Made by a program: the position numbers and the translations under genes | Notes under the pieces: model-generated | What the model was told of the DNA's origin: nothing | Database searches by the model: none | Seen by the model: the letters and a program-made list of their open reading frames with translations, nothing else | Part shown: positions 1 through 64,000 of the stretch, in pieces | Layout: the number at the start of each line of letters is the position of its first letter | Numbering within the stretch: the stretch's first letter is position 1 | Source of the DNA: Antedon mediterranea | Lineage: Eukaryota; Animalia; Echinodermata | Assembly: GCF_964355755.1 (NCBI RefSeq) | Contig: NC_092680.1 | Location: 15,447,045-15,511,044, forward strand | DNA length: 64,000 bases | Reading direction: 5' to 3'

Positions 1-524
1 CTCATATATGAGGCTATAGGTTATAGTACGTAGTAGGCCTCTTTTGAAACAGTTTTCTGTATTTTAGAATTAAAATCAACATTTTTTTGGCTTTTCAATA
101 ATAACAGACGTAGGCTACATTTAGTTTTTGTCACACACGACGGCGATAATAGCGACAAATGAAGCATAAAGAAAATGTTAAACGGTTAATCACTGTTTTC
201 GCGATAAAACACGATGAAGTCACACACGTACCACCACCCCATTGGCTGATTATGACGTAATGTATTTTTACCGTATCTTTAGAAAACGGAAGGTTTTATT
301 GGAAATAAATATTCTAGAATTTCCAATGTGTGCATATAAATAGTCCTACGTTGAATTACGTGTGAGTCATTGTTGTGAGGCAGATCACTACAGGTACCGC
401 TACTACCGGTATCTATAAAGGTAAGTTTATTTTGTGTAAATTGATTTTCTTGTCTTGTATCCACTCTTATTTACGGGGGTGTTCATAACTTTGGGTCAAA
501 TGTCACATATGTGTAAGTAAGGTA

Positions 525-796
525 ATTTAAATAATGAATGAAAGACTACTCACAAATGACGTGTGTTTGTGTGACGTGTGATCAAGATAATTAAAATGTC
601 TTTTTAAAATATTGTATTTTTTAAAATTATATTTTTTCTGAGAAAAATTCAGGTAGTTAAATTTAAATAATGAATGAAAGACTACTCACAAATGACATGT
701 GTTTGTGTGACGTGTGATCAAGATAATTAAAATGTCTTTTTAAAATATTGTATTTTTTAAAATTATATTTTTTCTGAGAAAAATTCAGGTAGTTAA
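525..796. repeat. Near-perfect 136-bp tandem duplication upstream of the TBK1 start exon
   Basis: ATTTAAATAATGAATGAAAGACTACTC...CAGGTAGTTAA occurs at 525 and again at 661, with about one mismatch. Confidence 0.9.
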
Positions 797-842
797 ACCC
801 CTATAGTACAAATAATATGTTGTAATTTGTTTATTTGTAAGA

Positions 843-3800
843 ATGTTATCGCGTGTAGAATTAAGAGGTACTAACTCATTTATATGGTGTACACAACATG
901 CGATCGGAAAGGGAGCGACTGCTACTGTCTACATTGGTCGAAATAAAGTAAGTAAGCCAAATTTTTCCACTTGTTTATATAAAGTATACATTTCATGACA
1001 CATAATATTCTAAAACTGTTAGGTAAATTCCCGAATCCCGAGAATAATGAAATGACTAATGGGAATTCCCCTTATTAGTCACGCTAATAGAGGGCGCTAT
1101 ATATAAAAATAACTAAACACTATCTCATACAGGCTAGGTTTAGTGCTTATTTAGTGCGGATAAAAAGTGACAAATTTCATTTTAATTTATTGAATTATTT
1201 GCATATAATAGACATAGTTAATCGTGGTACTTTAAGGCTGTACACAATACAAAACAGTGCAAAATCACGACAAAAAAGGTCGCATCATTCTCTTATATTC
1301 AGTACAATATTTAAATAGTATGCAACATGTGATTGATTGGGTCTTGCAAAATTGAATTTGTTTTTTTAGTATCTTATAAAATATAAATCAAATGTTCTCA
1401 ATTCCAACAAGACGTGGAACATAATTAAAAATAGAATACGTTTTTTCCAACTTATCTTTACCCGGCCCGGAAAATCATATAATACTTACGGTACTGAAAG
1501 TGAGAATACTTTCAAACAAAATACTGTATCACTATTATTATTGTTTTTGTTTTCTATAGAAAACTGGCGAGAAAGTAGCAATGAAAGTATTCAACAACTT
1601 ACCACATGTTCGAACACGTGATACACAGATGAGGGAATTAGAAGTCGTTAGAAAACTGAAACATAAAAACATCGTAGACGTGATTGCCATTGAAGAAGAT
1701 CACGTGTCTAAACAACCAGTCATGGTGATGGAACTGTGTCTCGGCGGCTCGTTATTACAGTATCTTGACAAACCGGCAAACAATTACGGCCTGACAGAGG
1801 ACGAGTTTATACGAGCTTTAAAAGATATAAGTAAGTATGAATAGGCCTAATCATTAAAGATGTATTGTTCCCAAAATCAACAAATTAATTAAAAAAAGAC
1901 TTTGAATAGGCAATTTCGCAGTTTTATTAAAGTTACTCACTTTCGTAGAAAAAAATATATAAATAAATGTTTTCACTTGTAAAAAGAAAAAAAAACGGTT
2001 CAATTTAATCAAAAACCCATTTGTATATTTGACTATTTTTTGCTTTAAATTACAATGTTTTAAGGTACATATTTTTGTTTCAATCCAATTTTGTTAATAA
2101 TTATTATGAAACATTATAATAGAAATTTAACAATTAAACAAGCAATATTTTTTTCAGAGGGACAATATCTTTACCGGCGTTGGGTTATAAAGTCAGTAAC
2201 CATGTAAAATTAGAGTTTAGTTATTAAACTGAAACATATATAAATTATTGTCCCCTTAAAAAGAACATCTTTAAGTATGCCATTTTAATGTCACGTCACT
2301 TTGACAAAAAATTGGATCAGCAAAAAAATTATTTAGTTGAAAAAAAATGTAATTTAAAGCAAACAATAATCTAATTGTGTATTTTCTCTTTTTATAAGTG
2401 AAATCATTATTTTTTTTTATGGAAGTGAATAACGTCATTCAAATTGCAAAAATGACCAATTTAAAGTTTGATTTATAATCTTTATGTCTTAATCAATATG
2501 CAACAGTGCGCCTCTCTCCTCAATGATCTATACACGTCGATCTTAACCAATTTTAAAAACTTTTACCCGTACTCGGCATTGACTGTGAAATCTTATACAC
2601 AGCGATTTAAGACGAAACTACAATAGCGCCACTATACTGTAAGTATTAAAAAAGAACGGTTAATGTACGTACGTGGCCTGGAAACATAGGCATTTTGAAT
2701 AAAAATGACTGCAAACAAAGTATATTTGGCTGCTTTAAAACTGATACTGAGTATCTGATGTTGTCAACTAGATTAGTTTGCATATGTGTCTGATGATACC
2801 ATTAATAGAGAAGACATGGCCACTGTATGATTCCTAGTTCTCCTCTCTTTTTCCAACCAACTCTATCAAAGGATCGAAGATTTAATGAAGTCATCAGTTC
2901 AGTGTAAAGTCAAAGAGATATTTTTGTATTTTTATATAAAATTACGTTTTATGTCAAATTAAAAAATTAATGATTACACAGTGTGTTTCGTAATCGTAAT
3001 CGTCCAATCAAGTGATCATGAACGTTCAAGTGCTCATCGATATCTGATTGCTTGCGGCACCGATCACTCCGGCAATTACTCAATCCGACTGCCACTTCAT
3101 TTTCCATTCTTGTATGGAGGAGAACAGCACCTCCATTTGCCCAGTCTTCCCTCTCTATGTTCTTTCTATTGTTTCAACCATGATTGGGGTACATCTTAGT
3201 TGTGGCATCGGCGGCAGCCCAGTGATCTGTATCCGCAGCATCAATTCTTCTCCAAACTCAAACCTTACTGTGTACTTACATTAACATTATTTCTCTCAAG
3301 CGGATGCGATGAAATACCTACGAAGTATTGGTGTCGTACATCGAGATATTAAGCCTGGGAACATAATGATTGCAAAGGGAGATGACAGTACTCATACGTA
3401 CAAACTAGCAGATTTTGGCGTTGCACGGCAAGTCGAGTACGAAGAGGAGATGCTCCAATCGCTATGTGGAACAGAAGAATATTTGGTAATGACGATGAGC
3501 GTAATTTCTATCTATTTACGCAATTTGAACTGGAATAGTCATTTTACGCTGCGTGCACGATCTGGTAACTGCACATTCATTAAAAAAAACAACAGGATGA
3601 TGTAATTATAATTAGTAACATGAAACCGGCCTGGCAAAAGTTAAGATTGTAGGCTACAAATCTCCCGGCCTCCATTTATTTCTTGCAAAGATGTATTCAA
3701 ACCCCTTTTTTAGCAGAGTTTTGTACTATTAAAGTATTCCTAGCCAGGTGAACTATCATCAACCTTGCTACATATGCAGTGGTCTCCAATTATGTTCCTA

Positions 3801-6800
3801 CACCAGTTCAAAGTAGTATAAACCCAAATAATTAAGCCTAATGGTCAAATTATTAGATGGTAATGGATCATGTCACAATTATTCTACTGCAGTTACATTT
3901 TTGTTTACTCTTTAACCTGTGTATGCATTTATTTAGGAAAATGTTGTTCTCTTCTATTCAGAGACACTACGGTATTTATTGGAGCGAATGGGTCATAAAC
4001 ATCTACATTGAAACGAAAATAAATCGGAACAAAAAGTCAATATAATCCTGTTTTATTTAAAATAAAAATATGACCAAAATATATCTAGTAGGGCCTAGTT
4101 ATTTTTAGCATTGTTTGTTTAAAAATGTATTATATATATTTTTAAATATTAATTTTAGCGTCCTGATGTTTATGGAAGAGCTGTGCTTCATGTAGGAGGT
4201 CAAACTAACTATACAAAAAGCATTGACCTTTGGTCACTTGGAGTGACCTTCTTTCAGACTGCAACTGGTCAATTACCATTTCGACCTTTCGGCGGAAGAC
4301 GAAATAGAGAAATGATGTATGTAATATTCAAAAGTGTCTTTGCCTGTGTGTGGAGATATTATTAAAACGGAGTTCCACTATAGCGACGCAACGCAACGTC
4401 GTATTGACCCAAATTGCTGTATTGGGTAATCACAAGTGGGCACCGACGACGCAACAGTGCTGCAAACATCGTAGGTTTGTTTTCACACAGTCGTGGGCAA
4501 ACACGATTATTGGAAAGGCATTTTCTTACGCATATTGCGTTACGTTGCATCGCTAGTGAGAACCAAGCTTTAGTCACCGCACATAGAGTTACTATACTAA
4601 AGTTTTCACCCTGTTGATTTGGAGAGCTTATTCCATTTAACCGATTGCAAAACCAAGAAGCTTTCAGCTATCTGGAACCAACAATTGTTCATATTCTATT
4701 TGTTTTTACAGGCACTACCTTACAACAAAAAAAGAATTTGGGGTTATAAGTGGTGTACAGCATGATTCCACCACAGGCAGTGTTGAATGGTTTAGAGAAC
4801 TTCCTGAAACGTGTCTCCTTTCCAGGTACAAACATGACACTTTCCAAATTACCTCTTCAGCAACTATGCACAATCCATAAATAAAATTTGTATTTATTTC
4901 AACATATCAAACAGGTATCACAGGTTACAAGATGAATAAACTATATCATACTTTATTAAGTGTCATTGAAGACTAATTCTTACAGAAAAATTATAAATAG
5001 TTGTGAGTTACAACTTTGGATAGTAAGGTCAGGATTGAACCCTAGATCTTAAGATTGGAAGAAAAGTTAACCACCATTATAACAATGCTGTCTTTTGTAT
5101 GTTAAAAAAAACACAAAACTAATTTGCTAGATTTATTTTTTTTTTTTTTTTAGAGGATTTAAACCAATCATTACTCATTTACTTGCAAACCTTTTAGAAA
5201 GTTCTCCAACAAAAGTATGGACATTTGACAAACTGTTTGAATGTACTGATCGCATTCTATCTATGAAACGTTTTGACGTTTTTAATACACAAACGGCAGA
5301 AATGCTAAGCGTGTACATTGCTCCAACTGAGACTTCTGTTGGAATAATGAAGAACATTGAAGATCAAACTGGTATATCCGCAATGAACCAAGTGTTACGC
5401 TGGCAAAATGCAGTGTTTGATATAAACAAGACAATTACATTTACTGATTTACCCAAAACACAACCAGAAACACCATTACTGCTTTATAGTGCTGTTGATA
5501 ATGAATCGAATGTCACTGTTATTTCACAAACACGTAAGTTAATCTTTTTATTTGATAATTTCTTTGATTCTTTGGCATTATTAATAAATGATCAAGGTTG
5601 AAAAAAATTACAGGACTGCCAAATTCGTTTTCTAAGACACACAATAATAAGTATACCTTTCTGAGATAACAAGTAGAGTATATTATTTAAATAATAATAA
5701 AGTGTTTTATCTCTGCCATTAAACAAATAGCTGCGACCAGATCTTTGTGTATCAGAGCCAACTCATTGGTCAGAAAATTTAGCATGTATTCTGTCGATGT
5801 GAAATGTGTTTTATTTAGAACATATTGTGTAAATATGTATTGTGCTATATTATGGTGCAAATATAATCAGGGTACCTTGCGATCTCTCAGTTATGCAACA
5901 ATAATGGGTTAAGAATGTTGTTGCAAAGGCCTCGGCATTGTAGTGCCAGCCTCATGCATACGGAATGTGAATTCCTTCATTTTATGAATTTTTAAGAAAA
6001 TCAATATATAATATGGCCCGATGTGTAGATTCAATTCAAGTGAAAATATCTAAGTCTCAACGAATATCGACAACGTCTAATAAGTCAAAGATGCTCTCCA
6101 GATGGAATGCCATCCTAAGATGATTAGTAGGCCTGGTAGTGATTAGTACAGTCTTGTTTATTTTTAATTCATTTATATGTAATTTTACTCTCTATGGACC
6201 AGAGATTCCAAAATAAAAGATTGAATGAAAAAGAATAAAATACACAGATAAAGGGCTTAATTAATTAATTGCTTTAACTTTTTTTTTATAAATAGCCAAG
6301 GATCCAAATATCCCCTCAGTGTATAATTTGGAAAGTGATGCCCTAAATGCTAAGGTACAGTTTAAATACTTCATTATTATGTTATTGCTTTTACAATGTA
6401 GTTAGTAATCTCTTAAATCAATTCTATTTTTTATGATAACTTTATATTCATTCTGAATCTGTGTATTTACAATATTACTTTTTTTTCCAATTTATTTTCA
6501 GTTGTGCTATGCTAATTTAATCTCCTTTAGTAGAGTTGTTGCAAAAGTCAGTCGAACTCAACATCATATCTGCTTCGCTGCCAACAACCTAGTGTAAGCA
6601 TGTCATTTTTAGGATATTGTAAATGTAAATAGACTGCAACCCACCAAGTTTTCTGACAGTTTATAGTAGAGAGCAAATGCAACTTTCACTACCATCTGTG
6701 TAACGTTTTCAATCGCCAAGTCAGAGCTTTGTTCATCATCTAAACATCTATTGACAGTTCTTTCCCTACACTGCTACATATATTCTTTGAATGTGATCTA

Positions 6801-9800
6801 GTAAAAAAAATATGGGAAAATGTAAAACAATATAATTATGTATCGAAATATCAACAATAACTTAATTATCACCAAAGAAAGTATATGTTTTGGTTTTGGA
6901 AAAACACACAGTGATGCAAATATTCTAATTTTAATTACAAAGTGGTACATATTTAGTTGCAAAATCAAAGAACAATTACTTGATTTTAATCACTTAATGC
7001 ACATTTACCAAAAATACAAAGCAACCATATTATTATTTACAAAATGATTTTTATAAAGTGTATTTTTGCGATACATTATTATTTTTTTTTTCTTTTAATT
7101 CATTACTCTCGTATTTTTTAGAGAGAATTATCGTGTTTCTTCTTATTTGTTTAATAGTTGCGTTATTTTTTACTGATAGATTATTTGAAACACATTGCCA
7201 TTTTCTGTTCGCTTCAACAAGATTTGATTTGATACATTTTTGAAATGGTGCTATATACATTTCTGTCATTATTTTGATTTATTATCATTTAAAGATAATT
7301 ATACATCAACGATATAGGCATAATGTCTTTAATTTATAACAATCAATATAAAAATATTTGTATACAGAAAAATGTACGAGGATCGAGTACGCAGGGTTGA
7401 TTATAAAAAGAGAGAATTGCATATCCTTATGAAGGAGATTGACTGGAAGAGCGGCATGCTATCAAATAGATTGAATAAGAGTCTAATATTTGAGATAGCG
7501 GAAAATGTTGATCCAAGTATTGGGGAATCTAAAAGACGACTGGGTTTAATACACAAACAATTTAGAATAAAAATGTCTGTGTATGAAGAAGAGGTAAGAA
7601 TATTGAATCAGACAATCACTTAAATTTTTATAGCACACCTGAGTGTATTCTTGTCATTTGATTGGTTATTTACGCATCACATGTGTTCATTATTTTGCAC
7701 AAATGAAGGATGAGTAGTCACGTTTGAACATATTGTTATCCTACTCATCCAATAACGATCTTGAATGCTAACGTGTAGCGATTTAACCTCTCTCTCTTTA
7801 AAATGTGTAATCAAGATCCCAGTTTGTTTTTCTCCCGTTTTACGTGACTTACACTGGTTGCCAGTAGATCAGCACATTCGTTTTAAAATCCTGTTGCTGA
7901 CATATAAGGCCATCAACGGATGTGCTCCAGCCTACATATGTGACATCATTACTCCGTCAACCAACTCTTCGCTTCGTTCATCCAGCAGACTTCTTCTTAA
8001 ACCTGGACCCCGTTCCAGAACTCGGTTTTACGGTGATCGTGCTTTCGCTGTCGCAGCCCCCAAACTCTGGAACACTCTACCCCTCGAAATACGCTCATCA
8101 AAATCTGTTATCACATTTAAAACTAAACTCAAAACTCATCTCTTCAGAGAAGTATAATCGCACGCTACTACTTGCACAGATCTTGGAAACACAGCGCTTT
8201 GAAACCTTTGTCTCTTGCGCTTTATAAATGTTATTTATTATTATTATTATTATTGTTTCGATGGGAAATAAGAATTTATGTAAAATGTTACTTTGCTTGT
8301 TTAGATTGAGCTTATTGTGAGCAGGTAACTTACATCGCTGAATTAATAGTTAAATTATAATTTACTGAAAGTTATATTAGTCTGATTATCAGATTATTAC
8401 TACATGGATCCATTACAGATCTTGATTGGCTGAGCTGAGCTGAGTTACCACTCATCCTTCATAATGAACAGCATGACTGTGATGAATAATTTACTGACAT
8501 GACAAATTGCAATAACTAGATGGTACGCTCGCTTCGCTCGCGTACCATCTAGGTCGTGCCCACAGATGGTTCTCGAATACATAATAATTTCAGCGTTAAA
8601 AAACTGCCGATTTCAAATGTACGTACCGCAGGACAATAATACATGTCGTTTACAGGAACGAATAAATAGACACTGTGATTTATGTACTGAACTAAAATTA
8701 GCACCCTGGGAATTACTTCCGAAAGAGAAACTTGTCACAAAATGAGACCAATTGTTTAAGTCAAATTTAAACAAACTTAATTTGTGTTTTGTATGTAACA
8801 GGGTTGAGGGATAGGAAAGAGGATGGGTGTAAAGAGGAACACTTTTTAAATATATTCTTTATCCATGTAGTAACGAAATATTAATTGTTTTCATGTTTTA
8901 CAAATAATATACCACTAAACACAGTAAAACATTGCAATGTAATACTTTGTTGAAACTATCACCGTCCTAGTCGATTGAAATAGTACAGTACATTTAACGA
9001 TACATCACTACGACGTGTATATGTTTATTCGTGGTAAATCATAAATTTGATTTAATTTTCAATAAATATTAAATTATCTAACTCAACTTAATTAGTAGGC
9101 CTAATGGTTTTCAATTGTTTCTTAGAGCCAATTCATACTTAAGTTGGTTCCTACCCTACCCACCAAAGTTGTTCTGCGTTTAGGGCATGTGATGCACCGT
9201 AGGCCTATCCTCTACTGGCTTTACAACACTACTCATGCCAGTGTAGTGAGGGAAGGGTGATGATGTCACGTGGGTGGTTTAACTGCAATAATAAAGATTT
9301 GTACATAATATACGGCGACTGAAAACGCTAGCTCATTATCCGTTTAAAAAAATCTATATCCAACCTCTGCAGCACAGATTGAAAAAAAAATGGATCGAAT
9401 TTCTGTTATGAGTATACAGTACTTGCCTTTACGACACCTGAAGGAATAGACACTTGTGGAACAGAGATTGGAATGTTCCATTCATTTCAAATCAATACAT
9501 TTGTATAAACGTATATTAAATCTATCAAAATAGTATTTTTTAAAGAAAATCGGCCTGTCTTCAACATTATGATGTTGTACTCAAGCTGTTCAACCGGTTT
9601 TCAGCCATTAAAAACAATTATCGTAGGAAGAGATAGGAAAATGCGAAGCATCCTCGTATTATTGTCTGCGGGTATTTTTCAAGATGGACATACATTAGAC
9701 AGTGTATACCACGATCGGAAAACGCCCCTATTTGGGGCAAATCGTTGAACCTAAATTCGTTTTAATCGTCAATAACTAATTATCGAACTCAAATTAATTA

Positions 9801-12800
9801 GTAAACAGGGTTACACCAGGTGGTTAAAATCAGTACCGAAAGTACGAACCAACTTAATATACCATCGAGTAAAAATTATAGAAGTAAGGCGTGATTTACC
9901 GAATTTTGCCTTTACGTAAATTTATATATAGATACGTTCAGATGTGTTATATATTAAGTTCATTATTATGATGCTTTTTGGATTTAACAATACTTTTGGC
10001 AATAACACATATTTTATTAATTCTTTCAGTTGAAACCATGTATTACAGAAAGGTTTGACAAACTGAAATTATTAGCAACAAAAACATTTCCACATAAATT
10101 GGGTGAAGATATATGTAACGAAGACGATAATTGGTAAGACAAATTAAGTGTTAAATAAAACATTTGTTGTCAGTTGTGATAATAAAAATAATATGAAAAT
10201 AATATCGATAAAATTGTAAACTTTACTTTCAAAGAATCTTATACATGTTTACAGTTAAGGTAGCCTAATAATAAGTATGGAAAGTGTCATGCAGGACCAA
10301 GTTATGTTGTCTAAAGAAATGTTGTAGTATATCTATGTTTGTGCTTTTTTTTATCGATTACTTCATAAATGTTACATTTTATCTATTTCAAAAATCTGTC
10401 AGAAGACTTAAATTGCTTTCATTTATAAATCTTTTCAGAATGTACACCTCCATATCATATATATATGGAGACACAAGTGCTATCCTTGTTACCATGCCAA
10501 TAATTGCGTTTTTTTTGTTTATGTCTGCGCTTGGAAAGTCTGGTATCAAAATGAAATAAAATCATTTACATTACACATTTTCCTATAAAATGGGTTATAA
10601 AATGACCTAATTATGATATGACTTATTATTAAATTAATTCAATTCGATCTTGTTTTTAGTGTAAATAGATTAGAAGTAATAGTAGAAAATGTTCACGAGA
10701 TTTATGACCAATTTAGTGAGGATAGAAAACAGAAAAGACTACAATATAACGAAGAACAAATTCACAAGATGGATAAGTAAGTGCTGTACCTTTTATAGTT
10801 AATAGTGAGATTCACCTTTCATTTTTAAAGATATATTGCCTCAAAACATGAACAATAAAGCTGAATAAAACAATTTGTATTAGGTTATTTTTTGTTTTAC
10901 TCAAGTTAATTTACTTTTTGCAAAAAGGAAAAAAAAATGGTGTTGTTTATGAAAACTGTTACTTTACCAGATTCCCATTTTCAATTAAATTACAGTAAAT
11001 CGGGTGAATAATTTGTTTTAATCCAATTTGGTCAAAGAAATAATAATTATTAGGCCTATGTGACATTGAAATATCCCATAATGAATAATACAAGTAGGTG
11101 TAAGAATATTTTCAGAAAATGTTTCATTGTGAAATAATAAGAATAAACCCTTTTTTGTTCAAGAAATGATGATATGAATAATAATAATAGTGTTATTCCT
11201 TACAGACAGAAGTTAAAATTTAAATATATTCAGGGTACAAGCCTTCTTCGAGATCATTGTGAACCTAAACTTAAGAAATTACACAGTCATTTTAATAATT
11301 GGTACAGGTATGTATTGTTTTTATTGTTATCGTCTATAGTTTTTAAACACAATTATGAGTGAAATATAAGAGGGTGAAAAAAGAGCATAATATTTGCGCA
11401 TATAACACTCATTTTGATTAAATTTATACACTAGTAAAATGTTATGTTTTTTTTTCAGAGTTGTAAATAATTGTATGAAATCACTTCAGTGTGTAGAGAG
11501 AGATATTGAACAATTATCTTCAGAATGTGCTGGTGTTATACGGAAGTTAAACCAGGTGAACATTTTTTTGCTCTCTGTACTGTCTTTGTTTTTATAATAA
11601 TTTAACCAACATAGTCAACAGAAATACTATTTTAACAAAACAAACATTAATTAATAAATCAATAATTTATACTATTAGCCAGTTTTGAAAACATAATATT
11701 CGGGTGACATACTGACACGCATCCTCTTCTCGCCTTTAAAACGTATTTAATATTTCTCATACTTCTAATGACTCTAGTTAATTAAAGTAATGTTGTTATA
11801 TCCTTTTAGGTGGAACTTGAGGTAAACAGTGCCATCGTGTCGACTAACGCAACTGTTAGTTCACTGTTAAATGCATTAGCGAATGAATTAAATCGATCAC
11901 AACATCAGATTGAAATGCTGACCAAGAATTTGGCCGATGCTGTAAGTATTATTGAAGTTATTAAGTATACTAATGGTAATACGATATATAATTTAATAAT
12001 ATATAATTCACAAAATTGTTAAATTTGTAGTTAACCTCGAGCTATATGAGTAGGCTCATAGAAAAGATTTATTGAAATATAAGATGATCAATGTTTTATT
12101 TGTAAAAAAAAAATTAATTAATAATTAATTCACATAAACACGCTTTATTATAACATTTAATCTTTATCATTTGATTAGAGGAGTGTAAGTCACATGATAT
12201 TTAGTAATACTACAATGAACCCATGTGACACGATTGTGCATTTTTGTTACATGTGCTAATGTGTGACGTGCGCGCGTTCATTTATGCAATCGCGACTCGA
12301 CCTTTGACATCTATATTAGGTTATATTATTATGTAAAATATTAGTGCAATAAAACAAATATTTTCGGTGAAAGATGAAATGTTGTATTTTCACCCCATGA
12401 AAATATTTGTAAGTCTACCATTGCACTAATAAACATTTATTATTTATCATAGTTGTATAGTATCAAAAATTACCACAAAGGTCTTGTAAACTAATTGTAT
12501 CTTTTGTCATTTGACTAAAAACTTTATTCTTTATAATTTATTTAGGACGTATCAAGACTTAGTGTAAAAAAGCAATCGGAATGTGAACCAGTGTTTGTCA
12601 CTCGCCAGATACGTGTGCCTAAACACATCAAAGAACAGTAAGATTGAACAAATTTTTCCTGCATCCATTCTTTTAATCCCTCATCTCAATCATCAGTGTT
12701 ACCACTGCCTTTTTATTTTTTTTAGGTTTTTGTCAATGAGAAGTGATTTGAAGAAGACAAAGCAGGATATATCAGAAAGTGCTACTATACTAGAAGAACT

Positions 12801-12843
12801 GAGATATGAAGAAGATAAACTGAAACTAGTGACAGTAAATTGA
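843..12843 (+). CDS. TBK1: TBK1/IKKepsilon-family Ser/Thr kinase, 16 coding exons, ~783 aa
   Basis: Phase-compatible GT-AG exons: 843-947 ([16 protein letters not shown]-loop), 1560-1830 ([14 protein letters not shown]), 3301-3485 ([20 protein letters not shown]), 4159-4316 ([16 protein letters not shown]), 4712-4825, 5154-5533 (ubiquitin-like domain), 6296-6354, 6502-6593, 7368-7593, 10030-10133, 10660-10776 ([17 protein letters not shown]1 scaffold signature), 11206-11307, 11459-11555, 11810-11941, 12546-12637, 12726-12843 (TGA). Total 2352 nt, in frame. Confidence 0.93.
1052..1071. promoter_or_regulatory. Candidate NF-kB site (GGGAATTCCC) with adjacent AP-1-like TGACTAA, first coding intron of TBK1
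   Basis: Perfect palindromic kB consensus at 1061-1070, with ATGACTAAT immediately upstream. Motif match only. Confidence 0.4.
4366..4570. mobile_element. MITE, PIF/Harbinger (Tourist)-like, same family as 37696-37874
   Basis: Degenerate TIRs (..CCACTATAGCGACGCAACGCAACG / CGTTACGTTGCATCGCTAGTGAGAACCAAGCT) with TAA/TTA flanks. Confidence 0.6.
7822..8254 (+). mobile_element. 5'-truncated LINE 3' end (L2/CR1-group) in a TBK1 intron
   Basis: ORF ends [50 protein letters not shown], the typical L2-clade C-terminus, followed by a short 3' UTR and a (TTA)n tail. Confidence 0.85.
8516..9932 (-). mobile_element. Non-autonomous Helitron (~1.4 kb) in a TBK1 intron
   Basis: On the minus strand it starts TCTATATATAAA (9932), ends with a terminal hairpin plus CTAG (+ strand: CTAGATGGTACGC-TCGCTTCGCTC-GCGTACCATCTAG, 8516-8552), and sits between A and T. 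Confidence 0.7.
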
Positions 12844-13099
12844 TAGTGGTTGTTTAAGCAATAGTTTTCTCAATGTCGCCCAACACTTTTGCTTAAGATA
12901 AGGTATAACGTGGGCTATGGCAGATCTATAAATTACAGGGAAATTAGGGAATGGATAGGAAGTGGGAAGGCGGTGATGTAGGTAGGCAAAAAAGTAGATA
13001 TAAAATTAGAATTAACGTTTAGCATTGTACACATATTTTGTTTGTGTATTTTATTGGACAGTATGAAATGACAGGTTTTGGTAAAAAGTGTGCCACAGT

Positions 13100-13812
13100 T
13101 ACGAAAACTGATGATGACAAAAAAATGGCCTGTGATCTTAATGCAATTTATTTACGTTTCGATGCTCAAGGTTTTAAACGATAGATGTCAAATTAAAAAT
13201 AATATTAAAAAAACTATGTCAGTTGAAAACGTTACAATAGGGAAAGAAGATCTTAAATGTGTTTTTATAAAAGTAAATCCATGAAAAGAAGAAGGTCCAG
13301 ATGGCGTCAGTGGTAACGTAATTAAGGAATTTAATGTGCAATTATCGCATGTTTTTTCTATTTATATAAATGGCCACTTAGATTACATAAGATACCTACT
13401 ATTTGGAAACGCTCACTCATACGTCCACTGGCAAAAAGTATTAATCCTAAGACGCTAAATGACTATATACCTATTGCGCTCAAAACTGTGCCTATGAAAT
13501 GTCTTGATTGTTAAAAGTGAAATCGTTGATGATGTTGGTAGTTTTTTAGATTCTTACCAATTTGCATATCGTTCACATATGGCTGTAGCTGATGATGCCG
13601 TTACTACATTAATACATAACTTGCTTGCTCGTTTCGATTGTGCTAAAACTTATGCTAGAGTTTTATTTCTTGATTTTTCGTCCACTTTTAATACTATACA
13701 ACCAAATATTTTAATGAAGAGAATGAATATTTTAGGTGTTAACTAGTCTACCATTTCATGGATGAGAAACTCGTTTCTTCCTACTGCAATGAGGCAATTC
13801 AATGAAACTTGA
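13100..13812 (+). mobile_element. Decayed Rex1/Babar-like LINE RT fragment with an internal deletion
   Basis: GPDGVSG..IPTIWK..LNDY.PIAL..LDSYQFAYR..YARVLFLDFSSTFNTIQP with stops and frameshifts, joined directly to the C-terminal RNSFLPTAMRQFN. Confidence 0.8.
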
Positions 13813-14059
13813 AAACATTGATAATTTTATGCTATCCCTTACACACACCAATCTTGCTTGTATTTTGTATTTTAAAGGATGTGTTTTATCGGCATTTCAA
13901 ACGATGTGTTTTATTTTGTATTTTACCAAATTTTAACCTTCACCTTTAACCTGAATTTTTAACTTAAATAATTTCAAACTACGTACATATTTTACTATGT
14001 TTGACCATGAATAAATTAATACTGAATATTGTACACAATGCTGTTTTAGGTATTTTTTG

Positions 14060-15520
14060 TTGAAATTCATTAGTATAGTATACGATTTTGTATACACCAA
14101 TGGTACCATTGAAATTTCATAATTTTTACGTAGTTGAATTTGACGACCAGTTTTAGGAGAAATGGGTCAAATGTGGTTTGTAGTTAATTATTTTCATTTA
14201 TTTCAACAATTTACAAAATTAAGATTAATGTTCGACGTCGTCACCATCGCCATATTCGTCATGGTCATCATCATTATGATTATCTAACCCTTTTCTTTAT
14301 GTGAAATCCTCAGAAACACAGTAGTTGGATTGCAAATAAGCGACTTGTGGAGTGAACTGTTGAAATATGAAATAAAAAGCGACCCTCAGATTTAACCAAA
14401 TAACTTAAAAAACAATAATACAATTATCCAATCAATATCGACAATAAAAAGATAAACACAAATACTTATTATTTATATTATTTATTTTTCACACAAAAAC
14501 AGTAACAATGCTCTGAGTATAATGTGACAGCAGTTAGTTTATCTTGTTTTAAAAACCAACAATTAATTACTCCCTCTTAATGAAAATTAATGAAATTATA
14601 GAAAATCGGACACGTGGAAGCGAGATTCACGATCATTTGAATTATGATGAACTTTATTCTGTAAGTTGCCCCAGAGTAGCCCAAAAAGAGAGTCACACGG
14701 CAAATTCCTTTACATTGTAACTTACCCTTTGGGATTTGAGAGTATCCTGTAAGTTGCCTCAGACACTAGTAGCCCAACAATTTCCAATTCCGACCCCTAC
14801 AACATTTAATAACTCGAAAACTAGATTAAATACAAATATCTATGATCTTGGCCTATATATCATATAATATCGAACGCTTTATTAGAAATATCAGTGAGAT
14901 CAATAGAAGATAATATTGAGCCTCTTCTTTCAGTGTTAGTAATGAAACAATTGTAAATATCTATCAAAATGATTGTCATTATTTTTTTGCTGATAAAAGG
15001 CTCGATTTAAATTTTTTCAGCAATTGTAGGTAAAGAAACAAGTCTAAAGGCCTAGTGGACCACCATTGGTATGTAATCCAAAAATAATAATTAATTGTTA
15101 ATATTAACAAACAATAATTGTTCAGTTTTGTTTTGGGTTTTTGTGTTACAATTTCTTATCAGTCACATCTTTAAATAACATTTTGAAATATAATACGGAG
15201 TGGTACCATATTTATCAGATGACTAAATATAGATAACATAAATTATAACTTTAATTGTGGTGTTTCTATTCAACTTCTGCTTTTTATTTCCGTGACATAT
15301 CAACATTATCCACCATATACTCACTGATCTTTATATGGAAAGACAGGTTGAACTACTTACTACTGAATGGCAAAAGCAATGATTTAACATACAGAATTTT
15401 GCAAAATGTTAAGAAGTTCATCTTGTTCCCTTGGGATTTCTGCTACACGTTAATTTAACCAAATATTACTCTTCGTCGTCAATTTGAAAGACCATTATTT
15501 GGCCCATGCAAAACATTCTT
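14060..15520. repeat. Relic third copy of the BRICHOS/RNase T2 segment, BRICHOS gene deleted
   Basis: 14280-14650 aligns by eye to 32154-32850 and 44820-45110. The sequence then jumps to match 37510-38740 and 48220-49150. Confidence 0.75.
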
Positions 15521-18500
15521 GGTAAAAAAAAACTATAACCTTGTTCCAAACAAAAAGAACAATGAACAAAGAAATTAGGATATAATAAACAAAAGTAACC
15601 TTTGCAATGGACAAACCGTCAAAATAATAACAATATCACTCCTCAAACAAAGAACTACCATCACTATTTTTTTTAAATACAAATTCTCTACTAATTATGT
15701 ATAACACAGGCCAAAACGAAAACCCCGCCAAAATAACAATAACAAACCCCTTCCCTAACAAAGAATGACCTTTCACTAATTAAAATGGGTATTTAAAAAT
15801 AAATGTTAACTTCTGAAAATAGCCGAAACCTAGCAAGTAAGTACGACAACTGGTTTAAAAAAAAGATAAATGACATTCTTTTTGGGTTTGGAATACTCCT
15901 GCCCTGGGGGTATAACATTCCTTTCGGGTCTGAAGTACCCCATCTTCTACTCCCATTTCTTTTGTCTGAAATAAATATTTTTATTGGTTTTTTTCTATAG
16001 AAGTGAATAAATTTATTGCAATTGCAAAATGGCCTATTTAAAGTCTGATTTTAGTGGTCCTATTTTTTTCTTGTTTTTGATTATTTTTTAAGATAAGAAT
16101 AAATAACGATGATAATGATCGAGCAGAACCGCTAATATTTACACATCTATATCTAAATCAGGGTTTTTACAAACACGGTTGCTATAAACAGACGACATTC
16201 TACAAAAAAAAGACCATTCTTACAGATATTTACACGTGAAAATTGTTCATTCTTCATCGTCATCGTCGTTATGTTTATTGGTTATCCGCAACGAAGTTGC
16301 AGGATAACCTCTTGTGATTGTACGAAATCATCATCATCATTGGTTATCCGCAACGAAGTTGCAGGATAACCTCTTGTGATTGTACGAAATCATCATCATT
16401 GGTTATCCGCAACGAAGTTGCAGGATAACCTCTTGTGATTGTACGAAATCATTCTGTATGATTTTTGTGTAACGCTTTTCTCTAAAACTCGCAAACATAA
16501 CATTTCGGTAACTATCTTAACATATTGACATTTACGTAACGTCGTCAAGCGAAGCTTTTCATGACGTTTACAATTGCGCAACGTGACTTACGCGCGATTT
16601 AATGATTTTGTCGTATTTAACATAGCTCGACAACCAAATAACATTTCAACTTTAAACTTTGCAAAAGTTTAATTTATATCATGCGCTAACTTTCTGTTGA
16701 AAAAAAATTCCGTGTTTTACACAAAGTTACGCGCGCACGCGCATTTAAAATTTCAAAATGCGCAAAATTAATTTCTAATCAACTTTCTACGTGTTTCATG
16801 TCGTTTTAAGCATGTCAAAAATTCCCACGCGTGCGCACATTTTTACGTGTGCGGTGCGCACGTAGCATTGAAAACGTATTTTTTTCGCGTGATTGATGTT
16901 TTTCCAGCCTTTTCTAGTAATTTTACCAAATTTTAAACTATTTCGACTTAAAGATACGTCATACGAGCACGTCGAATTGGACAATTTGCGCGCGTTTTTT
17001 ATGAAAAGGTTAAAAAATTCGTTTAAAATATGCCTATTTTTAAACAGTTGTAATTTCTAAACTAGACGGTCAAATTTTTGTGGATGACATATTCTAGAAG
17101 TAGATGAGTTGTAGATATCGGATCAGGTATTAATATGGCTAACCGAACATTGTGACGTCATCGTATGGCCACGCGAATATAAAATTTAGGATTTTTGTAT
17201 CTTTCGTCATAGCTCATCACATTGAATAGAGCGCATCTCCACTTATCCGTTTTCCATTTTCACCCCGATTTTGATATTGTCTAGGTCAATCAACTATCTT
17301 TCGCATGAGTTAAAAATATTTTAATTTTTTTGACGTCATCATGCCTAAAAATTTAAATCACGTGTGGCATCAATTTCATCTTTACAGTAAATTTTAATCT
17401 GTTATAGCTCGTAAAAATAAAATGTGATAATCACGATTAAAACTTTTTCTGGAAGCTATTGGATTGTAGGTACGAAATTATGTAAAAATGTTGCCAATCG
17501 GATGTTGTGACGTCATCATATGGCCAGTTAAATAAAAAAGGTCGTATTTTCATCTTTTGCGTCATAATTCATTACATTTAAAAGAGCGCGCATCAATATT
17601 TCACGTATTCAAATTTCTCCTACACGCTAATACGTTGTTGCTGAGATAATTTCCTTTCGGAATTGCTACCTTCGCGTTTCATTTTAAAACCGTCAACATG
17701 TTAAAAATTGCAATAAATAGCGGGTCCCGTAATTTCACCTATTCTACACTGTATGTGATATGGATACAGATTATACTGTGTATACTATATATGAATTTAA
17801 ATAATAAAATTCAGCAATAACAACATATCATATTCTTCAGTTCAGGTCATAATGCCAACGTGAACACTTCCTTTTGTCCTCAACCTATCCCCTTAATGTT
17901 AATGTTGCACCACTTGCGCGGCGGATAACCAAACTCGTCAAAGTGACGAGTTACATGTCTAGTTGGTTATCCGCAACGAAGTTGCAGGATAACCTCTTGT
18001 GATTGTACGAAATCAACCTGTATGATTTTTGTGTAACGCTTTTCTCTAAAACTCGCAAACGTAACATTTCGGTAACTATCTTAACATATTGACATTTACG
18101 TAACGTCGTCAAGCGAAGCTTTTCATGACGTTTACAATTGCGCAACGTGACTTACGCGCGATTTAACGATTTTGTCGTATTTAACATAGCTCAACAACCA
18201 AATAACATTTCAACTTGAAACTTTGCAAAAGTTTAATTTATATCATGCGCTAACTTTCTGTTGAAAAAAAATTGCGTGTTTTACACAAAGTTACGCGCGC
18301 ACGCGCATTTAAAATTTCAAAATGCGCAAAATTAATTTATAATCAACTTTCTACGCGTTTCATGTCGTTTTAAGCATGTCAAAAATTCCCACGCGTGCGC
18401 ACATTTTTAAGTGTGCGGTGCGCACGTAGCATTGAAAACGTATTTTTTTCGCGTGATTTATGTTTTTCCAGCCTTTTCTAGTAATTTTACCAAATTTTAA

Positions 18501-21500
18501 ACAATTTCGACTTAAAGATACGTCATACGAGCACGTCGAATTGGACAATTTGCGCGCGTTTTTTAAGAAAAGGTTAAAAAATTCGTTTAAAATATGCCTT
18601 TTTTTAAACAGTCGTAATTTCTAAACTAGACGGTCAACTTTTTGTGGATGACATATTCTGGAAGTAGATGAGTTGTAGATATCGGATCAGGTATTAATAT
18701 GGCTAACCGGACATTGTGACGTCATCGTATGGCCACGCGAATATAAAATTTAGGATTTTTGTATCTTTCGTCATAGCTCATCACATTTAATAGAGCGCAT
18801 CTCCACTTATCCGTTTTCTATTTTCACCCCGATTTTGATATTGTGTAAGGTCAATCAACTATCTTTCGCATGAGTTAAAAATATTTTAATTTTTTTGACG
18901 TCATCATGCCTAAAAATTTAAATCACGTGTGGAATCAATTTTATCTTTACAGTAAATTTTAATCTGTTATAGCTCGTAAGAATAAAATGTGATAATCACG
19001 ATTAAAACTTTTTCTGGAAGCTATTGGATTGTAGATACGAAATTATGTAAAAATGTTGCCAATCGGATGTTGTGACGTCATCATATGGCCAGTTAAATGA
19101 AAATGGTCGTATTTTCATCTTTTGCGTCATAATTCATTACATTTAAACGAGCGCGCATCAATATTTCACGTATTCAAATTTCTTTTACACGCTAATACGT
19201 TGTTGCTGAGATAATTTCCTTTCGGAATTGCTACCTTCGCGTTTCATTTTAAAACCGTCAAGATGTTAAAAATTGCAATAAATAGCGGGTCCCGTAATTT
19301 CACCTATTCTATGTATGTCACTGTATGTGATATGGATACAGATTATACTGTGTATACTATATATGAATTTAAATAATAAAATTCAGCAATAACAACATAT
19401 CATATTCTTCAGTTCAGGTCATAATGCCAACGTGAACACTTCCTTTTGTCCTCAACCTATCCCCTTAATGTTAATGTTGCACCACTTGCGCGGCGGATAA
19501 CCAAACTCGTCAAAGTGACGAGTTACATGTCTAGTCTTTTTCTTAATCTTCTTTCTTTCTGTATGATTTTTGTGTAACGCTTTTCTCTAAAACTTGCAAA
19601 CATAACATTTTGTTAACCATGTTAACATTTTGACATTTATGTAACGTCGTCAAGCGAAGCTTTTCATGATGTTTACAATTGCGCAACGTGACGTACGCGC
19701 GACTTAACGATTTTCTCGTATTTAACATATGTCGAAAACCAAATAACATTTTAAAGTGAAACTTTGCAAAAGTTTAATTTATATCATGCGCTAACTTTCT
19801 GTTGAAAAAAAATTGCGTGTTTTACACAAAGTTACGCGCGCACGCGCATTTAAATTTTCAAAATGCGCAAAATTAATTTATAATCAACTTTCTACGCGTT
19901 TCATGTCGTTTTAAGCATGTCAACAATTCCCACGTGTGCGCACATTTTTACGTGTGCGGTGTGCACGTAGCATTGAAAACATATTTTTTTCTCGTGATTT
20001 ATGTTTTTACAGCCTTTTCTAGTAATTTTACCAAATTTTAAACAATTTCGACTTAAAGATACGTCATACGAGTACGTCGAATTGGACAATTTGCGCGCGT
20101 TTTTTATGAAAAGGTTAAAAAATTCGTTTAAAATATGCCTTTTTTTAAACAGTCGTAATTTCTAAACTAGACGGTCAACTTTTTGTGGACGACATATTCT
20201 GTAAGTAGATGAGTTGTAGATATCGGATCAGGTATTAATATGGCTAACCGGACATTGTGACGTCATCGTATGGTCACGCGAATATAAAATTTAGGATTTT
20301 TGTATCTTTCGTCATAGCTCATCACATTGAATAGAGCGCATCTCCACTTATTCGTTTTCCATTTTCACCCCGATTTTGATATTGTCTAGGTCAATCAACT
20401 ATCTTTCGCATGAGTTAAAAATATTTTAATTTTTTTGACGTCATCATGCCTAAAAATTTAAATCACGTGTGGCATCAATTTCATCTTTACAGTAAATTTT
20501 AATCTGTTATAGCTCGTAAGAATAAAATGTGATAATCACGATTAAAACTTTTTCTGGAAGCTATTGGATTGTAGATATGAAATTATGTAAAAATGTTGCC
20601 AATCGGATGTTGTGACGTCATCATATGGCCAGTTAAATAAAAAAGGTCGTATTTTCATCTTTTTCGTCATAATTCATTACATTTAAAAGAGCGCGCATCA
20701 ATATTTAACGTATTCAAATTTCTTCTACACGCTAATACGTTGTTGCTGAGATAATTTGCTTTCGGAATTGCTAACTTCGCTTTTCATTTTAAAACCATCA
20801 ACATGTTAAAAATTGCAATAAATAGTGGGTCCCGTAATTTCACCTATTCTACACTGTATGTGATATGGATACAGATTATACTGTGTATACTATATATGAA
20901 TTTAAATAATAAAATTCAGCAATAACAACAGATCATATTCTTCAGTTCAGGTCATAATGCCAACGTGAACACTTCCTTTTGTCCTCAACCTATCCCCTTA
21001 ATGTTAATGTTGCACCACTTGCGCGGCGGATAACCAAACTCGTCAAAGTGACGAGTTACATGTCTAGTTGGTTATCCGCAACGAAGTTGCAGGATAACCT
21101 CTTGTGATTGTACGAAATCATCATCTTTTTATTTTTGGTTATATTTTTGGTTATCCGCAACGAAGTTGCAGGATAACCTCTTGTGATTGTACGAAATCAT
21201 TCTGTATGATTTTTGTGTAACGCTTTTCTCTAAAACTCGCAAACATAACATTTCGGTAACTATCTTAACATATTGACATTTACGTAACGTCGTCAAGCGA
21301 AGCTTTTCATGACGTTTACAATTGCGCAACGTGACTTACGCGCGATTTAACGATTTTGTCGTATTTAACATAGCTCGACAACCAAATAAAATTTCAACTT
21401 GAAACTTTGCAAAAGTTTAATTTATATCATGCGCTAACTTTCTGTTGAAAAAAAATTCCGTGTTTTACACAAAGTTACGCGCGCACGCGCATTTAAAATT

Positions 21501-22782
21501 TCAAAATGCGCAAAATTAATTTCTAATCAACTTTCTACGCGTTTCATGTCGTTTTAAGCATGTCAAAAATTCCCAAGCGTGCGCACATTTTTACGTGTGC
21601 GGTGCGCACGTAGCATTGAAAACGTATTTTTTCGCGTGATTTATGTTTTTCCAGCCTTTTCTAGTAATTTTACCAAATTTTAAACAATTTCGACTTAAAG
21701 ATACGTCATACGAGCACGTCGAATTGGACAATTTACGCGCGTTTTTTATGAAAAGGTTAAAAAATTCGTTTAAAATATGCCTTTTTTTAAACAGTCGTAA
21801 TTTCTAAACTAGACGGTCAAATTTTTGTGGATGACATATTCTAGAAGTAGATGAGTTGTAGATATCGGATCAGGTATTAATATGGCTAACCGGACATTGT
21901 GACGTCATCGTATGGCCACGCGAATATATAATTTAGGATTTTTGTATCTTTCGTCATAGCTCATCACATTGAATAGAGCGCATCTCCACTTATCCGTTTT
22001 CCATTTTCACCCCGATTTTGATATTATCTAGGTCAATCAACTATCTTTCGCATGAGTTAAAAATATTTTAATTTTTTTGACGTCATCATGCCTAAAAATT
22101 TAAATCACGTGTGGCATCAATTTCATCTTTACAGTAAATTTTAATCTGTTATAGCTCGTAAAAATAAAATGTGATAATCACGATTAAAACTTTTTCTGGA
22201 AGCTATTGGATTGTAGATACGAAATTATGTAAAAATGTTGCCAATCGGATGTTGTGATTTCATCATATGGCCAGTTAAATAAAAAAGGTCGTATTTTCAT
22301 CTTTTGCGTCATAATTGATTACATTTAAAAGAGCGCGCATCAATATTTCACGTATTCAAATTTCTCCTACACGCTAATACGTTGTTGCTGAGATAATTTC
22401 CTTTCGGAATTGCTACCTTCGCGTTTCATTTTAAAACCGTCAACATGTTAAAAATTGCAATAAATAGCGGGTCCCGTAATTTCACCTATTCTACACTGTA
22501 TGTGATATGGATACCGATTATACTGTGTATACTATATATGAATTTAAATAATAAAATTCAGCAATAACAACATATCATATTCTTCAGTTCAGGTCATAAT
22601 GCCGACGTGAACACTTCCTTTTGTCCTCAACCTATCCCCTTAATATCCCACTTGCGCGGCGGATAACCAAACTCGTCAAAGTGACGAGTTACATGTCTAG
22701 TTGGTTATCCGCAACGAAGTTGCAGGATAACCTCTTGTGATTGTACGAAATCATCATCATCATCATCATCATCAACTTTTTA

Positions 22783-24374
22783 TTAGTTATCCGCACTCAG
22801 CGGATAACTCCTTGTAACTGTCCTGTTTCATCATCTTTTTTTTTTTTCTGTATTATTCTTTCTTTCTGTCATTTTTGTGCAGAGCATATCTCAAAAACGT
22901 GTAAAGTTAACATTTCATAACTTTGTCAACATATGGGTATTCACCTGAAGTTGTGCTTTTCTATTTTTGAATGACGTCAGAATTGCACAACATGACTTAC
23001 GCGCGTTTTAACGAATTTCGCGTATTTAACATATATCGAAAACCATATAACAATTTAAATTGAAACTTAACAAAAGTTTAAGTTATATCTTGCGCTAATT
23101 GACTGTGTAAAAAAAATGGCATGTTTCACACGAAGTTACGCGCGCACGCGCGTTTTAAATTTCAAAACGCGAAAAATCAATTTCTAATCCACTTTCTACG
23201 CGTTTCATGTCATTTTGAGCAGGTAAAAAATTCCCAAGCGCGCGCATTTTTTTACGCGCGCCGTGCGCACGTAGCGTTGAAAACAATTTTTTTCACGTAA
23301 TTTATGTTTTTCCAGCCTTTTGTAGTAATTTTACCAACTTTTAAACGATTTTGACTTAAAATTACGTCATACGTGCACGTCGAATTGGATAATTTACGTG
23401 GGTTTTTGATGAAAAAGTTAAAAAATTCGTTAAAATTTGTCAAATATATGCCTTTTTTTAAACAGTCGTAATTTCTAAACTGGACGGTCAACTTTTTGTG
23501 GATGACATATTCTTGAAGTTGATGAGGTGTAGATATCGGATCATGTAATAATATGGCTAAACGGACATTGTGACGTCATCGTATGGCCACGCGAATATAA
23601 AATATAGGATTTTTGTATCTTTCGTCATAGCTCATCACAGTTAATAGAGCGCATCTCTACTTATCCGTTTTCAATTTTCACCCCGATTTTGACATTGTCT
23701 AGGTCAATCACCTATCTTTCGCATGAGTTAAAAATATTTTAATTTTTATGACGCCATCATGTCTAAAAATGTAAATAACGTGGGTCACTTATTTTCATCT
23801 TTACAGTAAATTTCAATCTGTTATAGCTCGTCAGAATAAAAAGTGATAATCATGATCAAAACGTTTTATGGAAGCTATTGGATTGTAGATACGAATTCAT
23901 GTAAACATTTTGCCAATCAGATGTTGTGACGTCATCATATGGCCAGTTGAATATAAAAAGTCGTATTTTCATAATTTGCGTCATAGTTCATCACATTTAA
24001 AAGACCGCGTATCTATATTTGACGTATTCAAATTTCTTATACACGGTAATATGTTGTTGATGAGATCATTTGCTTTCAAAATTGCTATCTTAGTGTTTCA
24101 TTTTGATACCGCCGCCATGTTAAAAATAGGAATAAATGGGGGGTCCCGTAATTTCACCTATTCTACACTGTATGTAATACGCATACAGATTATACTGTTC
24201 ATACTGTATATGACACAAAATTGACAGAATTCAGCACTAACAGCATATGACATTCTTCAGTTCAGGTCATAATGCCATAATCTTTTTTCGTGCGCAAACT
24301 TTCAACGTATGACGTGCGCGGGGCGTTTTTCATGCGGATAACTAACTCGTCAAAGTGACGAGTTACATGTCTAG
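22783..24374 (+). mobile_element. Subfamily B element, copy 1
   Basis: Head TTAGTTATCCGCACTCAGCGGATAACT, tail GCGGATAACTAACTCGTCAAAGTGACGAGTTACATGTCTAG. The body is clearly diverged from subfamily A. Confidence 0.85.
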
Positions 24375-25898
24375 TTCTTCTTCTTTCTTTCTGTATGATT
24401 TTTGTGTAACGCTTTTCTCTGAAACTTGCAAACATAACATTTTGTTAACTATGTTAACATTTTGACATTTATGTAACGTCGTCAAGCGAAGCTTTTCATG
24501 ATGTTTACAATTGCGCAACGTGACGTACGCGCGATTTAACGATTTTCTCGTATTTAACATATGTCGAAAACCAAATAACATTTTAAAGTGAAACTTTGCA
24601 AAAGTTTAATTTATATCATGCGCTAACTTTCTGTTGAAAAAAAATTGCGTGTTTTACACAAAGTTACGCGCGCACGCGCATTTAAAATTTCAAAATGCGC
24701 GAAACTAATTTATAATCAACTTTCTACGCGTTTCATGTCGTTTTAAGCATGTCAAAAATTCCCACGCGTGCGCACATTTTTACGTGTGCGGTGCGCACGT
24801 AGCATTGAAAAGGTATTTTTTTCGAGTGATTTATGTTTTTCCAGCCTTTTCATGTAATTTTACCAAATTTTAAACAATTTCGACTTAAAGATACGTCATA
24901 CGAGCACGTCGAATTGGACAATTTGCGCGCGTTTTTTATGAAAAGGTTAACAAATTCGTTTAAAATATGCCTTTTTTTAAACAGTCGTAATTTCTAAACT
25001 AGACGGTCAAATTTTTGTGGATGGCATATTCTGGAAGTAGATGAGTTGTAGATATCGGATCAGGTATTAATATGGCTAACCGGACATTGTGACGTCATCG
25101 TATGGCCACGCGAATATAAAATTTAGGATTTTTGTATCTTTCGTCATAGCTCATCACATTGAATAGAGCGCATCTCCACTTATCCGTTTTCCATTTTCAC
25201 CCGGATTTTGATATTGTCTAGGTCAATCAACTATCTTTCGCATGAGTTAAAATATTTTAATTTTTTTGACGTCATCATGCCTAAAAATTTAAATCACGTG
25301 TGGCATCAATTTCATCTTTACAGTAAATTTTAATCTGTTATAGCTCGTAAGAATAAAATGTGATAATCACGATTAAAACTTTTTCTGGAAGCTATTGGAT
25401 TGTAGATACGAAATTATGTAAAAATGTTGCCAATCGGATGTTGTGACGTCATCATATGGCCAGTTAAATAAAAAAGGTCGTATTTCCATCTTTTGCGTCA
25501 TAATTCATTACATTTAAAAGAGCGCGCATCAATATTTCACGTATTCAAATTTCTTCTACACGCTAATACGTTGTTGCTGAGATAATTTCCTTTCGGAATT
25601 GCTACCTTCCCGTTTCATTTTAAAACCGTCAACATGTTAAAAATTGCAATAAATAGCGGGTCCCGTAATTTCACCTATTCTACACTGTATGTGATATGGA
25701 TACAGATTATACTGTGTATACTATATATGAATTTAAACAATAAAATTCAGCAATAACAACATATCATATTCTTCAGTTCAGGTCATAATGCCAACGTGAA
25801 CACTTCCTTTTGTCCTCAACCTATCCCCTTAATGTTAATGTTGCACCACTTGCGCGGCGGATAACCAAACTCGTCAAAGTGACGAGTTACATGTCTAG

Positions 25899-27497
25899 TT
25901 AGTTATCCGCACTCAGCGGATAACTCCTTGTAACTGTCCTGTTTCATCATCTTTTTTTTTTTTCTGTATTATTCTTTCTTTCTGTCATTTTTGTGCAGAG
26001 CATATCTCAAAAACGTGTAAAGTTAACATTTCATAACTTTGTCAACATATGGGTATTCACCTGAAGTTGTGCTTTTCTATTTTTGAATGACGTCAGAATT
26101 GCACAACATGACTTACGCGCGTTTTAACGAATTTCGCGTATTTAACATACATCGAAAACCATATAACAATTTAAATTGAAACTTAACGAAAGTTTAAGTT
26201 ATATCTTGCGCTAACTGACTGTGTAAAAAAAATGGCATGTTTTACACGAAGTTACGCGTGCACGCGCGTTTAAAATTTCAAAATGCGAAAAATCAATTTC
26301 TAATCTACTTTCTACGCGTTTCATGTCATTTTGAGCAGGTAAAAAATTCCCACGCGCGCGCATTTTTTTACGCGCGCCGTGCGCACGTAGCGTTGAAAAC
26401 AATTTTTTTCACGTGATTTATGTTTTTCCAGCCTTTTGTAGTAATTTTACCAACTTTTAAACGATTTTGACTTAAAATTACGTCATACTTGCACGTCGAA
26501 TTGGATAATTTACGTGGGTTTTTGATGAAAAAGTTAAAAAATTCGTTAAAATTTGTCAAAATTATGCCTTTTTTTAAACAGTTGTAATTTCTAAACTGGA
26601 CGGTCAAATTTTTGTGGATGACATATTCTTGAAGTTAATGAGGTGTAGATATCGGATCATGTAATAATATGGCTAACCGGACATTGTGACGTCATCGTAT
26701 GGCCACGCGAATATAAAATATAGGATTTTTGTATCTTTCGTCATAGCTCATCACATTTAATAGAGCGCATCTCTACTTATCCGTTTTCAATTTTCACCCC
26801 GATTTTGACATTGTCTAGGTCAATCACCTTTCTTTCGCATGAGTTAAAAATATTTTAATTTTTATGACGCCATCATGTCTAAAAATGTAAATAACGTGGG
26901 TCACTTATTTTCATCTTTACAGTAAATTTCAATCTGTTATAGCTCGTCAGAATAAAAAGTGATAATCATGATCAAAACGTTTTATGGAAGCTATTGGATT
27001 GTAGATACAAATTCATGTGAACATTTTGCCAATCAGATGTTATGACGTCATCATATGGCCAGTTGAATATAAAAAGTCGTATTTTCATAATTTGCGTCAT
27101 AGTTCATCACATTTAAAAGAGCGCGTATCTATATTTGACGTATTCAAATTTCTTCTACACGGTAATATGTTGTTGATGAGATCATTTGCTTCCAAAATTG
27201 CTATCTTAGTGTTTCATTTTGATACCGCCGCCATGTTAAAAATAGGAATAAATGGGGGGTCCCGTAATTTCACCTATTCTACACTGTATGTAATACGCAT
27301 ACAGATTATACTGTTTATACTGTATATACTATATGACACAAAATTGACAGAATTCAGCACTAACAGCATATGACATTCTTCAGTTCAGGTCATAATGCCA
27401 TAATCTTTTTTTGTGCGCAAAATTTCAACGTATGACGTGCGCGTGGCGTTTTTCGTGCGGATAACTAACTCGTCAAAGTGACGAGTTACATGTCTAG
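25899..27497 (+). mobile_element. Subfamily B element, copy 2
   Basis: Near-identical to 22783-24374. Confidence 0.85.
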
Positions 27498-30400
27498 TTC
27501 TTCTTTCTTTCTGTATGATTTTTGTGTAACGCTTTTCTCCAAAACTCGCAAACATAACATTTTGGTAACTATCTTAACATATTGACATTTACGTAACGTC
27601 GTCAAGCGAAGCTTTTCATGACGTTTACAATTGCGCAACGTGACTTACGCGCGATTTAACGATTTTGTCGTATTTAACATAGCTCAACAACCAAATAACA
27701 TTTCAACTTGAAACTTTGCAAAAGTTTAATTTATATCATGCGCTAACTTTCTGTTGAAAAAAAATTGCGTGTTATACACAAAGTTACGCGTGCACGCGCA
27801 TTTAAAATTTCAAAATGCGCAAAATTAATTTATAATCAACTTTCTACGCGTTTCATGTCGTTTTAAGCATGTCAAAAATTCCCACGCGTGCGCACATTTT
27901 TACGTGTGCGGTGCGCACGTAGAATTGAAAACGTAATTTTTTCGCGTGATTTATGTTTTTTCAGCCTTTTCTAGTAATTTTACCAAATTTTAAACAATTT
28001 TGACTTAAAGATACGTCATACGAGCACGTCGAATTGGCCAATTTGCGCGCGTTTTTTATGAAAAGGTTAAAAAATTCGTTTAAAATATGACTTTTTTTAA
28101 ACAGTCGTAATTTCTAAACTAGACGGTCAAATTTTTGTGGATGACATTTTCTAGAAGTAGATGAGTTGTAGATATCGGATCAGGTATTAATATGGCTAAC
28201 CGGACATTGTGACGTCATCGTATGGCCACGCGAATATAAAATTTAGGATTTTTGTATCTTTCGTCATAGCTCATCACATTGAATAGAGCGCATCTCCACT
28301 TATCCGTTTTCCATTTTCACCCCGATTTTGATATTGTCTAGGTCAATCAACTATCTTTCGCATGAGTTAAAAATATTTTAATTTTTTTGACGTCATCATG
28401 CCTAAAAATTTAAATCACGTGTGGCATCAATTTCATCTTTACAGTAAATTTTAATCTGTTATAGCTCGTAAGAATAAAATTTGATAATCACGATTAAAAC
28501 TTTTTCTGGAAGCTATTGGATTGTAGATACGAAATTATGTAAAAATGTTGCCAATCGGATGTTGTGACGTCATCATATGGCCAGTTAAATAAAAAAGGTC
28601 GTATTTTCATCTTTTGCGTCATAATTCATTACATTTAAAAGAGCGCGCATCAATATTTCACGTATTCAAATTTCTTCTACACGCTAATACGTTGTTGCTG
28701 AGATAATTTCCTTTCGGAATTGCTACCTTCCCGTTTCATTTTAAAACCGTCAACATGTTAAAAATTGCAATAAATAGCGGGTCCCGTAAGTTCACATATT
28801 CTACACTGTATGTGATATGGATACAGATTATACTGTGTATACTATATATGAATTTATATATAGATAAAATTCAGCAATAACAACATATCATATTCTTCAG
28901 TTCAGGTCATAATGCCAACGTGAACACTTCCTTTTGTCCTCAACCTATCCCCTTAATGTTAATGTTGCACCACTTGCGCGGCGGATAACCAAACTCGTCA
29001 AAGTGACGAGTTACATGTCTAGTCATCTTTTTATTGGTTATCCGCAACGAAGTTGCAGGATAACCTCTTGTGATTGTACGAAATCATCAACATCAACTTT
29101 TTATTTTTCTTCTTTCTTTCTGTATGATTTTTGTGTAACGCTTTTCTCTGAAACTTGCAAACATAACATTTTGTTAACTATGTTAACATTTTGACATTTA
29201 TGTAACGTCGTCAAGCGAAGCTTTTCATGATGTTTACAATTGCGCAATGTGACGTACGCGCGATTTAACGATTTTCTCGTATTTAACATATGTCGAAAAC
29301 CAAATAACATTTTAAAGTGAAACTTTGCAAAAGTTTAATTTATATCATGCGCTAACTTTCTGTTGAAAAAAAATTGCGTGTTTTACACAAAGTTACGCGC
29401 GCACGCGCATTTAAAATTTCAAAATGCGCAAAATTAATTTATAATCAACTTTCTACGTGTTTCATGTCGTTTTAAGCATGTCAAAAATTCCCACGCGTGC
29501 GCACATTTTTACGTGTGCGGTGCGCACGTAGCATTGAAAACGTATTTTTTTCGCGTGATTTATGTTTTTCCAGCCTTTTCATGTAATTTTACCAAATTTC
29601 TAACAATTTCGACTTAAAGATACGTCATACGAGCACGTCGAATTGGACAATTTGCGCGCGTTTTTTATGAAAAGGTTAAAAAATTCGTTTAAAATATGCC
29701 TTTTTTTAAACAGTCGTAATTTCTAAACTAGAAGGTCAACTTTTTGTGGATGGCATATTCTGGAAGTAGATGAGTTGTAGATATCGGATCAGGTATTAAT
29801 ATGGCTAACCGGACATTGTGACGTCATCGTATGGCCACGCGAATATAAAATTTAGGATTTTTGTATCTTTCGTCATAGCTCATCACATTGAATAGAGCGC
29901 ATCTCCTTTTATCCGTTTTCCATTTTCACCCCGATTTTGATATTGTCTAGGTCAATCAACTATCTTTCGCATGAGTGAAAAATATTTTAATTTTTATGAC
30001 GTCATCATGCCTAAAAATTGAAATCACGTGTGGCATCAATTTCATCTTTACAGTAAATTTTAATCTGTTATAGCTCGTAAGAATAAAATGTGATAATCAC
30101 GATTAAAACTTTTTCTGGAAGCTATTGGATTGTAGATACGAAATTATGTTAAAATGTTGCCAATCGGATGTTGTGACGTCATCATATGGCCAGTTAAATA
30201 AAAAAGGTCGTATTTTCATCTTTTGCGTCATAATTCATTACATTTAAAAGAGCGCACATCAATATTTCACGTATTCAAATTTCTTCTACACGCTAATACG
30301 TTGTTGCTGAGATAATTTCCTTTCGGAATTGCTACCTTCGCGTTTCATTTTAAAACCGTCAACATGTTAAAAATTGCAATAAATAGCGGGTCCCGTAATT

Positions 30401-32520
30401 TCACCTATTCTACACTGTATGTGATATGGATACAGATTATACTGTGTATACTATATATGAATTTAAATAATAAAATTCAGCAATAACAACATATCATATT
30501 CTTCAGTTCAGGTCATAATGCCAACGTGAACACTTCCTTTTGTCCTCAACCTATCCCCTTAATGTTAATGTTGCACCACTTGCGCTGCGGATAACCAAAC
30601 TCGTCAAAGTGACGAGTTACATGTCTAGTTCTTCTTCTTTCTTTCTGTATGATTTTTGTGTAACGCTTTTCTCTGAAACTTGCAAACATAACATTTTGTT
30701 AACTATGTTAACATTTTGACATTTATGTAACGTCGTCAAGCGAAGCTTTTCATGATGTTTACAATTGCGCAACGTGACGTACGCGCGATTTAACGATTTT
30801 CTCGTATTTAACATATGTCGAAAACCAAATAACATTTCAACTTGAAACTTTGCAAAAGTTTAATTTATATCATGCGCTAACTTTCTGTTGAAAAAAAATT
30901 GCGTGTTTTACACAAAGTTACGCGCGCACGCGCATTTAAAATTTCAAAATGCGCGAAATTAATTTATAATCAACTTTCTACGCGTTTCATGTCGTTTTAA
31001 GCATGTCAAAAATTCCCACGCGTGCGCACCTTTTTACGTGTGCGGTGCGCACGTAGCATTGAAAACGTATTTTTTTCGCGTGATTTATGTTTTTCCAGCC
31101 TTTTCATGTAATTTTACCAAATTTTTAACAATTTCGACTTAAAGATACGTCATACGAGCACGTCGAATTGGACAATTTGCGCGCGTTTTTTATGAAAAGG
31201 TTAAAAAATTCGTTTAAAATATGCCTTTTTTTAAACAGTCGTAATTTCTAAACTAGACGGTCAAATTTTTGTGGATGACATATTCTGGAAGTAGATGAGT
31301 TGTAGATATCGGATCAGGTATTAATATGGCTAACCGGACATTGTGACGTCATCGTATGGCCACGCGAATATAAAATTTAGGATTTTTGTATCTTTCGTCA
31401 TAGCTCATCACATTGAATAGAGCGCATCTCCACTTATCCGTTTTCCATTTTCATCCCGATTTTGATATTGTCTAGATCAATCAACTATCTTTCGCATGAG
31501 TTAAAAATATTTTAATTTTTTTGACGTCATCATGCCTAAAAATTTAAATCACGTATGGCATCAATTTCATCTTTACAGTAAATTTTAATCTGTTATAGCT
31601 CGTAAGAATAAAATGTGATAATCACGATTACAACTTTTTCTGGAAGCTATTGGATTGCAGATATGAAATTATGTAAAAATGTTGCCAATCGGATGTTGTG
31701 ACGTCATCATATGGCCAGTTAAATAAAAAAGGTCGTATTTTCATCTTTTGCGTCATAATTCATTACATTTAAAAGAGCGCGCATCAATATTTAACGTATT
31801 CAAATTTCTTCTACACGCTAATACGTTGTTGCTGAGATAATTTCCTTTCGGAATTGCTACCTTCGCGTTTCATTTTAAAACCGTCAACATGTTAAAAATT
31901 GCAATAAATAGCGGGTCCCGTAATTTCACCTATTCTACACTGTATGTGATATGGATACAGATTATACTGTGTATACTGTATATGAATTTAAATAATAAAA
32001 TTCAGCAATAACAACAGATCATATTCTTCAGTTCAGGTCATAATGCCAACGTGAACACTTCCTTTTGTCCTCAACCTATCCCCTTAATGTTAATGTTGCA
32101 CCACTTGCGCGGCGGATAACCAAACTCGTCAAAGTGACGAGTTACATGTCTAGTCTAACCTTTTCTTTGTGAAATCCTCAGAACACAGGAGTTGGTTGGC
32201 ACATAAGGGAGACTTGTGGTAGGAACTTGTGAAATATGCAATTACAAAGCGACCACACCCAGTCACAGGACCAGTAACATTAACGTCTTCATTCCTTCAA
32301 ATTTAACCAAGTAACTGATTATAAAAAGAATAAATTGGCCAAATCAATATCGACAAATAAAGATAAACACAAATATTTATTTATTTATAATACTGTATTT
32401 ATTTCTGCACCTAAACACATTAACAATGTTCTGAGTATAAGGTGACAGTAGTAGTTCATCTTGTTTTAAGAAACCAAGAATTCATTGTTTGCTTTATGAA
32501 TATAATTTTAATATATAGGC

Positions 32521-32553
<33 letters not shown>

Positions 32554-33602
32554 AATATTTAAAATAAGGATTATAAATTTGAACTCGTCGCCGTGACCAC
32601 TTCGCTTATCAACGATAATACGCACATACATATCCTATGAACTGAAGAAAACATATTATTTATACGCTACTGAATTGTGTTTTTAGTATTGACTTAACTA
32701 GGGTCAATACCAATCTATATTCTAATTTTCAAACAGGATGACCACATCAAAATAAAACATCAAGATATTAATATAAATATAATTACACGAGCAAGAATTT
32801 AGAGAAGAAAACGTAGAAGTGAGATTCACGCTCATTGAATAATGATGAATTGTAGAAATATACCTGCTCACCATCTAGTAAAATTACTATAGCAATGTTC
32901 CCTGCAATGCCAGACGGGCAATCTGTGAGAACGAAAGCCGCTATATCCCCATGTCTGTTCTGACTTCTTGTGCAGTCAAGAAAATGTATCCAATGTTTTT
33001 CTCTCTGCGAATTGTTTTCAGAGAACGTGCGAAAAAATTTGCGAATTGGTTGGACTAATTCGATACGAGAACATTTTTAAAAATAATTGTGAAAAAATGC
33101 ATTCTATCTATACTGGCATCAGCCAACAGTGACGCCTATGAGAAAAGGACTTATGAGGAAAGAGATGAAAAACCCACTTTTTAATACAGCTGACCATATG
33201 ATAATATTATTTCCAAAACTCACATTACTTACATAATTTAAGGATGTCGATTTAAAATGGGTAAAATGTAATAATTTAGAGGATTTAAACCTTAAAATCA
33301 TAAATAAATTGATTAATTTAATTGATTGATAAATTCATTATAGCATAGACTATTTTTCGAAGCTGATATTCTGGAATAATATGCTGTGAAAAAAATTTGT
33401 TTTCTGCAATCAAATTTAAACAATCTATAGTCAAAATGTTTACATGAATTTGTATCTACAATTCAACAGATTCCACTATAAGTTAAAAACATGAGGGTCA
33501 CCTTTTATAAATGCTATAACATAAGAAAAAAATATGAAACAAGACGATGGTTATCTGCATTAAATACGGATAAGCAATTAATATTAAACCATTGAAGTTT
33601 TT

Positions 33603-35303
33603 CTACGCTTCAAAGATTACGCAGTCGCATGTTCTATAGGAACACACGCATAGAATGTAGATGTCTCGTTTGTTTCTGGATAATTTACCACTTTCGACAG
33701 TACGAGATTGATCTTCTGACAAAAGGGTTGCCCAATAAGACTTCACACCAAAACACTTATCCGCAATTTCATTGACAGCAACACGTCTTAAAAATGCTGA
33801 TGGAATTTCTTCCTCTCTCTTAAAAGTAACTGAAGGAAATTCTCCATTATGCAGCTAAAAATAAATAGTATTATAGACACAGTTATAACAATTTAGTCAT
33901 CGTCCTAGTATTGATTTTATTCAGAAAGGATTTGAGTGTTTCAAAAAATAATTGTAATCTACTATGCAACATAAGACGTACAGTAGTTAATATTTAAATA
34001 ATTCAGAAATTAAACTGATTGAAAAGTTTAGCGTAGACCTATTTATTAGGCTATTTTATAATTATATATAATACTTACCCAACCACGGTCGTTCCAATCC
34101 AAACTGTCATCCTCCCACAAGTAACATGCATTGTCCTTGTCACTGTACGCCGCAACAAGTTTCTGTAACAAAAAAAAGAACAGCGTATTATTTATTATAA
34201 TTGATAATAGTATAACTTCACTAAAAAATGGTTTAGAACGAGATTATAATATACTGATCTAATGCCTATATATAATATGATTTATCTGGCAGCATTTAAT
34301 TTACCTGTCGAAAGTCATAAATAAGCGTTCCTCCCTCAGTTACATTGTGAATCTTTTCAAAGACTACAGTTTCAACACGGTCAGAGTTCTTAGTAGTAAT
34401 TTCAATCGAGTGCTTCAGTCCATCGTCATCTGATGTTCTATAGACAATCTCCTAATAAAGCAATACATGTTTTATTCTTTAATAACAATCAATTGTTTGA
34501 CTGCTGAATCTCTTTACTGTACGTAAGTTTCTCTTTTGACCTGAATTATGATGCACTAACTAAATTCAAATTTTGGTCAACTTAGACCTAATATTTAATT
34601 TAGTTTCAAACAAAAATGTGTACTTACTGTATCGTCTACCATATCTGCATACCTGTAGTAAAGAACAACTGAACCAACTACACTGATAACCAGGACGGTA
34701 GTAACAAAACTAAGTGCAATTTGATTTCTGTTGAGTTTTGACAACTTTCTAGCAAAACTTGCCTGAAATTAAGTACAGTTCATCATTGTATATCATATGA
34801 TAGGACCTTACTGTAATTGCAAATAAAGACCAGTATAATTCACTTTTACCGATATTCATTTTAGTTAACATGATGCTATTCAATTATTTCTAAAACAACA
34901 AATGTGTATGTGTAGTTCTTTGACAATTCAATTCAAAGTTTTTTCCCACAAAAGTAGGATATTTGTTGGATTTTAGAGTATTTTAAGATTTTATTAATAA
35001 GACCTTAATGATTAAATTAGATATAATAAATTAAATACATGTAAAAAATAAATAAATTACAGCCAAAATAAACAAGACAAGACAACCTATTTGCATCTTG
35101 CTGCAGTCGGTACGATTATTTACAATTGCAATTAAATCGTATTCCAATTACGGTAAACAATAATATTAAAAGCGTTTTAAACAATTCATTCAAACTATCA
35201 TACTATTTAAACCAGACAGTTTAAATTAAAAACGTACCTCAATGTTTATTTGAGTATCGACTTCGTTTGTCTTCTTTTCTTCCGCAATCATTTTTGGAAA
35301 CAT
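33603..35303 (-). CDS. BRICHOS-domain type II membrane precursor, paralogue A (~227 aa); C-terminal peptide DIYILCVCSYRTCDCVIFEA after RNKR
   Basis: Five phase-0 exons: 35303-35238, 34762-34628 (TM segment IALSFVTTVLVISVVGSVVLYY), 34451-34305 (TLIYDFRQ), 34162-34079 (LVAAY..NACYL) and 33854-33603 (IADKCFGVKSYW..SRNKR). The conserved BRICHOS Asp and both Cys are present. Confidence 0.88.
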
Positions 35304-35575
35304 CTTGACAGTTGAATGTAGACAACACTAACTGCTAACTATGACGATTTTACGAACTTTTATACCAACGGGAAGAACAATAAATCCGGCCCACAGTAGA
35401 ACTTTGCTTTTCTAAAATGAACAATGGAGTCAACATAACAACTTTTATCGAGCATTATTATAAAACCAGGAACTATTTTCTCATTTTCTATAAAAAAAAT
35501 AAGTATTAATTAATCTATTGAACATAATGATTATGAAGACGCTATATTTACAACAACAAATATTACTGACTGTTT

Positions 35576-36466
35576 TTTTTTAATCTTATGTGGGTTCATC
35601 CCACTTTTATTTCCATACAACTGTTCTCTTTGCATATATTTTTCACTATACACTATACATATCATTATATTTACAATGTTTGTTTAATCATCTGCTTACA
35701 TATACTTATTGAAAGAGTTTTATTCATTTGTTACAAATAACATATTATCTGTAACACATTTTCATTAACAAGCTTATTTTTTTCTTACATAGTTGTTTTT
35801 GTTTTTTTCATCTACCACATTTTCATTTAACAATGCATATTCTCTGTTATACTCCTTACTTACTAAATGTTTACTGTTAACATAATATTGTTCTCATCCT
35901 TTAACATTAATATTAATATTTTTGTTCTTTAATGTTTACAAAACTTTTATTTCCAGCAGATTATCCTTCTAAAACTTCTTAAATTGTCATTTAACTTTTT
36001 TACTTTCTTCTCTTATGTGGATTCATTCCACTTTTTTTTTTACTTATTTTCTTTAAAAAAACTATTTCCATATATTATTTTGTTTATACATACATTATCA
36101 TTTAACCACATTGATTACATAGTTTCCTCTTTTTATACATATTATCTATAACACATTTTCATTAATTTATTTTTTCTTACATAGTTGTTTTTGTTTTTTT
36201 TTTTCATCTACATGCATATTTATATCATACAATTATAATACGTTTATGTTTAATAAATCCATCCCATGGGTTTGTCCCATTTTATTTTTCTTTGGATTTA
36301 TCTATGCAAACATATTTTCATTTAAACAATGCATATTCTCTGTTATACTAAATTACTTACTAACTTTTTACTGTTAACATTATATTTTCCTCATCCTTTA
36401 AGATTGATTTTTTTGATCTTTAAATGTTTACAAAATTTATTTCCAACAGATTATCCTTTTTTGCAT
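35576..36466 (-). mobile_element. ~890-bp retro-type insertion with a 15-bp TSD upstream of BRICHOS A
   Basis: Flanked by TATTACTGACTGTTT at 35561 and 36467. It begins with a T run (minus-strand polyA), is absent at the paralogous site near 47240, and has an internal ~430-bp duplication. Confidence 0.65.
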
Positions 36467-37649
36467 TATTACTGACTGTTTATTGACACTTTAATGCATA
36501 CAGTTTCTTAAACTCACTAAATGTTATTAGATTGTTCTATTATTTTTTGACACAGCGCAGCATTTCAAATGTATAATAGCCATTAGTATTGTCAAGAAAC
36601 ATGATATAGCTTACGTACTAATTAAATTGAACAACACTGAAGTTTATTCAACTTAACTGCATTATTATGGAACAAATTAAACACAACTTATTATTTTGTT
36701 TAACTAAATACAAATGTCAACATAACAGAAAATAAGAAAACTATTGTTTAATGATGCTTTACTCTTAGTATTTATTTACGCACATATTCAAGAAGTACCA
36801 AAATGTATCCAGTAGCAACGGATTTACTTGAAAACAAAGCATACCAGAGTATATATGAAGTGTATGCAAACTCACATGATTATCATGGCACAATGAACAT
36901 CAATAATAATTGAACGAAACAAAATTATTATTATTATTATTATTAGTGTTATTATTATTAGGCCTATTAAATTAAATAATTACAAATTCTATAAATTGCA
37001 AAAACATCTGGGCCTACATATAAACGTAGTAGAAAGCATTACTGCTTGAAGAAATAAAGATACACTTCACAAAACACTGCTTCAATACGATTGAACTCTT
37101 ATCCGTATTAGATCGGGCGCTCAGAGAATTTATTCATGGGAAAAGTCATCAAAAGGTGTGTTTGATGGGCTGATTATGTAGATATATGACAAAGATTTAA
37201 TAATAAATATTGCTGACGGGTCATATCCTGTAATTTACTGGGGAAACCAAATAAAAGGGGTAAACATTGATTTACTTATGTGAAAAGCTACACATATAAA
37301 AGTTTTTGGACATTGTTCCCATATTATGTGTATGCAATGTTAAAACAGCAATGACAGCAATTTTATCCTGTAAGTTGCCCAAGACAGTAGCCTCAAGTGA
37401 CCACTCAACAATTGTTCATGTCAAGAGCCACGCGGCTAATTTCTTTTGCATTGTAATTGGGTGCACAAAAATACCATTGACACAGCACAAAAATACCATT
37501 GACAGCAACTTTATCCTGTAAGTGGCCCCAGACAGTAGCCCAAAAATTCCCGCCAAAGCAGATTTAATTAGGCGATGAACCACATGGCAAGTTCCTTTTA
37601 CACTATTACGCTTTGGAATATACAAGAATACAGTAACTTTATCCTGTAA

Positions 37650-38008
37650 AGGCTGTTTTCCTGTCGACGTTATTCGACGCTATCGTTAACAATAAAGCGT
37701 GGTTCCCACTAGCGACGCAACACAAGGACGTAACGCAACGCAATTGAATTGACCAATCACAAGCGATGGCTTATTCGCTTGTGATTGCTAACTGTCTATA
37801 ACTTCGCTTGTCATTGGTTAAAACGCTTGCGTTGCGTTTACTTCATTGCGTTACGTTCTAGTGGGAACCAAGCTTAATCGGCGATCTTCTACGGGAAAAG
37901 GTACTTGCTATCGTTATTATTTTAACTTGATCGGTTTCAAACGATCGTCGTTGAACTGTTGGCGATCAACGACGATAGCGTCGAATAACGTCGACAGGAA
38001 CACAGGCT
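37650..38008. mobile_element. PIF/Harbinger-like MITE containing a nested second MITE (37696-37874)
   Basis: Outer TIRs TTCCTGTCGACGTTATTCGACGCTATCGT with TAA TSD; the empty site CCTGTAAGTTGCCTCAG is seen at ~48370. Inner TIRs AGC.TGGTTCCCACTAG with TAA TSD. Confidence 0.85.
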
Positions 38009-38165
38009 TAAGTTGCCTCAGACACTAAGTAGCCCAACATTTTCCGATTCCAACCCCTACAAGATTTATCACTCTAAAACTAGATTCAATAGGCTATCAA
38101 AACAATTTCTATGATTTATAGATCATAAATAATATCAAACTCTTTATTAGAAATATCAGTGAGAT

Positions 38166-41100
38166 CAAGAGAAGATATTGAGCCTCTTCTTTCAGTGTTA
38201 GTAATGAAACAATTGTAAATATCTATCAAAATCATTTTCATTATTTTTTTTTTGCTGATAAAGGGCTTAATTTCAACTTTACACTTTTTTCAGTCTAAAT
38301 TCCCAGTGGACCACCATTGGTAAGTAATCTAAAAATAAGAACAAACAAATAATTAATAACTAACAATAATTGTTTGTTTTGGGATTTTGTGTTACAGTTT
38401 CTTATCAGTCACATCTTTAAATAACACATTTTGAAATAATAATACGGAGTCAGATAGCATAAATTATAACTTTAATTATGGTGTTTCAATTCAACTTCTG
38501 CTTTTTATTTCCGTGACACATCAACATTATCCACCATATACTCACTGATCTTGATATGGTAAAAACAGTTTGAACTACTTACTACTAAATGGCAAAAGCA
38601 ATGATTTAATATACAGAATTTTGCAAAAAGTTAAGAAGTACATCTTGTTGTTTTATTTGATTTCTGCTACACGTCAATTTAACCAAATAATACTATTCGT
38701 CGTCAATTTGAAAAGCCATTATTTGGCCCATGCAACACATTCATAGTAATTTTCAAATATACGTAATTTTCTTCTACTTTTTTTTTTTATAGAAAAATCG
38801 TAGGATAACGATTTCCTGTTAGAAGAATATTCATCTAAAACAAAACATATTATTCACCCCATCCATATAGCAGTGACAAGCGTTTTAACATTAAAATGTC
38901 CCTCCTAACATTCTTTTTCTTTAATGTTAACTCTGTATAGTGTAACGGTAAATAATTTCTTGTATAGGAAAAATCTCATCAAATAAACAGAAAACAAAAG
39001 CAACAAAACAAAAGAAATAAGGGCCTTGAGCATTTTGGTGGATGTGTGGTGCGCTTAACAAATATTATTATAAGGAAGTATTGGCGTAGAATAAAACAGA
39101 TAATTATAGACCGAAGAAATTCAATACAAATAGCACTTGAACAAATCCGTCAGTGAAGCTGTAAATACGCCAATCGAAACAAGGAAATAACATTTTAATA
39201 TTGTCACTCAAATATATTATTATTACTGTAGCTTGTGTTTCTCACATTCATCAAGAGAAGATTTTATTGAGCGTCTTCTTTCAGTGTTAGTAAATATCAA
39301 TCAATATGATTGTCATATTATTGTTGCTGATAAAGGACTTAATTTTAACTTTACACTTGTTCAGCAATTTTAGCTAAAGAAACAAGTCTCAAGCCGAGTG
39401 GACCACCATTGGTGTGTAATCCAAAAAAAAAAAAAGAACAAACAATTATTAATTAAAAAAACCAATAATAATAGCTCTACAGCTCACTATGTCGGTCGGT
39501 TGGTCGGTCGGTAAACACTAACTCAAATTTGAGCGCGACTGCAGCCATGTATATGGCCTTGTTCAGTTTGTTTTGGGTTTTTGTGTTACACTTATTCTCA
39601 TCAGTCACATCTTGAAATAAAATTATGAAATATAATACGGAGTTGTAAAATATTTTATCAGATGACTATAGATAACATAAATTATAACTTTAATTGTGGT
39701 GTTTCTATTCAACTTCTGTTTTTTATTTCCGCGACATATCAACATTATCCACCGTATACTCACTGATCTTTATATGGAAAGACAGGTTGACCTACTTACT
39801 ATACTGAATGGCAAAAGCAATGATTGAATATACAGAATGTTGCAAAAAGTTAAGAAGTTCATCTTGTTCCCTTGGGATTTCTGCTACACGTTAATTTAAC
39901 AAAATATTACTCTTCGTCGTCAATTTGAAAGGTTATTATTTAACGGCCCACGCAACACACTCACAGTAATTTTCAAAATTACGTAATTTTCTTCTACGGT
40001 GTTTTTTTTATAGAAAAATCGCAGGATAACGAGTGTTAGAAGAATATTCATCTAAAACAAAACATATTATTCACCTCATTCATATAGCAGTGACAGTTTT
40101 AACATTAAATGTTCCCTCCTAACATTCTTTTTCTTTAATGTTAACTCTATATAGTGTAACGGTAAATAATTTCTTGTATAGGAAAAATCTCATCAAATAA
40201 ACAGAAAACAAAAGCAACAAAACAAAAGAAATAAGCGCCTTGAGCATTTTGGTGGATATGTGGTGCGCTTAACAAATATTATTATAAGGAAGTATTAGCG
40301 TAGAATAAAACAGATAATTATAGACCGAAGAAATTCAATACAAATAGAACTTGAACAAATCCGTCAGTGAAGCTGTAAATACACCAATCAAAACAAGGAA
40401 ATAACATTTTAATATTGTCACTCAAATATATTATTATTACTGTAGCTTGTGTTTCTCGCATTCATCAAGAGAAGATTTTATTGAGCGTCTTCTTTCAGTG
40501 TTAGTAAATATCAATCAATATGATTGTCATATTATTGTTGCTGATAAAGAACTTAATTTTAACTTTACACTTGTTCAGCAATTTTAGCTAAAGAAACAAG
40601 TCTCAAGCCGAGTGGACCACCATTGGTCTGTAATCCAAAAAAAAAAAGAACAAACAATTATTAATAAAAAAAAAACCCAATAATAATAGCTCTACAGCTC
40701 ACTATGTCGGTCGGTTGGTCGGTCGGTAAGCACTAACTCAAATTTGAGCGCGACTGCAGCCTTGTATATGGCCTTGTTCAGTTTGTTTTGGGTTTTTGTG
40801 TTACACTTATTCTTATGTTTGTTTGTTTGTTTTTATTTTTTGCTCATATAAAAATCAACAAGGTACAGTCAGTCACATCTTGAAATAAAATTATGAAATA
40901 TAATACGGAGTTGTAAAATATTTTATCAGATGACTAAATAGATAACATAAATTATAACTTTAATTATGGTGTTTCTACTGTATTCAACTTCTGCTTTTAT
41001 TTCCGTGACATATCAACATTATCCACCGTATACTCACTGATCTTGATATGGTAAAAACAGTTTGAACTACTTACTACTGAATGGCAACAGCAATGATTTA

Positions 41101-41180
41101 ATATACAGAATGTTGCAAAAAGTTAAGAAGTTCATCTTTCTGCTACACGTTAATTTAACAAAATATTACTCTTCGTCGTA
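38166..41180. repeat. ~1.1-1.2-kb tandem triplication of the RNase T2 upstream region
   Basis: CAAGAGAAGAT..TTGAGC.TCTTCTTTCAGTGTTAGT at 38166, 39252 and 40466. The paralogue has a single copy (48530-49550). Confidence 0.85.
39470..39559 (+). mobile_element. ~90-bp mini Helentron/DINE-like insert (second copy at ~40682-40774)
   Basis: (GTCG)n microsatellite and a terminal hairpin GCCATGTATATGGC followed by CTTG. Absent at the homologous sites 15115, 38370 and 48750. Confidence 0.55.
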
Positions 41181-41191
41181 AAAAATCAGTT

Positions 41192-41487
41192 AATTGAGGG
41201 CACTATGCTTTGCCAAAATACGCAAATCATGCCAAAATACGCAAATTGAGGGCGCTATGCTTTGCCAAAATACGAAAATCATGCCAAAACAAAATACGCA
41301 AATTGAGGGCGCTATGGTTTGCCAAAATACGCAAATAATGTCAAAATACGCAAATTGAGGGCGCTATGCTTTGCCAAAATACGAAAATCATGCCAAAATA
41401 CGCAAATTGAGGGCGCTATGCTTTGCCAAAATACGAAAATCATGCCAAAATACGCAAATTTAGGGCGCTATGCTTTGCCAAAATACA
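41192..41487. repeat. 52-bp minisatellite, about 5.6 units
   Basis: Unit AATTGAGGGCGCTATGCTTTGCCAAAATACGAAAATCATGCCAAAATACGCA. Confidence 0.9.
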
Positions 41488-43713
41488 GAGCCATATATAT
41501 ATAAAGAGTTACGACATTAAATACGCGAATCGAAACAAGGAAATAACATTTTAATATTGTCACTCAAATATATTATTACTTTAGCTTGTGTTTCTCGCAT
41601 TCATCAACATAACTAAAGATGTCTGCTAAATACTTTATTGGCCTGCTAATATTTGTTGTTGTTAGTCCGAGTAACGCTTGGGTGTATCAATGTAAAGCTT
41701 ACCCAACAACAAAGTAAGTGTTATTTTTATCGTTACTTAATCTAATCACGAATTGGTCGAATTTGATGATTCGGCACATTTAAGAAGTTTACCAAGGAGG
41801 TATAGTTATATTTGTATCATTATAATATGGTTAAATGAACTGAACTTAAATAGGAAGAACAAATTAAATTCGATTTTTAAGCAAGCGGTTAAGATTATAC
41901 AGTAGGCACCGATGTTAAATTGTTAGAACACTTATGTAATGAAATGATGGCTAAAAAACTTAATTGTATTATGTCTGATGTTACTCACCCTGTCTTTGAT
42001 ACCCTTGTTACCTGATTCAATCAGTTATCAGGTTGTATAATAGAGATTTCAAACGCTAGTCCGCTAATTATTACTCATGTTTCTGTTACATTTCTCTGTT
42101 TATTATTTATTTTAATCTGGTAATTTATGTTATATTCATACTAACTCGAGTGTACCTAAGAAACCATATCTCATAACTGTATATTTTTGCCGTATCGTAT
42201 CGTATCGTATTTAGAAAATAGGTCAGCCATCTTGAGATTCTTTATCATAACAACTAATCTCGTTGAGACCGAACCAAATCGGTATCCATTTCAGAAATAT
42301 TTTATAATTCCTAATATTTTGTATTTGAAGTTGTAATTTGTAGGCCTAAATAACTTCTTATTGTAAGATGATGTAATCCATCTTCTTCTTTTGTGCATTG
42401 CCCAATGAGGGATGAATACAGATATAATTATACTGATACTGATAATATAATTAATATATACAATTGATGGTTTTCAGGAAGTGTGATCATTTCATGTTTT
42501 CTCAACTATGGCCTCCGACATTTTGTAAAATTGAAAAAGTAAGTACCGGGAGTAAAGTAGCCTAACTAACGTTTTTGTTACTACTAATATGAAGAAAAAC
42601 AAAAGTGAATGTTCTTTCTATTTAACAGTGTAGCATTCCGACTGGTGTGAACACGTGGACTATTTATGGACTCTGGTAATGTAAATTATTCATCTATACA
42701 TACTAATTTATTAATTTGTTTGGGTAGTATACATTAACAGGGGGAATTACCACCTATCTGATAGGACAGTGATTAATTCACTATTGGTAATCCTTTGCCA
42801 CATTGCCTAAAGACATAAAATAAAAATAAATAAAAACAGATAATTATAAAGAAAGTGATGGATTCTTCATTTCTTACCTTAATTCAGTACCGTACCTTAC
42901 ATTATATTTTTCCGGCAGGCCCGATGCTGCTAACTATTACCTTTCGTTCTGTTATCCAAAACAAGTGTTCGATCCCAATTCAATCACGGTAAGAAACTAT
43001 ATTATAATTATTTAGACTATTTGCATATGATGCACAATCGTCCAATCACATAACCTGAATCTATGTACGTAGTGTAACGGATATGGATAAATGTAATAAT
43101 TTTAACGTTTAACCCGAAGGACAATTTTTTGCGTTAGTAGGATTGGTCACTTGGTGTTGCAGTAATGATTGTTTATTAATTGTCTGATTGTTTAAAAACA
43201 AATTAATCAATCCTACTATTATACCCATCATAGAGTTTAGCGCCGGAACTGGTTAATAATGCCTACATCATGCCATGATCTTTTAACAAATCACAGAACC
43301 TCACAAACATCACTCACTATCTAAAAGCATCACAACAAAATCAGTCATACTATAAACTCATTTATTTATATTATATTATAACTTTCAAAATGCGATCAGA
43401 GGATCCATCACATTGTGATCGAACAATTGCGGCGCAGTTTACGTCATCTAAGTGAAACCAAACTTTACCCCGAAGAAAGTATTGCAGTGTCCTTACGTCT
43501 GGAGAACCAGAGTTTACGGTTGTTACGTAACAATGCTCATTTTTGCTGTCAAGTAAGCATAGCTTAGGATGGCAAATAATATATCAAAGTATTTAATTAA
43601 CAATAGGCAGCACATCCGCAAATAATATACCTTTAAAAAACATAAAAACAATAACTTCCTGGTCATTCATTAACTGTAGTCTTGTGGACAAATTGCGTCA
43701 CTCATGTTTTGTA

Positions 43714-43765
43714 ATTCACCTGAAGAGTGTGACCAGTGGCCATACGAAACAAGCGTGTAGTGAAT
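43714..43765 (+). ncRNA. Minimal type I hammerhead ribozyme (Penelope-like element type)
   Basis: ATTCAC-CTGAAGA-GTGTGACC(AGT)GGCCATAC-GAAA-CAAGCGTG-TA-GTGAAT: 6-bp stem I, intact core and a GUA cleavage triplet. Confidence 0.75.
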
Positions 43766-43942
43766 AAATATGAAGTCACCTTAGTTCATCTCGTATCGTT
43801 TTTTTTTTTATTTAGCTCTACCTCAGTGTATCAAGCACTCTATCCAGGTGATCTGAATTATTTATATATACCATGTCCCGCATACCTGGCTCAGCCTATA
43901 TATTGTGCCAGTTCTGCGGTACATTTTATTTCGAAACCTGAG

Positions 43943-43985
43943 CTGCACTGACGAGATCTAATAAGATCGAAACAGTACTCTGCAG
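43943..43985 (+). ncRNA. Damaged hammerhead ribozyme, second family (copy at 51491-51533)
   Basis: CTGCA-CTGACGA-GATCT(AATA)AGATC-GAAA-CAGTAC-TC-TGCAG. Stem III is 2 nt shorter than in the 45314 copy. Confidence 0.55.
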
Positions 43986-44017
43986 ATTGGATATAGATAT
44001 ATATATATATACATATA

Positions 44018-44190
44018 TGGTCTAATGGTTAGGACATCTGCATATCAAGCAGGCGGTCCGAGTTCGAGTCTCGGTTGGGGAGACATTCTCACAGATTTCC
44101 TCATCTTTATCGTTTAAAATTAATTAATTAAATGTCATTATATCACCGGGCGGTTTAGAATTACTGTTCTTTGCCTGATTTGTTTTTATA
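44018..44190 (+). mobile_element. tRNA-derived SINE (copy at ~51566-51740; degenerate copy at ~53085-53230)
   Basis: A box TGGTCTAATGG and B box AGTTCGAGTC, followed by a non-tRNA tail. Confidence 0.65.
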
Positions 44191-45313
44191 TATATAATAC
44201 TGTATATATGAAATGTTGTAATTTAGTCGTGTAACTTTTAAATTAACTTTGAAGCTAAAACAGATTTTTATGTTTTCAATTGGGTGTGCTAGGACATCAC
44301 GGATAAGTTGCAACTCGTATGGCCATCGTTAAAATACAACGAAGAAAATATGTATTTCTGGTAAAGACATACTTTTAATTGTGCTTAATATTTGTTTTAT
44401 TTATGGATAATTCATAATATTCATGTTTTAATATTACAATGTGTATAGAGTTGTTATGTGTGTTTTTCATTTACGTGGTCTGTTTTAATTGTAAATGAAC
44501 AAGTAAATTAAAATGAAAAAATAAACAAAATAAAAATAAACAAATAGGGCCTATACTGTGAATTAGTCAAAACAAATTGTGTGTCGTCCGAACCTGTGAG
44601 CAATTCCACCCAGATATACTTATTCTATTTGTTGGTATACGCCATGGTATCATTGACATTCTATAATTTATTCTTGAATGTGACGACCAGTTAGAGAAGA
44701 AATAAATAAATATTTATTGTCTTATATTTCAACGATATACAAAATAAAACAAATGAAACTTGTTAGTCTCTAATATTGTCAAGGGTCACTTCTGGTCATC
44801 ATCCTCGTCACAATAATCATCATCTAGCCCTTTTCTTCGTGGGAATTCCTTCTAGGAAACACAGTTGTTGGCACTTAAGCATTATACTTGTAGAGGGAAC
44901 GGTGAATAATTCAATTACGGAGCGACCCAACGACCACATTCGGTAAAGAACCAAAATACAGAAACTTCTTAACTTAAACCAAAACTTTAAAATAAAAAAG
45001 TGAATACATTGGTCAACTCAATTTCGACAAGATACAAACTCACAATAAAATATCAACAACATTATTTATTTCTGCCAACAAAAACACGATGCTCTGATAA
45101 TGAGTATAATATATAATAATGCATGTTGTTTAGTAGAGTACTCTTCATTTCGAAACGGTGCATTTTTGTTGTGAATACTATTAGCATTTTGCAAAGCACG
45201 CTCGTTGAGCTTGTGCACTCTTTGTGTTCATAATCAGTGTACCATGTCCTGCATACCTGGCTCAGCCTATATATTGTGCCAGTTCTGCGGTACATTTCAT
45301 TTCGAAACATGGG

Positions 45314-45358
45314 CTGCACTGACGAGATCTAATAAGATCGAAACAGTGCTGTCTGCAG
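45314..45358 (+). ncRNA. Minimal type I hammerhead ribozyme, intact
   Basis: CTGCA-CTGACGA-GATCT(AATA)AGATC-GAAA-CAGTGCTG-TC-TGCAG, with GUC cleavage after 45353. It lies in a repeat shared with 43870-43995. Confidence 0.8.
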
Positions 45359-45505
45359 ATTGGATAATAATGTATGTATAATGTTTTTGTATTCATCTGT
45401 GTAATTTAAGTATAGAATTAACCGAATGAAATAAGCAAAAGTTCTTTTATGAACATGAGCAGTTATTACGAAAAAAAATAGTTGAATCATCAAGTTTATA
45501 CTGTA

Positions 45506-46998
45506 CTACTTAATATGGATGATTACAACAACTACGCATTCGCGATAGTAACACACGCAGACATAGATAACGTCTCGTTTGTTTCGAGATAATTCATCAC
45601 TTTCGGCAGTAGGGGACTGATCTTCTGACAAACGGGTTGCCCAGTAAGTCTTCACACCAGAACAATTATCGGCAATTTTATCGACAACAACACGTCTCAG
45701 AAGCGATGATGGAATTTCTTCCTCTCTCTCAAACGTAACTGATGGAAATTCTCCATTATTTAGCTAAAACGATATTATAAAAATGTTAACAATTTCATGC
45801 CGAGTGGTCGCCATTCTGAATTGAAAGGAGTGAATTGGAATCCATCGTATCATATTTGAATTGGGTCATTGTTTCTCAAATAAAAAACATGTTTACATTT
45901 GGACTACAAAATTTGGAATGTTGACGTTTTATCTTAGGGGCTTCATTTGTGTACCAAATTTAAACCAAATACATGACGTGACGATGTACTGTAATTCATT
46001 TCGTTCAATTGAGGTGGAATGAGTAGTTGATGGCTTTAATAATTAAAAAAGGTGTGTTTTATACCTATTTAATACTAAATAAATGACTCCTCAAAACTAG
46101 GGCCTATACTTACCCAACCACGGTCGTTCCAATCCAAACTGTCATCCTCCCACACATAACACGCATTATCACTGTCACTGTACGCCGCAACAAGTTTCTA
46201 TAAAAAAAGAGCGTATTATTATTAAATGATTATACAAAGTAGAATGAGTTTATGATCCTTATCTCTATTAATTTACCTGCCGAAAGTCATAAATAAGCGT
46301 TCCTCCCTCAGTTACATTGTGAATCTTTTCAAAGAATACAGTTTCAACACGGTCAGATATTTTAGTAGTAATTTCAATCGAGTGCTTCAGTCCATTGTCT
46401 TCTGATGTTCTATAGATAATCTCCTAATAAATAAATAATTCATGTTCTATTATTTAATAACAATCAATTGTTTGACTGAATCGCTATACTGTACGTGGCT
46501 GACCGTACTGACCTGAATTATGATGCACTTACTAATTTTGTTTACTTCAAATTTTGTTAAACTTAATATTTAATTTTGCTTCAAATAAAATATTCGTACT
46601 TACTGTATCGTCTACCATATCTGCATACCTGTAGTAAAGAACAACTGAACCAACTACACTGATAACCAGGACGGTAGTAACCAAAATAAGTGCAATTTGA
46701 TTTCTGTTGAGTTTCGACATCTTTCTAGGAAGACTTTCCTGAAATTAAGTATACAGTTCTCTTGTATTTTATGATAGTACAACCTTCTGTAACTGCAGTC
46801 GGTATGATTATTTACAAATGCAATTAAATTGTATTCCAATTACGGTAAACAATAATATTGCAAGCGTTTCTAACGATTCATTCAAACTATCATACTTGTA
46901 TTTAAACCAGACAGTTTAAATTGAGAACGTACCTTAATGTTTATTTGAGTATCGTCTTCGTTTGTCTTCTTTTCTTTCGTAATCGTTTTTGGAAACAT
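45506..46998 (-). CDS. BRICHOS-domain type II membrane precursor, paralogue B (~229 aa); C-terminal peptide DVIYVCVCYYRECVVVVIIHIK after RNKR
   Basis: Exons 46998-46933, 46738-46604, 46423-46277, 46197-46114 and 45763-45506. Open frame, same architecture as paralogue A. Confidence 0.88.
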
Positions 46999-49564
46999 CT
47001 TGACAGTTGAATATAGACAACACTAACTGCTAACTATGACGATTTCACGAACTTTTATACCAACGGGAAGCACAATAAATCCGGTTTACCATAGAACTTT
47101 GCTTTTCAGAAATTAACAATGGATTCAACATTATTATATAACGAGGAACTATATTATCATTGTTCTGTAAAGAAATAAGTAATATCTTATTGAACATAAT
47201 ATATGAAGATGCTATATTTACAACAACAAACATTATTGATTGTTTATTGACGCTTTAATGCATCATCCATACAGTTTCTTAAACTCACTAAATTGTATTA
47301 GATTTAATTGTTCTATTTGTTTTGGCACAGCGCAGCATTTCAAATGTTATAATAGGTTATTATAGTAGTGTGAAGAAACATGATACGTACGGTACTAGTT
47401 AAATTGAACAACACTGAAGTTTGTCCAACCTAACGGCATTATTATGGAACAAATTAAACACAACTTATTTTTTTAACTAAATACAAATATTAACATAACA
47501 GAAAATAAGAAGAGCACTATTATTTAATAATGCTTTATTCTTAGTATTTATTTAGGCACATATTCAAGATGTACCAACATGTATCTAATAGCAACGGCTT
47601 TAATTGAAAACAAAGCATAACAGAGTATAATTATGAAGTGTATGCAAACTCACATGATTATTATGGCACAAAAATGAATATCAATAATAATTTAACAAAA
47701 CAAAATTATTATTATTATTAGATTATAATTTATAAATAATTACAAATTCTATACATTACAAAAACATTTACATATAAGCGTAGTAGAAAGCATTATTGCT
47801 GGAAGAAATAGATACACTTCACAAAACACTGTTACCAATACGATTGAACCCTTATTCGTAATAGACCGGGCGCCCATAGAATGTATTCATGGGAAAAGCC
47901 AGAAGGTTTGATGGGCTGATTATTGAGATATATGACCAAGATTCGGGTCCTATCCTGTAAATTTACTCCGGGGACACCAAATAAGAGGGGTAAAAAATGG
48001 ATTTAATTATTTGAAAAGTCACACGGATAAACGTTGTTGGACATATGTGTATACAATGTTAAAACAGAAATGGCAGCAACTTTATCCTATAAGTTGCCCG
48101 AGAGGCAGTACCCCAAGTGACCACTCAAACATTGTGTTTTTCATGTCAAGAGCCACGCACCTGATTTCTTTTGTATTGTAACTGTTACACATTGGGATGC
48201 ACAAAAATACCATTGACAACAATTTTATCCTGTAAGTTGCCCCAGACTGTAGCCCTAAAATGCCCGCCATAACAGATTTAACCATGCAAATATAAACACG
48301 GCAAATTCCTGTTACATTGTAACTATTACCCTTTGGGATATACGAGAATACCATTGGCAGCAACTTTATCCTGTAAGTTGCCTCAGACACTAAGTAGCCC
48401 AACAATTTCCGATTCCGACCCCTACAAGATTTAATAACTCGAAAACTAGATTAAATTGGCTATCAAAACAATATCTATGATCTATAGATCATATATTATA
48501 TCGAACGCTTTATTAGAAATATCAGTGAGATCAAGAGAAGATATTGAGCCTCTTCTTTGAGTGCTAGTAATGAAACAATTGTAAATATCTATAAAAATGA
48601 TTGTCATTATTTTTTGGCTGATAAGGGGCTTAATTTCAACTTTAAACTTTTTTTCAGCAATTTCAGGTAAAGAAACAAGTCTAGGCCTAGTGGACTACCA
48701 TTGGTGTCTAATCCAAAAATAAGAACAAACAATTATTAGTAACAAACAATAATTGTTCAGTTTGTTTTGGGTTTTTGTGTTACAAGTTTTTATCAGTCAC
48801 ATTTTTAAATAAAATTATGAAATATAATACGGAATGGTAAAATATTTTATCCGCTGACCAAATATAGATAACATATTAAAACTTTACTTGTGGTGTTTCT
48901 ATTCAACTTCTACTTTTTATTTCCGCGACATATCAACATTATCCACTATACTCACTGACCTTGATATGGTAAAAACAATTTGAACTACTTACTACTGTGG
49001 CGAAAGGAATGGTTTAATATACAGAATTTTATTTTGGAAAATGTTAAGAAGTTCATCTTGTTTCCTTGTGATTTCTGCTACACATTGATTTAACCAAATT
49101 TACTCTTCGTCGTCAATTTGAAAGGCCATTTTTTGGCCCATGCAAACACATTCATGGTAACTTTCAAATATAGGCTACGTTATTTTCCTCTACGGTGTTT
49201 TTTTTTAAATAGAATTATTCCCTCCTATCATTGTTCTACTTTATGTTAACGCTATATTGTGTAACGGTAAACAATGTGAACATATTATGAACAATCTCAT
49301 AAAATAAAAAGAAAACGACTACAAACAAAAGAAATAAGCGCCTTTGAGCATTTTGGTGAACATGTGATGCGCTTAACAAATATTATTATAAGCCTGGAGG
49401 TATGGAAGTATTGGCGCAGAATAACATAATATAGATCTGAAAAAATCCGCCTATGAGTGAAACTGAAATACGCCATTCGAAACAAGGAAATAACATTTTA
49501 ATATTGTCACTCATTAATATACTACTGTAGCTTGTGTTTCTCGCATTCATCAACGTAACTAAAG

Positions 49565-52500
49565 ATGCCTGCTACATACTTTATTGGCCTGCTAATATTT
49601 GTTGTTGTTATTCCGAGTAACGCTTGGGTGTATCAATGTAAAGCTTACCCAACAACAAAGTAAGTGTTATTTTTATCGTTACTTAATCATCATCATCATC
49701 TTGGTCGAATGTGATGATTCGGCACATTTAGGAAGTTTACCAAGGAGGTATAGTCATATTTATAATATAGTTCAGCTATCTTGAGATTCTTTATCATAAC
49801 AAATAATTAATCTCGATGACCGATCCCAATCGATATCAATTCAGGAATATTTAATAATTCCTAAGAGTTTTATATTTAATATTATTTGAAATTTTAATTT
49901 GTAGGCCTACTTCTTATTGTAAGATGATGTAATCCATCTCCTTCTTTTGCCCCATGAGGGATGAATAACGATATAATTATACTGATACTGATAATATAAT
50001 TAATATATACAATTGATGGTTTTCAGGAAGTGTGATCATTTCACGTTTTCTCAACTATGGCCTCCGACATTTTGTAAAATTGAAAAAGTAAGTACCGGGA
50101 GTAAAGTAGCCTAACTAACGTTTTTGTTACTACTAATATGAAGAAAAACAAAAGTGAATGTTCTTTCTATTTAACAGTGTAGCATTCCGACTGGTGTGAA
50201 CACGTGGACTATCCATGGACTCTGGTAATGTAAATTATTCATCTATACATACTAATTTGTTAATTTGTTTGGGTAGTATACATTAACAGGGGGATTACCA
50301 CCTATCTGATAGGACAGTGATTAATTCACTATTGGTAATCCTTTGCCACATTGCCTAAAGACATAAAATAAAAATAAATAAAAACAGATAATTATAAAGA
50401 AAATGATGGATTCTTCATTTCTTACCTTAATTTAGTACCGTACGTACTTTACATTATATTTCTTCCGGCAGGCCCGATGCTCCTAACTATTACCTTTCGT
50501 TCTGTTATCCAAAACAAGTGTTCGATCCCAATTCAATCACGGTAAGAAACTATATTATAATTATTTAGACTATTTGCATATGATGCACAATCGTCCAATC
50601 ACATAACCTGAATCTATGAACGTAGTGTAACGGATATGGATAAATGTAATAATTTTAACGTTTAACCCGAAGGACAATTTTTTGCGTTAGTAGGATTGGT
50701 CACTTGGTGTTGCAGTAATGATTGTTTATTAATTGTCTTTAAAAACAAATTAATCAATCCTACTATTATATCCATCATAGAGTTTAGCGCCGAAACTGGT
50801 TAATAATGCCTACATCATGCCATAGTCTTTTAACAAATCACAGAACCTCACAAACATCACTCACTATCTAAAAGCATCACACCAAAATCAGTCCTACTAT
50901 AAACTCATTTATTTATATTATATTATAACTTTCAAAATGCGATCGGATGATCCATCACATTCTGATTGAACAATTGCGGCGCAGTTTACGTCATCTAAGT
51001 GAAACCAAACTTTACCCCGAAGAAAGTATTGCAGTGTCCTTACGTCTGGAGAACCAGAGTTTACGGTTGTTACGTAACAATGCTCATTTTTGCTGTCAAG
51101 TAAGCATAGCTTAAGATGGCAAATAATATATATAAGTATTTAATTAACAATAGGCAGCACATCCGTAAATAATATACCTTTAAAAAACATAAAAACAATA
51201 ACTTCCTGGTCATTCATTAACTGTAGTCTTGTGGACAATTTGCGTCACTCATGGTTTGTAATTCACCTGAAGAGTGTGACCACTGGCCATACGAAACAAG
51301 CGTGTAGTGAATAAATATGAAGTCACCTTAGTTCATCTCGTATCGTTTTTTTTTATTATTTAGCTCTACCTCAGTGTATCAAGCACTCTATCCAGGTGAT
51401 CTGAATTATTTATATATACCATGTCCCGCATACCTGGCTCAGCCTATATATTGTGCCAGTTCTGCGGTACATTTTATTTCGAAACCTGAGCTGCACTGAC
51501 GAGATCTAATAAGATCGAAACAGTACTCTGAAGATTGGATATAGATATATATATATATACATATATGGTCTAATGGTTAGGACATCTGCATATCAAGCAG
51601 GCGGTCCGAGTTCGAGTCTCGGTTGGGGCGACATTCTCACAGATTTCCTCATCTTTATCGTTTAAAATTAATTAATTAAATGTCATTATATCACCGGGCG
51701 GTTTAGAATTACTGTTCTTTGCCTGATTGGTTTTTATATATATAATACTGTATATATGAAATGTTGTAATTTAGTCGTGTAACTTTTAAATTAACTTTGA
51801 AGCTAAAACAGATTTTTATGTTTTCAATTGGGTGTGCTAGGACATCACGGATAAGTTGCAACTCGTATGGCCATCGTTAAAATACAACGAAGAAAATATG
51901 TATTTCTGGTAAAGACATACTTTTAATTGTGCTTAATATTTGTTTTATTTATGGATAATTCATAATATTCATGTTTTAATATTACAATGTGTATAGAGTT
52001 GTTATGTGTGTTTTTCATTTACGTGGTCTGTTTTAATTGTAAATGAACAAGTAAATTAAAATGAAAAAATAAACAAAATAAAAATAAACAAATAAGGCCT
52101 ATACTATGAATAAAATAAAACAACTAGAGCATTCTCAAACTGAGTGACGTTGTTGATGAAATGTTACTGATTTTTAAAGGATTTACTGTTTATTTTTATA
52201 ATTTTTTTTCCTTTAGGCAAAACGAATGGTGCAAACACGGAAGTTGTGCGCTTAACTGCACGACTGAAACAGATTCAGAGAGAAATTATTTCAACAAGAC
52301 GGTTGATTTAAATAAAAAGTTTAGTATTGATAAGTAAGTTCTATTACAGGAAATTCTTATACTATAAACTTTGGTATTGAATCATTACAGAGCCAAACAT
52401 ATCTTATATATTATGATCATTTTAGACAAATGGCAAATCTTAATTACTTCTGACAAAATATCGTCATCGTAGACTAGATTACATGTAGAGTGCATGTTTT

Positions 52501-53920
52501 TCTGCCTAGAAGCTTGTTCCGCAACAACGCAAGTGATTTGACCCATCACCGGCGATGGATTTAATTGTCATTAATCAACACGCTTTTGTTGTTTACATCC
52601 TTTCGTTGTGCCTAGTAGGTGTCTTAAACTTCGTTTCCATTCGGACGCAACGCGACGACGACATAGGCACAGTGCAAGTGTTCGGATGATTCATCACATT
52701 GTGATTGAACAACTTACTTGCGGCGCAGGTTAGTCATCTAAAAGCTTGGCAAACGTGTTGACCAATGACAAGCGACCGTTCGAATAATCCATTGGTTGTG
52801 ATTGGTCAACACACTTACGTTGCGTTACGTCCTTGTCTTGCGTCTCAAGTGGGAACCAAGCATTAGTGAAACCAAACTTTACCCCGAAAACAATATTTCA
52901 GTGCCCTTACGTCCGGAGAACCAGAGTTTACGGTTGTTACGTAACAATGCTTTATTTCTGTGTCGGCACGTGGACAAAAGTTCTGGGTAGATCAATTTAT
53001 CTCTGGTGAAGTGTTGAATAGTCACCATTCAATCGTATTTAAACAATATCATGAAAGACCCAGTGATCTACTGGCGAGAAGGCCTACATTTACATATCAA
53101 GCAGATGGTTCTGGGTTAGAATCTCTCGGTGGGGCAACTTTGTTTCATTCTCACAGATTTCCTCATTTTTATCTTTTCAATTAATTAATTCATTTTCAGT
53201 ATATAACCGGGCGATTTAAAGTGTATTATGTGCCCGTGATGTTTAGTTTTCAGTTAAACAAATTCCATATAATATATAAATAATGTATAATGTATGATAT
53301 ATCTATATAAATGTTTATCTGAAGGGCATTATCCGAAAACGGTATTGTTCCAGGGAAGAGTTACAATTTGACTACAATAACCGACGCTCTCCACGATGCC
53401 TTCAACGCTACATCTATTGTTTGTTGTTCAGTTGTAAGTACCGTATATGATTACATTAAATAAAAAGAAAGGAACGAGCGAAAAAAATACATATTCATGA
53501 CCAGCGTTTTTCTTTTTTAAGTAAACCTCTGATGCATTATGGTACATATTAACTTTGTTAAGTTGCGTAAAGCAGAGTTTAGTTTCAAATCTATGTCTAA
53601 CGCAGCAATACCTTCCACCATTAAATCACTCCATGGTATAGGCCTAGACCTACTGTTAGAACTCCACTCTATCACCTAGATTGATGATTATTGTATTATT
53701 GTATGTATATTTAGTAATTTATCTCTCTATGATATGAGCCTTCTTTTATGTGCAGGTTGGTGGACAGAATTACTTACACGAAATCCATTTGTGCATGACA
53801 ACAGACTTTACCTTGAAGGACTGTGATGTGAGCATGACAGGATGCAAAAAATATGAACCCATAAGCTATCCAAGTTTCAAATCTTCATTTATTTCTGAGT
53901 TAAGCTTAGAATTACCTTAA
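49565..53920 (+). CDS. RNASET2: Ribonuclease T2 family, secreted or lysosomal, 8 exons, ~243 aa
   Basis: Exons 49565-49659 (signal peptide), 50027-50087 (FSQLWPPTFC), 50178-50224 (CAS I WTIHGLW), 50472-50541, 51841-51908, 52217-52333 (CAS II QNEWCKHGSC), 53325-53433 and 53756-53920 (LHEIHLC..C..C..YP). Total 732 nt, in frame. Confidence 0.92.
51261..51312 (+). ncRNA. Minimal hammerhead ribozyme in intron 4 of the intact RNase T2
   Basis: Same as 43714-43765 except that the stem II loop is ACT. Confidence 0.75.
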
Positions 53921-54299
53921 TAGGCCTATATTGTTTTTCAACAGTAAAAATAAATAAATAGTTAAAGTTATATAGATATCATTTTTCTTTCAACTTTCAG
54001 TTTTTTTTTACTTCTTGTTTACACGGAAAAAAAGAAGGTTGATCAAGAATATAAAGTATTCGTTGTTTTCTTAATCTATCTCATGATAAGTATGCATAGG
54101 CCTAATAAAAGTTAAACAATTATGACAAATTATGGAGAATGTTTTTTTTTTCACTATGAAAATGAAAATATCAGATTTAAATAGAGTCAAAACAGGCAAA
54201 ATGTTTCAAGCAATTATGATTATTGGAATAAATGTGTTTAAGCAGCATAGAAACATTGTCTTTTCTTTAATATTATTATATGTACCGCCATCCATTTTG

Positions 54300-54798
54300 C
54301 ACGGTTTATATAATACCTATTAACTTATTGATAATATTAATAATTACTTCCATATCGATAATGCAACGTATAATTAACCTTATTCAGATAATATGTAGGA
54401 ATTATTTTCTATTTTCATCTATCAGGATTTAAAATTCGTTTACACCAACCATATTTTAGTTCCAAAGTCGGGAATTTTGATTCCATCTTTTAAAAGGTTA
54501 CCTATCAGTGTATTTCTTTTAATGGTTTATTTTTCCCACTCTACAGGAAGTTAACTTTTGATACATTCTCTGATTTTATTTGTAATAGAAGCATGTCAAC
54601 TTTGAAAGTACCAGTGACTGTTACTTTACCAAAGTTTCGATTATTCAATACATTGCATTTCTTTTTCTGTTACGCCCAAACCAAATTGCAGGTTTGAAAT
54701 TTTACAAAAAGTAATAACAATTTCTAAACCTTTATATACATTATGACCATTGTCTGCAAAAATTACCGTATCGTCAGCAAGCTGCGATATCCTTACAT
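54300..54798 (-). mobile_element. Decayed LINE RT fragment (L1/Tx1-like)
   Basis: RISQLADDTVIF...FCKISNL, the RT catalytic-motif region, followed by stops. Left boundary approximate. Confidence 0.55.
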
Positions 54799-54799
54799 G

Positions 54800-55095
54800 C
54801 GAGTGAGTGGCCAAGAGTGTAACCGTTATACTTAGCCATAACATCGGCAAGGGTTCGATGCTCACTCCCTTCATGGTTTTGGTTGTAGAACGAGTCTTCT
54901 CGGACTATAAACCGTAGGTCCAGTGTACAAATCTGGCTCATGTGCAAGAACGTAGTACATCTTTCGAGAAGAGTAGGGCGTTCCCCCGATGTACTAGTTC
55001 ACACACAGCCACTGCCACAAACTCATCATAGTATACATACACTGAGCACTCTGTGTGGCTACCCAGTATAAAGATTTACTGTTAATAATAACATA
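54800..55095 (+). mobile_element. tRNA-derived SINE with a Deu/Nin-like central domain (related copy at ~63575-63850)
   Basis: A box TGGCCAAGAG, B box GGTTCGATGC, then GGACTATAAACCGTAGGTCC...GAGTAGGG, which is shared with 63629-63712. Confidence 0.65.
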
Positions 55096-55371
55096 CATCT
55101 TCAATATTGTTATTTACAGAAGGTAGTAAAATACCAGAGTGGTATTGCAAGGATTTTTAACAACAACAGAACAGAACAATAATCTGTTAAGATATGCCTA
55201 CACGGCCACAATGTCATTTTACTTTTCATTATGTAATTTTCCCATGCTGCTCTCCTTCTTATTTCGCTGAAGTTATGATTTTCTGTTAATTGCTTGCCAC
55301 GAATATTATGTCAATAAACAGATTAGGTAGCACAATCATAACATTCTTCATCTCCTGTGATTGTGATCAAA

Positions 55372-55615
55372 TAAAATATCAATTAAAATAAATATGAATA
55401 TTTAGTGATTTAATAAAATGATGTTTGTGAACTGTGTTATGTAAATAGGCCTACACCGAGCTCACAACATTAGAGATCAAATTCCAAAAGATTACATAGA
55501 CAGATATAAATATAGTGTAGACATAGCTTAACGCAATGTATTTGCATAACACAGTTCACAAACATCGTTTATTAAATCACTAAATATTCATATTTATTTT
55601 GACAATTATATTTTA
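55372..55615. mobile_element. Foldback MITE with ~70-bp TIRs
   Basis: AAAATAAATATGAATATTTAGTGATTTAATAAA..TTTGTGAACTGTGTTATG, with its reverse complement at 55538-55610. Confidence 0.7.
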
Positions 55616-55801
55616 CTATTCTATTAATTACTGTGTTGTAATTTGTAAATTTTGCTCGTTTCCTTTCTCTATATCATATTGATATGCTTTACACAGTAAA
55701 TAATTGGAAACGTATAGGCCTAAGGAAATGTTAACATTAATTTTAACACCAAACTTTCTTGGAAAGAATTAATATGTAGCATAAATATAAATGGTAACAC
55801 A

Positions 55802-56119
55802 ATGTATGTTAAGGCACGAGATAAAATGGCAAACGAAAATTGTTTAGTTTGTTACGATCAGCTTCTGACTGATCGATGGAAATGTGACCAATGTACGTTA
55901 GAAGCTCATATGACCTGCATTGTGCGATGGTGTAACACCTCGCAAACGTGCCCTCAATGTAGGTTATCAATCACTACTACTCCTTCTACCCCTACCACTC
56001 CTTCTACCCCTACCACTCCTTCTACCCCTACCACTCCTTCACGCTCATGGGGAGACGAAGAGATCTTGTTTGCAGAATCTAACAGAAGTTGGATCCGAAC
56101 ATTTGATTTCTATGTTTAA
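55802..56119 (+). CDS. Small intronless C4HC3 RING-variant protein with a (TPSTPT)n linker
   Basis: CLVC-x10-CDQC-x4-HMTCIVRW-x6-CPQCR, an 18-bp tandem repeat encoding TTPSTP, and a TATA-like TATAAA ~15 bp before the first ATG. Expression unknown; the start may be at 55826. Confidence 0.6.
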   Translation: MYVKARDKMANENCLVCYDQLLTDRWKCDQCTLEAHMTCIVRWCNTSQTCPQCRLSITTTPSTPTTPSTPTTPSTPTTPSRSWGDEEILFAESNRSWIRTFDFYV

Positions 56120-57640
56120 GCGCTATGAAAATAATACAACCCCGTATTCTTTTTTCAAATTTTCTTATAGGCCTAAGTTGTTGTTATTCTTTTCAAATAA
56201 CATTCCCGTCTATTACTACAACTACATACTCTCATCAGGTTAGCTATATAGTTGTTTTAGGATTATACGGTGAGCCTCTCTGCTGAACGATTTCATGGAT
56301 ATGGAATATGCCTAGGCCAAATGCTTTTTGATTTGGTAGAGCGAAAGTATTGTGAAATAATTCAAAGATTCTGTATTACAAAAAGGATTATACAAAAACT
56401 TTCCGGAATACCGCTTGTGCTACTCTTTATTTTGAACTTACTGATTTGCAATGGCTTACAATAACGTTAATCGGGTATCTAAGGCCTATGTCTACTAATA
56501 TAATAGTATTTTTGTGTGTAAAATTGATTGTTTTTAAAAGAAAATAACTCAAAAAATATAATTGTGAATTTCCTATATAAATAGTATAATTCGTATAATA
56601 CCTGTTAGCACCAATTAAAAAAAAATGCTTATCTCATGACAGACGGTCGTTTTGTGCTGACGAAAAATAAGTGTGTTTATTATTGTTGGTTGCCAAATAA
56701 AAGGTTTATGCTTAGCCTACATTGTATTGTATGGCTACACTGTATTTTTTTCGCGCCGCGGCTCTAGCCAGCTATGTCCCAGGAGGACACATTAATTAAT
56801 AAGCTGTTTCATAGCGGTAGCTTTAGTATCTAAGGCTGACAGGTTTGGGAATTTGGAAACTCGACTATAATTTATAGGTAGCTGCTGGACCCAAAAAACG
56901 TCTATGGGGGAAGAGAGTCTATATGAAAGCCTTTGCTGATAATACAGTATTATTGAGATGTAGACGGAAATCTGTAAAATCTTGTTCAATAAATAATAAC
57001 TTCGTTTTTGCTGTCAACCAGGCCGGTATTATAATAAGTCACTGTCAAATAATCATTCGATAATGGTCAAAACTTTATTTTGGCTCTGTCAACATAAAGG
57101 GAGGTATTTACAATAACTTTCTTTTGACTGTCAATCTAGGCCAATGTTATAATAATACGCCGTCAGATATTAAATCATTGAAACAGTCCTGGTAAATTGT
57201 TTGTTGGTTATCAGATGCCGTGGGGGGTCCAATCAATTATCGTCAGAAGGTGAACAATCAGTCTAGGTAGCAGCAGCAGATTATTAGGAACGCCTGCTCC
57301 ATTAATTAATCCAGAAAAAGGTTTGTACATTATCTATTTGTTTATTAGCCTTCTCCTAACACAATTATATTTTCTTTAAAAAAAGGTTTTATAAGTGGTT
57401 TCAACATTTATGATAGTAATGTCACAGTTCTGTGTCTGGACGCAACTTCATAGACCTACTAGTTATATTATTCATATTAACTGATACTTACTCTTCATTT
57501 ACCGTAAAGTTCAGTTTTAATGAAATAGGCCTATATAATATAAATTGGCTTCGTAACAATTAGTGTTGAAAAGGTTAGTTTTTTGGTGATAGGTGAAAAT
57601 GACATGTAACTTCGTAATCAATTTATTTTTTTTTGTATAA

Positions 57641-58001
57641 AGGCCCAATTACCCTATGACGATAACGACGGATGATAAATATATAGCATGCATTTTTTTT
57701 ACATAAACCAAAAGAAATTAGAAAGGTTTTCGTTCTAGACCTATAGGATAATCATTTATGCTGCCTTTGATAAAAATAATGTTTTTCAAATTCCAATCAA
57801 ATGATGTCATGATAAATAAAAACAATAAAATCGCTGTATTGTCACGATATTATTGGTCTTACTAATCATGACGTCATTTGATTGGACGTGTGAAAATATA
57901 ATTTTCATCAAAGGAATTGTTTATATTTCTTTTGGTTTATGTATTAAAAATGCACATTTGTCTATTTATCGTCGATCGTTATCGTCCTAGTGTATGGGCC
58001 T
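57641..58001. mobile_element. PIF/Harbinger-like MITE
   Basis: TIRs AGGCCCA.T.AC.CTA.GACGATAACGA / TCGTTATCGTCCTAGTGTATGGGCCT with TAA/TA flanks. Confidence 0.7.
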
Positions 58002-58194
58002 TATGCTGTAAATGTTCAATTAATTGATCATTCCGTTTTCATTTTATTAGTTGGACTCTTGCACAGTTGCTGCCTAATCGTTGTTGTGTAATATCATTTC
58101 GAACCATATTAAAATCATAAAGAGATTCATATTCCTTAACATGTGGCTGTTATTATACAATTGAAAGCAAAACCCGTTGAATCTCAAATCATTA

Positions 58195-59285
58195 GGACTA
58201 GAAATTTGGCTTATCAATCAAATAAATACTTTCGTTCAAAATGAAACTCCAACCTCTCTAAAAGATTGAACTCGAAAACGGACCGTTTTTTTTAATTGGG
58301 TATGTTGAAACATTTCAATATTCATTTAAAAAAGTACATTAATTGTGGTATTGATCAGTGGCTATAGAGGCGTAAAAACCCTCGGTCAATATCATGTAAA
58401 ATGCACTGTGGAAGGGTTATTATTAAGACTGCAAAATTGGGCTTATCAACAAATAAATACTTTCATTCAAAATGTAAAATCAAGGCTGAAAAATTGGGCT
58501 TATCAACAAAATATTTTATTATTAGACGCGATAACATCAAGGATAATCAGTATAATTATTAATATAGCCACTGTTACTAGTTTTATTCTACATGCTAAAG
58601 TAAATAAAAATCCACTAGAAAACAAACAAGTCTGAATGTTATGCTTATTAGCCATGTTATGTTTGTTACTGTAGGCCTATGATTGTTTGCAATGTCCACA
58701 TATTATTTCCGTGGGCATATCCATAGTGTATCACTCACAAAAAAGACGTGTGAGGTTCTTTTTCTTTAGATTTTGAAGAATGATTTGTGTTACAGGTTGA
58801 CACATGAGTCAAATGCTCAAGATATCAGCTAACGCCATGGAACCCTTGGCTTATCAATGAATAATAAATACAGTACTACTTTCGTTCAATTGAAATCGGA
58901 ATCTGACCGTTTCATTAAATTGGGTGTGATTAGGCCTAAACATATAATAATTTATTAAAAAGGTACAATAAAAACAAATGCATCAGAGGCGTAAAGAACC
59001 CACGGTCAATATCATGTAAAATATATATGGTATAAGCACTGTGGAAGGGGTCATTATTATTAAACTGGAAATTCGGCTTATCAACAAATAAATACTTTCG
59101 TTTAAAATGTAAAATAAGACTGCAAAATTGGGCTTATCAACAAATAAATACTTTTGTTCAAAATGTAAAATAAGACTGCATAATTGGGCTTATCAACAAA
59201 TAAAATATTTTTTTTCAAAATGTAAAATTAAGACTGGAAAATTGGGCTTATAAACAAATAAATACTTTTTTTCAAAATGTAAGAA
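58195..59285. repeat. ~56-bp minisatellite inside a ~600-bp degenerate duplication
   Basis: AAGACTGCAAAATTGGGCTTATCAACAAATAAATACTTT..TTCAAAATGTAAAAT repeated at 58195, 58426, 58482 and 59062-59285. Confidence 0.8.
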
Positions 59286-60084
59286 AACATTTTTTAAATA
59301 TAATCCTTAAGCTCTGTCTATACTATCAAACTAAATATGATGTGCCCATATTATATAGACATGACGATGTCCACTACGATATTCGGGCATATCACTTACC
59401 ATATTTGGGCACATCACACTTTTTTTTTAAAACTAGTTGGGACAGTGTAGACACAGAACTATGTGATCGAAACATAAGTCGGAATTGGACTGACGCGATT
59501 GATTTAATTGGGTATTTTTATTAATGTAATGATTCATTAAAAACTATAATACCGATACGCGTTTGGTATTGATCAATGGTGCAAAAAACCCTGAGAAATA
59601 ATGGTATAACGCGATTTGGTGATAGCTTATCAATAATACAACCCATGATACTATTATTATAAATACCTATTACAAATCCATTCATATAACTTTTCATCGC
59701 GAACCGAAAATGTATAAATGTTATTCTACAGACAGTAATTATATATTCAAAAGCCATATTATTATTATTATCAATACCTAAATGCGATAGTAATAACCAC
59801 ATAAACATAAATTATACCCAATACAAGTTTGTGCGTTTAATTCTAGAAAGAAACGACTGTGCTGACAGGCCAATGACATAAATCACAAGTAAAGTCCCAA
59901 TTGTTCACTTGCGTTTTGATTGGCCGACCTATTATATTAGATTAATGAAGACTGTCCAGTCAAAAAGTTACGCGGCGTTTTTTGTAAGAAATATTTCTTG
60001 TTTTATCAAAGAATCCAATCATATTTAGCGCCATCACACGCCAAAATCGTATTACTGGTATTTCCATTTGTGAATTTGCGAAAC

Positions 60085-63000
60085 ATGGCGCTGGCTGCAG
60101 GAGGTCTGTTGACAGTTCCTACGTTAAAAGGGTTTGTTTTAACTGACAAGTTGGGAAGTGGCACATATGCAACGGTTTATAAAGGTTTTAGAAAGGTGAT
60201 TCATTATAAATTATTGTTTTCATGCATATTCATTGCAGATTGTAGGTATATGCCTTGGATATATGTACAGTCATTGCCAGTGGCACTTCACAGGCCCACC
60301 AGCCAGAGTGCACATTTTCACTCATTATTTCCATCAGCTCGCTCGGCTCCGCCAGACAGATTTCATAGCTGGGCCAAGGCAAGCTAGCCAAAAAATGTAA
60401 AGCTGCCATAGCCTTTCTTTGTCCTTGTGATGATACTGGATAGAAACATAAAACATATAGGCCTAGGCCTACTACTAGGCTAGGGCCTAAAATGTAGGCC
60501 AAGCAAGGGCCTACTACTATACTATAAAGTGAGGGGTCCTACTAAACACCACCAGATACCTACTAGGGGCCTAGGCCTAGAGCGATAAATCCTACCACCA
60601 GAGAGCAACCACCTGTTTGGAATTGATTATTAAGGGTATATTGCAAATTTCAAAGCTTAAGTCTTTCAGAAACTGATAAAATTGAAGTTTAAAGTTGAAT
60701 TTCTCGCCGTCGTATTCCAGAACCGAATGCGTTTGATAAACATTATAGCAACGAAACGAACGCATTCATCCGTGTCTCTTGTGACGTGTATTGTATTCAA
60801 CGGTCAACTATGAGGCGCTACCGATGAATTTATTTGGTCAATTAAAATCAGAAATTCGTTTCTGTACACTATAACATTTATTAAAAATAAATAAAACTTA
60901 ATGCCAACTACATTTTGTCAGTGATGGTAATGCACTTGTCAATTGTATGACCCACTATACGACCCCCGGGAGAGGTGCGTCATTTGTCCGATGTGCGTCA
61001 TACTTTTGAATACCATGACGCACCCGTGCATCAAAAAGGTGACTTACCTTTAGGTGACCATGACGCACCCATTTTGACGCACTGTGACCATGTTGTTTAT
61101 GATATGGTGGGTGGTAAAGTGACGGACATTGACACACCTTGTTTATTGATGTGACGTACCATCTAGGTTTTTTGACGCACCCCTGTGTCAGTAATTATTT
61201 GTAAATGACGCACCTCTCCCGGGGGTCGTATAGTGGGTCATACAATTGACAAGTGCATAATCGTATGTTAAAATAGAGTAAACTCATTATAGAATAGGAA
61301 TGTGGAAAGAGAAAATAAAACAGAAGTTTTAACTTGATATTACCGTGTATTTTATGTCTAAAGAAATATCTGGCCACTGCACTATATGTCAGAGTGGTGA
61401 AATAGAAAATATACAACATTTTTTATTTAATTGCCAAGCTCTTAATGCCATAAGAGAGATTGAATTTATAATAATATAATAACCATTCCTACAGCACCCA
61501 GAGTATACGAAAATGATGACAAAGGGAAATAATTAAAATTAATGTGCAAAAAAAATGTTATCGTATGGTATGCTATTTGTTATGTTATCGTTACCGATTT
61601 TGACATACAAAACATGATAAAAACATAATGATAAAAACATAATGTCAAAAGAAAGACTAATCGCGCAATCGATTGGTGTAATTTATGTGACTGACTAAAG
61701 TAACAAAAAAGCATCGGTAGCGCCTCATAGTTGACTGTTGAATACAATACACAAGAGACACGGATGAATGCGTTCGTTTCGTTGCTATAATGTTTATCAA
61801 ACGCATTCGGTTCTGGAATACGACGGCGAGAAATTCAACTTTAAACTTCAATTTTATCAGTTTCTGAAAGAATTAAGCTTTGAAATTTGCAATATACCCT
61901 TAATAATAAATTCCAAACAGGTGGCTGCTCTCTGGTGGTAGGATTTATTGCTCTAGTTGGTATCTGGTGGTGTTTAGTAGGACCGTAAAGTGAGTCCTCC
62001 TGGTGTCGAACCTACGTCATTATGACAGGTTTGGCCACCGCGCACCGACAAGTTGAACCGCCGGTCAAACAATCGTTTTCGGCGGTTGTTTAGACCATAT
62101 ATTTTGGAAACTATGAGTCAGATTTTTTAAATTTATTTCTTTAATTGCAATATTTATAATATTAATAGACTAAAAAAACCGTGATATTAACTTTTAAATA
62201 TATAGGTACATCGATATATCCTATGAATAGAATTTTCTATTAAAAAGAAACTAGCCTAGCATCGGCGAAAGATAGCAGTTGGCATTTCATAGAAAGTAAT
62301 GTTTTCCTGGGCGACGGCTCAACTTGGCCTAATCCGAACCCACTACCACCCAATCCCTGAACCATGACGTACCAATATCTATGCCAACCAGCCAATCAAC
62401 CTAGCCTGCTCTGCTGGTAATACCTATGCACTTTTCAATTGCATGACCAAATACAACCCCCGGGAGAGGTGCCTCATTAGTCCGATGTGCGTCATACCTT
62501 TGAATGCCATGACGCAACTGTGTATGAAAATGTGACCTACCTTTAGGTGACCATGACACACCCATTTTGACGCACTGTGACCATGTTTTTAATGATATTT
62601 TTAGTGGTAAAGTGACGCACCATCAATTATTGATGTGACATACTTTCTACTAGGTTTTATTACATCAGGAATTTTTTTTTAAAGGGAACACCCATGACGC
62701 AGTTCTTCCGGGAGTCGTATAGTGGGTCATACAATTGACAAGGTTACTAAAATAGATTATAAATTACATAATCATTAATATAGGCCTATATTTACTTTTC
62801 CAGGTGGCACACAGAGAAGTCGTAGCAGTAAAATGTGTCCTAAAAAAGAGCCTGTCCAAGTCCTCTACAGAAAACTTGTTAACAGAGATTGAAATATTAA
62901 AGAAAGTAAAGCATGACCACATTGTAAACTTAATTGACTTTCAGGTGAGAATTAAACATATCATTTTATATATTTCTACAAAAAAATAATTTTTACTAGA

Positions 63001-64000
63001 GGCACACTATATTCCAGAGGCAACATTAACAACCACCATTTTCGGTCATAAATCTACTGTGTGTGGTATTGCCCAGTATTGTTTTATGATATAAAATGAT
63101 ATCAAGCACATGTAATTAACATGCTCTATAGTAATAATTTTAACTTACAGTATCATTATATTTTTCCAGAGGCAAGTTAAACTATTGTTTATTTATTTAT
63201 TTAAAAACATATTTATACATAGGATTTAAACCTACCGGGTGCAGATATGCACCTGTTACATATGGTCCTGTTTTTAAGGAGCAAAAATGTTGTTTTCATT
63301 CTCCATAACAGTTTCAAAATAAACCTGATCAGTATTTTGACTTAATTTTTTGATTTAAAAATTCACAAAACGACATACAATTAAATATTTAGAAAATAAC
63401 ATTTAATGTGATGTTAGGATGTACTTGATAACATTTTATAAAACCCTACCCGTCCGGTCCCCGACATGCGATACTGGGCGTAGATTAGTATACAAATGAA
63501 TAAGTTATATGGCGGAGAAATTAAGGCAGGGGCCGCTGTTTACTGTACCTAAAAAGCTCATAATATTAGCTGATTTCGACACTGCCTCACTCCTAGTTTT
63601 GGTTGTGGAACAAGTATTCCCTGATAAGGACTATAAACCGTAGGTCCGGTGTACACAGTTAAACATGTGTGCACTTTAAAGAACCCAGTTCATCATTCGG
63701 GATGAGTAGGGGCTTAGTTCACAAAATAGCCCTTGTATCAGGGGGATTACCACACTATCTGATAAGAATTCACTATTGATAACCCTTGCCTACATTTGCT
63801 TTAAGTCATAAATTTAATAAAACAAATAAAATTAAATTAATAAAAATAAATACTTTTTTTATCAGGGATTGTAATTAGTAAATTTAATTCGACCTCTTAA
63901 TAATAAAACATTACTATACTTCACTGGACTTACAACATACTAAAACATATTGCAACCATTGGGAACTTGTTGTCTTTATAAGCTTACTTTTCTTTCCAGT
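60085..64000 (+). CDS. ULK3: ULK3 Ser/Thr kinase, 5' part (runs off the window)
   Basis: Exon 60085-60195 ([22 protein letters not shown]) and exon 62804-62944 ([33 protein letters not shown]). The next acceptor, TTCCAG, ends at 63999. Motifs and intron positions match ULK3. Confidence 0.9.
60534..61985. mobile_element. Non-autonomous Mutator (MULE)-like foldback element in ULK3 intron 1
   Basis: ~290-bp TIRs (60534-60826 and 61712-61985) and an exact 9-bp TSD, TAAAGTGAG, at 60525 and 61986. Confidence 0.88.
60931..61257. mobile_element. MITE nested in the MULE (older copy at ~62427-62742)
   Basis: ~55-bp perfect TIRs TGCACTTGTCAATTGTATGACCCACTATACGACCCCCGGGAGAGGTGCGTCATT with TAA TSD. Confidence 0.85.

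What the first reader, a model, noticed from the sequence alone, without database searches (positions are those of the whole stretch)
16278..32153. The 16-kb 'satellite' is a balanced nest of self-targeting Helentron-like elements
Seen: 8 A heads (16278, 16340, 16399, 17963, 21068, ~21147, 22701, 29034), 8 A tails, 2 B heads and 2 B tails. Heads stack up in places, and headless bodies follow the tails at 19535, 24375, 27498 and 30629. They parse as brackets: H1( H2( H3() H4() ) H5( H6() H7( B1() ) B2() ) H8() ). Removing the inner elements restores a continuous (TCA)n-TTTTTA-TTCTTCTTTCTTTCTGTATG linker like the uninterrupted one at 29082-29125. Nearly all insertions are at A|T within this ~40-bp linker behind the head, with no TSD. 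Inference: the array grew by repeated targeted insertion into its own 5' linker, not by rolling-circle concatemers or unequal crossover, which would give head-to-tail units.
Basis: partly seen in the sequence, partly recalled or inferred. Interest (0 to 1): 0.82.

Follow-up and report, generated by a model that had tools for sequence, protein, structure and literature searches.

The report
Ten transposons nested inside themselves
A 16-kb repeat block in a feather-star genome is ten 1.6-kb non-coding transposon copies whose ends pair up like brackets four deep, likely because new copies of this rolling-circle-type family keep landing in a short repeat just behind the front end of older copies, a habit proposed before for fungal relatives.

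Summary
There are 10 heads (8 A, 2 B) and 10 tails, and they parse as a balanced nest four deep. Nested pairing rebuilds the 5' linker best (4 of 120 pairings tie). An uninterrupted paralog at 14254-14601 confirms the outer ends with no duplication. All nine inner copies sit at five sites in the ~40-bp linker; none sits in the bodies. Neighbouring copies differ by 2-15%, so they are not one concatemer or a recent duplication. Contigs of public runs show tail-to-linker joints in 4 of 4 runs laid and linker-to-head joints in 2 of 4, so nesting is family-wide. Anatomy is HINE/HLE2 (Helentron-like). The host is a crinoid (TBK1 about 99% identical to Antedon). Corrections: one site is T|T; four joints are plain head-to-tail; one run assembles a closed head-to-tail monomer, so concatemers are not excluded elsewhere. 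No long reads and no RepHel partner were available. Self-insertion near 5' ends is published for Fusarium FoHeli. This scan noted two similar nests on other pieces of the same genome (unchecked). Verdict: new variant of a known kind.

The parts
16278..32153 (+). H1, outermost element (long linker, subtype a2). Own pieces: 16278-16339, 29023-29033, 30629-32153. Hosts H2, H5 and H8 at two linker sites
   Evidence: outer ends confirmed by paralog
16340..21067 (+). H2 (long linker, a2). Own pieces 16340-16398 and 19535-21067. Hosts H3 and H4 at the end of its (TCA)n
16399..17962 (+). H3, uninterrupted short-linker copy (a1), 1564 bp
   Evidence: same short-linker joint in 4 of the 6 runs laid (X11, X12, X2, X1)
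17963..19534 (+). H4, uninterrupted copy with a second short-linker variant (a1), head-to-tail behind H3
   Evidence: variant joint in run X11
21068..29022 (+). H5 (long linker, a1 body). Own pieces 21068-21146 and 27498-29022. Hosts H6, H7 and B2 at a T|T site
21130..21154 (+). 12-bp tandem duplication across the H5-linker/H6-head joint, likely slippage after insertion
   Evidence: the same joint without the duplication in run X1
21147..22700 (+). H6, uninterrupted short-linker copy (a1), closest relative H3
22701..25898 (+). H7 (long linker with (TCA)8, a2). Own pieces 22701-22782 and 24375-25898. Hosts B1
22783..24374 (+). B1, subfamily B copy (15% from A), deepest level
25899..27497 (+). 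B2, subfamily B copy, head-to-tail behind H7
29034..30628 (+). H8, the only uninterrupted long-linker A copy (reference unit, 1595 bp)
29036..29065 (+). 5' subTIR folded back on its inverted repeat (hairpin, z -6.4). The 50-bp head is identical in 8 of 8 A copies
29084..29122 (+). Linker: (TCA)n, T-run, (TTC/TTTC)n. The landing zone, and the most pyrimidine-rich 40-mer of the unit
29758..30380 (+). Two degenerate internal repeats, period about 355 bp, 64% identical (central-repeat-like)
30587..30598 (+). 3' subTIR, reverse complement of the first 12 bases of the head
30599..30628 (+). 3' hairpin (z about -3) and CTAG end. The last 30 bp are identical in 10 of 10 copies
16249..16277 (+). Left part of the host repeat into which H1 inserted, a degenerate TCA/TCG-rich tract
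32154..32520 (+). Right part of the host repeat
14254..14601 (+). Uninterrupted paralog of the outer target (empty site), 71% identical over 403 columns, no gap at the join
44796..45131 (+). Second uninterrupted paralog of the outer target, 65% identical

Best explanation
The block is a balanced nest of ten non-coding Helentron-like (HINE/HLE2) copies that likely grew by about ten separate insertions, each new copy likely landing in the pyrimidine-rich (TCA)n/T-run linker that lies 50-90 bases inside the front end of an older copy. Shown: the bracket structure, the termini, five linker sites and none in the bodies, clean outer ends, and copies that differ from one another. Inferred: a RepHel transposase from an unseen autonomous partner peels off a donor copy elsewhere in the genome and joins it at an N|T step (mostly A|T) with no duplication. 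Inferred: the enzyme prefers a top strand rich in TCA/TTC/T-runs, and the element carries the best such site right behind its own head, so it is its own preferred target. Inferred: insertion recreates the same left context plus the head's first T, so a later copy can land at the same step and make a head-to-tail joint without any concatemer. Short-linker copies lack the landing zone and would be dead ends. Target choice by sequence is favoured (about 60%) over tethering to the resident head (about 30%).
For: Balanced parse with 10 heads, 10 tails, and B heads closing with B tails. Nested pairing is the optimum, 4 of 120 permutations; H5's left half has three more bases and its partner three fewer, matching H8's intact linker end. 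All 5 internal sites fall in the linker, which holds 4 of 338 A|T steps of a unit (both strands), 1 of 8 TCA|TC and 1 of 6 TTTA|T[TC] sites (motif classes chosen after seeing the data). Neighbours are independent copies: H3/H4 differ at 29 of 1497 columns and carry different short linkers, H2/H5 at 54 of 1497, H6/H7 at 45 of 1486, H7/B2 at 232 of 1486; H3 groups with H6 (96/92 support); the longest identical tract between any two copies is 300 bp. The outer site has two empty paralogs with no gap at the join. It has no resident head, yet ranks in the top 0.24% of 10,736 flank A|T steps for TC[AGT] trimers and the top 3.8% for pyrimidines (post hoc, n=1). Public runs: tail-to-linker joints in 4 of 4 runs laid (X11, X12, X1, X3) and linker-to-head joints in 2 of 4 (X11, X1), including linker variants absent from this window; in low-depth X1 and X3 these joints have 17-27% of the depth of the adjacent end (depth is only a rough guide). 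Hosts: 4 of 5 long-linker A copies against 0 of 5 others, Fisher p=0.048. Published analogues: FoHeli self-insertion near the 5' end (PMC5148889) and double insertion at preferred sites (PMC5932611).
Against: No RepHel partner was found or could be sought. Private substitutions do not follow nesting depth: outermost H1 has 7, H2 20, H5 14. Run X2 assembles one 1594-bp contig that reads as a closed 1564-bp head-to-tail monomer, and X4 holds a head-to-tail joint, so pure tandem or circular forms may exist in the family. The permutation test has only 5 sites (p=0.033). Long- versus short-linker A copies alone is not significant (4 of 5 vs 0 of 3, p=0.14). The outer site is not unusually similar to the linker sites by ungapped identity (18 of 43; 36% of flank sites match as well). 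A second pyrimidine-rich tract in the body (32 of 40) is never hit, which a purely compositional rule does not explain.
Confidence: 0.82

Rival explanations
1. Same nest, but the site is chosen by tethering: RepHel binds the 5' hairpin of a resident copy and delivers incoming copies to the nearest T-rich step behind it.
For: All 5 internal sites lie 59-82 bases from a head. The other 7 of 8 TCA|TC sites and a second pyrimidine-rich tract in the body are never used. All copies have one orientation.
Against: The outer insertion and two single-copy-depth contigs with a T-run plus A before a head (X11 record 1, X12 record 20) show the same kind of site where no resident head is in view. Short-linker and B copies have intact heads yet host nothing (0 of 5). 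One orientation is also expected from a strand-specific target.
Confidence: 0.3
2. Mixed origin: the five linker joints are insertions, but the four head-to-tail joints come from rolling-circle concatemers or from a circle recombining into a resident copy.
For: Closed head-to-tail monomer contig in X2 and head-to-tail joint in X4. Circles with joined ends are reported for FoHeli1 (PMC5148889). The first ~250 bp of the body separates subtypes a1 and a2 while the rest does not, so copies have exchanged sequence.
Against: The joined neighbours differ by 1.9, 3.6, 3.0 and 15.6% and are not nearest relatives. No A copy carries a B-type tract (at most 7 of 216 B-diagnostic columns, scattered), as a crossover between H7 and B2 would leave.
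Confidence: 0.15
3. Parts of the nest were built elsewhere and moved here as composite elements (outer head to inner or outer tail), as in the FoHeli multiple-5'-terminus model.
For: Multi-head FoHelis transpose as units (PMC5148889, section 10). Nest joints are multi-copy in the runs. The outermost copy is not the most diverged.
Against: Stopping at the first terminator would leave surplus heads; here heads equal tails and every host has its own body. Moving a whole sub-nest needs read-through of inner terminators.
Confidence: 0.12
4. A tandem satellite expanded by unequal crossover, with heads duplicated or lost by slippage.
For: The first three heads look like a 59-bp tandem repeat. B1+body followed by B2+body looks like a repeated block. 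One slippage duplication exists at 21130-21154.
Against: It predicts neither equal counts nor linker halves that rejoin in nested order. The two B+body blocks differ by 2.1% and 2.7% and their bodies are of different subtype. No two units are closer than 1.4%.
Confidence: 0.04
5. Misassembly of dispersed copies into one block.
For: The family is very abundant (summed depth of the order of a million against about 300 for single-copy-like contigs in X11). No read spans the block.
Against: Units are distinguishable at 1.4-15%. The two flanks rejoin into one repeat with empty paralogs. The joint classes exist in independent runs. An assembler has no reason to balance brackets.
Confidence: 0.05

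Closest known systems
HINE / DINE-1 non-autonomous Helentrons (Thomas et al. 2014, PMC4067079; Yang and Barbash 2008, PMC2374699; oyster Cg_HINE, PMC7492417; passages read)
   Same: No coding capacity; 12-bp subTIRs, 5' inverted repeat, microsatellite after it, internal repeats, 3' stem-loop; T-rich target, no TSD, ambiguous terminal T.
   Different: Ends in CTAG and mostly uses A|T rather than T|T. In the passages read, the microsatellite is described as a structural part, not as a landing site, and no multi-level self-nests are described.
FoHeli1/2 (Fusarium Helitron2) self-insertion and multiple 5' termini (Chellapan et al. 2016, PMC5148889: passages plus sections 6 and 10; PMC13342296: passages)
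   Same: Hairpins at both ends, 12-bp asymmetric inverted repeat, insertion next to a TNAT-type site, stacked 5' ends 31-85 nt long explained by self-insertion, up to five 5' termini in one copy.
   Different: There, several 5' ends share one 3' end and nesting is inferred, with one full nested case. Here every head keeps its own body and tail, ten copies, four levels, two subfamilies, in an animal. Their supplements (Table S6, Figs S11-S13) were not read and may hold deeper nests.
proto-Helentron of Phytophthora (PMC4067079 passage; revisited in PMC11417382 passage)
   Same: 5'-TT start, CTAG end, A|T insertion, no TSD.
   Different: A 14-kb autonomous element with another layout of hairpin and repeats. 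No relation by sequence was tested.
Tandem TE dimers by double insertion (McGurk and Barbash 2018, PMC5932611, passages read)
   Same: Insertion-site preference, not concatemers, makes tandem copies that can seed satellites.
   Different: Their dimers keep a TSD between copies at a host site; here there is no TSD and the preferred site lies inside the element itself.
Rolling-circle tandem arrays of truncated plant Helitrons (Xiong et al. 2016, seen only as summarised in PMC12628747)
   Same: Arrays of Helitron copies with stacked 5' ends.
   Different: Those have many 5' ends and a single 3' end from one template; this array is balanced and its copies are independent.

Membership tests
HINE / non-autonomous HLE2 (Helentron) | 11-17 bp subterminal inverted repeats, 5' copy near the end, 3' copy about 30-60 bp from the end | tested here: met
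   12-bp perfect repeat in A and in B, each with its own variant; 3' copy ends 30 bp from the end
HINE / non-autonomous HLE2 (Helentron) | [quoted passage not shown] | tested here: met
   Hairpins with z -6.4 in A and B heads, 0 of 200 shuffles as stable
HINE / non-autonomous HLE2 (Helentron) | 3' stem-loop after the 3' subTIR | tested here: met
   9-10 bp stem, z -3.0 and -2.8; 4 and 2 of 200 shuffles as stable
HINE / non-autonomous HLE2 (Helentron) | Microsatellite after the 5' block; internal repeats; no ORF | tested here: met
   (TCA)n/(TTC)n linker; ~355-bp internal repeat; the 3 listed ORFs lying inside copies have no Pfam match; no Rfam match in 25899-30628
HINE / non-autonomous HLE2 (Helentron) | No target-site duplication | tested here: met
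   Outer site continuous in an empty paralog; not testable inside (TCA)n
HINE / non-autonomous HLE2 (Helentron) | Insertion between T and T in T-rich DNA | tested here: inconclusive
   T-rich, yes. With the end T assigned to the element the 6 sites read T|T in 3 and T|C in 3; with TT..CTAG ends they read A|T in 5 and T|T in 1
HINE / non-autonomous HLE2 (Helentron) | Autonomous partner with the same termini encoding an HLE2-clade RepHel (with or without endonuclease) | not testable with these tools
   No genome held; two metagenome pattern scans gave 0 hits and 1 unrelated 18-bp match
Canonical Helitron (HLE1) | 5' TC start and no terminal inverted repeats | tested here: not met
   Starts TT and has subTIRs
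Canonical Helitron (HLE1) | 3' hairpin plus CTRR end, A|T insertion | tested here: met
   CTAG in 10 of 10; A|T in 5 of 6 sites
Classical satellite DNA | Head-to-tail monomers homogenised within the array | tested here: not met
   Only 4 of 10 tails meet a head; neighbours are not nearest relatives
MITE (cut-and-paste) | Terminal inverted repeats with a fixed TSD | tested here: not met
   Repeats are asymmetric and subterminal; no TSD at the outer site

The most novel reading that the evidence does not exclude
The 5' microsatellite that HINE/DINE-1 elements carry is a built-in landing pad: the family encodes its own preferred target, a fifth to a quarter of ends genome-wide sit in self-nests, satellite-like blocks grow by last-in-first-out nesting rather than by tandem amplification, and short-linker subfamilies are variants that have escaped being landed on.
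Probability: 0.3. Interest if true: 0.72.

Novelty: new variant of a known kind. Interest (0 to 1): 0.5.

Why it matters
Target choice by Helitron2/Helentron elements is known only as 'T-rich, TT'. A balanced nest records the sites and the order of about ten insertions, and turns the Fusarium self-insertion proposal into something countable in an animal genome. It offers a route from transposon to satellite-like block besides concatemers, unequal crossover and double insertion at host sites, and it would be misread as a satellite by repeat annotation. It also gives a testable role for the microsatellite that DINE-1 and oyster HINEs keep at the same position.

Tried and rejected
Metagenome pattern scans: 0 hits for subTIR plus hairpin; 1 hit for the tail, an 18-bp chance match in unrelated DNA. 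Pfam on 11 ORFs (11 of the 22 listed; the TBK1 exons and some short frames were left out): no RepHel or helicase. Rfam: nothing. Private substitutions as a clock for nesting order: no trend. Ungapped identity of the outer site to linker sites: unremarkable. An inverted repeat in the left flank (16103-16119/16256-16272) was considered as a host MITE and dropped as complementary microsatellite-like tracts. Both read-laying runs used stretches inside the array, so the unique flank joints were not checked against reads. No head-to-tail joint was listed for X11, X12, X1 or X3; contigs may simply break there, so this is not counted either way. Look-ups of earlier findings by words and by sequence gave nothing.
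Full report
OBSERVATION. A motif scan of both strands finds 8 A heads, 2 B heads and 10 tails between 16278 and 32153, all on the + strand and none elsewhere in the 64 kb. Treating heads as opening and tails as closing brackets gives H1(H2(H3,H4),H5(H6,H7(B1),B2),H8). It closes at 32153, reaches depth 4, and pairs B heads with B-type tails. Removing inner copies leaves ten units of 1554-1606 bp. The 50-bp A head is identical in 8 of 8 copies and the last 30 bp in 10 of 10. Bodies differ by 1.5-3.8% among A copies, 2.1% between B1 and B2, and about 15% between A and B.

DOES THE NESTING MEAN ANYTHING? I paired the 5 left linker halves with the 5 right halves in all 120 ways and scored each against the intact H8 linker, ignoring the number of TCA units. 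The nested pairing has the lowest total edit distance (10), tied by 4 of 120; pairing in order of appearance scores 27. One detail is telling: H5's left half runs three bases further into the T-run, and the half that closes H5 is three bases shorter than its two counterparts. The outer ends are confirmed independently. The two flanks rejoin into one interspersed repeat with empty paralogs at 14254-14601 (71%, no gap at the join) and 44796-45131 (65%), so nothing was duplicated or lost.

JUNCTIONS. All 10 tails end CTAG and are followed by T. Five heads follow A, one follows T, four follow a tail. So there are six target sites, one outer and five in linkers, five A|T and one T|T. The T|T joint carries a 12-bp duplication; run X1 holds the same joint without it. 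Because the element starts with T and is always followed by T, the sites can equally be read as T|T in three cases and T|C in three. The linker holds 4 of the 338 A|T steps of a unit, and even for narrow motifs only 1 of 8 or 1 of 6 sites, yet it took all five internal sites (motif classes were chosen after the fact). Four of 5 long-linker A copies are hosts against 0 of 5 short-linker or B copies (p=0.048; p=0.14 for A copies alone).

NOT ONE CONCATEMER, NOT A RECENT DUPLICATION. The four head-to-tail pairs differ at 29 of 1497, 54 of 1497, 45 of 1486 and 232 of 1486 columns. H3's nearest relative is H6, not its neighbour H4, and no A copy carries a B tract. The tree groups H3 with H6 (96/92) and splits A loosely into two subtypes; the longest identical tract is 300 bp. 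The subtype signal is confined to the first ~250 bp of the body, so copies have exchanged sequence at some time. Against a simple clock, private substitutions do not follow depth (H1 7, H2 20, H5 14).

OUTSIDE EVIDENCE. No genome is held. Fourteen public runs hold part of 29034-33500, four of them 70-83% of sampled words. I laid 6 of the 14, all as contigs. The family is abundant: summed depth is of the order of a million in X11 against about 300 for single-copy-like contigs (the tool warns that depth is not a copy number). On the junction stretch 28930-29180, tail-to-linker joints appear in 4 of 4 runs (summed depth about 11,200 in X11 and 4,500 in X12) and linker-to-head joints in 2 of 4, with variants not present in this window. 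In the low-depth runs X1 and X3, from another study, they have 17-27% of the depth of the adjacent end. Both short linkers are multi-copy variants (depth 21,115 and 6,818 in X11). Against an exclusive reading, X2 yields one 1594-bp contig whose pieces read as a closed head-to-tail 1564-bp monomer, and X4 has a head-to-tail joint.

WHAT IT IS. The host is a crinoid: the gene at 843-12840 matches a TBK1-like protein named from Antedon mediterranea at 99%. The unit has 12-bp subTIRs that differ in step between A and B, a strong 5' hairpin (z -6.4), a microsatellite, a degenerate 355-bp internal repeat and a 3' hairpin (z about -3). No coding or RNA-family match was found. This is the HINE/DINE-1 layout (PMC4067079, PMC2374699, PMC7492417, PMC11417382; passages), with a CTAG end and A|T bias as in proto-Helentron. 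It fails HLE1 on the 5' end. The autonomous partner, the one defining feature left, could not be sought.

MECHANISM. Most likely a RepHel in trans copies donors from elsewhere and joins them at an N|T step in a pyrimidine-rich top strand, and the element's own linker is the best such site. The outer target supports a sequence rule: it has no resident head but is a TCA/TCG tract in the top 0.24% of 10,736 flank A|T steps by trimer count (one site, post hoc; by ungapped identity it is unremarkable). Each insertion recreates the left context plus a T, so later copies can stack at the same step and give head-to-tail joints. Tethering to the resident head hairpin is the main alternative for site choice. 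These steps are inferred; the anatomy, sites and independence of copies are shown.

WHAT IS KNOWN. Chellapan et al. 2016 (PMC5148889; passages and sections 6 and 10) report FoHeli copies with repeated 31-85 nt 5' ends, one nested copy and a self-insertion model. PMC13342296 (passages) counts up to five 5' termini. McGurk and Barbash (PMC5932611; passages) show tandem TEs from double insertion. A review (PMC12628747; passages) summarises plant Helitron arrays with many 5' and one 3' end, and shuffled Helitron loci in oyster. A lepidopteran Helitron-like family disrupting (GAAA)n was seen only as a title in a reference list. PMC3630058 (passages) had no self-nests in what I read. Eight library searches turned up no balanced multi-level self-nest of this class and nothing on crinoid Helentrons. 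Subscription papers, Repbase, Dfam and the Chellapan supplements were not seen. This scan holds two unchecked notes of similar nests on other pieces of the same genome; my reading was recorded before seeing them and they are not counted as support.

VERDICT. Real, well supported, and a new variant of a known kind. Interest 0.5. The bolder case, that the HINE microsatellite is in general a self-landing pad, has about 0.3 probability and would merit about 0.72.

Noticed in passing
window 843-12840 (+): Multi-exon TBK1-like kinase gene; the clean exon matches are 95-100% identical to a protein named from Antedon mediterranea. The nest starts about 3.4 kb after its last coding exon.
   Followed up: yes
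window 33577-33000 and 32610-32570 (-): An older, diverged relative of the family: a third head type with a similar hairpin and T-rich linker, preceded by A, body remnants at 72-78%, and a tail-like subTIR plus hairpin without CTAG. The two ends may not belong to one copy.
   Followed up: partly
window 16278-32153: Each copy carries 2-3 TGACGTCA palindromes, 29 in the nest against 1 in the 48 kb of flanks. That this is the CRE/ATF site is recalled; no regulatory effect was tested.
   Followed up: no
run X3 laid on window 28930-29180: A tail followed by a different linker with (TTCC)n and a body-like start, suggesting insertion into the linker of a further subfamily (one contig).
   Followed up: no
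run X2 laid on window 28990-30670: Only 3 records were laid; one is a 1594-bp contig that reads as a closed short-linker monomer (1564 + 30 overlap), depth 7. It could be a tandem array, a circle, or collapse of the commonest path at low depth.
   Followed up: partly
window 14087-14601, 16249-16277 with 32154-32520, 44632-45131: An unclassified interspersed repeat with a degenerate TCA tract; one of its three copies received the nest.
   Followed up: partly
window 42205-44575 and 49754-52123; 38009-41182; 14695-15525; 47232-49160: Other repeat families: a 2.4-kb pair at 95.8%, and partly tandem copies of about 1.2-1.6 kb at 80-88%. Not examined for nesting.
   Followed up: no
window 55724-56116 (+): Open frame with a weak RING finger match (PF13639, E 5.7e-05, below the curated cut-off) followed by an 18-bp repeat.
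   Followed up: no
window 59941-60384 (+) and 7765-8157 (+): A frame with a kinase-like glycine-rich loop (ULK3-like by recall) and an intronic frame resembling the end of a LINE ORF2 (recalled motif). Neither had a Pfam match.
   Followed up: no

What the first reader, a model, noticed from the sequence alone, without database searches (positions are those of the whole stretch)
33603..46998. Two BRICHOS precursors predicted to release beta-hairpin peptides with protegrin Cys spacing
Seen: both genes, missed by the ORF track, encode a cytosolic tail, TM segment, BRICHOS domain, SRNKR and a short peptide. Peptide A, DIYILCVCSYRTCDCVIFEA, has C-x-C-x4-C-x-C spacing. Known: this is the spacing of protegrin-1 (LCYCRRRFCVCV), and BRICHOS precursors that release hairpin antimicrobial peptides are known mainly from polychaetes (arenicin, alvinellacin, capitellacin). 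Unlike those peptides, these are not cationic (A net -2, B about neutral) and are rich in V/I/Y, like the amyloid-prone BRICHOS clients SP-C and Bri23. Inference: a possibly undescribed family of BRICHOS-chaperoned, non-cationic host-defence or amyloid-forming hairpin peptides.
Basis: partly seen in the sequence, partly recalled or inferred. Interest (0 to 1): 0.85.

Follow-up and report, generated by a model that had tools for sequence, protein, structure and literature searches.

The report
Feather-star chaperoned non-cationic hairpin peptides
Two neighbouring feather-star genes encode precursors, predicted to be membrane-anchored, in which a predicted BRICHOS folding-helper domain precedes a short, greasy, neutral-to-acidic peptide that is likely cut off; this is the usual layout of that chaperone family, and the peptides likely do not work as protegrin-type antibiotics.

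Summary
Both genes are real: five exons each, minus strand, intact, matching NCBI's 'uncharacterized' Antedon mediterranea proteins (227 and 229 aa). All four splice junctions of gene A lie in one contig of a probable RNA run. BRICHOS identity is likely but below Pfam's cut-off: the family's invariant Asp and two Cys are present, and proSP-C BRICHOS is the top fold match, at modest scores. Correction to the title: only peptide A has four Cys; B has three. A Cys-bridged hairpin behind a furin site is the default BRICHOS tail, so the 'protegrin spacing' tells little, and both peptides fail the cationic criterion of beta-hairpin antimicrobials (net -2 and 0). Three more paralogues exist in this species, and none was found elsewhere. 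All five tails are at most +1, they differ far more than the domain, and two lack a furin site. Best reading: a divergent, lineage-restricted BRICHOS subfamily processed like Bri2, releasing aggregation-prone, non-lytic hairpins; function untested. The scan noted BRICHOS arrays with variable tails before, in a brachiopod and in molluscs (unchecked notes).

The parts
35238..35303 (-). Gene A exon 1 (coding part; residues 1-22, predicted cytosolic tail)
   Evidence: joint 34761/35237 in X1 contig
34628..34762 (-). Gene A exon 2 (residues 23-67; basic flank and hydrophobic segment 37-55 at about 34664-34720)
   Evidence: joints
34305..34451 (-). Gene A exon 3 (residues 68-116; linker strands and start of BRICHOS domain, invariant Asp113)
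34079..34162 (-). Gene A exon 4 (residues 117-144; first BRICHOS Cys129)
33603..33854 (-). Gene A exon 5 coding part (residues 145-227; second BRICHOS Cys178, acidic linker, furin site, peptide A, stop)
33666..33677 (-). RNKR furin-type site of gene A
   Evidence: cleavage inferred
33606..33665 (-). Predicted mature peptide A, 20 aa, 4 Cys (gaps 1-4-1), net -2, GRAVY 1.06
33493..33602 (-). 3' untranslated stretch of gene A covered by the spliced contig
   Evidence: X1 contig piece 33493-33854
46933..46998 (-). Gene B exon 1 (residues 1-22)
46604..46738 (-). Gene B exon 2 (residues 23-67, hydrophobic segment)
46277..46423 (-). Gene B exon 3 (residues 68-116, Asp113)
46114..46197 (-). Gene B exon 4 (residues 117-144, Cys129)
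45506..45763 (-). Gene B exon 5 coding part (residues 145-229; Cys178, furin site, peptide B, stop)
45575..45586 (-). RNKR furin-type site of gene B
   Evidence: cleavage inferred
45509..45574 (-). Predicted mature peptide B, 22 aa, 3 Cys (gaps 1-4), net 0, GRAVY 1.47
33636..44575 (.). Left copy of the tandem duplication: gene A plus a truncated RNase T2 gene on the + strand
45545..52123 (.). Right copy of the tandem duplication: gene B plus the first part of an RNase T2 gene that continues beyond the duplicated block

Best explanation
Genes A and B are tandem duplicates in a small feather-star family of divergent, likely BRICHOS-domain precursors that are predicted to be processed like human Bri2: anchored by one membrane helix, with the domain likely holding its own sticky tail until a furin-type protease likely cuts after RNKR and frees a 20-22 residue hydrophobic hairpin that would self-associate into beta-sheet rather than lyse bacteria as cationic hairpins do. 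Shown: gene structure, splicing of A, the order of parts, invariant Asp/Cys/Cys, furin motif, tail composition and charge, the duplication and three further paralogues. Predicted: BRICHOS fold, type II topology, two-strand tail. Inferred from the family: binding of the tail by the domain, cleavage, disulfides (Cys6-Cys15 and Cys8-Cys13 in A; one bond and one free Cys in B, which could link two peptides), aggregation. About 0.85 for BRICHOS homology, about 0.7 for cleavage and release, about 0.55 for the whole statement; the physiological use of the freed peptide (surface or mucus material, microbe trapping) is a guess at about 0.25.
For: Exon models equal database proteins; four junctions in one X1 contig, absent from DNA run X5. 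5 of 5 paralogues match PF04089 at E<=1, best 0.0015, over the same profile start in the four shown singly. Asp and first Cys are 16 apart in 5 of 5, as D144-C160 in ITM2A (PMC2751770). Atlas: 10 of the 10 best named hits are BRICHOS clusters, first 0.94 with 212 of 256 features, and again for the luminal part alone. The luminal model (mean pLDDT 59, core blocks 68-83) has proSP-C BRICHOS 2yad first by Foldseek (prob 0.97, E 0.06) and by VIA-align (Z 6.4, rmsd 2.7, 68 aligned; Z 7.0, rmsd 3.0, 75 aligned). Positive-inside flanks. Both faces of the hairpin implied by A's Cys register are mainly hydrophobic; V/I/Y/F/L/W/C make up 65% and 77% of A and B. All five tails are net -4 to +1 with at most one Arg. 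The domain is conserved between A and B (pN 0.064, pS 0.224).
Against: No Pfam match reaches the gathering score of 25 (13 to 19.2 bits). Sequence search of solved structures found no BRICHOS chain. Fold scores are middling: Z 7.0 is tied with LolA at 6.6 and no Foldseek row has E<=0.001. The tail is under pLDDT 50 in the model, so the hairpin geometry is weakly predicted. The Atlas warns that shuffled proteins reach 0.9 in 4-10 of 100 cases. Two paralogues (P0003, P0007) have no RxxR before the tail, so release is not family-wide. The ITM2 pattern of acidic domain with basic tail (PMC2751770) is absent: domain region -11, tail -2. No peptide, cleavage, aggregation or activity was measured.
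Confidence: 0.55

Rival explanations
1. The working product is the BRICHOS domain itself, shed or surface-displayed as an extracellular anti-amyloid chaperone (as Bri2 BRICHOS and gastrokine-1); the tail is only a removable self-client that drifts as long as it stays beta-prone.
For: Domain conserved while the tail is not: A vs B 95/110 against 8/20 identical; A or B vs the other three 50-58/110 against 1-4 of 16-18. Tail pN/pS about 0.8 against about 0.3 in the domain, not above 1. Cys number and furin site vary among paralogues. Gastrokine-1 blocks curli amyloid and biofilm (PMC12919244, preprint, abstract only). BRICHOS domains are released by proteolysis (PMC9627735, passage).
Against: RNKR is kept intact in A and B and a polybasic site in P0004; the tails of P0003 and P0007 are as conserved as their domains (16/17 and 100/110); no shedding site was identified.
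Confidence: 0.25
2. The peptides are host-defence peptides of the polychaete BRICHOS-AMP kind that kill microbes directly, despite lacking positive charge (for example at low pH, with metal ions, or after oligomerising).
For: Same precursor layout as polychaete BRICHOS-AMPs, five of which are transmembrane in Heteromastus (PMC10745061); tandem duplication with exchange between copies as in alvinellacin (PMC5431198 passages); fast-changing tail with in-frame indels; length 20-22 and nested Cys fit the size range of the class (PMC13001179); a TBK1-like kinase and RNase T2 lie nearby, which is only suggestive.
Against: The review's 27 beta-hairpin AMP families are all net +1 to +8, Arg-rich and poor in Asp/Glu; A is -2 with three acidic residues, B is 0, P0004's tail -4. 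No C-terminal Gly for amidation. Protegrin spacing in 1 of 5 tails. No excess of replacement changes in the tail.
Confidence: 0.13
3. Gene B is a passenger of a segmental duplication and is decaying; only A (and the paralogues elsewhere) work.
For: B has lost one Cys of the four; the duplicated block also carries a truncated RNase T2 with its catalytic His replaced; in residues 1-100 replacement changes are as frequent as silent ones (few sites).
Against: B has an open frame, canonical splice sites, the furin site and all three invariant residues; pN/pS about 0.3 in the domain; three-Cys tails also occur in P0003 and P0007; the truncated RNase T2 goes with A, not B.
Confidence: 0.12
4. The luminal domain is not BRICHOS but another open beta-sheet carrier fold (LolA/ependymin-like), and the tail resemblance is incidental.
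For: LolA Z 6.6 against BRICHOS 7.0, ependymin-related proteins Z 5.0-5.5; no Pfam threshold reached.
Against: LolA and ependymin rows have 5-12% identity and rmsd mostly 3.3-4.9 against 19% and 2.7-3.0 for 2yad; Pfam, Atlas and the invariant residues all point to BRICHOS.
Confidence: 0.05

Closest known systems
ITM2B/Bri2 and the ITM2 families (BRICHOS superfamily, Pfam PF04089; PMC9714404, PMC2751770)
   Same: Predicted type II membrane precursor, linker strands, Asp/Cys/Cys domain, furin site, Cys-containing beta-prone tail of about 20 residues (Bri2 releases 23). ITM2-named clusters are ranks 2, 3 and 6 (whole protein) and rank 1 (luminal part) in the Atlas.
   Different: No detectable sequence hit to ITM2 proteins; domain Cys 49 apart against 59 in ITM2A; tail Cys 9 and 5 apart against 17; tail not basic; tails vary strongly between paralogues, whereas ITM2 tails are well conserved. 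Orthology not tested by a tree.
Polychaete BRICHOS-AMP precursors (arenicin, alvinellacin, capitellacin, nicomicin, HfBRI peptides; PMC10745061, PMC6265681, PMC5431198)
   Same: Precursor order, basic cleavage site, 20-22 residue two-strand tail with up to two disulfides, multigene family with tandem copies; some HfBRI precursors are transmembrane.
   Different: Those tested peptides are cationic and membrane-lytic; these are net -2 and 0. In alvinellacin the peptide is invariant and the prodomain varies; here it is the reverse. HfBRI-75 and -91 are non-cationic but long, with 11 Cys, and untested.
Protegrins (porcine beta-hairpin AMPs; PMC13001179)
   Different: Protegrins are Arg-rich and amidated, and come from a cathelin precursor (recalled); A has one Arg, three acidic residues and no amidation Gly; B and the other three tails have other spacings. 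Convergence at most.
proSP-C BRICHOS domain (PDB 2yad)
   Same: Best structural match in three searches; 18-22% identity over the aligned part.
   Different: proSP-C's client is its N-terminal membrane segment and it has no C-terminal tail; scores are modest.
Hedlund 2009 'divergent group' (one echinoderm and one amphioxus sequence) and Chen 2022 groups I/II
   Same: Invertebrate BRICHOS proteins of unknown function; echinoderm BRICHOS proteins are on record.

Membership tests
BRICHOS superfamily (Hedlund 2009; Sanchez-Pulido and Ponting 2022) | Invariant Asp and two Cys in the domain | tested here: met
   Asp113, Cys129, Cys178 in A and B, equivalent in 5 of 5 paralogues, Asp-Cys gap 16 as D144-C160 in ITM2A
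BRICHOS superfamily (Hedlund 2009; Sanchez-Pulido and Ponting 2022) | Order hydrophobic segment, linker, domain, C-terminal region | tested here: met
BRICHOS superfamily (Hedlund 2009; Sanchez-Pulido and Ponting 2022) | Convertase site followed by a Cys-containing two-strand tail | tested here: met
   RNKR 204-207 then tail in A and B; two strands in both models, at pLDDT under 50; motif only, cleavage not shown
BRICHOS superfamily (Hedlund 2009; Sanchez-Pulido and Ponting 2022) | BRICHOS fold | tested here: inconclusive
   2yad first in three searches, Z 6.4-7.0, rmsd 2.7-3.0, 68-75 aligned, tied with LolA Z 6.6; Foldseek E 0.06
BRICHOS superfamily (Hedlund 2009; Sanchez-Pulido and Ponting 2022) | Chaperone activity on its own beta-prone client | not testable with these tools
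   needs recombinant protein
Pfam PF04089 as curated | Gathering score of 25 bits | tested here: not met
   13, 18.9, 15.5 and 19.2 bits for P0001-P0004; P0007 matches at E<=1. Filed as a likely remote homologue, not a Pfam member
beta-hairpin antimicrobial peptides, including polychaete BRICHOS-AMPs | Net charge +1 to +8, Arg enrichment | tested here: not met
   A -2, B 0, one Arg each; criterion from PMC13001179
beta-hairpin antimicrobial peptides, including polychaete BRICHOS-AMPs | 11-25 residues with at least one Cys pair three or more apart | tested here: met
   20 and 22 aa, inner Cys pair with four residues between
beta-hairpin antimicrobial peptides, including polychaete BRICHOS-AMPs | Antimicrobial activity | not testable with these tools
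   no assay
beta-hairpin antimicrobial peptides, including polychaete BRICHOS-AMPs | BRICHOS domain groups with the AMP clade of Chen 2022 | not tested
   no reference sequences came from any tool, so no tree was built
   present in A, absent in B, P0003, P0004, P0007
Protegrins | Arg-rich, C-terminally amidated | tested here: not met
   one Arg; tails end FEA and HIK with no Gly; criterion in PMC13001179
ITM2/Bri2 orthologues | Acidic domain paired with a basic, well-conserved tail whose Cys are 17 apart | tested here: not met
   tail net -2 and 0, Cys 9 and 5 apart, tails 8/20 identical between A and B; criteria in PMC2751770
ITM2/Bri2 orthologues | Sequence or tree orthology | tested here: inconclusive
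   no ITM2 hit; ITM2-named Atlas clusters near the top; no tree

The most novel reading that the evidence does not exclude
A crinoid family of BRICHOS-delivered, charge-free effector peptides: the chaperone carries a deliberately amyloid-forming hairpin to the body surface, where cleavage lets it polymerise into nets that trap microbes or build the mucus coat, with paralogues tuning assembly through Cys number (A closed by two bonds, B left with a free Cys to dimerise) and two paralogues keeping the tail latched to the domain through extra Cys instead of releasing it. This would be a BRICHOS-chaperoned functional amyloid and the first BRICHOS-derived defence peptides reported from an echinoderm, as far as my searches reach.
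Probability: 0.15. Interest if true: 0.72.

Novelty: new member of a known kind. Interest (0 to 1): 0.36.

Why it matters
It extends BRICHOS precursors with variable peptide cargo to crinoids, where one 2025 review lists no antimicrobial peptide at all, and shows that such families sit below Pfam's threshold and stay 'uncharacterized'. The five natural domain-tail pairs, with near-constant domains and tails of two, three or four Cys, cleavable or not, are a compact test set for how a BRICHOS domain recognises its client. If the freed peptides assemble on purpose, it would be a chaperone-delivered functional amyloid. As it stands the layout is ordinary for the family and no function is shown.

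Tried and rejected
No whole genome is held for this window, so the positions of P0003, P0004 and P0007 are unknown beyond sharing a 22,273,604-base record length and being outside the window. Pfam on eight single exons gave no BRICHOS row (B exon 4 was off by one base there and, corrected). Full-length AlphaFold model: mean pLDDT 40.6, Foldseek matches meaningless. Sequence searches of solved structures with P0001, two alignments and the A tail: no relevant hit; chains under 20 residues, such as protegrin-1, are not in that library. P0005 and P0006 were dropped as repeat-driven false hits (CARDB and a repeat protein). Metagenome scan: 175 pattern matches, 0 confirmed. Complex prediction of domain (62-192) with tail (198-227): no answer, score 0.01, alignment not used, untested for peptides; no evidence either way. 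No run on record as RNA was listed and no spliced B-type contig was listed in X1; that is no evidence on B's expression. Positive selection on the tail: pN 0.343 against pS 0.412 over 14 codons, alignment ambiguous, so not claimed. Frameshift origin of B's tail: codon alignments need only in-frame indels; which of A's last two Cys B lost depends on the gap cost. The protegrin sequence was not found in the text of PMC13001179. No tree against ITM2, BRICD5, gastrokine or arenicin precursors, since no tool returned those sequences. Paper supplements were not read; the trees in Chen 2022 (ESI Fig. S9) and Hedlund 2009 (Fig. 1) may hold related echinoderm sequences.

Full report
The observation. 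Six-frame translation finds two exons ending in SRNKR plus a short Cys-containing tail and a stop, both on the minus strand. Reading the DNA gives two five-exon genes with phase-0, GT-AG introns: A at 35303-35238, 34762-34628, 34451-34305, 34162-34079, 33854-33603 and B at 46998-46933, 46738-46604, 46423-46277, 46197-46114, 45763-45506. A search with exon 5 of A returned 1 protein of 43 candidates, P0001, named by its sources an uncharacterized protein of Antedon mediterranea, a feather star; P0002 followed (2 of 196 candidates). The exon models equal P0001 (XP_071965114.1, 227 aa) and P0002 (XP_071964707.1, 229 aa) letter for letter. Peptide B is 22 aa, net 0, and has only three Cys, so the title is wrong for B. 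The patterns are not chance (1 and 2 observed, 0 in each of 40 rough shuffles).

Expression. Five runs hold the gene A stretch; none is on record as RNA, one (X1) is guessed to be. One 768-base X1 contig joins all four junctions of A at the predicted places, X1 has no depth in the bins that lie wholly in introns, and the DNA run X5 shows none of these joints. That is one contig from one study. No B-type spliced contig was listed, which says nothing on B's expression.

Is it BRICHOS? Pfam alone says 'not at threshold': 13, 18.9, 15.5 and 19.2 bits for P0001-P0004 against 25, though PF04089 is the only family matched by 5 of 5 paralogues at E<=1. The three residues that Hedlund 2009 found invariant (PMC2751770, parts 1-2 of 3 read) are present in 5 of 5, with the same 16-residue Asp-Cys gap as ITM2A. 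The Atlas puts BRICHOS clusters in all ten best named places for the whole protein (first 0.94, 212 of 256 features, a mostly molluscan cluster with 45% BRICHOS) and for the luminal part (first 0.89), with the tool's caution that shuffled proteins sometimes do as well. The full-length model failed (pLDDT 40.6). The luminal model reached 59 overall, with most core blocks at 68-83 and the tail under 50; its best match is proSP-C BRICHOS 2yad by Foldseek (prob 0.97, E 0.06, no row at E<=0.001) and by VIA-align among 48,161 chains (Z 6.4, rmsd 2.7, 68 aligned) and among 990 Foldseek candidates (Z 7.0, rmsd 3.0, 75 aligned, tied with LolA at 6.6). Sequence searches of solved structures found nothing. 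Each line is weak; they agree, and I put homology at about 0.85. All five features used to admit OAF to the family (PMC9714404, parts 1-2 of 3 read) are present at sequence level.

The family. A scan of 1.84 billion representatives gave 5 proteins at E<=0.001: P0001, P0003, P0004 and two repeat-driven false hits that I dropped. A profile search gave 5 of 7,997 scored candidates, adding P0007; all five are Antedon mediterranea 'uncharacterized' proteins on a record of the same length, and only A and B lie in the window. No relative was found in another species, but these searches are word-limited or carry harsh E-values, so 'lineage-restricted' is provisional. Domains are 50-58 of 110 identical between A or B and the others, tails 1-4 of 16-18; A and B share 95/110 and 8/20; P0003 and P0007 share 100/110 and 16/17. 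Tail Cys gaps are 1-4-1, 1-4, 8, 6-1 and 6-1, and net charges -2, 0, -4, 0 and +1 (for P0003 and P0007 the tail start is my choice, after the last Arg). P0003 and P0007 have no RxxR before the tail and carry two extra luminal Cys outside it; P0004 has one. An unchecked note on clam genes (e1-9905047) suggested reading such extra Cys as a latch; I confirmed only that the residues exist here.

The duplication. About 33.6-44.6 kb repeats as 45.5-52.1 kb. Each copy holds a BRICHOS gene head-to-head with an RNase T2 gene; the right one continues to the second catalytic-site exon (PF00445, E 6e-8), the left one stops at 44575 and has Tyr for the first catalytic His (motif recalled). Identity per 250 aligned columns rises from 53% at the peptide and 3' end through 68-78% (exons 4-5 with intron 4) and 83-92% (5' half, spacer) to 97-100% in the RNase part. 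I infer an older duplication with later unequal exchange that spared the peptide end. Between A and B the domain shows pN 0.064 and pS 0.224, the first 14 tail codons 0.343 and 0.412, residues 1-100 low values with pN at or above pS. So the domain is constrained, the tail changes fast with in-frame indels, and positive selection is not shown.

How it most likely works. Basic residues before and acidic after one hydrophobic segment predict type II topology. By analogy with Bri2 and proSP-C (PMC9714404; PMC9627735, passages and section 10), the domain would hold the beta-prone tail during folding, a furin-type enzyme would cut after RNKR, and a hairpin would be freed. In A the Cys register pairs 6-15 and 8-13 and puts I/C/C/I and Y/L/V/V/F on the two faces, so both are greasy and the ends are acidic; such a peptide should stack on itself rather than seek anionic membranes. 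B is greasier still and keeps a free Cys. All of this is inference; no cleavage, binding, disulfide or aggregate was observed. What the freed peptide does is open: self-assembly at a secretory surface is my pick, closely followed by the reading that the domain is the product, as for gastrokine-1 against curli (PMC12919244, preprint abstract only).

The antimicrobial reading. The precursor layout matches polychaete BRICHOS-AMPs, some of them transmembrane (PMC10745061, parts 1-2 of 8; PMC6265681 and PMC5431198, passages). But that layout, including a Cys-bridged tail, is common to nearly all BRICHOS families, and a 2026 review finds every one of 27 beta-hairpin AMP families at net +1 to +8, Arg-rich and poor in Asp/Glu (PMC13001179, passages and abstract). 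A and B fail that. I give direct killing about 0.13.

Novelty. In the held library BRICHOS with Antedon gave 0 papers, with crinoid 3 reviews (in the two I opened, the word occurs only in a list of classes), with echinoderm 15, and searches added no paper whose title or abstract start concerns an echinoderm BRICHOS protein; most subscription journals are not covered. Echinoderm BRICHOS sequences are on record (Hedlund's divergent group; OAF), and I could not compare them. The echinoderm section of PMC11767717 lists five AMP families, none from crinoids and none described as BRICHOS-derived. The scan's own unchecked notes describe BRICHOS arrays with variable tails in a brachiopod and several molluscs, none like this sequence, so local expansions of this kind seem to be common in marine invertebrates. 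Verdict: real genes, likely a divergent and undescribed BRICHOS subfamily, ordinary in layout; new member of a known kind; interest 0.36.

Noticed in passing
window 41619-44575 (+) and 49565-53434 (+): Two RNase T2 copies. The right one has the first catalytic motif with His (50214) and the second-motif exon at 52218-52334 (PF00445); the left one has Tyr in place of that His (42665) and ends before the second motif, so it is likely a dead partial duplicate, yet 97-100% identical over most of its last 2 kb.
   Followed up: partly
window 1560-12843 (+): Exons of a TBK1/IKK-epsilon-like kinase (Pkinase and TBK1_ULD matches).
   Followed up: partly
window 16449-32154: Ten tandem units of about 1.52 kb, eight 96-100% and two about 83% like the last unit; one long frame tested had no Pfam match. 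Lies just beyond the 3' end of gene A.
   Followed up: partly
paralogues P0003 and P0007 (outside the window): No RxxR before the tail, three Cys in the tail and two extra luminal Cys (66 and 173 in P0003): the tail may stay attached and disulfide-latched to the domain. P0004 has a polybasic site, a net -4 tail and one extra Cys.
   Followed up: partly
window 33631 and 33794: One contig of DNA run X5 carries a change at 33631 that turns Thr219 (position 12 of peptide A) into Ile, and 33794 gives Phe165Leu: a possible second allele with a still greasier peptide. The three X1 differences that I translated are silent.
   Followed up: partly
window 45665-45670 region (gene B exon 5): Gene B gains an N-glycosylation sequon (Asn177-Cys-Ser) directly beside the second BRICHOS Cys; all five paralogues share another sequon (NVT) just before the domain's conserved stretch.
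   Followed up: no
window 38372-41182: A 1.2-kb block is itself repeated in tandem in the spacer of the left copy only.
   Followed up: no
window 55724-56119 (+) and about 60090-60200 (+): A RING-finger frame followed by a Thr/Pro repeat (zf-RING_2, E 5.7e-5, under cut-off), and a first exon that looks like a ULK3-type kinase start (recalled resemblance; no Pfam match).
   Followed up: no
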